NCBI RefSeq assembly: GCF_026210795.1 | Contig: NC_089433.1 | Coordinates: 3,844,001-3,908,000, forward strand | From: Rhizophagus irregularis | Lineage: Eukaryota | Length of the DNA: 64,000 bases | Direction: 5' to 3' | Part shown: positions 1-64,000 of the stretch, one piece after another | Position numbering within the stretch: the first letter of the stretch is position 1 | Layout of the letters: every line of letters begins with the position of its first letter | The notes under the pieces: generated by a model | The model's input: the letters and a program-made list of their open reading frames with translations, nothing else | What the model was told of the DNA's origin: nothing | Database searches by the model: none | Made by a program: the position numbers and the translations under genes

Positions 1-1067
1 CATGCCCCAAATTCAATTTCCTTCTTTTGAAAATCATCTCTTTTTATATAAAGTGAAATTAAAAATTTTTCAGAAGACGCAGTAAAATCAAGTGATTTAA
101 ATATTTTTCAGGTGATTTGGCCACAAAATCTATATAAAATTGTTGAATTTATGACAAATTATTATATTAAAAGCTATTCGATGTACAAGTTCAAAATGTC
201 GCTCCATTCACTCAATTTTGTTTCAATAAAATAGTTTTATAAATAATCAACTAATTCTTGAAGAAGAAGCTCATCAGCAGCAATTAAAATTTTAAAAATA
301 TCTAACGTGTCCTCGTTCAACAAAAAAGATGCCACCATATAGATACCTATATTGAATATAAGATTATTATAAATATTATACTGTAATTTAAATTTATTAC
401 ATATATTACTTTTTAATACTTTATAATAATTTGGAAGATTTTCGATGAGTTAAGACGTTATTATTTTTTTAGAAGCCAAAGATCGTCGTAAAAAAGGAGA
501 ACGAGCACTATAAGGGCTGAATTTACCTGAAACTATTAATTATGGGCGCAGTACTACATTTAGTTTAAATGTATAAAAATTTTAAGTGTTTTAAATTTAC
601 TGCGTCCGCAATGACGTTCGCATTTATTATTAATAGAGACTGTCCGAAATGACCAGTTTGTTTAGGGGATTGCGCCTGTAGTGACGTTAAAATAACTTTT
701 AGTTCTTTAATGAAAAGCGGTTTTTATATGAAGTTGTTAAATTTAGGAAATCAATATTTTAATTGATTATTTTTAATTTTTATTAGTTTCCTATAAATAT
801 ATTGTGTGAAATTTGGCACAATGTTAGATTTGAAATGATTTTCTTCTTGAAATTTTCGTTATATTAATCATTTAATTAATGAACTTGGGATTTGTTATAA
901 TTTTCATCAAATATAGTAATAAATTTATTTTCGTAGCTTGGTGTGGTAAACGTGTTAAGTTCTACAGCACGAAATATTTTTACGTTCGGGTAAACATCAT
1001 AATATTCATCATCTTCCAATATTTTGAAAAAAATTGAACAGACATTTTTTAAATTGCGAAAATCCAA
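1..1067 (-). pseudogene. Degenerate BTB-BACK(-TLDc) paralog, runs off the window edge
   Basis: Exon-1 remnant (ILEDDEYYDV..PNVKIFRA near 966-1030; RSPFLRRSLAS near 470-503) split by a ~457-bp insertion. Exon 2 starts at 346 after an AG (YLYGGI...). Clearly paralogous to the intact copies but carries indels. Confidence 0.75.
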
Positions 1068-2774
1068 AATTCACGTGATATTGATATAAATTTTATATTT
1101 AAATTATTACGATCTCGTATAAATTGATAGATATGTTTATAAAATTCTGAGTTAAAAAAAAATATAATTTATTTATTTATAAGTATTTTTTTTTTTAACT
1201 CTTTAACAGTCGCCAATAAGTTAGAGGAATTCTTAATATTTAAAAGCAGCATTTGAATTTTAGATTGATTTAATATTTGTAATATAATAGTTAAACGTTC
1301 CTGTCATTTGTAACATAATAATAAATTGCAAACTATCACTACTAGAACTATGAATCCTTCACAAAATATATTGCCCAAGTTTAGGAGCACTTAAAATGTT
1401 GATTTAGATTGATTAATAAATATATAAAAGAAATCCAAAAAAAATCTTCAATTAGCAAAAATTAAAATTATAAAAGTAATATGAGCTAGCTTTAATTTAC
1501 GAAATATTTTCATTTACAGCATATTGCAAATACAGAAATACAATACTAAAAACCCTTTAACAAACAATAGTGACAGCTCATTCCAATCGATATACCTCAC
1601 TGAGTCAAATTTACCGTCTTTATATATAAAAGAAATAACACAATATACTCATTCATATGATTCGAACCATTGAGTGCATGACTGCATGGAAGAAAATTAT
1701 GACATTATTTACTCTTGAAAGACAAATGTATGTTATTCTCTATCATTTAGCTAATATATTTAGTGGCCCAAACCAGTATAGATATTTTTTCATTTTATGT
1801 GTTCTAAAATTTTGAGTTACTTCACCTGTGGTCAGTGATGATTACTGCAGCCCAAATTTTTATTTAAAAGTATTCTATTTATTTAATATAAGTGTAGGTA
1901 GAATTCAAAAGCAATAAAAATTTGAAAATATTTATTCACCATTATTGCTTCAAATGAACAAAATTAAATCTCACTGCCAAGATTGTAATGTAAGGATAAA
2001 ATACAGTTTCTATTTGTATCTCGTCTATATTATTGTGACTCATTTTTTTTTTATTTTCAAGTTTATAAAAAATGAATTTTGTTTTTATTTAAAAAATTAT
2101 TTATAGGAAGTTAATTATTTAATTCTATTATTAAATAATTAGTAAGCTACTTAATTTGGTGTGGAATGTCCGTTAAATACATATATTATTAAAAAATAAT
2201 TTAAAAAATTTACTGAATAATTGAAAAAAAAATTAATTGGCTTCTGTTTGGTAAAGTTTAATTCAAAACAGGTGCGTAAAAAATAAAGTTGAATCATTCA
2301 GGTGAATCTTCTTAACAACTGACTGACAGTGAGCTTACTAAAAGTACTGCATGGAAGTATACTGTCACTCCACATCTCCATCATCGAATTATTTCCAGTT
2401 TGTTATACTATTAAGCATAAACACTCTTTAATTTATATATACTTTCCATAGATAATTCTATAGACTATTTAATAAAAAAGATGTAAATACTTAAAATAGG
2501 GGAGGGTGATTAACTCGGCTTAATGGAACTAGAGACATAAAGTAAATAAACAATTTGAGTCAATAGTTCATGAAAGGAAATTCTACACAAAATTTAAATC
2601 ATTCGTTTCATAAAAAATACTATACCAGCAATATAAAAAGTTCTGCTCATAAAAATTATGATAAAAGATTATTTTTTGATACGAACTTTAAGAATATCCT
2701 ATGGCAATTTCATCTAATTTAATCTCTTTTATTTATAATACTAAATCTTAAATTATACAAACAAAAAAATAAAT

Positions 2775-4316
2775 TTATCTCTTTAAGATTTGAAATATCT
2801 CATATTCTTCAATAATAAATTCACCATCAGTATCTCTTATTCTTTTTTCATAATGACATTTTTTATAAACCATCTCGGTATAATCTGTAGATTCATTAGG
2901 AGCCCACAAAATAATATCGCCAAAATTAGGTCCATTATTAGACTAACAATAGAAACCTTGATTCGTTTCTCCCATGTTACTAATAATTGCGTTTTTAATA
3001 TCTTTATTTTTAAAAGAAAAGATAAAACTTCCATAACCACCAGAAGATTCCCATTTTAAAGGGTTGTATCCACCAATAATTTCTTCTGCTCCTTTTACTT
3101 TAATTAAAGTAATAGTATTAGGTTTACCATCACATAATTCATGAAATTTTTTTGAAGTAAATCCATCTCGACTTCCACTTAATAATAATTGAAATTTGTA
3201 TGGCAAATATAATTCTCTTAAATGATCAAATTTACTATTATAATTAATAATATATATTTTATCAATCCATTTCGAAATAGCCGAAATAATATTTAAATTA
3301 ACGATTTTCGAATCAATAATACTTTTAAACTTAATATTTCTAGGATACAAAATATTATCGGTTGGTTCACTATCAGAATCTAAATGAGAATTTAATAAAT
3401 TTTCATAAATTTCGCGTTTTAAGAGCTTTTTATAAGGACGAACTTTTTGTAAAAATTCTTTGGATGATAAACTAAAAAATCTAATCCAAGGTAAACAATT
3501 TTGTAAAATATTTTCCATTGTTTTAAAATCATCATCTGACCAGTCATTAGGATCTGGAAGAAGTGTAGGATTTTGTGCGAGACCCCATTTTAATACATGT
3601 TCCCAAACCTCAATTTCTTTCATTTGTAAATCATCTCTTTTAATGAGTTGGACTAAAGATTTTTTAGGGAGTGAAGTAAAATCAAGCGATTTAAATACTT
3701 TCTCTGGAGATTTTGCCATAAGATCTGTACAGAATTGTTGAATTTCCAATAAAGAATTATATTGAAAACTTGTTCGATGAATGAATTCAAAGTGTTGCTC
3801 CATCCATTCGGATTTATTTTCAATCAAATATTTTTGTAAATAATCAACTAATTCCTGAAGAAATAGGTCATCTGCTGCCAATAAAATTTGAAAAATTTCT
3901 GAAGGATCTTGCACATTTAATGAAAGAATACCACCATAAATATACCTATATTGCAAATTGCAAATTAATTATTTCGATAAATATTAGAGATTATTATAAA
4001 TTTATACGCATTATATTCACATTATATTTATACTACTGTATGGTCATAAACTTACCTACCTTAAAATAATTTGGAAAACCTCTGGTGATATATTCGGAAA
4101 CTTTATGTTAATTAAAACATTGTCCTTATTCTGGTTGTTATTAGAGGCCAAAGTACGTCGTAAGTATGGAGAACGGTAACACAAGATACTCTTGTGTGAA
4201 CGAAATATTTTCACATTAGGATCTTTGCCAACTTCAATTGTAATATCGTAATATTCATTATCTTCCAATAATTCAATATAGTTTTGACTTAATTTTGAAA
4301 GAAATTGTGTTGACAT
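2775..4316 (-). pseudogene. BTB/POZ-BACK-TLDc protein, copy 1, with premature stop in TLDc
   Basis: Exons 4316-4060 and 3945-2775, GT-AG intron. In-frame TAG at 2943-2945 (GFYC*SNNGPNF vs ALYCGPNNGPDF in copy 2); homology continues to ...EEYEIFQILKR* at 2775. Confidence 0.8.
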
Positions 4317-5284
4317 ATTATAAAAAAACCGAAATTAATATGGTAAAAAAAAAAATTGTGTAAATTTATAAAGTTTACATTTACTTATTTTAGTAATGTA
4401 ATCATTTCACATTTGGTTAAATTAAATATCAATGCAAATTCTTTCCAAATAAAAATTATTATGCCATCAGAAACAATTTTTATCACATGAATAAATTTTC
4501 AATATTTCAATATTTTTGATTCTAATCTCACGGATGAATATATGTTAAATATGTAGTTTTTAACAAGTAATAAAAGTTGATATTATTAAATCGTATAATA
4601 ATTTAAAATAATTTTTTTTAATGATAAAAATCTTTACAGAAATGTAGCGGTTATATAACCTACTACTGACTACTGAGAAATCATTTTAATCATTTTTAGT
4701 TAGCTTACAAGATTATATCTAGTAATGTTATTATTATAAAAATTTTGTTCATGAAAGGTAATGTACTAAATAAAAAAAAAAGCTAAATAATTAGTTTTCA
4801 TTTATCTATTTGTAAAAATGTCGTACACATTTCCCTATAATCCATAATATTCTGAGAAACATTATTCAATATTGGTAATTTTTATTATGGCATTAAAACA
4901 AAAGTGTCGTGATACCTATTTGTAACATATTGGTAATTAAAATTGTTATTTGATAATTGATACTTTTCTCGGATTTTTTTATTTCTAAAATTAAAAAATT
5001 AAATCTCTTTCCCATTTTTTTTATGCTAAGCTGATCTGCAAATATGGGTTCTAGTAAGATAACAATCATAACATAGTGTAACATAACGAGTTTAGTTACA
5101 TCATGTCGTACCTCTTTTTAAAAGACATTTTATTTTTCGTAGAGTATCAGTGCAAGCATCCAGATTGTGGACAAAATAAATCTCCCTTTTTTATTTAGGT
5201 ACTTTTGAAGTTTATTTAATCCTTCACAGAAATAAATAAAGTTTTTTATGATTTATAGTCCGAATTCTCTTAACAACTTCTTTA

Positions 5285-5426
5285 CAGAAACTTCAAGATA
5301 GTAGCGATGGCTTAATGCGCAGTAACTGCGTTATAAATACATAGTGACCACATTATGTAATCGTAAAGAAATTACATATATGTAGTTACTGTGCATTAAG
5401 CCATCGCTACGATCTTGAAGTTTCTG
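5285..5426. mobile_element. Tc1/mariner-type MITE (~45-bp TIRs, TA target duplication)
   Basis: Starts CAGAAACTTCAAGATAGTAGCGATGGCTTAATGCGCAGTAACT, ends AGTTACTGTGCATTAAGCCATCGCTACGATCTTGAAGTTTCTG, with TA on both sides. Confidence 0.7.
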
Positions 5427-5924
5427 TAAAGTTACCGGTTCTATTATAGGATCGTAGCAAAAGCTAGTACCAACAGTTAACTAAAAATACTGCATGGAAA
5501 CATACTTACTGTTCCTTTGCACCTTCACCACCATATCCTTACCTTTAATTTATAGTAGTATTTAAATATAAAATACTAGCGCTAGTATTTGATTCATATA
5601 TCTTTTCTATAGATATTTCTATAAAGATCATTTTAATTTTAATAAAAAAAATGTGTAAATACTTAAATTCGAGTCAATTAGTTGGATATACAGTATTTGT
5701 TAGATAAAATCGTTCACGGAAGGAAATTCATACAAAATTTAAAATCATTCATAGTTTCATAAAAAAAGTATACCAATAATTTGAAAAATTCGGTTGAGTT
5801 ATTTGAAATCATGAAAAAAGTTAATTTTTTTGATGCGAGCTTCAAGGTAATTCTATAGTAATTTCAATTTCTTTTTATTTATAATACTAAAATAATAAAT
5901 AATATAAACATAAAAATACAACAA

Positions 5925-7461
5925 TTATCTCTTTAAGATTTGAAATACTTCATAGTCATCCATAGTAAAATTACCTTCAGTATCTCTTATACTTTTTTCA
6001 TGATGACGCTTTTTACAGACTAATTTAGTATAAACATTGGTTCCATCAGGAGTATATAAAATAATATCGGCAAAATCAGGTCCATTGTTAGGTCCACAAT
6101 AAAGTGCTTCATTCGTTTTTTCGATATTACTAATAATTGCACTTTTAATATCTTTATTTTTAAAAGAAAATATAAAACTATCTTTAGTTACAACCCAACC
6201 ACCAGAAGATTCCCATTTTAGAGGGTTATATCCACCAATAATTTCTTCTGCTCCTTTTACTTTGATAAAAGTAACAGTATAAGGTTTACCATCACATAAT
6301 TGATGAAATTTTTTAGGAGTAAATCCATCTCGACTTCCTCTTAATAATAATTGAAATTTGTATGGTAAATATAATTCTCTTAAATAAGAAAAGTTACAAT
6401 TAACATCAACTTTATTGATCCATCTTGAAATAATCGAAGCCATATTCAAATCAATAATTTTTGAATCAATAATACCATCAAATCTAATATTTCTAGGAAG
6501 TAAAATATTATCAATTGGTTTAATATCAGGATCTAAGTGAGAATTTAATAAATTTTCATAAACTTGGCGTCTTAAGAGCTTTTTATAAGGATGAACTTTT
6601 TGTAAAAATTCTTTGGATGATAAACTAAAAAATCTAATCCAAGGTAAACAATGTTGTAAAGTATTTTCCATTGTTTTAAAATCATCATCTGACCAGTCAT
6701 TAGGATCCGGAAGGAGTGTGGGATTTTTTGTAAGTCCCCATTTTAATACATGCTCCCAAACCTCTGATTCTTTCATTTGTAAATCATCTCTTTTAATGAG
6801 TTGAACTAAGGATTTATCGGAAAGAGAAGTGAAATCAAGCGATTTAAACACTTTCTCCGGTGATTTTGCCATAAAATCTGTACAGAATTGTTGAATTTCT
6901 AATAAAGAATTGTATTGAAAACTTGTTCGATGAATAAATTCAAAATGTTGTTCCATCCATTTAGATTTATTTTCAATCAAATATTTTTGTAAATAATCAA
7001 TTAATTCTTGAAGAAATAGTTCATCTGCTGCCAATAAAATTTGAAAAATTTCTGAAGCATCTTGTCCACTCAATGAGAGAATACCACCATAAATATACCT
7101 GTATCATAAAAATTAATTATTTCGATAAATATTAAAGATCATTATACGTATTATATTCATGTTATATTTAGTCATTATTGTACTGTATATAGTTACAAAC
7201 TTACCTTAAAATAATTTGGAAAACCTCTGGTGATATATTCGGAAACTTAATGTTAGTTAAAACATTGTCCTTACTCTGGTTTTTACTAGAGGCCAAACTA
7301 CGTCGTAAGCACGGAGAACGGTAACACAAAATAATCTTGTGTGAACGAAATATTTTCACATTAGGATCTTTACCAACTTCAATTGTAATGTCATAATATT
7401 CACTATCATCCAATAATTCAATATAGTTTTGACTTAATTTAGAAAAAAATTGAGTAGACAT
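5925..7461 (-). CDS. BTB/POZ-BACK-TLDc protein, copy 2 (intact, 476 aa)
   Basis: join(7461-7205, 7098-5925). BTB: YYDITIEVG..KIFRSHKIILCYRS / YIYGG. BACK-like: LIKRDDLQMKE.EVW..VLKWG. TLDc: LLLRGSRDGF...IIGGYNP..W...SFIFSF...GPDF...DYEVFQI. Confidence 0.9.
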
Positions 7462-8929
7462 ATTAATATTTATAATAATTTAAAGTACGAATTTAATATG
7501 GTTATAAAAAAAAAATTGTGTAATTTATAAAGTTTATTTTTCATTCAAATTTAGTTAAATTAAAGATCAACATAAATTCTTTCCAAATAAAACCATTACG
7601 TCATCAGAAAATAATTTTTTAATTCTTTTCATTTATTTTTGCATAAAACGCTGATCAAATCATTTAGTATCCAAAGAACTGGATCTATTCTCAGTGTGTA
7701 TTATCCCGGAGCTCATTGTCCTGAATAACTTTTTAGTAATTAATACAATTAATATCTATAAGATAGTGATTCCGATTTTAACAAAATTATAATAAAGCAA
7801 AAAACGTTGAAATAGTTTTAACTTGTTAAAATGAATCAAATGTAGCGATAGCGAGTCTGAATATAAACTTGATGACTAACTGGATACCATAAATTAAAAA
7901 TTACTCGTAGTCATGTGATATATAGTTTTCATACATCCACCCTAGCGTCGCCTCCAAAAAATGGTAGCCGGATTCATTTTTCCGGGTTACATATAATATT
8001 ATGGATGTGACAAATAATAGGCAATAACTATGGGGTTTTGGAATATCAGGGTTTTTTTCCCAAAGGGAAAACCCATAGTATTCCGCCCCATGAAATTACT
8101 AAGATATACTCAGGAACGTGTGATTTATGATCACTTTAAACTTTGTAATAATATTAAAGTAGAAGTCATTAATGTAATTATATATATAATAAAGAACAGG
8201 TAATTTAATTTTATATAATAAAGTTTATTACCATGAAAAACAGTCTAAAAATATCTCGGGAAAAAATATTTACTGTACATATATCATTAGGGAAATTACG
8301 ATGCTCTATATCATAAGTCACACTTAGTGCGACAGGGTATAATTAGAGTTTTTACATATAAAAAAAATTCGAAGTCCACAGAATAATAACAGCTAGGATG
8401 TGACTAACTCTAGTCCTAACCCTAATTCTAAAGAACCGACAAAATGAATCAGGTTACCATTTTTTGGAGGCGGCGCTAGGTTCGTCGTTGTCATACTGAG
8501 TATATAATACAAATATGTCCCCAATATCTTTAGTTTTTATTTTTTTTTTTAGGTCTCTTTGTGCTTCTCTTTTTAGTCTTCTTTTGATCTTCTTTTTCTT
8601 TCTAGGTCTTTTCTTTACTTCGGTCTTCACTTTTTTTCTGACTGCATTCTCCGTCATTTCTTCTCCTCTCTTTTCTTTAAGTCTTCTCTTTATTAGGTCC
8701 TCTTTCAGTTCCTTTTTAGCAACCCTCCAATTATTTCAATTATTTGAACATTTGAACTTATGATAATAATTATAATATTAATTAGTAATGGTTGATTATT
8801 GAAAAATTTATTGTTATTAGGTCTTCTTTTTGGTTCCCTTTTTTTACAATCTTCTTTTAGATACTTAGGTTGGGAGTGTGTAAGGATGGGTGGTGCGTGT
8901 ATGATTTATTATGTATTCCCTTGTCCTCT

Positions 8930-9255
8930 CGTTTTCCTTCTTTCCTTTGCCTTTCCCTTATTCCCTCGCTCTTTCCGTTCTCTCCTTCCTTTCCTTTTCC
9001 CTAATTCTCTCGCTTTTTCCCTTTTCCTTTTCTTATTTATTCACTCTTTTCATTTCCCCTCTCTTTACCTTTCCTCTCTTATCCCCTCATTCTTTCCTTT
9101 CCCTTTCCCTTGTTCTTTCGCTCATTTTCCTTTCCCTCTCTTATTCCATTCTTTCCTTTTCCTTCTCTTTCCTATCTTTTACTTTCCTCTTTACCTTCCC
9201 TTCCCTTTCCTTACTCTTTCCCTTTCCCTCTCTCACTTTTCCTTCCCTCTTCCCC
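8930..9255. repeat. Polypyrimidine low-complexity tract (TTCCCT/TTTCC-like)
   Basis: Almost entirely C/T on the + strand; produces spurious F/L/P/S-rich ORFs. Confidence 0.75.
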
Positions 9256-9927
9256 TGATCAATATTGCTGCACCTCAACGTGATGATCAGGTGACAACAA
9301 GTTTTTTAAAAGACTTGGCTAAGTCAGAAACAAATGTAACGGTTTGTCTATTTTTAACTATAAATTAAACTAAAATTTTTATTTGATTTCTCATTTATAT
9401 GATTATTCAATTTTAATTTTTGCAAATGTATTAATAATATGATCCAAAGATTATTACAGTAATTAGTAAATCTAAAATTTATTGAGATTAAATTCAAATA
9501 AGACAAATGCGTATTGTATACAAAAATTATTAATTAAACATAACTTAATTATAGCTTTTACAATTGCAAAATTAAAATAATAATGTTAAAACCAATTTTA
9601 ATCAGTTAAGTCGGCATTACTACTATAAAAGAATAATCACATTAGATTTATTTTAAAAAATCCCTGCCCATAAACATCTTTTTTTGGATTCAGAGAATCG
9701 TTGAAGCAAATTTGAGAAAATATTTCGTAGAAATGTAATGATTGTATAATCTACAGTAGCACTAGACTAGTATTTTAACTTTTAATATTTACATTATTCG
9801 CAATCAAGTCTTAACATTATTATTGTAAAACTTTATTCATCAAAAAGATCATACACAAAATAAAATAAATAAAATAAAATAAAATAATTTGCTCGTTTAT
9901 CTATTTAACTAACATAAAAATACCGTA

Positions 9928-11417
9928 CTATCTCTTTATAACCTGAAATACTTCATAATCTTCTATTTGAAATTTACCTTCAGCTCTTATCATTTTTTCA
10001 TAATGTACCCATCCACAGTAACTTGTATCATAATTTGTTGATTCATTAGAAGCACGTATGATAATATCTCTGCCAAAAAATGGACCATCGGCTCGACAAT
10101 AACAAACTGCAAATTCTGCTGTGTCTCGTACGTTACTAAAAATTGCATCTTTAATATTTTTATTTTTAAAAGAAAAAATAAAACTATCTTTAGTTTTACC
10201 CTTATTATCAGAAGTTTCCCAAGTTATAGGGTTGTATCCACCAATAATCTCTTCTGATCCTTTTACTTTGATAAAAGTAACAGTATTAGGTATACCATTA
10301 CATAATTGATGAAATTTTTTTGGAGTAAATCCATCTCGACTTCCTCTTAATAATAATTCAAATTTGTATGGTAAATATAATTCTCTTAAATGATCAAATT
10401 TTCCATTAATAATGATAACTGTTTTATCAATCCATCTTAAAACAGCTGAAACAAGAACTAGATTAACAATTTCTGAATCAATAATTCTCTCAATTTTAAT
10501 ACTTCTAGGAAGTAAAATATTGTCGGCTGGTTCAGTATCAGGATCCACATGAGAATTTAATAAATCTTCATAAACTTGGTGGTTTAAGAGCCTTTTATAA
10601 GGATGAACTTTTTGTAAAAATTCTTTGGATGATAAACTAAAAAATCTAATCCAAGGTAAACAATGTTGTAAGGTATTTTTCATTGTTTTAAAATCAGCAT
10701 CTGATAAGTCATTAAGATCAAATGTAGGATTTTGTGCAAGACCCCATTTTAATACATGATCCCAGACCTCAATCTCTTTCATTTGCAAATCATCTCTTTT
10801 AATGAGTTGAACTAAAGATTTTTCAGGAAGTAAAGTGAAATCAAGTGATTTAAATACTTTCTCTGGAGATTTTGCCGTTAAATCTCTGCAAAATTGTCGA
10901 ATTTCCGATAAAGAATCGTATTGAAAACTTGTTCGATGAATGAATTCAAAATGTTGTTCCATCCATTCAGATTCATTTTCAACCAAGTATTTTTGTAAAT
11001 AACCAATTAATTCTTGAAGATCTAGTTCATCTGCTGCCAATAAAATTTGAAAAATTTGGGAAGCATTTTGTTCATTCAATGAAAGAATACCACCATAAAT
11101 ATACCTATATTAAAATATTAATTATCTCAATAAATATTAGAGGTATTAATTTCATGTTATACTTATTGTATATTAAGTTTACCTTAAAATAATTTGAAAA
11201 ACTTTTGGTGATATATTCGGTAACTTGATATTGGTTAAAACATTGTCTTTATTCTGCTTCTTATTAGAATCCAAAGCTCGTTGTAAGTATAGAGAACGAG
11301 AAAACAAAATACTCTATTAGAATCTTTGCCAACTTCAACTGTAATATCGTAATATTCATTATTATCCAATAATTCAATATAATTTTGACTTAGTGTTGAA
11401 AGAAATTGTGTCGACAT
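9928..11417 (-). pseudogene. BTB/POZ-BACK-TLDc protein, copy 3, exon-1 frameshift
   Basis: Exons 11417-11183 and 11104-9928. Relative to copy 1, a 22-nt deletion near 11315 removes VKIFRSH and shifts the frame; exon 2 is fully open. Confidence 0.8.
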
Positions 11418-13449
11418 ATTATAAAAAAATCGAAATTAATATGGTAAAAAAAAAAAATTGTGTAAATTTATAAGTTTTTCTCTTACTTATTTTAGTAATG
11501 CAATCAATACATATTTGGTTAAATTAAAGATCAATGTAAATTCTTTCCAAATAAAAATTATTCCGTCATCAGAAAAATCAAATGCAACTTTATCACGTGA
11601 ATGATTTGCAACTTTTTTTTTTGAAATTTTAATATCTCAACAGATGGAATCTAAAAAAAATTGTCTGACGTTTGTCTCCGCATAAATAATTTGAATTGTG
11701 TAACTTGAAATCCCATGCCATAATTATAATTAAATCCCGTGACATGCCTCATTTATGGTGCAAAACTATTTGATCGTGTGGGTTAATGAAAAATTACCTT
11801 AATCGGATTTTTTTTTTTTTGATTATTAATTTTTAATTTTTTTTTGTAAAATTTTTCTCACTCATTTCCCGTTTATGTTTAATTTTTTTTTCCCAAACTG
11901 AAGTTTTTTTATTATTACTATTAAATAATTTAAATAATCCTATTGTTTCTGTCTTTTCAGACCGATTTTTTTTATATTATTTTTTTCGATCTTTTTTTTT
12001 AGACCGTATTGTTATTTTTCTTAAAAATATTTTTTTTTCACTTTTTTTGTACTTTTTTTTCAGAATTTTTTTCGGTACTTATTTTTTTTCGGATTCCTTT
12101 TTTTCGGTATTTCCCTTTTTTAATCCGATTTCTTTCTTTTATTTTCTTTTCTCCCCAAATTTTTTTGATTTTTTTTTCTTTTTCTTTCAATTTTTTTTAT
12201 TATTAACGTTAAATAAAGAAATAAAATATTATATTAAATATATTTACAAAATTATTATTTTTTTAATGTAACGTAGGAAAATTGACCGACGTTGATAAAA
12301 AAGATTATTAAGATATTTTCAATTAAATTGAATACTGGATAAATAGTTTGATTTTAAATTCATAAAATCAAAAAAAAAATTGATATTTTTACAATATTTT
12401 ATAATTAATTAATTGAAGAAACTGTTAAGTTAATAATAAATTATTATAACCAAATCCATATCCGAAATTCTCTAAATAATCACCAAGATTTTTGAATAAA
12501 GATTTTAAATTCAAATGGTTTAGTTAAATTAATAATTTATCGAATAAAATAAATATCAAAAGAATAATAATAAATGAAATGAACAGATTCTAATACATTT
12601 AATTGTTCAAATATTTTTTTTCTAGGTTGGTTATAAGTTTTAAGATTGACGTAATATAAATAATAAGAAATAATTATAAAATTTATAATTAATTAATAAA
12701 AATATTTGTAATATTGTTATAATATTAAAGTTTTTTTCGAAAATACTTCTAAAAAAAATAATCAATTTTTATTGATAATTATTTTTTCACAATTCCTTAA
12801 TTAATCCGAATTTCATCATTTTATACTCAAACGTCAAATCATAATATAAATAGCTAGTACATTATTGTAAATATAATTTAATACACATTATTTTATTATT
12901 TTCTGTTAACTAATTATTATCCATATTAAATTCCTAATTATAAACAAAACACTACTGTAACCATCTTTAATTTACTTAGTATTACATTATGATACTAAAA
13001 ATTTTTCTATTTAAACAAACTCATTGGTCCCGATGCGAAGCAACGGTTACTGTTATTTCTTTTCTGAGTTTATTGTTAAAGTCGCCTAAACTTTTTCTTT
13101 TCAAATAGAGAGCTGATCAAAATCAGTCATTATCCTGAAAACAATGTTATGTAAGAGACTAACGATAAATGCGTTAATAATTGTACGAGATTTGTAAAAA
13201 CATCGGCTTAATGATAAGAATTTTTTCGTAGTTGAGCAAGTTTGGAGAAATGTAATGGTTATATAACCTACAGAAGTTTCAGTATACTTTAATTTTTTTT
13301 TAAATAAACTTACGAAATTAGAGAAATTATTTTTCGCAATTTAGTAACATTATTATAGTAAAATTTATTCGTGAAAAGGTGATGCACCAAATAAAAAACA
13401 ATTCAATAATTTACTCATTTATCTTATTATCTAACACAAAAATACCGTA

Positions 13450-14964
13450 CTATCTCTTTATAATCTGAAATACTTCATAATCTTCTATTTGAAATTTATT
13501 TCCAGTATCTCTTATCATTTTTTCATAATGCAACTTTCCACAGTAACTTGTATCATAATTTGTAGATTCATTAGAAGCACGTATGATAATATCTCTACCA
13601 AAAAATGGACCATCGGCTCGACAATAACAAACTGCAAAATCAGCACCTGCATCTCGTACGTTACTAAAAATTGCATCTTTAATATTTTTATTTTTAAAAG
13701 AAAAAATAAAACTATCTTTAGTTTTACCCTTACAATAATCAATGGATTTCCATATTATAGGGTTGTATCCACCAATAATCTCTTCTGTTTCCTTTACTTT
13801 AATAAAAGTAACAGTATTAGGTTTACCATCACATAATTCATGAAATTTTTTTGGAGTAAATCCATCTCGACTTCCTCTTAATAATAATTCAAATTTGTAT
13901 GGTAAATATAATTCTCTTAAATGATCAAATTTTCCATTAATAATAATAATCGTTTTATTAATCCATCTTGAAACAGAAGAAACAAGAACTAAATCAACAA
14001 ATTTTGAATCAATAATTCTCTCAACTTTAATATTTCTAGGAGGTAAAATATTATCAGTTGGTTCAATATCAGGATCCATATGAGAATTTAATATATCTTC
14101 ATAGAGTTGATTATTTAAAAGCTTTTCATATGGACGAACTTTTAAGAATTCTTTGGATGATAAACTAAAAAATCTAATCCAAGGTAAACAATGTTCTAAG
14201 GTATTTTTCATTTTTTTGAAATCATCATCAGTCCAAGTTTTGGGATCTGGAATTAGGGTTTGGTTTTTTGCAAGTCCCCATTTTAATACGTTCTCCCAAA
14301 CTTCAACTTCTTTCATTTGTAAATCGTCTCTTTTAATAAGTGATATTAAAGATTTTTCAGAAAGTGAAGTAAAATTAAATGATTCAAGTATTTTTTCGGG
14401 AGATTGAGCCATTAATTTTGTACAAAATTCTTGAAGGTCTAATAAATTATTAGATGTTGAACTAATTTGTTGAGTAAATCCAAAATTTTGTATTATCCAC
14501 TCTGACTTATTTTCAATTAAAAATTTTTGTAAATAATTAACTAGTTCTTGAAGATGAAGTTCATCTGCGGCGGCCAAAATTTTAAGAAAATCTGAAGTGT
14601 CATGCTCATTCAACGAAAGAATACCACCATAAATATATCTATATTACAAAAATTTAATAAATATTAGAAATAATATATTATCCACCATAATTCATATTAA
14701 ATTTACTTACTCTATAATAATTTGAAATATTTCTGATGAAATATTTGGTAATTTAATATGAGTTAATACGTTATCGTTGTTCTTTTTATTAGAAGCTAAA
14801 ATTCGTCGTAAATATGGAGAACGGTAACACAAAATATTCATATGAGCACGAAATATTTTTACGTTAGGATCCTCACCAACTTCAATTGTAATATCATAAT
14901 ATTCATCGTCCTTCAATAATTCAATATAATTTTGACTTAATTTCGAAAAAAATTGAGTAGTCAT
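13450..14964 (-). CDS. BTB/POZ-BACK-TLDc protein, copy 4 (intact, 480 aa)
   Basis: join(14964-14711, 14638-13450); same motifs and same intron position as copy 2. Confidence 0.9.
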
Positions 14965-15143
14965 ATTGATTTTTAAAAAAAAAAGAATAAAGTTTTAACA
15001 AAATCCACAATTGTTTAAATTAAATATTAATGTGCATTGCGTCACCTACAACTTGTTTTAACGTTTCACTAGTTACTAAATAAATACTAATTACTAAAAG
15101 ATTTTCTTGAGGAATAGTTTAGAAATTTTTAGGCTATGATAAT

Positions 15144-15527
15144 TAGAGATGGTCAGTCGGTCCTGCGGTCTTTGATCGGTCCTGATCGGTCTTTAGGAAA
15201 TTTTTGGAAAAGTAATAAGGCTGTGCTTCCAATTTTTTGTAGCACAACAGAACTGATTAAAGACCAAAAAGTGGTAAATTTTGGTCTCAATCTAATCACC
15301 CAATTTAGAGCTAGGCAGGTTTTTATTTTGCCAAAACCAGTATTTTTTGCTTTTTTGGTCTTTTTCCAATTTCGCCTCTGCTGGTCTTAAAAAAAGAAGT
15401 ATAAAGGCCAAATTTTGACATTTATTGGTCTTTAGCCATACTTGCTGCGCCTTAAAAATTCAAGGGTGCATTCCTTATAACTTTCCCAAAGACCGTCCAG
15501 GACCGAAAGACCGACTGACCATCCTTA
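15144..15527. mobile_element. hAT-type MITE
   Basis: 8-bp TSD ATGATAAT (15136-15143, 15528-15535); TIRs TAGAGATGGTCAGTCGGTC / GACCGACTGACCATCCTTA; subterminal CGGTC repeats. Confidence 0.9.
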
Positions 15528-15739
15528 ATGATAATGAAATGAGAGGATTAAAAATTCAAACCAATTAAAAATAATAGAATATTTAAAATCAGAAAATTTT
15601 TTAAACTGATAACCGATCATGAAAACAAAATTTTGTGCCAAAACATTGTCGAATACCGCAAATTATCACGTCATTAAACTTAGATTCGGTACGCGGTCGA
15701 TTCTAATTTCTTTTTATTTGTAATAAAATACTGTTCGCA

Positions 15740-16165
15740 ATTAAAATATCACAAAAGTATAAGAATTTTATTAATTCTCATTTAACAGAACAACTTTTTT
15801 ATAAAGAATATTACAATTATCTGTAGAATCACTAGAAGCAATATCATGTTGACGAGTATAATTCAATGCACAATCAACTTTTTCTATATTACTAATAATT
15901 GTACTCAATATTCTTATTTTAAATAAAAAATATAACTGTTCGTGAAGGTTATCACGTTAACATGTTAAAGGGTTGTATCCATCAAGAATTTCTTCCATTC
16001 CTTTTACTTTATACAGAGCGAACAGTATTACATAATTCATTAAATTTTTTAGGAATAAATTGTAATCGTTCATATTTGATTAAATTAAATATTAAAGTAA
16101 ATAAAAATATTATGTTATTATCAGAAAATTCGAGTTAAAGTTTTATCAGTTTTATCACATGAATA
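15740..16165 (-). pseudogene. Heavily deleted TLDc-gene remnant with the family upstream motif
   Basis: GGGTTGTATCCATCAAGAATTTCTTCC...CATAATTCATTAAATTTTTTAGGAATAAAT matches the paralog segments encoding FTPKKFHELC and IIGGYNP; followed by the shared upstream motif. Confidence 0.55.
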
Positions 16166-19100
16166 GTTTTTATCTCGCAGATGGATAGCGTTTATTATGA
16201 AAGTTATTAGTTTCAATATTAAAGTATTCCAAAGAATTAAATCTATTCCCGGTGATGTATTGACTCGAAGTATAATTTCTGTAACTCATTAACCTGAAAA
16301 TAACATCATTGTGAAATTTGTAAGTGTTATACGATAATTTAACAATTTACATTTATATGATTCAGATATAAGTTTTATGGGCAGGGAGTATTATTTTTCT
16401 TAACTAATTTTCTTTTTTTTTTGTTAAGAATATTTTAGAAACATTTCAGAACTTTACTTAAGGACATTTGTTCTCGGATTTTCATGTATGAATTTTATGG
16501 GTGGGAACAGTTTATTTTTTATTAAGAATACTTCAGAAATTTTAAGTTTGTTTTAAGGCGTTTAAATGAAAGTATAAAGATAAACAAAGTAAGAAAAGAG
16601 ACGAAATCAAAATAAATGAAAAAAATTAAGATTTGATTACGAATAAAAAAATTAAAAAATTATGTCTGCTGAAATGCCAATTCAATAATTTAAGAAATGA
16701 AAGTGGGAATGGCGATGAAATTAAAATAAAAAAATGAAAGTATAAACTCACCCGATCATGAATAAAAATATAATCTAAAATAAAGGCAAGTAATAGTAAA
16801 TGAAAAATTAAATAAAGTACATATTTTTATCATTATCAGATTATTTGATAAAAAAATAATACAAATCATTATCAAAATATAAATATATAATATATATAAC
16901 AATTAACACAGTAATTTAAACACTTATTGCTATGATAAAAAATCTGCATCTTCCATAACTGAAAAAGATTCATAATAAAAGAAGGGAAAAAATAACGCCT
17001 AATAAAAATATATTTAGTAATAAGTAGAGACCAAAATAATATTAAAGCCAACAAATAAAGTTTAAAGAGAGTTGTAAATACAAAACATATTGTTAACTAG
17101 TGGAAATAATCAAATATTATTTATTACACAATTATTTACTTCTTTTTATAGTAAAAATTCAATTTTTTTGCATTTTACGCAAAAATGTTTCGTCTTGAGT
17201 TTAGAAAAACTTTTTCCTCTCGTAAAATTGCATATATCTCCAGTGTCAACCCACTATTTTTGTACCTTCTTTTAAAAGGCTTTAAAAAAGTTAACATAAA
17301 ATAATAGTATTCATTAGTAAGTATTTGATAATTCTTATCATTCTGACTGGTTGAAAACGTATAATATGAGTTTCTTTATAATATATTAAAAACAATAACT
17401 TTTAAACATAAATTTTATACATTATTTTTTTTAAAAATAAAATAAATAAAATTGTTGGCAACAAGTTTCTGCATTAATCTGAAGAACCGCTCAGCCTTCA
17501 AAAATTTTGAACCTAAACTTTTATTATAAATAATTTTAAATTTCATATTATTTTATAATTATTCTATTAAAAGTAAGAAAGAAAGAGAAGCAAAAAAGTT
17601 GAGTAAATCTATAATGTATGACGTAATTTTATTTCAATGTACTGTTACCGAAATATATCGGCAAGTAAAGGTCGACGGTTGGTTAAAATAAGTCATATAA
17701 ACACCAGGTTATCAACGGGATTCTTACTCAATACTACTTATCCGGTATTGTTCGTTAAGAATCGTCGAGATAAACACCTACAAAATACGATAATGATAAC
17801 ACACGTCGAGTAATAAATGAATAATATATCAAAACACACAGGAACAACAATAACGATACGATGTATAACGGTTTTATTAATAACGTTATGAAGTGATAGG
17901 ATTAAGGGTTTACAACGAAGCGATAATAAATGATAAAAAGTGATAGGAAAAGGATTTCTACTATAGCTGATAAAATACAATCTTCGGTACTGACTACTTT
18001 TATCAACGAGTTGGTGAAAGGTATTTATATCTATTCTCCATCTCTTTTTCCAACACCATCTATTATCATATCAAAATCTAATCTACCGATAGGTTCTAAA
18101 CACATAATGGAATATGTTTCATGGTAATATGGCTAATTACTATAATAGTAATAAAAATAACCATTATAAGCCCTCCTTTTGATAAGTTACGAATGACAAA
18201 TTCTATCAGTTGATTATTATTAATCAAATTATCCTTCATTAACTCTTATTATAGATCTTATACATCAATATACATCAATAATCTTTAAAAATACAGTTAT
18301 AGACAATAAATAAAATAATATATAATAATAATATAAACAATATTGTAATATATGATTATTCTATCGCTACATATGTAAAACTAATAATAAAAATAATAAT
18401 AAAATTGATAAAATAAAGAATATTATCTATATGGCTAATTTAATGTACACAACCTGCGGTCATAAATCGTTATGTAATGATAGAAATCGACATGGACACA
18501 AATTATATCGGATCGTCATATAAACATCGAATAACGTCGAACATCGGATGTGCATTTTATCGCGTAACAGTACCAAATGTACTAAATATGAAAATATACT
18601 GCATATTAATATTGCAAACTTTCTTTATTATATCAATCAATTTTCAAATGACTAATAAGTAACTTGTAATATATAGTCAATTATCAATGCATCATTCTTT
18701 ATTGTATGAACAATAGGGACCTCACAATCAATATCACCAAAAATATCCCAATTCTTCGATGATGTGTATAATAATTTGAACCAATTAAAATAGATTTCCC
18801 ACAAAGAGGATACAATAAAAGTACAAATTTTATTAATACCAATACAATTCATTAAAATAACATCAAAGAATTTTTACTTGCAATGAATTTACTATTAAGG
18901 AAATGGGCAAACTTTTTTTTAGCAAGTAAACATTTCAATAAATTTTTTAAAAACTCATCTCTTTCGCCCCTATAATTAACTATTTAGACTTGCCTCTTAG
19001 TACTCAAGATCAAATTAGTTATAACTATGTACACAGAGAAACTCTTATTATTACTCACAAAATCAAATACCTTAAGATAACCTCAACCAAATTATCCTTA

Positions 19101-19961
19101 ATTCTACACTGACTCAATTTGTTCTAGTTGACAAGTTCATGAAGAAAAACGAAAATATATAACAACATTCCATCATATTGTAAAATAGTTGGGATATGTG
19201 TTTGGATTAAGGCTAGAGTAAGCCAGGTTATAATATGTTAAGAATTTGGCTATGCATTACAGTATTAGAGTAAGTTAGTACTTACTATTATTTAAGGCTA
19301 ACTTTATCATCATCTGTTTTTTTCTATTTTGTTTTGATATGTACAAATTTTAATAGAAATAATCCTGCTTAACTAAGATTATGAAAAAAATCTCATAGTG
19401 AAACAAGTGTGAGAATTTTGGGCAAAATGCAAGGAAGGCTTTTATGGAATATCAATTATAGTTGTTGATAAGATTCAAAAAGAAAATTACTTTACCAAAA
19501 AATCAAAGAATCTATTGCACTTAAATTAAAAATATTATTAAAGCCATATGTATGACTTTCTTATCAAGTATATATTTATAATAATACTTTTGAATAAACA
19601 TATAGCTAATTTTACATTGGTGAATTGATATTGTTTATTATTTTTTAAATTGACTTTTCAGAAATTAATTTAAATATATAAGTATAATAAAAATGGTTAT
19701 TTAAATGACTTATATAAAGAACTCTCAAAAAAGTTTAATTATCCTTTATTGAAACCTTTTGATAAACAAAACAAAAAAAAATATAAAATATAGTTATAAT
19801 TTAATAAAAAAAAAATCTCAAAATTCCTAGAACTATGCTATAATGTTCAATAAATTCTAGAATATATATTCATATATTTTATTAAATACAATACCTATTT
19901 TCATTTCAATGATGAATTAGCTATTTATGAACTGTACTATAATCCATCAATATGGTTAAAT

Positions 19962-22900
19962 CTAAACTGTTGCTAAATTTTTTAATTCTTTTTTTTCTTG
20001 ATCTAATTCTAATTTCAATTCATTCAAATTTTTTCTCAATGAATTTATATCTTCTGCCATCATATTAGAATTTAATTGAATTTTGATTCCTTCCTGAGAA
20101 TTAGTAGCAAATTTAAAAATTTTGTAATTATCAAGATTAAAAGAATTCAACTTAAGAATATTTTCAATTATGAGGCTATTTTCCAACTCTTTATTTTTCT
20201 GAACAATTTTCTTTAAGGAATAATAATTTTTATTCAACTCTAACAATCCATCATTATATTTTACAAGAATATTTTGAAATTCTTTAGTGTATTTATCAGT
20301 CAATTTAGAGATTTTCATATCTCCAACAGAACCAATAGTATTTCTTTCCTTATTAATAGAACTTTCTAGATGATTACAGCAATTTTGTAGTTTTTCAATA
20401 GCTTCTTCTCGTAAAGTTAGGAAATTATCCTTAACTTTCAGAAAATCATTGGTTTGATTGAGAACCTGTTTTTTTCTATTGGCATTATAAGAAGCTGATG
20501 TTTTTGATAATTCTTGTTGGAGTTCATTCAACTCCTTTTGTTTAGCATCTTTTTCTTTGTGGATTTCCTTAGTATTTTTTCCACTAGTTAATTTATTTAA
20601 TAATTCCTCTTCAATTTCACTTAATTCTTTTCTTTTATCTTGTAGCTTTTTAATACGCTCTTGATCAAGGTTAATTAGTCTTTGTTCTAATTCATTTACT
20701 TTATCTTGTTTAATCTGTAAAGCTTGAATTAATTGCATTTTGATTTGTTCTTCAATGAACAATTTTTGTTCCAATTGATCAATTTCTTTTTCTAACTTGA
20801 CTTTCAATTTTATAGTAAGCTTTTGATCCTGTGAAAGACCACTCACCATATTTTGCAACCTGATTTTTTCTTGTTCTATTTGTTCATAATTAACTTGAAA
20901 CTGATTTAATCTATTTTCCAATTGCTCTTTTTGTTCAATTAAGCTTTCTTTGTGAGATTTTAATTCTTGAATAATAGCTTCTGTTTGAGCTAATTTTTCT
21001 TGCAATTTAGTTATTTCTCGCTTTAACTGGCTGATTTGATCTTGAACTTGCTGGTTAGTTAGTTTATTTTGTTCCAACTGTTCAGTTAAATTGGTTAAAT
21101 TGCCAGCTAAGTTTTGCTTTTCATTTTGCAGATCAATAATTTGGGTTTGTAAAATATTTTCTTTTTCTGCAAATTCTTTAATTTGTTCAGCTAAGTTAAG
21201 CCTCAGATTTTGATTATTTTGTTCAAATTTAAAATTCCTTTGTTGTGAATCAAAGAAATCATTTTCTAACTTAATATTTTCTTCTTCTATTTGAATTAAT
21301 TGATTTTTAAATTGAGAATTTCTTTGTTGTAAATTAACTAACTCATTTTGAGAACTTTGATAATAAGTTTCAGCAATCTTTTCTAATTTAAGATTTTCTT
21401 CTTCTGTTTGAATTAATTGATTTTTAAATTGATTTTGCTGAGATTTTGATTCTTGAATAATGGTTTCTGTTCGGACCAATTTATCTTGCAAATTATTTTT
21501 TTCTTGATTTAACTGACTGATTTGTTTTAACTGTTCAGTCAACTTACTATCTAAAACTTGCTTTTCATTTTGCAGATTTGCAATTTGGGTATTTTGTAGA
21601 GTTGAGTTTTGCTGTAAATTAACTAATTCCATTTGAATATTTTGTAATTCATTTTGAGAACTTTGATATTTTTGTTTTAATTTAAGATATCCTTGTAAAC
21701 CTTCTAGAATTCCATTTAATTCTTCACTAGTAAAATCAAGTAAATGACTTGTATAGCATGCTTTTGGATGAGATTTTACAATAAGGTTATTATGTTTAAT
21801 TGGTGCATTTATAAATTCCATAATATTGCTTTTTAATTCTTCATTAATATCTTCAATTTCCTTATTATAAGGAAGAAAAATCCAATTTTTAATAATATTT
21901 AAAACTTCTTTAGAAGATGGCCTTTTTAATGGATTTTCATCCCAGCATTTTTTCATTAAATCTATATAGCATTGCGGAGTATTTTCAATAATTTCAGGAC
22001 GTTCACCTTTACAAATACTTAAAGCAAGTTGAAGATCATGTGCTTTATCATTAAATGGTAGAATTTCAGATGCAAATTCCCACATAATTATAGAAAAACT
22101 ATATATATCACTAGCTTGAGTATAAGGTTGACCTCTTAAAATTTCAGGTGCTATAAATGGCAAAACTCCATAGATATTATTTTCTTTTAAAAAAGATTTT
22201 GCAAGTTGATATAATCCTAAGTAATCACTAATGAAAATTCCATATATATTTTCTCCATACTTGTTACATAAAATATTACCATTATGAAAGTTATAATGAA
22301 TAAGATCTTTTTTATGAATATCATTAAGACCTCTAATAATTTGATATAAACAAAATAATTTTTGTTCCCAATTTTTTGTTATTTCTGTTAAACATCTTTT
22401 TAAACTGCCCTTATTTGTATACTCCATTAATAATACATAATTCAAAGTATCTGGATCTTTTGTAAATCCATATATTCTAATAATTTTATATGAATTTTCA
22501 ATAATTTTCCACTACAAATAATAATATTTAGTTAATTAGTATAGATAAATTATAATATTTTAAAAAAAATAATACTTAATCATACTTCATTTAAAAATTC
22601 ATTTAAATTTTCATCTGAATTATTAAGATAATCAAAATATTTAAGAATTACTTCAGTATTTTTATATGTAGCTTTATATAAAGTACCAAATCCTCCTTTA
22701 TCAAAATATTCAATATTTTCAAATTTATCATAAGGAATCCATTTTAATTGATTTTTAGAAATAAATTGATTAACAATTTTACTTCCACTAGTACCAAATC
22801 TTTAAATATAAAAATGAAATTATATTAAAAATTAAAATTTAAATAAAATTTACAATTATAAATATTAAACAATATTAATTATACTTACTCTAAATAAAAT

Positions 22901-25900
22901 TATAAGATTTTAATATAATAAATAATTAATTAATTAGATTATAAATAAATAGTACAGTATATAATAACTTATAACTTACCAACTAAAAGATTTAATTATT
23001 ATGAGTAAATAATATATAATTATAATAAACTAAATATAAAAAATATAGGATTATTATAATTAAAAAATGCAATACTTACAGGCTAAAATATTTTGGGTGA
23101 TTTTTTAAATAATTTAATTAGTTTAAATTATATGTAAATATTATATAAATATAATAAATTACTTACATTCATAAATATCTGAATAATTTTTTAAATAAAG
23201 AATTTAGTTAGTTTAAATTATATGTAAATATTATATAAATATAATAGAATTAAATAAATAACTTATAACTTACCAACTAAAAGAAATTATAGAATAATTT
23301 TTTAAATAAAGAATTTAGTTAGTTTAAATTATATGTAAATATTATATAAATATAATAGAATTAAATAAATAACATACTCCCTATATTATTAAATAAATAA
23401 TTTTTTTAAATAAAGAATTTAGTTAGTTTAAATTATATGTAAATATTATATAAATATAATAAATTACTTACGAACTAAAATATTTGAAATAAAGAATTTA
23501 GTTGGTTTAAATTATATGCAAATATTATATAAATATAATAAATTACTTACGTTCTAAATATTTGAAATAAAGAATTTAGTTAGTTTAAATTATATGTAAA
23601 TATTATATAAATATAAAATAAATTACTTACGTTCTAAAATATTTGAATAATTTTTAAATAAAGAATTTAGTTAGTTTAAATTATATGTAAATATTATATA
23701 AATATAATAGAATTAAATAAATAACATACTCCCTATATTATTATTATATAAATAATTTTTTAAATAAAGAATTTAGTTAGTTTAAATTAAATGTAAATAT
23801 TATATAAATATAATAAATTACTTACGAACTAAAATATTTGAATAATTTTTTAAATAAAGAATTTAGTTAGTTTAAATTATATAAATATAATAGAATTAAA
23901 TAAATAACTTATAACTTACCAACTAAAAGAAATTATAGAATAATTTTTTAAATAAAGAATTTAGTTAGTTTAAATTATATGTAAATATTATATAAATATA
24001 ATAAATTACTTACGTTCTAAAATATTTGAATAATTTTTTAAATAAAGAATTTAGTTAGTTTAAATTATTTGTAAATATTATATAAATATAATAGAATTAA
24101 ATAAATAACATACTCTCTATATTATTAAATAAATAATTTTTCAAATAAAGAATTTAGTTAGTTTAAATTATATGTAAATATTATATAAATATAATAAATT
24201 ACTTACGTTCTAAAATATTTGAATCATTTTTTAAATAAAGAATTTAGTTAGTTTAAATTATATGTAAATATTATATAAATATAATAAATTACTTACGTTC
24301 TAAAATATTTGAATCATTTTTTAAATAAAGAATTTAGTTAGTTTAAATTATATGTAAATATTATATAAATATAATAAATTACTTACGTTCTAAAATATTT
24401 GAATAATTTTTTAAATAAAGAATTTAGTTAGTTTAAATTATATGTAAATAATATTACATAAATATAATAAATTACTTACGTTCTAAAATATTTGAATAAT
24501 TTTTTAAATAAAGAATTTAGTTAGTTTAAATTATATATATAAATATAATAAATTACTTACGTTCTAAAATATTTGAATAATTTTTTAAATAAAGAATTTA
24601 GTTAGTTTAAATTATATGTAAATATTATATAAATATAATAAATTACTTACGTTCTAAAATATTTGAATAATTTTTTAAATAAAGAATTTAGTTAGTTTAA
24701 ATTATTTGTAAATATTATATAAATATAATAGAATTAAATAAATAACATACTCTCTATATTATTAAATAAATAATTTTTCAAATAAAGAATTTAGTTAGTT
24801 TAAATTATATGTAAATATTATATAAATATAATAAATTACTTACGTTCTAAAATATTTGAATCATTTTTTAAATAAAGAATTTAGTTAGTTTAAATTATAT
24901 GTAAATATTATATAAATATAATAAATTACTTACGTTCTAAAATATTTGAATAATTTTTTAAATAAAGAATTTAGTTAGTTTAAATTATATGTAAATATTA
25001 TATAAATATAATAGAATTAAATAAATAACATACTCCCTATATTATTATTAAATAAATAATTTTTTAAATAAAGAATTTAGTTAGTTTAAATTATATGTAA
25101 AATATTATATAAATATAATAGAATTAAATAAATAACATACTCCCTATATTATTAAATAAATAATTTTTTTAAATAAAGAATTTAGTTAGTTTAAATTATA
25201 TGTAAATATTATATAAATATAATAAATTACTTACGTTCTAAAATATTTGAATAATTTTTTAAATAAAGAATTTAGTTAATTTAAATTATATGTAAATATT
25301 ATATAAATATAAAATAAATTACTTACGTTCTAAAATATTTGAATAATTTTTAAATAAAAAATTTAGTTAGTTTAAATTATATGTAAATATTATATAAATA
25401 TAATAGAATTAAATAAATAACATACTCCCTATATTATTAAATAAATAATTTTTTAAATAAAGAATTTAGTTAGTTTAAATTATATGTAAATATAATATAT
25501 TAAACAAATAACTTACACCCTGTAGTATTATTAATTAATAATAATTATAAAGTAAAGTAATTATAATCAATTAGATAAAATATTATAATTGTATATAAAA
25601 ATTAAGTATATACAGTAACTTACAATCTAATTATTTAAATAAATAATATTATTAGTTTAAATTATAAATACTCTTAAATTAATATAAAATTAAATACTTA
25701 CTTTCTATAATATTAGTAATTATTAAAGAATTATATCAATAGAAAATTTAGTTATTTAAAATATCATGTAAAATACAATAAAAAAAAAATAGCTATTAAC
25801 TTACTAACTATAATAATATTAATAATAAAATAAATTATTTGGTTATATAAAATAATAGAAGTAAGTAATTTAATTATCATTCCGATTATAAGATAACCTA

Positions 25901-26046
25901 TTACTTACGAGCTAATATACGAGCTAATATAGTAAAATAATTTTTAGAAATAGTTTAAAAAATTTAAATTATATGTTTATAATTTACAAGCTAATTTTCT
26001 TACCTTCATCTTCTTTATCTTTCTCAATTTTTGAAACTAGTTTCAT
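19962..26046 (-). CDS. Tyrosine-kinase-like (pseudo)kinase with microexon-encoded N-terminal segment and long C-terminal coiled coil (predicted 970 aa)
   Basis: Exon 26046-26004 (MKLVSKIEKDKEDE+G), 33 microexons (25911-22889), exon 22799-22586 (FGTSG..WIPYDKF..KGGFGTLYKA..VILK), exon 22511-19962 (IYGFTKDP..MEY..IHYNFHNGNIL..PFIAPE..DIYSF..CW..RP, then Q/E/K/N/L heptads). The kinase exons are secure; the microexon chain is predicted. Confidence 0.8.
23170..25500 (-). repeat. Tandem array of ~80-107-bp units, each one intron plus one 3-nt microexon
   Basis: Minus-strand unit: GTAAGT or GTATGT...TTTAAACTAACTAAATTCTTTATTT...TAG|NNN|GT; about 24 near-identical copies. Confidence 0.9.
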
Positions 26047-26311
26047 TATATTGCAAATTTGGTTTGGAAAAATTTTAGAGCAATTTCAATTTGTATTAGA
26101 TATCTATATTCATGTTATATGCTTTTACCTTTATCGTTACTTTGAGACTTTCTGAACAAGAAATTGTTAGTCCAGGACATACTTTTACAATAAGATTATC
26201 AACAAGTACAAGAGATGTTAAAATTAATTGAAATTCTTTTTATTCGAGCATATATAGTTGTTTGTGTAGCACCAATTTTCAGCCAGATATATTTAATTAG
26301 GCGTTAGAGCG

Positions 26312-27421
26312 TAGTGCTTCGACCCGGATGAAAACCGTCATCCGGATTACACAAAAAAAAAATCCAGATTATATCCGGGTCGATCCGGATTTTAAATCCG
26401 GATCAGATAATCCGGATAGAAACCGGAAACCGGATTGGATTTTTTTTAATTGCGAGCTACGGAGATGCACAATAGCTCATTAGAATCGTCTCGTTGAGAC
26501 GGATCGAATGGCGCTAATTTCATCCTTATACAATCACTGGATGCCGAAATATTCAACAAAACATCAAAAATCGGCATTTTATATATTGCAAATTACGATA
26601 CTGCGCCATTTTATGTTTGTCGAATATCTCGGCAACCAGTGATCGTATAAAGATGCACAATAGCTCATTCGAATAGTTGCATCAAGACAAATCTAATGAG
26701 TTTTAGATCATCTTTCTACGTCCACTGGATGTCGAGATACTCAATAAAATGTCAAAATCTGCATTTTTCATTTCGCGATACTGTGCCATTTTACGGTTTT
26801 CTGAATATCTCAGTATAGAGTGATTGTAGAAAGATGAACTTAGTACCATTCGATTTGTTGCAACGAGACGATTCTAATGAGATATTATGCATCTCTGTAC
26901 GACCACTAGATGCCGAGATATTTAGCAAAATGTAAATGGCGCAGTATCACAAAAATGAGAAGTGCCGATGTTTGATGTTTTGTTGAATATCTCGACATCC
27001 AGTGGTCATAGAAAGATGATCTGAAGCTCATTAGATTCGTCTTGATGTAACTATTCGGATGAGCTATTGTACATCTCTATATGATAACTGGTTGCCGAGA
27101 TATTCGGCAAAACGTGAAATGGCGCAGTATCGTAAAATAAAAAATGCCGATTTTGACATTTGGTTGAATATCTCGGCATCCAGTGATTGTGTAAGGATGA
27201 AATTAGCGCCATTTGACCCGTCTCAATGAGACGATTTGAATGAGCTTTTATGCATCTCTGTAATCTGCATTTTTAAAAAAATCCAATCCGGATTCCGGTT
27301 TCTATCCGGGTTATGAGATACGGATTCACAATTTGGATCGATCCGGATATAATCCGGATATCCGAAAAAAAAAAAAAATTCGGATCAATCCGGATTGATC
27401 CGGATACGGGTCGAAGCACAA
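26312..27421. mobile_element. Non-autonomous hAT-type element with a long internal palindrome
   Basis: 8-bp TSD TTAGAGCG (26304-26311, 27422-27429); TIR TAGTGCTTCGACCCG / CGGGTCGAAGCACAA; many subterminal ATCCGGAT motifs; ~26410-27310 is an imperfect inverted repeat. Confidence 0.9.
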
Positions 27422-29400
27422 TTAGAGCGTCCGAAATGTTGATGGTATCACTAAATTATAATAATACAACTTTCTTGTTGATCATTAGCTATAAGAGTTA
27501 AGTACTTGTCTTTTTTTCACTTTTACATTTCTTTTGAGAGTATCAAGCGCCAGTACAATAGTGCTCTTTGCAAAATGTAAATTTTTTTATGAAGAAGGTG
27601 GGCATATGAAAAAAGTCTGATATTTTCGACCTTTGAAGGTGGAGGCGTGATGACGACGGCAACGTGGCGTAAGAAATATATATAGTGACACTTGTGACAT
27701 CCAATGGGTGGGTGTGACAAATAGATTTTCCACTACACCTACTTGCAGATCCTGAGAGATCCAAGGGAAAAGAGTTTTTATTGTAAGTTGCAACCACGAG
27801 ACTTTTCCGGAAGGATGGGCTATATTATTTATAGTTTTTAGTTTCTGTATTTTTTTTATTTTTTTTATAGTTATTAGATTTTTTTTTTGTTTTTTATCGA
27901 TACAGGCATATAATTATAGTTTAGTCTATCATCATATCCATTCGTACCGACCTTATTAAAATTTAATTATGTTTTTTTAAAGGTCAAATTACCTTATACT
28001 AATTACGTTATCATAATATAATAATGTCTTTATACAGTTCGTAGTATTGTCTTATTACTTGTTACAAAAAAAGAGCAAAGCGTTTAAAATGAGGAAACTT
28101 GGTTCGTCCAAAAAAATTTAACCATAACCTGAATTATTTATATTGTGAATTTTCGGAAAACAAAAAGAAAATTTAAAATATACTTTTTAAATGATTAATA
28201 TTTTCTTTCAATAAGTACTTTTATTAAAACGTCATACCTTGTGTGACGTAAAATTATTTGTGAAAAATCAGAAATGTCCTTTAAAGTAAGTTAGAATTTT
28301 TTTATTTTGCTTCTTTGATTTTCCTATAATAAGGTGCTTATTTTCTTATTTTAAGTAAAAAGATATGGATAATTGATAAAACAAAATTATTTTTTAATGT
28401 CAAATTCTTTTATTAATAGTAAAGATAATGGGAACGAAATCCAATGAGAAGCACATTTAGTTTATATACAGTACTTCAAAATAGCACTTTAAAAAAAAAT
28501 CTTAAAAATAATTTTTTTTTTTATTGTCCGGAGCGAAGCGAAGGACAATATATGTCTACGCACTATGAAAAAAAAATCGATCACGTGAGTTTCTCTGTCC
28601 GCCACGTGATCGTCACCCAATGAAATCGGCAAAATTTTAGTTTTCGTTCCGGACTTACAACGGTTCCCGTTTCCTAGTTGATATAAACTTATCTATATTG
28701 AGTTATTATTCCTTATTACTATCTTCTTTTTATAGTCTATTATGTTTTTTGTTTCAATTTCTTGTGCTTCTCTTTAAAATGGTTTGTGAAATTTTTCTGG
28801 TAAATCTTCGTTGATCAAATTTGCTGTTGTCGGTAAAGTTTCAACTTTCGACTTATTCATTATGTACATTATTAGCAGAAGAAACAAATCTTAGATTGAG
28901 AAATATTTTTTCATTTAATTATTTAATTGATTTCTTGCATAAATGGGGGACTTTCTTTTTTCTTGTTAATATAAATTTTAATAGATGTTACCTTGAGGAG
29001 TAACTGGACAAGTAGTTTCGTTAGACTAAGAAAATTGGAGAGGGAAATAAAGTTATTCATTGGAAGCAGCCTATTTAAATAGATGAACTTGAGAAGTAAG
29101 ACCGGTCAAATAAAATTTAGATCTTTGTAACATAAAATTTTTTAAAAAAATGTAAAGACCGGCTTTTATTTTATTTCGTAGAGAATATGGGAACTCTTTA
29201 TTTAATTCTGTTTACAATTACAGTATTAATAATAAATAAAATTAAATGAAAAAAAGAAAAAATGGATTAATTAGATTGATTGTAATTCGTGTGATTCGCA
29301 GGATCATTTCTTCTAATGTTTTCCTTATTTCGTGACTAAATATTTATCAGAGAAGATGAAAAATATTTAAAGAAAACTATTAAATAAAATATTAACAAAT

Positions 29401-29881
29401 TCATATATTTTTGAAATATCTTACTTGTCGAGTTTTGGTCGTATGCGACATTTTTCTTTTGGACATTTTTCTTTTTTCTTTCTGATCGTTATCTTTATGA
29501 TTTCTTGGTGTTGCGACTGTTGCGTGTTGATGATTACCATTATCTGAAATTCTACTATTGTTTTTTTCTTTTTCTATATCTTTTTTTCGATTTCTTATTT
29601 CAATATCTTCTAATAACTTGCCTATTTGACATTTTATTGATCCACTCCCCAGTCGAAATATTTTCATCTCTATTTTCATTATCTTTATTATTTATTTTAA
29701 TTTCAATTTGTCGAGGACTTATTTTTGGATTAATATAAATGTGTGTACCAGTCCCTTTCTCAATGGGTTTTAGATTACGTCCTTTACGACCAATCAATTT
29801 ACCAATTTCAACATGGTCGGAAATTTCAATAATGGTCAAAACAGTTGAATATCTGATGGAATTTTGCATTTTTGTTTCCAT
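29401..29881 (-). pseudogene. KH-domain protein, frameshifted copy
   Basis: IGKLIGRKGRNLKPIEKGTG (KH GxxG loop); 5-nt deletion (GCAAT) near 29633 relative to the + strand copy. Confidence 0.8.
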
Positions 29882-30299
29882 TTTTATGAAGAATTTAAAG
29901 ATGATATATTGTTGTATTTTTTATTATTATTAAAAATAAAGTAGGAAAAAATATGTATGATTTTTTTTTTTGATGAATTTTTTTGAAAAAGCAAACTCAA
30001 AAAGGGGAAGTATTTATATAATTTAGCAGTTTTGCAAATTTATAAACAAAAACACATCGTAAAAAACATTTTATTAATATAAAACCAATAAAATTTTTAT
30101 ATTGTTATTATTTTTAACAAAACCATTTTTTTTTAATTAACAAAGACAATTCATGAAAAAAAAATCTATTTTTAAATCATCTTTTATTATAAAAGGTAAT
30201 TGTTCTCTTTTCACAAAAAAGTGATAGCTTGTCTGGATCACCGGGTCTTGCGCCACAAATTGTGTTCACAACAATTTAAAGGACGATAGATGATTAGAT

Positions 30300-31196
30300 T
30301 TTTTTTTTTTTTTAGTAATGCGTTCATTAATTATGCTCGTTAAAAATTACATAATTACTAGAAAATAATATAAAAATATTACTCTCTATAAATAACCGAT
30401 CTATCTAAAATTTTGATAAATTTCTAAAAATAAAATATTGTTAATTTTCGAAAACTATCTTGTTAAAAAAAACATTACTAATCTAAAAGTTTTTTTGATT
30501 TTTCAATATTATCCTATCTTTTTGAAGATTTTCTCTAACAGAAAGGCATAAATTCGTTGATTAATACTAAAAATAAACATCTTAATCCTTGTAAAACAAC
30601 AAAATAAAAATGAAAAAAAAACAAACAAAACAAACCAAATTAAAAATAAGAAAACTTAAAACATTAAGAAAAAATTCATAAATCTACGCTCTTGACGGAA
30701 ATGTATCCAAAAAGGGGCAAAAATCTCTTATCGTCCTCCTGTAATCTTCAACCAATTCCAAACGTATATCTACAAAATTTTGATCTTAAATTTGTTAAAT
30801 TTATTGGGACAAATTTGTTTATTCGCTGTCAGAATCTTCCCTTCGTCCCTGCACTGTCACTATGCGTTTCTTATTTTTGTTAATCTTGTCTGTTTCTTTA
30901 CTTGATGTTCCTTCTTCATTTGAAATATCTTGCTTTGTTTTCAAATTATCCAATCGTTCTTTAAATTTGTTATTCATCATCTAGTTCTTCGTGTTCTTCT
31001 TTACTTCTTGGGATCGTAGAAAGGGACTTGGTAATGCATCTACAAAATTTTCACCTGTTGATGTTTTGTGTGTAGGTACATTAAATTATTGATTCCAGTC
31101 CTCTTTCTATATACTCCATCATTTCCAATCAATTCATCATGACTTTTCATTTATAATCCTTTTCCCATTTCCTCGTCCATTGTGGATCTATAAATT
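30300..31196 (-). mobile_element. 5'-truncated retroposed insertion (LINE 3' end or retrocopy)
   Basis: Exact 18-bp direct repeat GACGATAGATGATTAGAT at 30282-30299 and 31197-31214; T-run from 30300 is a minus-strand poly(A) tail; purine-rich decayed coding-like body. Confidence 0.75.
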
Positions 31197-32644
31197 GACG
31201 ATAGATGATTAGATGATGGTACAATATACGCTCACATCAACATTGGTGCATTTGGTGGTAATAACTCTCAGATAGGTAAAACAAAACTATAAAATTCATA
31301 CAACTTTCATACATTTAATTATGAAAGAATTTTGTAGTATTTATTATTATTTATTTTTATTATATAGATAGATACTATTATAAGGAATTTTTTAGAATGA
31401 TGATATGATACCTAATTTTATTTATCGAAATTAATTAGAACATATATTGTGTATTACCTATTAAGAATTTACAGTAGTTTTTATAATATTAAAAATCTAT
31501 CAGATTATGTCTTTGTTATCTAATTATTATGAAGAGCGTCACTATTTCATTATCTAGTACAAAAAAATTGACTAACAAGTAATAGCGAAATAATTATAAT
31601 ACGTAAAATACGAATCAATTTTAGCTTGTTAAATTTCTATGAATAAAAATATAAATTATTTAGAAATAATAATTATTGTAACTAAAAATCCAGAATTAGA
31701 AAAATAATAAATTCCTTTTTTTAAAAAAAAATTACTAAGGGCCATGCATCGCCGAGATGGAGAACCGAGATTGAACTTAAAATTAATGCAGTTAATTTCT
31801 AATTTAAAAATAAAATTAATGAAAGGTAGATAATTTTATAAGATATTTATGAAAGAATAGAAAAAAAAAGATAAGAATAAATGTCTTTTTGAAAGTAACG
31901 AAAATAAATTACAAGACTAATTAATTCTTGTAAACAAATATTTATAATAATTGAACATATTGAACACTTCAATTATTAATTTTTTATAGTAGTCGATAGT
32001 TAATAATGCAGTATTATTAATTTTTTATATAATAGTCGATAGTCAATAACGCAGACGTAGTACGAGATAGGGAGAATTTCTTTTTTTTTTTTGATAATTG
32101 ATAACAAAAGCGTTTGTTAATGACACAATTTGTGGCGCAAGACATGATGATCCGGACAAAAGTATCCAGCTATCCCTTTTTTGTGATAGTCTTGACCATC
32201 AGTTATATTATCGCACGAAAATCTTTATAACAATGACGGTTTTTTTTTCATGCTTAAAAGTGAATGATTTACCTTTTATAATAAAAACATAAACATGTTT
32301 TAAAAATAGTTATTGAGAAAATCATCGTTTTTTCATGATTCGTCATCAAAACCATTGTCTTTGTTAATTAAAAAAAATGGCTTTGTTAAAGATAAAAATA
32401 AATAAAAAACTTTTGTTGGTTTTATGTTAATGGAATATGTTTTTGTTGCAATTTGCGATGTATTTTTTTTTTGCTTGTAATTTGCAATAATTGCTAAATT
32501 ATAAATACTCTCCATTTTTTTTAGTTCTCATTTTTCAAAAAAAAAAAAAAACATTAAAAAAATCATATATTTCTCTTCCTCTTTTTTTTTTTTAAAAAAA
32601 AAAAAAATACATAATAATATATCATCTTTAAATTCTTCATAAAT

Positions 32645-33130
32645 ATGGAAAAGCAAATGCAAGATTCCATCAGATACTCAACTGTTTTGACCATTATTGA
32701 AATTTCCGACCATGTTGAAATTGGTAAATTGATTGGTCGTAATGGACGTAACCTAAAACCCATTGAGAAAGGGACTGGTACCCACATTTACATTAATACA
32801 AAAAAAAGTCCTCAACAAATTGAAATTAAAATAAATAATAAAGATAATGAAGATAGAGATGAAAATATTTCGACTGGGGAGAGGATCAATAAAGCAATAT
32901 GTCAAATAGACAAGTTATTAGAAGATATTGAAATAAGAAATCGAAGAAAAGATATAGAAAAAGAGAAAAACAATAGTAGAATTTCAGATAATGGTAATCA
33001 TCAACACGCAACAGTCGCAACACCAAGAAATCATAAAGATAACGATCAGAAGGAAAAAAGAAAAAGGTCCAAAAGAAAAATGCCGAATACGACCAAAACA
33101 CGACAAGTAAGATATTTCAAAAATATATAA
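32645..33130 (+). CDS. Single KH-domain protein with basic C-terminal tail (161 aa)
   Basis: IEISDHVEIGKLIGRNGRNLKPIEKGTGTHIYI (KH motif); open ATG-to-stop frame; K/R-rich tail. Confidence 0.75.
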   Translation: MEKQMQDSIRYSTVLTIIEISDHVEIGKLIGRNGRNLKPIEKGTGTHIYINTKKSPQQIEIKINNKDNEDRDENISTGERINKAICQIDKLLEDIEIRNRRKDIEKEKNNSRISDNGNHQHATVATPRNHKDNDQKEKRKRSKRKMPNTTKTRQVRYFKNI

Positions 33131-35099
33131 ATTTATTAATATTTTATTTAATAAATTTTTTTTCTAATATAAAATATTTTTCATCCTCTCCAATAAATAT
33201 TTAGTCACAAAATAAGGAAAATGTTAAAAGAAATTCTCCTGTAAACCGCATTAATTACAATCAATCCAATTAATCATATTTTTCCTTTGTTTTAATTTTT
33301 ATTATCAATTATGTATTTTTTTCATATTATTATCACTCAATTATGCATTTAGTTTTTATTATAGATTATACATTTTTTTGATTATATGAAATAAAATTTA
33401 TTATTATATAAACAATAAAGTTTTTTTTTTAAAAAAAAAAAAAGATTTCCCAATTCTTTCACAAACCATAAAGTAAAATTCTTCTTAATCAAAATAAAAT
33501 AATATTAAAAAATCAAAATCAAAAAGTCTAATTTTTTTTGCATTAAAAAGTTATCTAATCTAATATTGTAATACGCATATTTGGATATATACATAATTAT
33601 TGACCGAAACCATTATTTAAGTAAATGGGAGCAAATAAAAAATTTTTTTTTTTAAAAAAAAGATTTAAGGATTGTATATAAATGAACTATATAAACAGAT
33701 GGGTTTTTCGAATCTGATACAAATTCCTGCATACATACGTAAGGGATTTGTGTTGTCTATTGTCTATTGTTCTCACCATAGCTAGACTTTTTAATGTTAC
33801 AAAGTTAAGATGCATTTTTCACGCCCGGAACAAACGATTTTTTTTTTACGGAAGAAAGAAAAATTTAAACTTTTAAATTAATTGTCCTTGGCTACGCTCA
33901 GCGGCTCAGGACACTATAGTACTATGCAAAGTACAACCGCGCAATACACCAATCATTATTACTAATTATTTGATCACGTTAAACTGTTATATTCACGTTT
34001 TCAGTCATCTTAGTTTGATATAATATATATAAATTATTTATTTATTATAATAATATTGGCGTTTTGAATTTGAGTTTGTAATTAAATCTTACATAATGTT
34101 AATCAAGTCCAAAATATAAATAAGTTCATCTATGTCCGTGAAAATCCCTTTTGGAAATAATATATAGAAAATGATGATGGAACAATAAGAAAAAATGTAT
34201 TAATAAAAAATAGTATTTATAAAGATTGAAGTTAACAAATGAATTTATTTATATTAGTTATGTAGTAATTATGTTCATCTAAGTTAAAAAATTTCTTGTT
34301 TAAATTTTTCATATACGAGAAATTTTTAGTAAATTAATATCTTCTTCTATTAAAATCATGACGCAAAATCTCCACCAAATTTCTTCAACCATCAATACAT
34401 TAATCATTTCCAATCATCTAAATCATATAGCTCTGCCTACAGGCTACAACGTTTATCTGATGGATTAGTAAATCTTCAGGTTTGATAGGTAAAATGGTGA
34501 CAAAGGTTAAAATTAACTGGGTCTACATGGATCCGTCACAGGCAGAAAGAAGTTAAAGGAGGAATTTGTGGTGACAAATTTGTCTCACGGGGAAAGGTTT
34601 GTAGTACGGGGCAAATCATTCAACACCACCTCAACAGCCACCAATACCTTCATCATCGGAAACTCCACCATCACCAACATCACCAACATCACATCATCGC
34701 CAATACCTTTACTTAGAATATAACCAATACATTTCCAATTTCGGTGTAAAATTATACGTATTAATTTAATCATATTAAATAAAAAATTCCTTTATATTTG
34801 CTGATCTTAAATAAACGCATACCGGTGAAATTAGTGTTTTAGGCGAAACTAGTCTCGATATACAAAACGTTTCCAAATTAGGTTTCTGATTTTTGAAAAT
34901 AGTTTCCAATTAAGTTCATTAAAAAAATGAATGATATTATTCTCATCTGTCAAACAAATTTGGTATCATTAATGGGTCAACAAAATTAAACGCATATTAA
35001 TCAATGTATTAAAATCAAATAAATTGTGAAATACTATTTATTTATTAGTATTAAGCATAGAAATCAAATCAACACAAAAATTATATTTGCTATAATATC

Positions 35100-36040
35100 G
35101 TCGTCAAATACTGCGCCTAATTTTCGGTGTATATGAACAACAAGTCCTATCTACGACGGGAAGAGTTTGAGGAAAGAGCGTTAAGAAATATTAAGTACTT
35201 TATAAATAAAAATTTTAAAAATGTCAAGAGGATGTCTCCACGTAAATTGACTAACGATTTTTTACCATACGACAAATACAACTCAGTATGTGAAGATATA
35301 CTGTATGTAGAACACTAGGTTCAAGGAAAAAGTTAATGGAGATAATTATAAGGAGACTATGTGTAGAGTATAGAAAACGATATAGAAAGAATGGGAAAGT
35401 AAACTCGCTGGCTGCGGAAGGCTCGAGAATGATACAAATGGCTCGTTTATAAATAAGTACCTGATGTTGACAAGAATCTGATGGAAATGAGATTGATGAA
35501 AAATATGGTTATTATGATTTTATCCTCTCGAAACTTATATATAGAGGGAAAGATGGATCATTTAGAGACGAGGAAAGTTTGAGTAAGGCGATTGCGGATT
35601 CAATAAAGAAGGAAGGACCCGATGGAGTTTGGATAATTCCATCAAGAAAAAGTAAAGATTTAATAACTTTATTAATAGGGAAAAAATAAAACTGGAAAAA
35701 ATAGAAATATTGGAAGAGCTTACCGAAGATGCAGTGTTTGACACGGTGAATAAATATAGGCAAGGAATCTTGCAGATCTACAGAGAAACAGATAGATTTG
35801 GATTCAGATACCATTGATTAGTTAAACAACAAGGTAAAAGCAGGTCAGCCCATTTTGGAAGCCACATCTTCCTCAAATAATTTGATTACAACGAATAAGA
35901 AGACAATAAAAGGGAACAAGAAACCGACGAGGAAGAATTTTGAGAATATACAAAGGTTAATGAAGATTGTACAACGAGAATCATGAGACTTCGCAACCAT
36001 CTGACTAGAAGCATTCATAATAAACATAATAAATAAATCT
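35100..36040 (+). mobile_element. Decayed coding-like sequence, possibly a retroelement fragment
   Basis: Purine-rich, higher-GC stretch with broken frames ending in an A-rich tail; no diagnostic motif recognised. Confidence 0.25.
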
Positions 36041-39019
36041 TTTAAATATGGGAAATAAAATTAAATAAATGAGTTACATAAAATACATTAATATATTACC
36101 CAAAATTAATTTGTATTGTTCTTTTTTATTTACTGAAAAAAAAAGTTGCACCTTCGGCAGCAATCCAATTAGCTACCGTTTCATCTAATCTTCTAATGGG
36201 ACGTGAATTAGTTTATTGTTAGCGCGTCCTTTTCGTGTAAAATAATATACTGTAATTTGTTAATAATTATTGTAGATATTGGTAATTAATCATCGGATCA
36301 TAAAAAATTCTTAATGTGGAAATAAAAATTTTTCGTAAGTAAATTATTTTACTATTATATGTTAATTTCAGTGCGTAAAAATGGTTTGAATATGGTTGAA
36401 ATTTATAATATACAATACCCACCTTTTCGCACTCTTTTTCTCAATTTAAAACATTATGAATGATGAAAAATGTCTTAAATATTTCGAATGAAAGTCAAAG
36501 TATTGGTCCCTCGTTGATTTTGACGGGTGGGCATTAAATAACATCGAACATTATCAAATGAATATTGGTCATCGTTTCTTTTACAGGCACTTAAGTGAAA
36601 TTTTACTAAAGTCAAATTCAAAACGAAAAATAAAGAAAGCAAGAGAGCTTATTAGATCAAAAAAAGTAAGTAATTTTATTGGAGTGCAAGTTTTTCCATT
36701 GGGTCTACTGAGTACTGATTCTTCAAAAGGAATCAGTTATGTACCTTCCCAAATTAAATTTACACTGGGCCAAACACGCAATTAAATTAAGATTGGGTTG
36801 GTGGGTGGGAGGGCTAAGTATTTCTTGAATATTTAAATTGTATTTTATGATTATATTTTTTTTAAAGAAATCAACTTATTGGCAGGAATTATAGTGAATA
36901 ATATCCTTTTTTTTCTCTCTGCTAAAGCTTTGGTATCAGATTCAGTACTTTTTACAAATCTTGGCTCACAATTTGAAAGTATCATCTCGGACTATATGGC
37001 TAAAGATAAACCAACTGAGATTCCAACCACATTATTCCATTCAAATGGAAGCGGATTAAAAAATCAGACTACAATGTTAAAACGTGGATCTTTCATTTTT
37101 TTTCAGATGCTTTAACATCAATTGAAGGAAAGTTTTATTTAGAATTACATAATTTTGGTTTTATTTGTATTAACAATCAAATTTTACATCAAAATCTACC
37201 AAGGAAATGCCCTGGTCTTCTACATCATCATCATCGTCATCACCACATGAGTCACAAAATCTGCAATCCATAAAAAAATTCAACAGCAACAATCACCACA
37301 CCTGTACTAGGAAAACATGACATTACTACAAAAAAATTTCAGCCAACTAAATTAACAAAATTATCAGATATTGCATCAAATGCACTCGTGGTTAGCAGGC
37401 TCGCGTGAAAAGCGGGTATCAGGCTATTTAATAATAAGTGAATTACATTAATAAATTTATATTCTCAAAATTTTATATTTCAGAGCATAGCGATCATTGT
37501 TTCGACAAATTGGACAACATAATCGCAACACATTTATGCTTGTTCACGATATTGATCATGTGGACGATCCTCACAAAGTTATGAACGTAATAAAGATATA
37601 TTCGAGACAATGGGAATTTATCGTTTATGATTTGATCAAAATCTGAAACAGATAACTAGGGTCAAGTGGGATACGCCCCTAGAGCCTAGACCCTTTCTAG
37701 CAAAGAATTACCTGAATTGAGCAAACCATTAATCATGGCTTAAGCCAGCGTCACTAAAAGTCCTATTTACGAAAAATAAATTTGTTTATTTACACATCAG
37801 ATATTAGAGACAAATTGGTGAAAGCTTTCGCTCGTGAGCTACACGTGTTCATGAACGGGTAAAATTTTACGAGGAATAGTATTCATTTCCGAATCAGAGG
37901 AATTATCCATGTTATAATTGTGGCGATTCAGTGGATCATGAAACCAGAAATAATTTACATGTGCACATGTGCACGGACTCATTTGTTCGTATACTTCAAA
38001 TTTTAAACTCAAGAACGATGCAGTTATAAAAATTCAAATGATAGTTCTTCCTTGGATAATATATAAGCTGAACATTAATGGAGAAACTCGAACAACATTG
38101 TATAACTTATATGTTAATAAGTATTAAACAGAATAAAATCAGCATGAAACAAATTTGATAGACTTCGTCTATATTGTTACATGACAAAAAAAAAACGAGG
38201 ATAATTTTTTCCTATAATAATTACGAAACATCCCTAATTACTGAAGTACGTAAATTAAAGACATATCTATGGCACAATGCTAATAATCAGAATCAACTTC
38301 AGATCATACAAGCACGAAATTTCATTTTAAATGGATAAGTGTAGATAATATTAATAGTATTGATGTATCGTATCATACCATCTTAAAAAGACAACGCTTC
38401 GCTATTACTTTGATCTTGGGGAAGCATTAACGAAATGGCATGAACTTTATATAGCATTGAAATATGGGATTTGGCAGCTCAATCTCTAGTTGCTGATGTA
38501 GCTTTTCAAAGATGTTTCGGGAGCAGTTCCTCGAAAAAGAATCGAAAGAACTCGAAAGGTTCGGCAATAAGGGTAGGACTATGCTAGGACGAGTTAAAAC
38601 TTTTTTACTATCGTCATACGGGTTGTCTAGAGGTGATATTAGATATGTAATTGCTAAAATGTTTCGTAGATAATTATTTTCGCTGTGTCAAGTTCATTCT
38701 CGAGCACCAAAGATTCTAAAGTCATTGAAATAAGTAGTTGGAACTTGGAAGCGATAAAGAAATAGTGGCTTCAAGACACTCAAAAAGTTGGTAATGATAT
38801 TATTCATTCACTCATACACATCCAGATTTGCAAAATGCAGTTTACGCGTAATAAGTTTATATTCAAAGAATATAAGCGCTGCTAAATTTTTCAAATATGT
38901 ACATAATAATAATATCTAATTAAAATTAATCTCCCAAAGTTATTTATTAAGCTTGAATTATGATTAATTTATAGGTATTACAAAAATTATTAAGTATTAA
39001 GCTATTCGTTCATTATTCG

Positions 39020-39535
39020 CTCACTTTTTTCGCTCACTTTTCGTTTACTTTTTCACTCACTTCTCCACTCGCTTCTCCACTCACTTCATCCACTTTTTCA
39101 CTCGCTTCTCCACTCACTTCATCTACTTTTTCACTCGCTTCTCCACTCACTTCATCCACTTTTTCACTCGCTTTTCCACTCACTTCATCCACTTTTTCAC
39201 TCGCTTCTTCACTCGCTTCTCCACTGAGTCCACTCACTTCTTCACTCACTTTTTCGCTCACTTTTTCGCTAACTTCTTCATTCACTTTTTCGCTCGCTTC
39301 CTCGCTAACTTCTTCATTCACTTTTTCGCTCGCTTCCTCGCTAACTTCTTCACTCACTTTTTCGATCAATTCTTCGTTAACTTTTTCACTCACTTTTTCG
39401 ATCACTTCTTCGCTAACTTCTTCACTCGCTTTTTCACTTAATTCTTCGCTAACTTCTCCACTCACTTTTTCGTTTACTTCTTCGCTCACTTCTTCGTTAA
39501 CCTCTTTACTCACTTTTTCGCTCAATTCTTCGCTT
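39020..39535 (-). repeat. Coding minisatellite (12-nt/4-aa units SEEV/SEKV/SGEA) at the TSC1 C-terminus
   Basis: Repeated CACTCACTT/CGCTTCT units; translation VSEEVSEKVNEEASEK... Confidence 0.85.
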
Positions 39536-42500
39536 ATTTTATTTTCGATCTTAGGTATCTTAGGTGGAGTGAGTGATTCAATTTTAGCCAGTAATTCTAT
39601 AATACGTGACTAATAACAAAAAAAAAAATACGAATATTTATGTTAAGTAAATTATGTAAAAAATATGTATGAAAAAATCACACACACTAAATATATACCT
39701 GTAATTCTTCGTTATGCTTTTTAACTTCATCAAATTGAGTTTCCAACTTTTTGAATTCTTTATCCCTCTTATCTCTTTCAAATGACCATATCATCATCTA
39801 AAATTATTATCCGATTAATAGAATTAATTATGAATTAAAGAATATTTCATATTTGAAAGGAAAATCATTATACTTGTTTTTCCAACGCTTTTTCAGGTCT
39901 TTCTATGTTTTTTGTAGAATTCTCCAATTGAATTTTTAGATCATCAATAACAAGAGATTGCGAACTAATAAATAAGACAAACAATCAATATATATCATCC
40001 CAATTTATGTGTCTCCACTGCTTCTCTATTTTATAAACTTGTAGAAATTCACGAAAAAAATTCCTTACCTAATGGTGGAACTTAATTGTTGAATCTCATG
40101 TTCTCCAGATTTCAACATCATTTCCATTTTATGCCAATTCCCTACTAAAGTCTCCATTAATCTTTTTTGTTCTTGAAATTTTATCGTATCAGCTTCCCTG
40201 TAATAAAAAAAATAAATAAATGAATAAATATGTTATTTCTAATTATTTTGGATCGTTAATATCGTTAATTAAAAAAAAAAAATATTAAAATATTATGAAT
40301 TAATCCCTTCTTTATTTACCATAACATAAGTTGTTTTGTCAATTGATCAATGGTGTGTTCGTACTCTGTTAATTTTTGAAGTTGGGGCTCATGTAATTTG
40401 ATTTGATTCTCAAGTGAGAAACATCTGAAGATAAAGTATTATATAGTTATCATATAATTTTCGTTGCCATTACAAGTAAATACAATACATTATTTACTTA
40501 CTTCGCACTTAACACCTCGATTTGTTTATTTTGCGCGTCTATTACAAGCTAAAAAAAAAAGATGAAATAGTAAAATCATTAATTTAAATCATTCAAAAAC
40601 CCGTAAATATATTTTCAAATACGTTAAAGATTCTTCTTACCTTAGATTCGCTTAATTCTTGTTCTAATTTATCTAAAACACTCTTCCATTCTTTTTTCTC
40701 GTTTTTATATTGTTTCAATTTATTATTTAATTCATTCTCCCATTGAACGTGTTTCTTTTTTGTATTAGCAGTTTCAGTTTTTTGTCTATCAAACGCGGCT
40801 TGAGTTTGTGATAATTGTGATTTTAATATTTTACATGTATTATATAAATTTTGTCTTTCAGCTTCAACTGTACTATCTAATATATGATCACGATGTAATC
40901 TACCAATATGTTGAAGATGTTGTTGTTTAAGATAAAGTTCAAAATTTAATTCATTCCTCAAAAGCATTATTTCACGTTGTAAATATGCCACACTCGCTTG
41001 CGTGTTTGTAGTGTTTGTAGTCGGTGGTGATTCATTTTCAGGTGGCGAAGTAGGATGATTAACAGTTAGAAAATTTGAATATGATATTATCCTGGATGCC
41101 TGAAATAAAATTATTTTTTTTTAAAAATTTTTTTTTAATAATTTTTGTAAAAATAATTTTAATTTTAAGATATAAACTAAAGTAAAATGATATAGACTTA
41201 AGTAAAATCCACTTACCCAAGGATCATCCCCTACAACAATATCAGCACCACTTTTAAGAGCCTGATGAACATCCATAATTTCATGTATAGAAATTGCTTG
41301 TGAAGGACGTCTTGCTTTTTGAGTTTTCTTTTCAATTATTTTAGTATCAGCTTCTTCTAACACTATTTTAGTTAGATTTTCCAATTCATTTGAATTATTT
41401 GAATTAGAAGAAGCATTCTCCATATCATAACTAACGCATTCGGCAACTACATCAGCAGGTTCAAGTTTCATCCATCTTGATGTATCTGAAAGTTCTTTCT
41501 CTGAATCGCTCATTATAAGATTTGGGTGAAGTGTATGAATTCGTAATAATGACTAAAATAAAATTTTTTTTTTAAAAAAAAAAATAATAAAATGGAAAAG
41601 AAATAAAGTTTAAAGTCTTTAATTTATTACCATACTTCTCGCTCTTATAATATCATCATCAAATTTTTCAATTAAAGGAACATTATTCATCTCTTTAATC
41701 CAACCAGAAGGATCTTTTAAAAATTTTACAGTATTACATGGAAACATTCCATACAAAAATGTAAAAAGTTGCTTACAACTTGGTGGACTTGATGGTGCAT
41801 TATCAAAAGTCGAATCTGTAAAAAAAAAAATCAAAAAAAAAAATTTTTTTTTAAAAGATATTAAATAGAAAATAAATATGCATATTTTAAATTAAAGTTT
41901 ACCACATCGATTCCAATCTACAACATTCAACTTTTCTGATGTTTTTTGATCATCATCATCATCGTCGTCGTCGTCATCACTTTCCACAATCTCATCAGGA
42001 AAATCAACGGGTCTCGAAATATGTTTATCCCAACATATAATCCTGCTAAATATAATATACAGTCCAGGAAGATAAGTAGTAACAGATATACATATATGAG
42101 GTAATAACATAATTAAAGTAGTTAGTGAAAGGGAAATCAAAGTTGTGGATGTATCCCGCTATAATTTTTAAATATACAAATAAAAATTATTAAAAATCAA
42201 CTAAAAAAAACACTAAAAATTCAAAAGAACGGTACCTGAAGTGAGGTTAATAAAGAATCAAGAAGTGGAGTCTCTAATATTTGATGAATATGTAAATTCT
42301 GGAAAAAAATAAATAAATAAAGGATTAAAATATAAAAGTAATAAAAAATAAATAAAATAAAATAAAAAATAAAATATAAACCTGTTTTCTTATAAATTCA
42401 CCAAATAATGTTAAGACTTGTAGCCTATAAGTACTTTGAACAAAATATGAATTTAATAAAATAAAAAATTCCTAACATAAAAAAATATATATATATATAT

Positions 42501-43113
42501 ATATGATTTAATAAAAATTAATAAAAATAAATATTATATAATTTTTAAATTTATTTTATATTACCTTTGTTTCAACAGCACCAAATTCTCTCAATAAACT
42601 ATCTAAATTACGACACCAAAATGCATGAGTCTGTTCTCCTACTGTTCCATCATCTCCTCCAGCAGCTATCCCTACACTACTAGATTCTTTTAAATATAAT
42701 TCAAGTATTTCCTTTCTAAATTCCTTAACCTTATCGGTTTCACATGTTAATACATCTTTAACTAATCCTTTTACTTGTTCTACAATATCCTTTGGTTGTA
42801 AAGGTGAATGTAATACATGAATTAATACACTATTCCACCAATCAGATATTATAATATCAGGTCCTAATATGGGTAATAAAGCTTTTAAACATTTTAGAAA
42901 ACTACAAAATTTATTTGGAAAATCTTTTATAGTATTATATAATTGAAGTAATTCTGAAGAAATTTTTTTAATTTTATCAGCTTTTTGTTGTTCGACGTTA
43001 GATTCTTGTGTCGTTATAAAATTTTCAATCGAATCTATTATAGGTTGAACGTTTGCATTTGATGAGTTAACTACGGTCGAAATATTTTTTAAAATGTCTT
43101 TTAACGTTGCCAT
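39034..43113 (-). CDS. TSC1: Hamartin (TSC1), multi-exon
   Basis: Hamartin motif LFTFLYGMFPCNTVKFL; LQREIMLLRNELNFELYLKQQHLQHIGRL coiled coil; first exon 43113-42565; canonical GT-AG introns; acidic repeat tail. Confidence 0.9.
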
Positions 43114-44606
43114 TTTAAAATAAATACAAGAATAAAATAATTAATATCAATATTTTTAATTTCTATAAAAAATATTACAAAATTTATAAAGTAAGAAAAT
43201 GAGGAAAAATTTTTCTTTTATTGCATTTTGGAGATTGATGATCGTATACTGAAGTGGTAAATGATGTAATACCACGTGATCGTGACCGAAACCAGTAAAA
43301 CGTAATCTAATAGTAACAAGTCAGGAAAGATCATCCGATTAAAAACCTTTAGGGAGGGATTTTTTTCATAGGATGAAATTCTAAAATAGCTAGGATCGAA
43401 TACTATTCAATAATTTCGGTTCAAATTTTCTATTCGTGACATTGATTACTATTCAATAATTTCGGTTCAAATTTCTACACGCGACTTTGAATAATTTCTT
43501 TTCATACCAAAAAAATTCTGTACTGTAAGTACAAATACGAAAATTTATATTTCCAATATCCATCAATAATAGCAAGAATGATGAATTAGCAAGACTGATG
43601 AATTTATTGATAAATTTAATACCATCAAAAGGTTATTTCATTTAATAATAATATTTAATAATAATAACATTTTAAAAGTGTTTTAATTATTTAAATATAC
43701 CTTATTAATTATCAGATCTGACCTTTTTTTAATACTGTATGTCCGATCAGATAAACTCATAAGTTCTTCCAGAACATTCTTTACAACAGTACAATAATGG
43801 AAATAATGAAATAAAATAATTTTCACAAAAAAAAAAATATAGCTTTTGGAGCAATGCTTTGTATACTTTTTTTTATACACGATTAAAAAAATTCTTTTTT
43901 TTTTCCTTTTTTTAATAATAAATAATATTATTATCATAAATTGTATAGTTTGTATATATATAATTTTTTTTAAAATTTAAAATTTTTAAAATATAATTAA
44001 AATAAAAAAAAAAAAAATAAAAAAATAAATCCAATTCTTAAAAAAAAAATATCATCATTTGTTGTGTTCTTTAGAAAAACGAAAATTTTTGTGCCATTAG
44101 TTTTTTTAAAAAGTACGAAAAAGTTTGCCTGTTCCCTCTCCTCTCTAATTAATATATACATATATATTACCGATATACGAAATATTTACATTATAATTTT
44201 TTTTTTTTTTTTTTTTTGAAATATTAAAAATTAAATAAAAGATATAAAGCTTTTGATACTTAAAATAATAAATAAAAAATTCATCATAATTAATATAATG
44301 GGAAGTAATACTTAACTAAATTAATTGCATAAATAATATTTTCATGGGAAATTTCTATATATATTATATACATACTTTTAATTTTTTCTTTTCTTTTTAA
44401 AAAAAAATCTACGAGAAAACTTATCATAAGTGTGGGATGGGAGGGAGGCATTAAAAAAAAAAAAATCGTTATCACGAGAATATAGTATATTTAGTATATC
44501 AAAATAATTAAATACGTAATATAACGAAAACGAAATTTACTATAATCGATTTTATAGAATTATGTTCGGTTCTAATTTATTTGATTTTTGATTTTTAAAA
44601 AAAAAA

Positions 44607-45718
44607 TTAATATCCCCATGTCACTGGGTGTGATAAAAGAGGATTAGTCGCTCTATCCGAATTTGGAGCGTTACGGGGTGACGATGGGGTAGACGCAGTT
44701 GAATCAGTTGGAGTAGGAGGATTGTTGTAATAATCCTGATATTTTTTAAGCATGTAAAAATCGTTTGTTTTTTGAGATGGTGATGGTAATGAAGCGAAAG
44801 TTGAAATTTTTTCCTGAACAGCAGGAAGATTTAAAGGAGGTAGTTTAATCGGATGTTGATTATCTATCAACATTGCATTAGAGTCAAGTGGGTTTTCTAA
44901 ATCCGGAGCGGGAGGAAGTAAGACTTCAATTCCCGAAGATACATTAACAATTGACATTGAGTTTTTTTTTCGGGAAGTTCGATTAGGTGTTGGTAAAGCC
45001 ATACGATTTTGCGAAGAATTATGAGAATTATGTGTATTAAAAATATGGCCAAATTGTTGATTCAATTCAGTAATTGGAGGTAAGGTTGTTTTATTATTTA
45101 ACATATTAGGAGAATCCATTTCGGAGACTTGCATGGTTGTCACATGATTTCTATGCATGGTCACGGGGTAAATTGGAATAGGTTTTCGCAAAATTGGTAA
45201 TTGTTGTGTTTCTACGGGAACATTAATATCTCGAGAATACGTACCTAAGATTTTGTCACAAAAAAAGAATTAATTTAAAGAAATAATTTTTATTTTTTAT
45301 TTTTTTACATACTTAAATATTTACCATGGGTATATCTTTCCCGCGAACGTGATATAGGGATACCATGTGACTGAGAAGCATCAGTGGTAATCCCAGTATC
45401 ATCATCAATGATAACAATCGGGGCATTAGCGGGTATGATCGGCACAGAGCGAACGGCAGGACGGGTATTACCATGAGCAAGCATCTGTTCAATTTGACTT
45501 CGAAGATTTGGATTTTCCTGCAGAACATTTTCTATTCTACGAGCTGGACTCTTGATCACTTCAACGTTTCCATTACGTGGACCTCTTTTCTTTGCGGTTC
45601 CAGTGAATTCACAACGTTGACCAGCTCTTATACAGTTAGTGCAAGGAGAAATCCCTGTACATTTTACTTTTTTTTTCTGACATGCCTTGCATGCCACGGT
45701 CACTTTGGACCTGTTCAT
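44607..45718 (-). CDS. Zn(II)2Cys6 transcription factor (343 aa)
   Basis: ACKACQKKKVKCTGISPCTNCIRAGQRC matches the binuclear cluster pattern; join(45718-45325, 45244-44607) stays in frame; P/S-rich C-terminus. Confidence 0.9.
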
Positions 45719-45798
45719 TAAGATAAAGTTCTAAAAATAAAATATAAAAAATAAAAATAAAAAAAAATTAAAAATAAATAAGAATAATGATAAAAATA

Positions 45799-45829
<31 letters not shown>

Positions 45830-48800
45830 GAAAATATAATTTTATAAGTAAAAAAAAAAAAAAATCTAAATGATTTTTTTAAATCTTTTTTTTTTTTTTC
45901 TATATAAAAAAGTGTGACAGAAAGATTTATTATATTATATTATTAAAAATAATATTTTGGTTGTACCGGCAAAACTCCTTAGAGGGTTCGACCGAGAGTT
46001 TTAAAACAGATTGGAAAAAAAGGTACCCAAACTGGTGAAGAAGGGAAGGAAACCAGTGAATAACGTATGAATAAAGAGGATTAATTATGAAAAAAGAACT
46101 TTGAACAAAAAACCAATTTTGCTAACAGTCAGTCACATAAATAAGACTGACAAAATAAGTCAAAAATTAAAATGGGATAGTAAAATAAAAGTGGTGTAAC
46201 TTAATTGGCACCAGACATTGGCAAATAGAAGGTAATACAATTTGTTTGTATATTTCAATATTTTACCAATATTTACCATGTGTGTATCATGGTTCCCCAT
46301 TCCTTTGTGATCAAAACAAATTCCAAAAATGGAAAGATGTAACATATGTAACTGCGCCCCAACTCGCAAAAACTAAATACTTTTCTGGTGGGGGAAAATC
46401 TTATATTTCCCAAGATATCTTGTATACAAGTTAAAGTTTTAAATTTTTCCTGGGTCCTGGTTGTACCAGTGTCGGACTAATATTAAACTTTAACCAAAAT
46501 TGATAATTTGGGTCGTACAACAAGAATAATACGTTACAACACGTCATCAAACGTATCATACGATCGGTTTAATTGGATAATTCAAAGATCTGAATGAGTC
46601 AAAGATATTATTGTTAAAAAAAAAAAATTGCATAAAAGAAATGCAAAAATTGTATAAATATTTTGAAGATTGCTTAATAGAAAAAAAGTTCGACCGTATT
46701 TGATTCCGTCATTTCCGCGATACATGAATCAAAAATGTAATAATGGAATATCGGGAATAAACAAACAATAATGCTATTAATACCGGTTAAACATTTAGTA
46801 CTCAATTTTTGAGGGGTAATAAAGAAATTATAAATAATAATGCAAAAAATCTATTATGAAAAAAAAAAAAAAAAAATTTTTTCCTTTGATATTGATTGCA
46901 TATAACCCCTTATTTATTAATAATCACATTGAATGGTTTAAACGTGGCAAACATTATGATTTGGATGGGCGACATGAATTTAAAATACAATGTTGTATTA
47001 AATAAAATAATGTAAATAACGCCAATCCAAATACGGCAAAGCCCGTAATTTTATTTTACTGCGCCACACAATAATTTAATCATTCGACACATTGTTGTTT
47101 TGTTTGTGTATTTGGGCGCAAAATTTTATATGTATTATTATTTTGTGTTCATTATTTTTTTTTTGTGATCAGGCGGGGCAAAAGATATACAAGGATAAAA
47201 AAAATACAAATACCGATTTGATTAAATAACTACTCATCGATGTTTTGTCTACAATCATATTTTTCCGTTTTATACCGTCAATCAATTTTTATTAATTTTC
47301 TTCATTTACAAATATAAAAAAAAAACATTGACGCATAAATATTGATGCGTTACCGTTTAAATATATTCGGTAACAAATAAATTTTTTTTAAAGGGCTTGT
47401 CCTACTTTTTGATGGCAAATAGAGAATTTCATTTAAAGTTAAACGCCCAATCTGATACATTAAGGGGCTAAGCCCCAACAAAAACAAAAATGTCATTAGA
47501 AAAAAATGTCATGCTTATAAAATGAATTTTATTGGATAATTTTGGTACATCATTATCTTTTCAAAACAATAAAGTAAATGAACAATAGTTAATTTCATTC
47601 ATTATTCTTTTTAATTTTTTTTTTTTTTATATTATAATACGGAAAAACTCGAATAAAACAAATTATTATAAATTTGATGTAATTCATTTCTAACTTTGAC
47701 ATGATCGGTTCGTGTTTTTCTCGGTTCGGAATAAATATTTTTTCTTCAGTATTCCAAAAAAGGAAATCGTGGAAAAAAGTTTTTTTTTTTGGCGCCAAAA
47801 TTCATATTTTGGAAATTTGTGTAGATCCAATCGCAAGGTTTCATAAGTGATCTATAGATTAAAATTAAAATGTCATCAGTCGTACTATAGAGTTACATTA
47901 CATGGATTACGTTACATTGTTACGTAATTCAATTTACCTACATGCCATTGTATTTTTTTTTTGCATTTTCTTCCAATTAAAGTATTTATCTTATGAAAGA
48001 AAATGATTAATATTTTAATTTCTCGATTGTAACCGAAAAATTTTTTTTTTACAATGAATCCATAAACAGTTAAACCTTTTTATTACATTTTTGTGTAATG
48101 TAAAATTTTTATGAGAATTAAACTTTAATTTTTTTCTGTACAATGAAAAAAAAGATTCTTTCATATATATAATTAATTAATTCCCTAATCCCTACTTTTT
48201 TCCGAATTATTATAATCAAAAGTTAAATAACAAATAATTGCACAAAATATTAACATTAAAATATTATTTGTTCTTACTATATTTACTATGAGATTCCTAA
48301 ACTGAATAGCTGGGAAAGGTTTATACAATTTAAGAAATTTTTGGAATTCCGGAATCCCATAATATTTTAATTGTATAATAAAAAAACAATTGATTAAGGT
48401 AATATGGCGTCAAATATAATGAATATTCGTCCATTATTAATAAATTTACACAAATTTGACAAATTCGTTTTAATGTTTCTACGCCCAACCGTCCAATTAT
48501 GTAATTTGAATTATTTAAAATTTAACTGGTTTGTATTATGTGGCCTGACTATAGCGTGACCAAAACAAATATACAAAAAAAGTTAATTCTGGTTGGTTGA
48601 ATAATTAAAAATTAGCCATATTAAACCTTTTTACAAAGAGAAAATAAAAACTCCCATGATTTTCATATCAAATTTAGTTTTTTCTGCACACATCTTTTGT
48701 ACTATGTTGATAATCATTAATCCATTAATCCTTTGTCCCTGCGCGTTCTGCGCATCCTGCGCTCCTCTTAACCTTTTATTTTTAAAGAAGGAATTGACGA

Positions 48801-48865
48801 ATTAAAAATATTCTTTCCTCTTTTTAATGAATTGAAAATTTTACTTTTTGACATTTATTATACAA

Positions 48866-48898
<33 letters not shown>

Positions 48899-48930
48899 CA
48901 AACAAACAAATAATCATTATATTTTATAAA

Positions 48931-48996
<66 letters not shown>
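48931..48996. repeat. (TAT)n microsatellite, ~22 units
   Basis: Perfect TAT run; a shorter run lies at ~48868-48895. Confidence 0.95.
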
Positions 48997-48997
<1 letters not shown>

Positions 48998-49502
48998 TGC
49001 GTTTTGCGCCACGTTTTACATCATTATTTCTCGTCTCTATTGTTTAACAATTTTTAATTGGTTTCCTAAATATTGCAAATATTATTAATTTTAATTGTAG
49101 TAGATCTTAGTCTTTTGAATAAATAAAAATATCGGAAAAACTCACGTTTTTCCCAAATTAAGAAATGTATTAATAATTAATTACTTTTATTAATCATTAA
49201 TTACCTCATAATTTATCTCTTAAACTGTTAATATAAAATAATGACTAAAATTACAATGAGAAATGTATATAGTTGACGCACATGTTTGCATGTGTTTTGT
49301 TATAAACATTCCAAATTTAGTTACTTTTACATTGTAATTCTTAAAATAAAGCATCGTAATCACATAATGCATTGCATCCCTTTCAATTTTGTTTCATTAG
49401 TCAAATTGATCAATTATCATTTGTCAAAAAATTTTTTTTTTTATCGCCTATTAGTGATTAGTGTGACAAATTGTAAATCCTAAAATCTCGCCAAGAATAT
49501 AC

Positions 49503-49557
49503 ATTTAATGTTGATTTAATTTTGATTTAATGTTGATTTAATGTTGATTTAATGTTG
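49503..49557. repeat. 11-bp tandem repeat (ATTTAATGTTG) x5
   Basis: Read directly; one unit has a mismatch. Confidence 0.85.
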
Positions 49558-49937
49558 GTAAAAATATTAAAATTATCACATATGATGTGACATTTAATTT
49601 TTATTAGTGTTTGATTTGCTTTGATTTGCAAATTTACGATAAAATTAACAAACTGTCAATTAATAAACAAATAATAAATATTAGTAAACAATATATTTAT
49701 GGTAAAAAAATATATATATAAATTCAGTGGTTTAACATTTGCATAGTAATAATAAATAAATGATTAAATGATTGTTAATTTTATGAAATTTATTATTAGC
49801 TTTATGAACGTAGCTTTATTGGATGTAGCTTTATTAAATTCATTATTAGATTTTATTAATTTATTATTAGTTTTATTAACTTATTATCAGCTTTTATTAA
49901 TTTTTATAATTTTTTATTAACTTTATTAAATTTATTA

Positions 49938-50319
49938 TGGAGGTTGAAACCGTCAAAAAACCCCTTAACCGGTTAATTAATCGGTTAATATGAAAAATAT
50001 TTAAAAATTTTTTTTTGCTGAAAATTGTACCGATTTTTGATTTTACCTACACATTTAGTTGAAAGAAGATTATTTTTCATCAATACCATTATTAATAAAT
50101 AGGAAAACGTACGAACTGGCCGGGGTTAATGCTAACGCTGTCTCGTGCAAGTGCATAACTCCAAAACTAGGGCCAGTTCGTACGTTAATATCATACACTC
50201 CCACTGTACGTTAAGGACGCCCATTAAAAACTTCGAGTTTGGGAACACACACGACTGAAATCAAGTAAATCTGAACAGAATTATGGATTTATGGTCAAAA
50301 TAGTTTTAACCAACCTCTA
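49938..50319. mobile_element. hAT-type MITE
   Basis: 8-bp TSD ATTTATTA (49930-49937, 50320-50327); termini TGGAGGTTG / CAACCTCTA; interrupts a degenerate TTTATTAA tract. Confidence 0.7.
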
Positions 50320-50732
50320 ATTTATTAATAGTTTTTATTTAAATTTATTAAATTGTTAAATTCATTACTGTATTAGTTCGTTGCTTTATTAAATCATTAT
50401 TAGTTTCGTGGATGTAGCTTTTGTTAAATTTATTAGTTTTTATTAAATTTATTATTAACTTTTATTAATTTATTATCGTTATTAGCTTTTATTAAATTTA
50501 TTAATTTTAGGCCATACAAACTTTGATTTTATGGTTTTCATAATATAAAAATTTCATCAATAACACGGCAACCCGGCTTTTTAATTTTTTCTTCAAAAAT
50601 TTTATGTGAAATTTTTTTTTTACAAAAACTGACCCGGCCGGACTATGAAACCCATTTTTTACCACTTTGTGTCGCCTTATTATTTTAAGCTTTATAAAAT
50701 TTGTTAATTTATTTACGTGTTCTTCAATTCTG

Positions 50733-51546
50733 TTACGCATACAATTTACAAGTTCTTCTATGAGATTTATTTCCATTTCTCCTAATCTCATTATAATCAG
50801 CAAAACACCTATAATAAATTTAATTTAAATTAATAAAATTTCTTAATTATAAAATAAAAACAAAACATATGCCTGATTGAAACTTACAACCAACAGAATT
50901 CATATTTACAATGTTTAACAGTACAAGTCATATGGTCGCATCCTCCATTTTTGGTAATTCTTACGCCACATTTGGGACATGACTTGGTTTCTCTTTCGAG
51001 TAAACTTTTTGTAGCTTTGTCTTCACCTAATTTTCTATTATTATATTCACTACAAGTTAATCCCTTATGCCAAGGAACATCGTGAGTATAACAGTATTTT
51101 TGACCGCAAGATTCACATGTCATTATGGGTGAGGCGTCTAATATTAAAAAGAAATTAAATTATCATTAATTTTTCTTTAAAAATAAATTTAAATAATCGT
51201 TATTATTACCTCCTTCAAAATTAATTTGACCGGCACCACATCTAGAATTTTTACACCATCTAAATTCTGGCAATTTGCTTAACGTTTGAGTAAGCATTAA
51301 TTTATCATATCTTTCAAATGCTTGTTTACTTGCGATCCTTTTTATATCCCTATGTTGTAATTCTTTTTTACAACCAGAAGACGGACAACAAATTTCTATA
51401 TTACCCTTACTTTCTAACTGTGCTTGAATATGCTTATCAACACATAATTTACAAACATCTAATTCATGGTTACAATCTGCAGTTACTTGTAAGAATAGGT
51501 GCCTTGGAAGAAGTTCAAAACAAATTTGGCATTCTTCTTTCATCAT
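50733..51546 (-). CDS. RBR (RING1-IBR-RING2) E3 ubiquitin ligase, 220 aa
   Basis: join(51546-51210, 51137-50888, 50808-50733); CQIC..CNH..CKLC..CCPSSGC; WCKNSRC..CESC..C..HDVPWH..C; CPKC..GGCDHMTC..C..EFCWLC. Confidence 0.9.
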
Positions 51547-52975
51547 TTTAGAAATGTTTTAAAATTTTGTATTTCTATTATTTGGAAGGGGATGAATATT
51601 AATATTTTTATTTGTTTCAACAAAAAAAAAGTTCACACTTATAAATGCGTACGACAGATGCTTTTCCATAAAAATCAATATCCGTTAAAAACACTGATGC
51701 AAGAATCACCTTCTTGACACGGCATTATTATGCACTGTATGACAAACATTCTTTTCTTGACTCGAAACAGTAAAAATTACCTTCTTGACCATCTTCGTAT
51801 TACTTTTTACTGTATTAGTGATAAACAATTTTTTTTTTGGATATTTTAATAAAAATATCTTGTTAAAATCAAATTTATTGTTAATAATATATATTAAAAT
51901 AAAAAAAAAATTAATTTCTCATAAAATCTTAAAACAATCAAGTACCGTAATTATTTAAAAATATTATAAATCTGTTTATTATTAATAGTAATGTCTTGCA
52001 AAAAAAAAAACAATTCTTTTTGTGTCTATAATCTTTGAATGATAATGTAATAACAACGCATTAATGTTTTTAAAATTTAAAGAAAATGTTTGGTTTGTGA
52101 TACATATTTTGACAAGGAAGTCAAAGTCTGATACTTTTTGCCCCTGATCGACAAATTGCAATGTAAAATATAACCATAAAAAGAATTTTTTTTTTTTTTT
52201 TTTTTTTTGCGACAATTCTTGTTTTTAAGAATCAAAAACTTTAAAAACATCAAAATTTTTATTAAGATTTTATTATTTACATTAATGTATGAAAAAATAA
52301 CTATTTTAACAATTTAATATAGTTTACAACTGTAGTGACTTTTGAAAAAAGAATCTTGACAATAAGTGTTCATATATACATAAAATGTAACTAAATATAT
52401 ACAAAGTAAAAGATTTAAAAATATTATACTTTGATAACTGGGAAAGACTTTTTTTTTTAATATCAGCAGTGAATGTATGTATGCACGGGGCTTCAGGCTA
52501 TTAATGCATGATGGTGTCGCATACCTTGTATTTAAGCCAATCTCTGTTGTATTCCTACCCTGCCATACATTACTTATTTATTCCACAAAAATATCTTGTT
52601 CAATGGATTATAGTACAAGGGATAAAGGATCTCAACAAATCACTTCTCATAACTTAAAATTATGTGATTTTGAAGATGGATTAACGTACTGTATGTGTAA
52701 TAATGGATTAGATTATATAGAAATATAGTGAAACTGATCTCTTTGCAGCCTTATGCTCGACTTTAGTAATTGTACATTAGAATGTTCGAACAAATTTTGT
52801 AGACGAAAAATTTTTTTTTTATTTCATTTTTTATTTTCGGTTATTTATCAGAAGTTTAGATTTTAGAATTCCAAAAAAAAAATCGCAAATTCACCTCAAT
52901 GCTGGTGATCGGTTAAACAGGTTTTTTAAAGAAATTACAATGATGGAAAGGAAGTATTTTAGGTATAGCTATATG

Positions 52976-53032
52976 CAGTGATGTGCATTGGAAGATTCCA
53001 ATAGCTTCCAAATCTTCCAATGTACATCACTT
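52976..53032. mobile_element. 57-bp minimal hAT-type MITE
   Basis: 8-bp TSD GCTATATG (52968-52975, 53033-53040); arms CAGTGATGTGCATTGGAAGATT / AATCTTCCAATGTACATCACTT. Confidence 0.8.
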
Positions 53033-55499
53033 GCTATATGTACAATTTACATATACTGTACATAAAATAAAATGTTCCGGAATACGTTTCTTTTAAAGTA
53101 ACATTCATGTCCATTGGCCAATCACCTTTGATGTGAAGCCGATCAGGAAGAAGTGGTGAGAGAAGGAAAGGTGGGAAAGATGAGAGGAAAGTCAAGAGAG
53201 AAAAGGTAAAAGAGGGAAAAGGTAAGAGAGGGAAAAGGCTAAGGAAAAAATAGCCTAATATCAATATTAGCTATATTAGCTTAAAGAAAGTGGGATTCAA
53301 TAAGGAGATTGATCGAAAGATTTTTTTTCTTAATATATTCGTGGCACTATTTTATTAATTAGATTTCGTATTTCTACAAAATACGTAATTACAATGTGTG
53401 ACTACCTACCCGGCCTGCAAATGTATACATTGAAAGACCGATGAAAAGTAATTCATTGCATCACATATTTTTTTAATCATCTTTCTACAGACCAAAATAA
53501 ATTATTCTTTCTTTTGGTTAAAGATTTTTAAAAAGTTTAAAAAGTCCAAAATTGTTACACTGTCGACGTCACTATTATCACGTGATCAATTATCAGTCGT
53601 TGAATCTTATGTAATTATTAACCAATGAGCTCAATGTTTCAGCAGTTACGTGATTCTTTAACTGCAGAGGTGTCTACTTTTACTTTTCCTCAACGTTCAG
53701 TTAGTTTTATGGTTTAGTCTACCTACTTACTAGCATAGTTTCATTTTCTTTTTATATATATTTGGTTCTATACTGTCTTAATTCGGTCGGGTTTTTAGTC
53801 AGTTTTATATAGAATACTAGTTAGGGCTCGATTTTATTGAGTGAAGTTCGACATTGTATTTTTTTTTATAATTTATTAGTCTGTAAATTTCTTCAATGTA
53901 GTCATCCTAGCTAGCCATAAAATAAATAAATAAATAAATTGTTAAACAATGGTTGGGCCACCCTATATCTCTAAACGAAGGGTGTGGTCCTAATTAATTG
54001 GGATAAAAGTTAAAGATCTACACATATAGATTGACCCTGTAGCACTTCGGTGCACATTCTTTTATTGTAATAGACTTTGATTACCACTCTTTTGAAATAA
54101 AATAAATAAATAAATAAATAAATTATAAATCTTATATATAAATTATTATTTGAAAATAGAAAAAATCATACTTTTGAATAAAAAAAATGTTTCAGATCGA
54201 TATAAATTTCATTGAGTTGCACTTTTTGTTGCATTTATTGAGTCGAAAATTTACATGCGTGCGTCTATATACGCTCCTTATTCGGTTATTGATAATTATG
54301 TACGAAAAATGAGGAAATACTCAATAATTTCATTTCCTTGATCTACTATGTATTATCGTTAGGACATTCGGTCTAGTTTTAGTACTCAAAAGGTCAGGGT
54401 TGGAATAGTACATAAAAGGGTAACAATATAGAGTATCCTCATAGAATGATGTGTAAATCCTTCCTTTTTTGAATAATGCCAGGCGGAATTACGTAATTCT
54501 GGACTTGGCCGAGCTCTTGTTACCTATTTATATACTATTTGGTCTCACTGCGTAGTTTATTGAGAGTTAAGTCGCATGGAATACCTTGGAATCTGTTTCT
54601 GTTACATCTCCAGGGTGTGACTTAAGGATTTTATCTTAATATGTAAAATATTAAACCGTAAATCAATATTCAATTGGGACAGGGGCACAGGGGTTATCTT
54701 CTAAATTTTATACTAAATTTTATATTAATGTCTAATCAAAAAATCAAAAGGAATTTCATTTCTTCTTTAATTTTAGCCAGTTCTTATTAGGATCGAGAAA
54801 CCGTATCAGGTAATTTAGATTAGGATACGTCATTAGATGAGACATACATCGGAGAAGATCCTGAAATATATAAAAAGTCAGAGGCGGTCAAAATAATTTT
54901 ACTATCATATTAGACACATTTTTTCAGGGCCAGAATTATGATAATTTTGGCCAGTATCCAAATAAAGTAATGGCTTTCCACCAGGATTATCTATAACCTT
55001 TTCATAGTATCGCTGTCAACTATTAAATCGGGAAATTTCTGTTTTATTAAAAAACAATCCAAGATTTTAAAATTCAATAACTTTATATTTATTTAATTTG
55101 GATTTAAATAATAATAATAATAATAAAAGTTTAAGAATGCATAATAAAGAATAATATAAAATATTAACGCCAAAAAAATACTAAAAAAAAATTTTTTCTT
55201 ATGGAAATATATCCAAGAGTAAGTATGTTACATGATGATGTAATTCTTTGAGATACTATTGTAGAATTTTAAAAGAAAATATGAAAAAAATTCAGAATAA
55301 GATGGGAATAACATCAATCTTAATAGGAATTTGTTTTTAATGTAGCAACAATATAAATAATCAAATGACTCATAAGAAGAATAATCATGCATCGGGACCT
55401 AAATTGTGATTATGATCAGTAACCATCAGTTTTGCTAATAATGACTCAATAAGTTTACATCATATTTTCCCATGAAATATTCTATAAAAAATCATGAAA

Positions 55500-56464
55500 T
55501 TTCTTTTTTCTTTTATACTTTTTATACTTGCACTCTTTTTTATTTTTATTTATACTCACACTCGCGCTTTTTTTTTATTTTTTTCTGTACTTACACTCGT
55601 ACTTATTAAGTTTGAAGAAATATTCTTTCTTTACCGCGTTTTTTAACTCCCTGTTCAGAAACGCAAAAAATATCTCTAGTCTTTCGGCCGCTCCTAGTCA
55701 AAAAAAGTTTCGGCGAAACTTTCTTACTTTCGTTAAAAATTTTTGTTATTTCCTTTCAAAGAAAACTTATTGTAAACAAATGACGAAGACATACAGTACT
55801 AAAAAAATTGTTTAAAGATAGTTATGAACACTTATTCAATAATAGCCTTCCTTTCTTTTTTCTAAAAACGAAAGCTTAACGTTAAAGAAAAAATTGGAAT
55901 AAGCGTCAAACCTGAATAGACAGTAATATATTCTATTATTCTGGTAAGTGGAAATGACTAAGCTGGGATGTATAAGGGACTAGTGCACCTAGAGTGCTTT
56001 GGTTATCCTCCTCTTCTAGAAGTCTGGTTACCTTCAATGAGAAAAAAATACTGTATCAGTATGTCTCAAGCTATGTCGCAGACTTCTGTATGTGGGGCCC
56101 GTCCCTTTGGTGGTGGGTCTCATGTCTTATTATCAATGTGACAGTACCTCTGCACGAGTTTGATCACTCACGATATACGTTAATGTCAGTTGATAGTAGG
56201 CATGGGGGCTTGAATTTGTCTTTTCTGCAAAGCTTACTTAGAGTACTCGAGTCTTCTAACCTATTTTACTATATTTTATATTTTTAGATTTCATTTATTC
56301 AGCTTTTTACTTTACAGTAAGGATTTAGGATCGGTATGTTAGATTTTTGTTATTTGTTTTAATTTTAAGTTCTAGTATTTGCAATTAATGATAGTTTTAA
56401 AAATTTTCATTAACATTTTAACTGTTTTTTATTATATAATATTTACTTACACTTTAAAAAAAAA
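55500..56464 (+). mobile_element. Possible internally deleted non-LTR retroelement relic
   Basis: Higher-GC patches, T-rich 3' part, ends in an A-run; no clear TSD or RT motif. Confidence 0.25.
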
Positions 56465-58016
56465 TCGCGATAAAATAATCAATTGAAATTATATGTACTA
56501 TTTATAAAATAAAATAATAAGTTTCCATCTCTTATAATGAAATCGCACTGTTTTTTTAGTTACTGCTGCTAAAGTTTGTGTTTGTCCTGCAGAGGAGGTA
56601 GTGCAGCTTTTGCAATATAAATTTTTAACGTTAAATCACGTAACTTCAAACCGTTGTATACCTGAGAGAATGCTATCGTTGTGGGTGGTGAAGACTGAAG
56701 AAATTAACAGTCGTAGCGTTTGCAAGCGTGAGTAATATTTAAGCTTGAACTGATGTTGTAAGAATTGGCGTTGTTTATTTTATTAAAAATTAGTTAATGA
56801 AATAAATTTTGTAATTTGTGTTAATATAATCATATGGAATATTATAATCAAAAAAAAAATTTCGTTTTACAATCTTTACAATTTCTTATTTTTTATTTTT
56901 TAGTTGATTAAATAATCATAGTCATTAAAAATAAATAATTCTGTATCCAATCAACTTTGATGTGATCGATGATTAATCTTTTTCGATCACGAGTCAACTA
57001 AAATTTATATTATATCAGTATGTGTATTCCTATGCTAACAGCACACCCTAATATAATATTCTAATGAATGATGATGATAATATTTATAGTGAGTGTTATC
57101 TTAGTGATATTAATTTATAATTTAAATGTAATTTCTATTATTACACGCTCATTAGGATTGTGCGGAATTCATTGTACCGATATTTTTGTTATCATGCCCG
57201 ATATTTTTAATGATGATCGACAATATAATTATATTAGCACACGCACTAATCCTAATATCACGTATAATAATATTGTTATTGAACGGGGCTATATCGGCCT
57301 TCGGCCGATATTTTGACGCCCCTTCAATAACATACAATTATCATATTTATTAAAACAATCACCACATAAAAAATTCATATATTTATTATTCCTATGTTAT
57401 AAAGTGTCGTAGGATAACGACAAATATTTATGCGGTCTCATGGAAAGTATTTGATTAACGCTATTCTTTAATTGTTCAGCACTTCACCTCCTGAATACAT
57501 GCGTAACAAGCTCTCCGCGAAGTTTTTAAAGTATCAGTACTCAAATTATTCGGTATTTGGATTTCAAACTTACCGAACTCACTCATCTCAATAATATATT
57601 TGTATCATCATAAATAAGAACATAAACTGTAAAGGTTTCTTTTATGCTAATAAATAATCTATTCTTCCATTCTATATTTAGAGTAAGTTTATTAAAAACA
57701 AAAAATATATAGATTATCTTTAGTAAATCAATAGAACTCTTTAAGTTTCGGCAAATCACTTGCTTACTGTAATAATTTTCTTTCTATCAAGCTTTTTTGA
57801 CTATATGTATACTTTGAAAGTACACGACTTGTAAATTTCCTATAATCCTTATTTAAACTTCATATCAGGCAATCTGACGAATGGCAGATCCAGATTCTCA
57901 AAAATGTGAACAGAAGTAAACCACAAATAGCCAGTTCACTAACGACTTGAAAAAACTTTTTAACACTGGAAACAGAGTTTTTATTAGAGTTTTATTACAT
58001 TAGTCTTTCTCATAAT

Positions 58017-58280
58017 TAGGGTGTGATCCGGTCAAATTCGGTCTTGAAAAAAATTGAATCCGTATTTAGATCCTTATCCGCTCGAAAAAAAAACACGTAT
58101 ATGAACCATCCGGATTATGGATTTAATCAAATTTTGACCGGATGATTAAATAGCACATATCATTGTCGTATTTATTAAATTTCATTCAGCCAATCCTATT
58201 CACCATCATATTCACCATCATCATACAGTATTCACCGGATTGAACGGATTGGGTTTCAGATGACCGGGATCACACCTTTA
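58017..58280. mobile_element. hAT-type MITE
   Basis: 8-bp TSD CTCATAAT (58009-58016, 58281-58288); TIRs TAGGGTGTGATCCGGTCA / TGACCGGGATCACACCTTTA; internal CCGGAT motifs. Confidence 0.85.
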
Positions 58281-58753
58281 CTCATAATAATACTACTGTA
58301 TTAACAGTTAATGTCAAATCTTTATCATTCAGAGTTAGACGTGTATAATAATTATAGTGAATTTTTGTAAAATATTAAGATCGGAATCTATAATCTATAC
58401 TATCCATTGTTTATTTCATGCAGACGAAAATTTCGGGAGAACCAAAACTTGTACTATTCACAATATTTATTTTAGGAGACATAAAGTATATACTGAATAT
58501 TATATTTACATTTTATATAAATAATAAGTTAATCTTTAACAATATGATGATATTCTTTCATCGGCAAATTCGTATTGCTCATACCTTAAATGCAAACCCT
58601 TAGTGTAACTTGTAATTTACTTTGTAGTACGTGTAAAATGTAGATTTGATCCATTTTATTTATAATGAAACATTTTTTTTTACTAATCGACAAAATTTTT
58701 TCTTCCTTTTTTTCGTAAATCTTAATTTAAATTTTTTTTCTTCATTTATAAAA

Positions 58754-60090
<1,337 letters not shown>

Positions 60091-60743
60091 TTAAGATCTT
60101 AATTATTTTAAAATTTAAACTAAATAAATTATTTTTTGATGTTATTTTAAATTTTGTTCGTTTAGATAGATAGTTACATGATAATTAAAAAAATTTAAAT
60201 ATCGTAAACCTTCTTTTTATTCATCTTAAGAATGTTTTAAATTGCAACCACCTCGATATCTAAAAGTCTCGCCACATTGTTTGCTAATACTACCGAGCCA
60301 ACCATGTGGCAACAGTTTATTAATAGTATTAATTTTAGAAAGTATGTTAATGATAGTTTCAAACCACTAAACAACTTTTCCTTAATAAAGGAAGTCAATT
60401 CTAAATTTTGTTAATGTATTAATGAATGAAATTATTCCTAATTTTGTATAATGAATTTTGTCGGATTAAATAATATGCAAAATGAAAGTATTTCATGGTA
60501 ATGTACAACGTGCAATAATAGTACTTCTCTTATCAAATTATTGTCTTTGATCAAAATTATTAGTTAATAAAAAAAGTCAAATTGACCTATTCTAAATATT
60601 CTAATGATTAAACAAATTCACAAATGTTCGATCACTTTTTTCACAATCGCTTGTGATATTTTAATATGATGACTAAAATAGTATGATATATTTAAACTTA
60701 TAGTCTTAATAGTTAATTGATGCTGATACAATTTATTTAAAAA

Positions 60744-62784
60744 TTATTTTGGAACACTTCCTTCAGGCTCAATAAATCCTTTTCGAGATGCATCTTCTAG
60801 AAATGTTTTTAGCCGTGACATTGCAGCAGGAGAAGAAGTTAGGAGTGCTTTTATTTCTGGAGGAGGCTGGTGAACATAAGCTTTAAAAATGACATAAAGT
60901 ATTTTTGTAGCTTGTCCTTTATATACTTGTACCACTTGCGCACCAGCAACCTACGAAGGTAACTTTCTTAGAAAATAAAACAAAACAAAAAAACATGACA
61001 AATGCAATATTCCTTACCTTGAGGAAAGTATATAAAAGGAATGGAGTGATTTTTTGAGGTGGTAAATTCAACAATCGCGCCAACCAAATCCATGCATGAT
61101 CCATTGAATATGGATTAATTCGATCTAAAGGTGATTAAATTTAAGTAAACAAGTAAAAATGAATTTAATTTTAACATACTTACTGGGAATCAATGGAACA
61201 GTTTGCATTATAGCGCAATACAAAGCTAGAATTGCACACATCCTTTTGAAATATGCGTCTTCTTCTTCATTTTGTTTGTAGCCCATTTTTTTCCTAAGAT
61301 CATTAATATTTTGATTCTAAAATTCAAAGAAGATAACGTTAAAATAAATTAATTATAATTGTGATAATTTAACTTATAATAAAAATTAAACCCTACCGAA
61401 AGTCTGGCATAATATCTTGGTAATACGTATGGACATTTTTTGACAAACCGAGCCATCATGAATTTTTCCATAAAATCGGAATGCTCTGTTGAAACTAGAA
61501 CAGATACATGAGCAAATGGAAAAGCTGCGGCTTCATTGGATAATACATCAACTTCAGCATGTTTCTAAGTTTATAATATAGATTAATTGAAACAAACAAA
61601 CAACAAATAATTGAGTGAAAAATCAAAATCTACAAAATAAGAAACAAACCACAATGCCTTTTGCCGTATAATTAAGGAGAAAATAATAAAGTCTCTGATT
61701 ATTTTGAGCGGTTTTAAACATTCTATCTAACCGAGAAGCCTTTTGATAGCATATATACAGTATTTTAGTATATAGAAAATGAATAACGAAAAAAAAATTT
61801 CAATAATAACGAATTTTATACATACGATATCAATTATTTTCGTCCTATCATTAGTAAGGGTATTTAATGCTAAGGTTATATTTTTCCTCGAGTCTAAAGA
61901 AGCTTGCTTTAATTGAGGATCCTTTGCAATATTGTCATTAATAAGTTTTAGGTATTGTCGGTATCTTTCTTCTTCCTTCAAGGCTTCATCTGATGCAAGT
62001 TTATTCAGGGCTTTTTTCTCAGCCTCTATTTTTTCGTTTTCCTTAGCTACTTTTTTTCTTCGGCTGCTTTTATCGCCTCCTCTTCCTTTTTTTTTCTGCA
62101 GCGGCTGCTTCTTTTTGAGCCTTAATAGCTGCTAAAGCTTGTCTTTTCTTTTCATCCTCCGCTAATTGACGATTTATTTCTTCTTGTTTTTTTGCTTGTA
62201 ATCTACGATCGTAATTCTAAAATAAAATGAGTAATTATTATTGAAGAAGATATATAAGTTATTACATTATGAAATCAGATCAAATTATTTTCTCACTAAA
62301 TCCCGTACAATTGTAATGATTTTGAATAATTGGACAGACCTCTGCCTCTTGACTCCATTTTGCTTGTTCAACTTGAAAATCTTTTTGTCTTCTAAGTCTC
62401 TCTTTCTCACTAAAACAATATAGAATTAAAAATAAGAATGGTTTATTATAAAAACATCGGCGAACTTACTATTGCAGGTTTATTTTTTCACAAAATTTTT
62501 GCCATTGTTTATATTTTTCTTCCCGCATTCGTTCTGCTTCTTCATATCTTTTTTTCACTTCTTCTCTAGCTAATAAAATATCATGTTCGTGCTCTCTTTC
62601 TCTCTGTTCTAAAGTTTGCTATAAAGGAGAAAAGTTTTAATATTCAACAATAATAACGAATTTAAATTTAACAAACTTCACAAACCTGTATTAGTTCGTT
62701 CCTCCACTTTATTTTCTCACTTTCGAACCTATCACTTTCACATGCAACAAAATCCAACTCTTCTTGTGTTACTGGCTTCTGCAT
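60744..62784 (-). CDS. GLE1: mRNA export factor GLE1, multi-exon (start uncertain; two apparent homopolymer indels)
   Basis: N-terminal coiled coil; C-terminal MARFVKKCPYVLP, YFKRMCAILALY, AWIWLARLLNLPP, FLKVAG, PAAMSRLKTFLE. Confidence 0.85.
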
Positions 62785-63102
62785 TCTATATAAACAAGAG
62801 ATACAAACAGGGAGAAATTAATGTAAGGAAAACGTCTGAATATTGAATAAATTTTGTCACATGATAAATAATATTTGTTTAACGTCTTTAATTTTTGTAC
62901 AACTCATTGAAACCATTGGTCTAATGCAGATCAACTAGACAATATATAAATTTACCCAAAAATAATCATTATTTCCTTATAACGTAACTTCGCATAACCT
63001 ATAAGCTGCTTTATTTACCTTAAATAGAGGTTATTTATAAATAATGTTTCCTGCATCATTTTCCGTATTTTTCTCAATTTCTCTCTCTTTTTTATTCTGA
63101 AA

Positions 63103-64000
63103 ATGGCCAGTCTATCATTATATGATAGATTAAGACAAAATGATGATTTTGAATTACCAGAATTAAGACCAAGATCACCAAGATCACCAAAAAATGAAGA
63201 AGACAACCCTATTTATAGTTTAAAAAGCAGAAATAGCACTGGTGATACAGAAGAATTTGACGATGACACATATCTTTTGCCATCTAATAGATCAAATATA
63301 GATGTAAACTCTCCAGTACCGATGGTCGCTGCGGTAATTGATTAAATTGACTCACTAATGAATTACTCTTTTATTCGAGTGTAAATAGTGTAAATAACAA
63401 TTAAATATTATAATAGGCAGTTAGTATTAAGGATGATCCGTCTCTACCATGTATAACGTTTCGTTTCTGGGTTCTAAGTTTTGTAAGTGATAGTTTTAAT
63501 GGCTTACAATTATAATAACCTGTCTAATTTTTTATGAAAAATATCTTTTTCAGATATTTACGGCACTTGGAGCTGCTGTATCAGAATTTTATTATTTTAG
63601 ATCAAACGGTGGTGGATATTCGATTTTTTTTGTATTACTTGTTTCTTTTGTTATTGGTAAATGGATGGCTCGTGTACTTCCTACAGATGAATTTAAAATT
63701 GGGAATTGGAGATTTACATTAAATCCAGGTAACGTATTGATAGGTATTGATTTAATTTATGCCGCCTGAAATTTAATTTGGGTTTTTTTTTTACTTAGGT
63801 CCATTTAATATAAAAGAGCATGTGCTTATAGCTGTTGCAGCAGGAGCTGGAGGTGGTTCGGCTTATGGCACTGTTAGTAAATCAAATTTTTTTTGCGATC
63901 TTTATAAATAATAAAAATGTTAACAATTTATCATTGTTTATTTATTAAAAGGATATTATAGCCATACAAGAGCTTTTCTATAATCAACATTCTGGATTCT
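63103..64000 (+). CDS. OPT-family oligopeptide transporter (5' part, continues beyond the window)
   Basis: NSPVPMVAA, DDPSLPCITFRFW, FTLNPGPFNIKEHVLI and SAYGTDIIAIQELFY are OPT signatures; GT-AG introns. Confidence 0.92.

Follow-up and report, generated by a model that had tools for sequence, protein, structure and literature searches.

Background

Does a kinase gene of a mycorrhizal fungus assemble its N-terminus from dozens of exons of mostly three nucleotides, and does it depend on an exon of one nucleotide to bring the reading frame into register with its kinase domain? The question is raised by a locus of Rhizophagus irregularis, situated in a window of 64,000 nucleotides of A+T-rich fungal DNA (contig NC_089433.1, positions 3,844,001 to 3,908,000), in which a long row of AG-x-GT units precedes two kinase exons on the minus strand. 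A sequence-only reading of this window had proposed that a 1-nt exon supplies exactly the phase shift required by the kinase exon, and that a 12-nt exon rescues a broken splice acceptor.

Codon-sized micro-exon arrays of the Tuber melanosporum nank genes were reportedly described by Iotti et al. in 2012. These NACHT-ankyrin genes are reported to carry arrays of codon-sized exons subject to alternative splicing (PMC4986451, PMC10197012, PMC13449251). One-nucleotide exons are described for Arabidopsis APC11 (PMC4674806), for plant VPS55 (PMC8831610) and for Fusarium CYP621A, where the exon leads from phase 1 to phase 2 and has RNA support (PMC12940212). For plant micro-exons it is argued that the short introns go one after another (PMC8831610). 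Micro-exon genes (MEG) of Schistosoma combine exons of 6-81 bp with introns of 100-5000 bp and code for secreted proteins (PMC10526429). An expanded tyrosine-kinase-like family is known in R. irregularis itself (PMC4219462, citing Tisserant 2013).

Results

Anatomy of the locus

The predicted gene is summarized in Table 1. Exon 1 ends in phase 1, as had been claimed, with a GTAAGA donor at 26003. Its ATG alone, among those within 250 nt upstream, opens a frame in phase 1; another ATG, at 26009, lies in phase 0.

Table 1. Features of the predicted kinase gene, in window coordinates
Feature	Position	Strand	Length and remarks
Exon 1, coding part	26004..26046	-	43 nt, i.e. 14 codons + 1 nt; ATG at 26046; phase 1
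Array of 33 micro-exon units	22889..25911	-	106 nt in total; AG-x-GT units with introns between them
12-nt unit	23167..23178	-	New CAG acceptor 9 nt upstream of the lost TTAG; frame-neutral, optional
3-nt unit 31	23080..23082	-	
3-nt unit 32	22980..22982	-	First base of the junction codon; stop if skipped alone
1-nt unit (A)	22889	-	AG acceptor, donor GTAAGT from 22888; putative phase-1 to phase-2 adaptor
Last array intron	22800..22888	-	89 nt, GTAAGT...AAG; stops in all three frames
Kinase exon A	22586..22799	-	214 nt; W-I-P-Y segment, Gly-rich loop, Lys strand
Intron between kinase exons A and B	22512..22585	-	74 nt, phase 0
Exon B	19962..22511	-	849 codons + stop; remainder of the TKL-type kinase domain, then a long tail rich in Q/E/K/L

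The array is composed of 31 units of 3 nt, one of 12 nt and one of 1 nt. Together with its flanking exons it defines 34 introns of 75-104 nt, whose donors and acceptors are canonical in 34 of 34 cases. The array is tandemly repeated (periods of 90, 283 and 373) and about 89% A+T, and its middle consists of near-identical tandem copies, amplified from three cassette types.

A recursive (zero-length exon) splice site has its AG followed by GT without any exon base in between. The array holds no such zero-length unit, and recursive splice sites were ruled out.

Downstream of the array, Pfam reports kinase families alone, PF00069 (E 1.6e-27) and PF07714, and the nearest solved chains are those of the TKL kinases CTR1, RIPK4, MLT and RIPK1. 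Named top protein matches come from Rhizophagus and Funneliformis, R. irregularis kinases among them, and a protein search found residues 1-260 of exon B to be 100% identical to the R. irregularis NCBI model P0002. In 25 of 26 matches exon A shows 60-83% conservation; a codon-position test over its first 34 codons gave 87/57/56, with no third-position excess. An in-frame ATG is lacking from the window copy of exon A, and the kinase N-lobe therefore depends on an exon further upstream. The catalytic-loop Asp of the HRD motif is a criterion for an active protein kinase. Here it is replaced by Asn (H-Y-N at the place of HRD, with D-Y-L-G in place of DFG), and because of this replacement the product is a predicted pseudokinase.

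The one-base unit and the reading frame

Exon A begins after AAG, one base before its first full codon, and thus needs phase 2, in agreement with the sequence-only reading. The single A that was proposed to supply the shift stands between introns of 90 and 89 nt, within the core motifs TTTAG and GTAAGT, and the junction codon comes out as G+A+A (Glu). Both the coordinates and the codon stand as originally placed. Joined by script, exon 1, all 33 units and the kinase exons give an open frame of 970 codons. The frame closes if the A is left out, with a stop at codon 68, and also if exon 1 is joined directly to the kinase exon. Frame arithmetic puts exon 1, the A and the kinase exon in frame, so that the A is the sole unit that every isoform would need. 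When units are skipped singly, only the loss of units 6, 32 or 33 brings a stop, and 30 of 33 skips remain open. Retention of any one of the 34 introns leads to a stop by codon 54.

The next two AGs within the kinase exon (exon starts at 22787 and 22781) call for phase 2 as well; use of another acceptor would thus not, on its own, speak against the 1-nt exon. The first AG that avoids this exon, a phase-1 AG, lies 104 nt inside exon A. A larger exon ending at 22889 through intron retention was also considered and is ruled out by the stop that it gives.

The pattern YAG-N-GTRAGT has three matches elsewhere in the window, both strands included, and chance would place about 0.004 in the final 180 nt of the array. 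Separately, a 1-nt-like pattern was seen at an ordinary exon end, at position 14711.

Last-unit length and kinase-exon phase in related loci

Relatives were taken from the best 80 of 265 confirmed metagenome loci, fetched with the kinase-domain alignment. From these, 40 loci without an exon-A anchor and 14 anchored loci without a donor within 260 nt were left out. The 26 loci scored by script, together with one of the unanchored 40 (L010) added by eye, make up 27 informative loci; their acceptors were chosen by hand, and several loci offer more than one open-frame AG.

The kinase exon is in phase 1 in 18 of the 27, where it starts 35 nt (in one case 38) before the T-S-G codons, and the array ends in a 3-nt unit in all 18, five of which also allow a GAG-based 1-nt reading. 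Three of the 18 (L024, L028, L048) have an additional unit whose donor is weak; it is 3 nt long in two of them and of ambiguous length in L024. In the eight loci with a phase-2 kinase exon the last unit is of 1 nt (five loci) or 4 nt (three loci: L010, L012, L061). The single base is A in L005, L006, L009 and L018 and T in L007, and the exon starts 7 nt before T-S-G; after the 4-nt units it starts 4 nt before T-S-G. Compensation is exact, as unit and exon overhang sum to 8 nt in both types (4+4 = 1+7). The remaining locus, L043, has a 1-nt T with a mutated, lost donor and looks decayed. The length of the last unit thus tracks the phase of the kinase exon in 26 of 27 informative loci. Among the related loci, the 1-nt exon is present in five of eight with phase 2, with a compensating 4-nt unit in the other three.

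A tree built from 39 kinase rows groups the window with the 1-nt and 4-nt loci in a single clade (97/94 support); from the window to L005, L006 and L007 the path lengths come to roughly 0.9-1.0 changes per site. A Fisher test on the covariation gives a P of 6e-7, which is overstated, since the phase-2 loci are one clade and not independent; the covariation represents about two or three long-held events rather than 26 independent trials. The motif TTTAG-N-GTAAGT aligns, at the DNA level, in the window and five of six loci. Last-intron interiors of four distant loci have an identity to the window of 0.60-0.77, compared with 0.60-0.67 for shuffles. The alignments support the view that the 1-nt unit has been conserved while the intron interiors have mostly drifted to near-shuffled identity. 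The role of the 1-nt exon as a phase shift is in this way backed beyond frame arithmetic, by its conservation in five related loci and by the phase tracking.

Some relatives are broken, with a stop in exon A (L007), damaged units (L009) or the lost donor of L043. L018 has the 1-nt unit, and the array is absent from the 525 nt upstream of it. Among the best 80 of 265 loci no copy is intronless at the joint of exons A and B, and no spliced copy was found. Viral contigs gave 18 pattern matches, none of which is a relative.

The 12-nt unit

The unit ending at 23167 carries TATG where its sister units carry TTAG, and a CAG lies 9 nt further upstream, giving a frame-neutral 12-nt exon. This part of the earlier claim stood. 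Its use as an internal check of the splicing model did not stand in full: the rescue is a weaker check because including and skipping the unit both keep the frame.

The unit belongs to the commonest cassette type and sits at the 3' end of the array, where divergence is greatest. CAAATATTT is found in 15 intact sister units, before their TAG, and CAGATATTT solely in the sister that lost its AG; the CAG occurs nowhere else there. This CAG is the first AG past a branch-like motif, from which it is 34 nt away, compared with 31-49 nt in 25 units. Gain of the CAG and loss of the AG in one and the same unit is suggestive, with a co-occurrence of about 1 in 16 sister units. A newly arisen CAG may have taken over as first AG past the branch-like motif, so that the old AG could mutate freely. 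The NCBI model P0002 carries the same 12-mer, read in phase 0. From these features we lean slightly towards inclusion of the 12-nt exon in the transcript.

Translation of the units and other readings of the array

Units are present upstream of the kinase in 33 of the best 80 of 265 loci. On the sense strand of these loci 86 of 101 units are of 3 nt, and the antisense strand shows one unit. Over 57 adjacent unit pairs no phase-1 stop arises (shuffling predicts 4.1, P 0.002) and 11 stops arise in phase 2; after removal of two near-copies there are still no phase-1 stops over 50 pairs (3.5 expected, P 0.007). In phase 0, none of the 86 3-nt units is a stop, and the chain is also open in the window; a phase-0 chain cannot join exon A. 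In the window, 3.75% of shuffled unit orders are open in phase 1, a mild result, as the order is partly set by duplication history. The modelled N-terminus of exon 1 plus array is found in none of 136 protein models among the matches listed, many of which begin at an internal Met or read through an intron.

We consider it probable, as far as DNA can tell, that the 33 AG-x-GT units are true spliceosomal micro-exons and that the single A is an obligatory phase adaptor.

The alternative that survives best, and which we think unlikely, is that the family uses micro-exons while the window copy is a decaying or untranslated paralogue, with an array enlarged by neutral slippage, a dead and skipped unit at 23167 and few transcripts fully spliced. 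Such decay would suit the near-identical tandem copies in the middle of the array, the replaced catalytic Asp, the several visibly broken relatives and the early stop that follows retention of any single intron. It fits poorly with a 970-codon frame that is intact and with splice sites that are all canonical, and, mildly, with the small share of shuffled unit orders that open in phase 1.

Very improbable, in our opinion, is a phase-0 reading that starts at the ATG 6 nt ahead of the first donor and splices the chain directly to exon B, leaving out the 1-nt unit and exon A in the manner of P0002. This model, identical to the window over the beginning of exon B, does begin with units in phase 0, the 12-mer included, and phase 0 is open. 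Such a protein would nevertheless lose the Gly-rich loop and the Lys strand despite the conservation of exon A in 25 of 26 matches; the upstream ATG would have to be bypassed, and the conserved 1-nt and 4-nt units and the phase-1 stop avoidance would be left unexplained. Hardly credible either is a non-coding array, be it a minisatellite or a 5'-untranslated region, in which splice-like words occur by chance and after which the protein starts further down: its A+T-rich tandem repetition, the Met early in exon A that annotators took as start in many relatives and the 1-nt-like pattern at an ordinary exon end would agree with it, but it has to face strand-specific, mostly 3-nt units in 33 of the best 80 of 265 loci, the avoidance of stops in a single phase, phase covariation and a window copy of exon A that lacks an in-frame Met.

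Discussion

Proposed mechanism

With the units taken as micro-exons, introns of 75-104 nt would be recognized singly and removed in sequence; if introns are recognized one at a time, no exon has to be recognized at a length of 1-3 nt. The growing upstream exon would carry each new base or codon along, and each 3-nt exon would complete one codon with two of its bases and open the next with the third. The array would in this way encode a variable peptide, rich in K/Q/R and some 35 residues long, ahead of the predicted pseudokinase. It may lengthen and change via tandem duplication of intron-plus-codon cassettes, and most units, the 1-nt unit excepted, could be skipped in frame.

By analogy only, the peptide may be a variable recognition or interaction tag, as proposed for the Tuber nank genes. 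A wider scheme, which we put forward as a speculation and regard as rather doubtful, is an unannotated, family-wide device of arbuscular mycorrhizal fungi for diversification: intron-plus-codon cassettes would be duplicated, mutated and alternatively skipped, a fixed 1-nt exon would lock the frame, and the resulting hypervariable N-termini of many TKL kinases and pseudokinases would set self/non-self or partner specificity.

Relation to known systems

The Tuber nank genes come close: they too belong to an expanded gene family of a mycorrhizal fungus and carry 3-nt exons in unbroken runs of tens, the exons here being predicted from DNA. They differ in their host, an NLR of Ascomycota, as opposed to a TKL-type kinase or pseudokinase with a long tail in Glomeromycotina. 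The present array moreover separates exon 1 from the kinase; it is read in phase 1, with codons straddling the units, and closes with an adaptor of 1 or 4 nt.

With the 1-nt exons of APC11, VPS55 and CYP621A the window shares an AG-N-GT between two normal introns that is needed for the frame; CYP621A even presents the same phase-1 to phase-2 case, with the exon as middle base of a codon. Those exons lie between ordinary exons, inside conserved motifs, and are RNA-backed, whereas the one described here is read from DNA. It is preceded by 32 micro-exons, its codon would be built from three exons, one of 3 nt and one of 1 nt among them, and its base varies (A/T). Schistosoma MEG likewise have runs of very short exons, mostly multiples of three, tied to sequence variation; in contrast, the exons here are of 3 nt, the introns of 75-104 nt, and the array heads a kinase domain.

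A literature query for "Rhizophagus irregularis" with "micro-exon" returned no papers, excerpts of the 2022 R. irregularis assembly preprint make no mention of micro-exons, and a search of openly accessible papers found none on micro-exon arrays in kinases of mycorrhizal fungi. Codon-sized exon arrays and 1-nt exons are known separately; here a long array and a conserved 1-nt adaptor would come together in a kinase family of a mycorrhizal fungus.

If spliced as modelled, 33 exons assemble 106 coding bases and one codon draws on three exons, which would make the gene an extreme case for testing how the spliceosome copes with micro-exons placed back to back. Public models would then lack or misframe the N-termini in one branch of the largest signalling family that mycorrhizal fungi have, and the arrays would offer a concrete and testable origin of variation among their proteins, comparable to the Tuber nank arrays.

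The gene resembles the known R. irregularis TKL family in its kinase domain and nearest matches. Within this family the array belongs to the branch of the window; in eight other relatives its place is occupied by a Cys-rich (CxxC) exon.

The 1-nt unit in a paralogue and in decayed copies

The 1-nt unit, whose single base would shift the phase-1 chain to the phase-2 kinase exon A, is also present in L018, one of the related kinase loci (from the best 80 of 265 metagenome loci), with flanks nearly the same as in the window; the array is absent from the 525 nt upstream of it. L018:1-623 is closely related to the window copy, a paralogue at 91% over the kinase, and carries a possible 18-nt exon (CAG...GTAAGA) ending near 229. 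Other related loci are decayed: L043:170-420 has a 1-nt T unit with ATAAGT as donor, in L007:440-545 a stop stands where exon A begins, and in L009:130-250 two damaged units precede the 1-nt unit.

Possible alternative acceptors and splice-like patterns

Two AGA units of the window array (24751-24753 and 24114-24116, minus strand) each provide a second acceptor, GAG, whose use would shorten the exon to 1 nt and change the reading frame. A shift of this kind could be one route by which the 1-nt adaptor originated. At 25909-25926 (minus strand) a second copy of the acceptor and codon of the first unit lies 12 nt upstream, which would allow a 15-nt, in-frame alternative. Isolated AG-A-GTAAG or AG-AAA-GTATG patterns outside arrays (57682, 19217, 19269 and 60339, all plus strand) are taken as background; no gene context was seen for those at 57682 and 60339.

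Public models and neighbouring features

Public protein models of related kinases (P0041, P0042, P0132) have low-complexity N-termini, rich in G, M, E and L, which look like arrays translated by gene predictors in another phase. Among the neighbouring genes, the tandem paralogues presumably resemble BTB/BACK-TLDc genes, and we take the inverted pair to encode a small KH-like protein.

Other genes and repeats in the window
Feature	Position	Strand	Remarks
Four tandem paralogues	2943-14643	-	ORFs 2943-3968, 5925-7103, 9928-11109, 13450-14643
Two small-protein paralogues, inverted	29600-29920; 32618-33130	-; +	
Tandem repeat	26596-27259		period ~181, G+C-richer, upstream of kinase gene
CCGGAT stretch	26320-26440		palindrome-rich
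Second stretch, similar to the CCGGAT one	near 58030-58270		
Low-complexity repeat ORF	39034-39609	-	191 codons, E/V/S/K-rich

Follow-up and report, generated by a model that had tools for sequence, protein, structure and literature searches.

The 5′ part of a tyrosine-kinase-like gene on the minus strand of a 64-kb stretch of Rhizophagus irregularis DNA (hereafter the window, meaning the whole stretch analysed) is an array of micro-cassettes, 31 of three bases and one of a single base, bounded by splice signals and mostly embedded in introns that are nearly identical, and the original prediction of such an array was correct in this respect. We consider it probable that this is a coding array, read mostly in genomic order and reshuffled and expanded by unequal crossover in an intron core shared by its units; the intron-plus-three-base cassettes would then be real exons, most of them spliced in the order of the genome to yield a short N-terminal peptide. 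The stretch that holds the array, upstream of the kinase frame, has 10% GC (20-35% in the window outside the array), and Tandem Repeats Finder calls it a 90-base satellite. The other genes of the window are of the BTB-BACK-TLDc, KH, IBR, and Zn2Cys6 types. Four tandem BTB-BACK-TLDc-type genes, one of them checked in Pfam, occupy 2943-14643 on the minus strand, two similar KH-domain frames (29415-29920 and 32618-33130) have opposite orientations, and a 12-base tandem repeat at 39005-39609 has an open minus-strand frame for a repeat peptide rich in Glu, Ser, Val, and Lys. What looked like a one-base exon at 14711 was discarded, as a reading of the frames and pattern matches there points to an ordinary donor within a BTB-BACK-TLDc gene.

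Layout of the array and of related loci

With a strict unit pattern (YAG, 0-9 bases, and GTAAGT or GTATGT), the 32 units are found on the minus strand between 25911 and 22889 at a spacing of 75-104 bases, save for one gap of 191, and the same pattern has 16 scattered matches elsewhere in the window on both strands, four of them of three bases. A looser three-base pattern matched 32 times on the minus strand of 22800-26000, never on its plus strand, and 34 times on both strands of the other 60.8 kb. The limits first proposed for the array, 23170..25500, correspond to its core (Table 1), but the whole run is longer and covers 22889-25911. The 24 core triplets comprise 13 AAC, five GGA, two AGA, two TTG, and two TTC, and their flanks fall into the three types that had been recognized, including the GGA/AGA type with its GTATGT donor. 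Among the five older cassettes upstream of the core, the first four introns have a mutual score of 30.7 (29.3 when shuffled). Both splice signals are kept in 32 of 33 cassettes, the 33rd being the one without its AG acceptor, for which an alternative AG nine bases upstream would define a 12-base in-frame exon that the public gene model P0013 uses. Every cassette is in phase 1, in agreement with the split codons originally described; with all introns in this phase each codon is built from two neighbours, so that, on paper, a new order gives new residues. As had been noted, none of the four T-ending cassettes belongs to the core, and the bases after them are GG, GG, CC, and TT; one of the four, however, lacks an AG acceptor. 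The two AGA cassettes (24116-24114 and 24753-24751) have an internal AG two bases in; splicing there would reduce the exon to one base and change the frame.

Table 1. Features of the array and its surroundings in the window.
Feature	Position	Strand	Details
Last exon	19962..22511	-	849 codons: tyrosine-kinase-like domain, long coiled coil, C-terminal helical bundle
214-base exon, start of kinase N-lobe	22586..22799	-	Contig ends on 22799; joint to last exon
Predicted one-base exon (A)	22889..22889	-	Between TAG and GTAAGT; phase 1 to phase 2
Two further three-base cassettes	22980..23082	-	CCT 23082-23080, TTG 22982-22980; strict pattern
Cassette without its AG acceptor	23167..23178	-	Triplet 23169-23167, inside the 191-base gap; 33rd cassette
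Core tandem array	23170..25499	-	24 three-base cassettes (25428-23274), three flank types
Duplicated block, one copy	23938..24376		377 identical bases + 61 after one mismatch
Duplicated block, other copy	24575..25013		Offset 637 from first copy; 439-base block
Older three-base cassettes CTC, TTA, AAA, ATT, GGT	25517..25911	-	Strict pattern; diverged introns
Predicted first coding exon	26004..26046	-	ATG 26046, 14 codons + one base, donor GTAAGA; sets phase 1
Antisense copy of another transcript's middle, 83 bases	26147..26229	+	Holds doubtful ATG 26180

The introns are built of a donor flank tied to the upstream cassette, a common core of ~55 bases, and an acceptor flank tied to the downstream cassette, with a branch-point-like CTAAC or CTAAT ~42 bases upstream of the acceptor. 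Every triplet is accompanied by acceptor and donor flanks of its own, so that what moves is a triplet with both its flanks, and exchanges take place in the common core. It is within this core that unequal crossover likely multiplies the cassettes and changes their order in the DNA. The recent duplication of a block at a distance of 637 bp, already attributed to unequal crossover in the original prediction, is supported by two near-identical copies, in which 377 bases are exactly identical (23938-24314 and 24575-24951) and 61 more follow past one mismatch. Each of three marker motifs recurs at this distance of 637 bases, one of them with a third copy as well, and shorter exact copies, of 218 and 172 bases, are present at different offsets; the copy number of the cassettes is that of one assembly.

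Related kinase genes were read from 25 metagenome loci obtained in one scan, in ten of which the upstream exon was located by a W-I/V-P-Y motif; the other 15, having no locatable upstream exon, were excluded from the cassette counts. Three-base cassettes lie upstream of it in six of the ten (29 in L015, 11 in L012, five in L014, two in L019, and one each in L004 and L008), most of these six loci being cut by a contig end, and the layout is shown by these sequences to be a trait of the kinase family and not unique to the window copy. Pattern matches in these relatives number 50 in the sense orientation versus two on the other strand in 7,770 bases. In all six of these loci the next exon can be opened by an AG that gives phase 1, with other AGs nearby. 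Cassettes are absent upstream of the located exon in L002 (680 bases), L022 (215), and L023 (697), and L010 has 11 bases upstream only. The closest locus, L002 (91%), retains the one-base exon, but the 500 bases preceding that exon are unrelated AT-rich sequence free of cassettes, and L014 carries a stop in its kinase exon and has kept its cassettes. The cassette motifs matched viral contigs once, by chance (L026), and prokaryote genomes not at all.

In L015, 21 different triplets occur among 29 cassettes, which are interrupted by two longer gaps, one of them with ~440 bases of other sequence, and contain no in-order stop. Triplet length stays constant while the letters vary both in this locus, where position likeness is 0.27-0.40 in the cassettes versus 0.60 and 0.67 in the flanks, and in the core of the window array (0.38-0.46 versus 0.71 and 0.81), a contrast that supports the coding reading; in L012 the cassettes (0.31-0.49) are no more varied than the acceptor flank (0.45). 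Within arrays, introns score 124 in the window core versus 40 in L012 and 57 in L015. Between loci, array introns score 40-46, compared with 26-30 when shuffled and 29-33 against seven control introns, which suggests that array introns of different loci come from one old unit, although shared splice signals may contribute to the likeness. The phase-1 peptide predicted for the window gene is indeed rich in Gln, Lys, or Arg (20 of 31 residues), as first proposed for its N-terminus. The predicted chain of L015 has nine acidic and six aromatic residues out of 28 and no Gln, so that the Gln/Lys/Arg content is local. None of the 79 cassettes of the window, L012, L014, L015, and L019 starts with TA or TG; placed after the acceptor G, such a triplet would form a competing GTA or GTG donor, and splicing may thereby limit the usable triplets, although many codons commonly used end in TA or TG.

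The kinase-like gene and its reading frame

In a protein search, the long frame at 22511-19962 on the minus strand retrieved 208 relatives at E ≤ 0.001, and the named ones among the best 120 of these 208 are nearly all from Rhizophagus; against the R. irregularis public gene model P0013, the last exon is identical at 463 of 463 aligned residues. Pfam recognizes kinase families alone in the 849-residue exon (PF00069, 97 bits, and PF07714, 92.9 bits, both above the cut-off), with NACHT and ankyrin absent. The best matches of an 81% relative, P0001, are CTR1 (6e-25) and RIPK4 (7e-21), and by these similarities the kinase domain is nearest to TKL-group kinases. The catalytic-loop Asp has an established role in active protein kinases. 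Its position is occupied by Asn in the window kinase, the gene product being a probable pseudokinase, and by 40 Asp, 24 Asn, and one Gly in the relatives with the motif (65 of 120). The C-terminal 262 residues are predicted to form an all-helical hairpin and bundle (pLDDT 86.6), for which we considered cell-death or pore-forming helical folds such as HeLo, the MLKL four-helix bundle, and ClyA-type structures. Foldseek gave no match to this domain at E ≤ 0.001, the best Z in the fold comparison (11.7, to designed bundles) is within the generic range, all Atlas matches are below 0.8, and no relatives were found in prokaryote genomes. An endobacterial origin or a cell-death role of the C-terminal domain is accordingly unsupported, there being neither a prokaryote relative nor an informative fold match.

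The predicted first exon, starting at ATG 26046, continues in an open frame into the cassettes and the kinase, and is preferred as it needs no extra exon. A start at ATG 26180 (exon 26180-26129) was rejected, since it lies in a captured antisense fragment whose donor transcript differs at that base. The frame test was made with the ATG 26180 start, and ATG 26046 keeps the same phase: with the one-base exon, which the first reading had missed, the assembled frame is open over 980-984 residues in three of three variants, and without it a stop appears at residue 77-81 in all three. This predicted exon has a canonical AG and GT, is needed for the frame, and is kept in the homologue L002, where the 63 bases around it are identical and the next exon differs at 15 of 214 positions. 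It would restore the frame for the kinase exons. The cassettes supply ~32 of the ~970 residues of the predicted protein, the start of which is highly charged.

Public annotations treat these arrays in other ways. P0013 includes 17 of the 32 cassettes and reads them in a different frame. The proteins P0059, P0090, and P0091 start with stretches in which Gly, Met, Leu, Ile, and Asn abound and which, judged by their sequence, look like phase-0 readings of such arrays. Many of the listed relatives' proteins begin at or just before the kinase exon. Acidic Glu/Phe/Gly/Ser repeats precede the same kinase exon in P0142, P0183, P0184, and P0091, a second type of variable N-terminus. The phase-1 version of the chain was absent, as read by eye, among the proteins returned by homology searches, and protein searches with the 214-base exon (11, 26, and 378 matches, 150 of them listed) yielded no N-terminus from a transcript that carries the chain.

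Upstream of the predicted start, the 83-base fragment is found in one contig in each of four of four runs, with three differences and long unlike ends on both sides; its source transcript is well covered, and the fragment, which runs antisense to the kinase gene, has one open plus-strand frame. Some 260 bases before the predicted kinase start lies an element of ~1.1 kb (26304-27429) whose termini are 16-base inverted repeats (26314-26329 and 27404-27419); it is flanked by an 8-base direct repeat (26304 and 27422), contains internal repeats of 181 bases, and resembles a non-autonomous hAT-type transposon.

For transcript evidence we compared five of 24 runs (X1, X2, X5, X8, and X10), the RNA nature of which is our guess and is not on record. 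In the region 21900-23100, contigs of X1 and X8 (two of four runs) join 22511 to 22586 with CT..AC ends, so that spliced RNA of this gene or of a close paralog is present. Alignments of contigs from three of the four runs stop at acceptor 22799, where the contigs continue with letters unlike the intron: three letters in an X1 contig (one difference in 214) and in an X5 contig (none in 82), one letter in a second X5 contig, and 164 letters in a paralog contig of X2 (six differences in 94). No compared run has any depth at 22802-22842. The acceptor behind the array is therefore used in RNA, the extra letters being known by their count and not by their identity. None of the RNA-type contigs on 21900-23100 and 25505-26300 shows two cassettes of the window gene joined; in the comparison of 25505-26300 with X1, X2, X5, and X10, the first exon and cassettes 1-5 were uncovered, which is a blank and not evidence. 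One X1 contig, from a paralog or allele (window 25632-25664), has intron-like sequence, then ATT and GGC adjoining, then a donor, at a place where in the window an intron separates ATT from GGT, and represents either a six-base exon in the DNA or two cassettes spliced in partly processed RNA.

Stop codons, cassette order, and competing readings

The cassettes had been described as stop-proof. This stands among the five core types, none of which ends in T and whose 25 junctions give eight residues and no stop, but not as a design, and it fails beyond the core, since 15 of the 24 core cassettes would give TAA or TAG if joined to the preceding GGT cassette. In the window gene as a whole, 32 of 496 forward cassette pairs give a stop. 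The relatives are not stop-proof either, with stop-making forward pairs in L012 (7 of 55) and L015 (20 of 406), those of L014 being 0 of 10. T-ending cassettes make up 9 of 47 in the relatives, and at this rate the chance that three founder types all avoid a final T is ~0.53. In-order phase-1 stops, by contrast, were seen nowhere versus 4.35 expected on shuffling, with a pooled P of 0.002 that is weakened by the window cassettes being duplicates and not independent, and a P of 0.056 when the window is left out. These values suggest that selection acts on the genomic order of the cassettes, and their sequence fits an in-order reading better than free skipping. T-ending cassettes moved before those starting with AA, AG, or GA would make stops, and survivors of expansion would thus be filtered; with stop-making orders removed during duplication, the stop-free core is likely a by-product of this filter, a survivor effect.

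The cassettes could also be spliced in different subsets in different transcripts to produce many N-terminal peptides, a combinatorial alternative splicing that can coexist with in-order reading and that has a precedent in the nank genes of Tuber (in the accessible text of PMC4986451 and PMC10197012), although we hold it to be unlikely. Any three-base skip keeps the frame, junctions of core types are free of stops, and two donor strengths, GTAAGT and GTATGT, are available; yet passing over the first core cassette to any of 15 others creates a stop, none of the stop-making pairs of the relatives occurs in genomic order, and, 13 of the 24 core cassettes being the same triplet, skipping would mostly alter the length of a Gln run. 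Contigs in two studies stop three letters past 22799, as at a branch of an assembly graph, but paralogs with the same exon start also explain these ends, and the X2 paralog contig remains unbranched along its 164 letters.

Another possibility, quite improbable in our judgement, is that the layout is real in the family but this copy is drifting, neutrally or harmfully, through satellite-like growth of intron units mostly skipped by the spliceosome, with a decaying 5′ end. The replacement of the catalytic Asp by Asn, the loss of one cassette acceptor, the captured antisense fragment and the 1.1-kb inverted-repeat element 100-260 bases upstream of the predicted start, a core far more uniform than L012 or L015 (124 versus 40 and 57), and the lack of an array beside the one-base exon of L002 all speak for it. 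Against it, both signals persist in all cassettes but the 33rd, which has an in-frame substitute, the frame is open over ~980 codons with its downstream exons transcribed and spliced, and the clade often has Asn at the catalytic position (24 of the 65 proteins that contain the motif), so that this residue is no sign of decay. A phase-0 reading from ATG 26009, with the cassettes joined straight to the last exon to give a Gly/Asn-rich start, is stop-free in all five chains and is how P0013 was built, but it is very improbable, as it omits the 214-base N-lobe exon, which RNA-type contigs join to the last exon, and as the next exon is in phase 1 in six of six relatives.

If the coding array is read mostly in order, as we favour, the weakest step is the role of its product, which by analogy with Tuber nank would likely be a segment for interaction or recognition that changes fast and is carried by a probable pseudokinase. 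A broader proposal, which we advance tentatively and regard as rather doubtful, is that of a codon-by-codon peptide generator on an expanded kinase family of arbuscular mycorrhizal fungi, in which paralogous introns would serve as recombination handles for copying, deleting, and swapping split-codon exons within and between genes, and perhaps between nuclei, splicing would add isoforms, and annotation would have missed or misframed a hypervariable N-terminal recognition peptide.

Comparison with known systems

Tyrosine-kinase-like genes are expanded in R. irregularis according to the accessible text of PMC4219462. The array bears on them: if the cassettes are exons, the annotation of many such kinase genes lacks the true N-terminus or follows a wrong frame, and the array offers a PCR-sized locus for protein diversification between isolates and nuclei. 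Our search of the literature on arbuscular mycorrhizal fungi, which had subscription papers and supplements outside its scope, found no report of such arrays.

The nearest system is the nank (NACHT-ankyrin) family of Tuber melanosporum, with codon-sized mini-exons that are reported to be alternatively spliced (Iotti et al. 2012, as cited in the accessible text of PMC4986451 and PMC10197012). As in nank, many three-base exons, here predicted, occur in an expanded fungal gene family and are a proposed source of protein variety. Unlike nank, the Rhizophagus gene encodes a TKL-like (pseudo)kinase with a coiled coil and no NACHT or ankyrin, belongs to a glomeromycete, and has its array at the N-terminus, and the evidence for its array points to duplication at the DNA level, whereas the defining claim for nank is alternative splicing. 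As far as these sources describe the family, the array works like the codon-sized exons of Tuber nank but is not a nank member. The MEGs of Schistosoma mansoni, a variable family of secreted proteins with exons of 3-81 bases and introns of up to 5 kb (accessible text of PMC10526429), similarly combine runs of very short exons with a variable gene family, and the three-base size falls within their range; in contrast, the Rhizophagus cassettes are fixed at three bases, their introns measure 75-104 bases and are paralogous, and the array is the small front part of a kinase-like protein of ~970 residues. Exon shuffling in brown-algal NB-ARC-TPR genes and repeat shuffling in the sensor domains of fungal NLRs, both as presented in PMC10197012, share diversification by recombination among highly similar internal units, but in Rhizophagus the shuffled unit is a single codon and the recombining sequence is the intron.

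Single-nucleotide exons are described, in the portions of these papers available to us, from Arabidopsis (PMC4674806), Fusarium CYP621A (PMC12940212), and Coprinopsis cinerea, with 13 cases (PMC12230235). The one predicted here resembles them in that a single base flanked by AG and GT is required to maintain the frame, and differs in that it is predicted to close a long three-base array as a phase adapter. The long-read annotation of C. cinerea, in the same part of PMC12230235, counts 27 three-base exons in 26 genes in total; compared with these 27 in a whole species, ~32 consecutive predicted exons of ≤3 bases in one gene make the Rhizophagus array an extreme splicing substrate.
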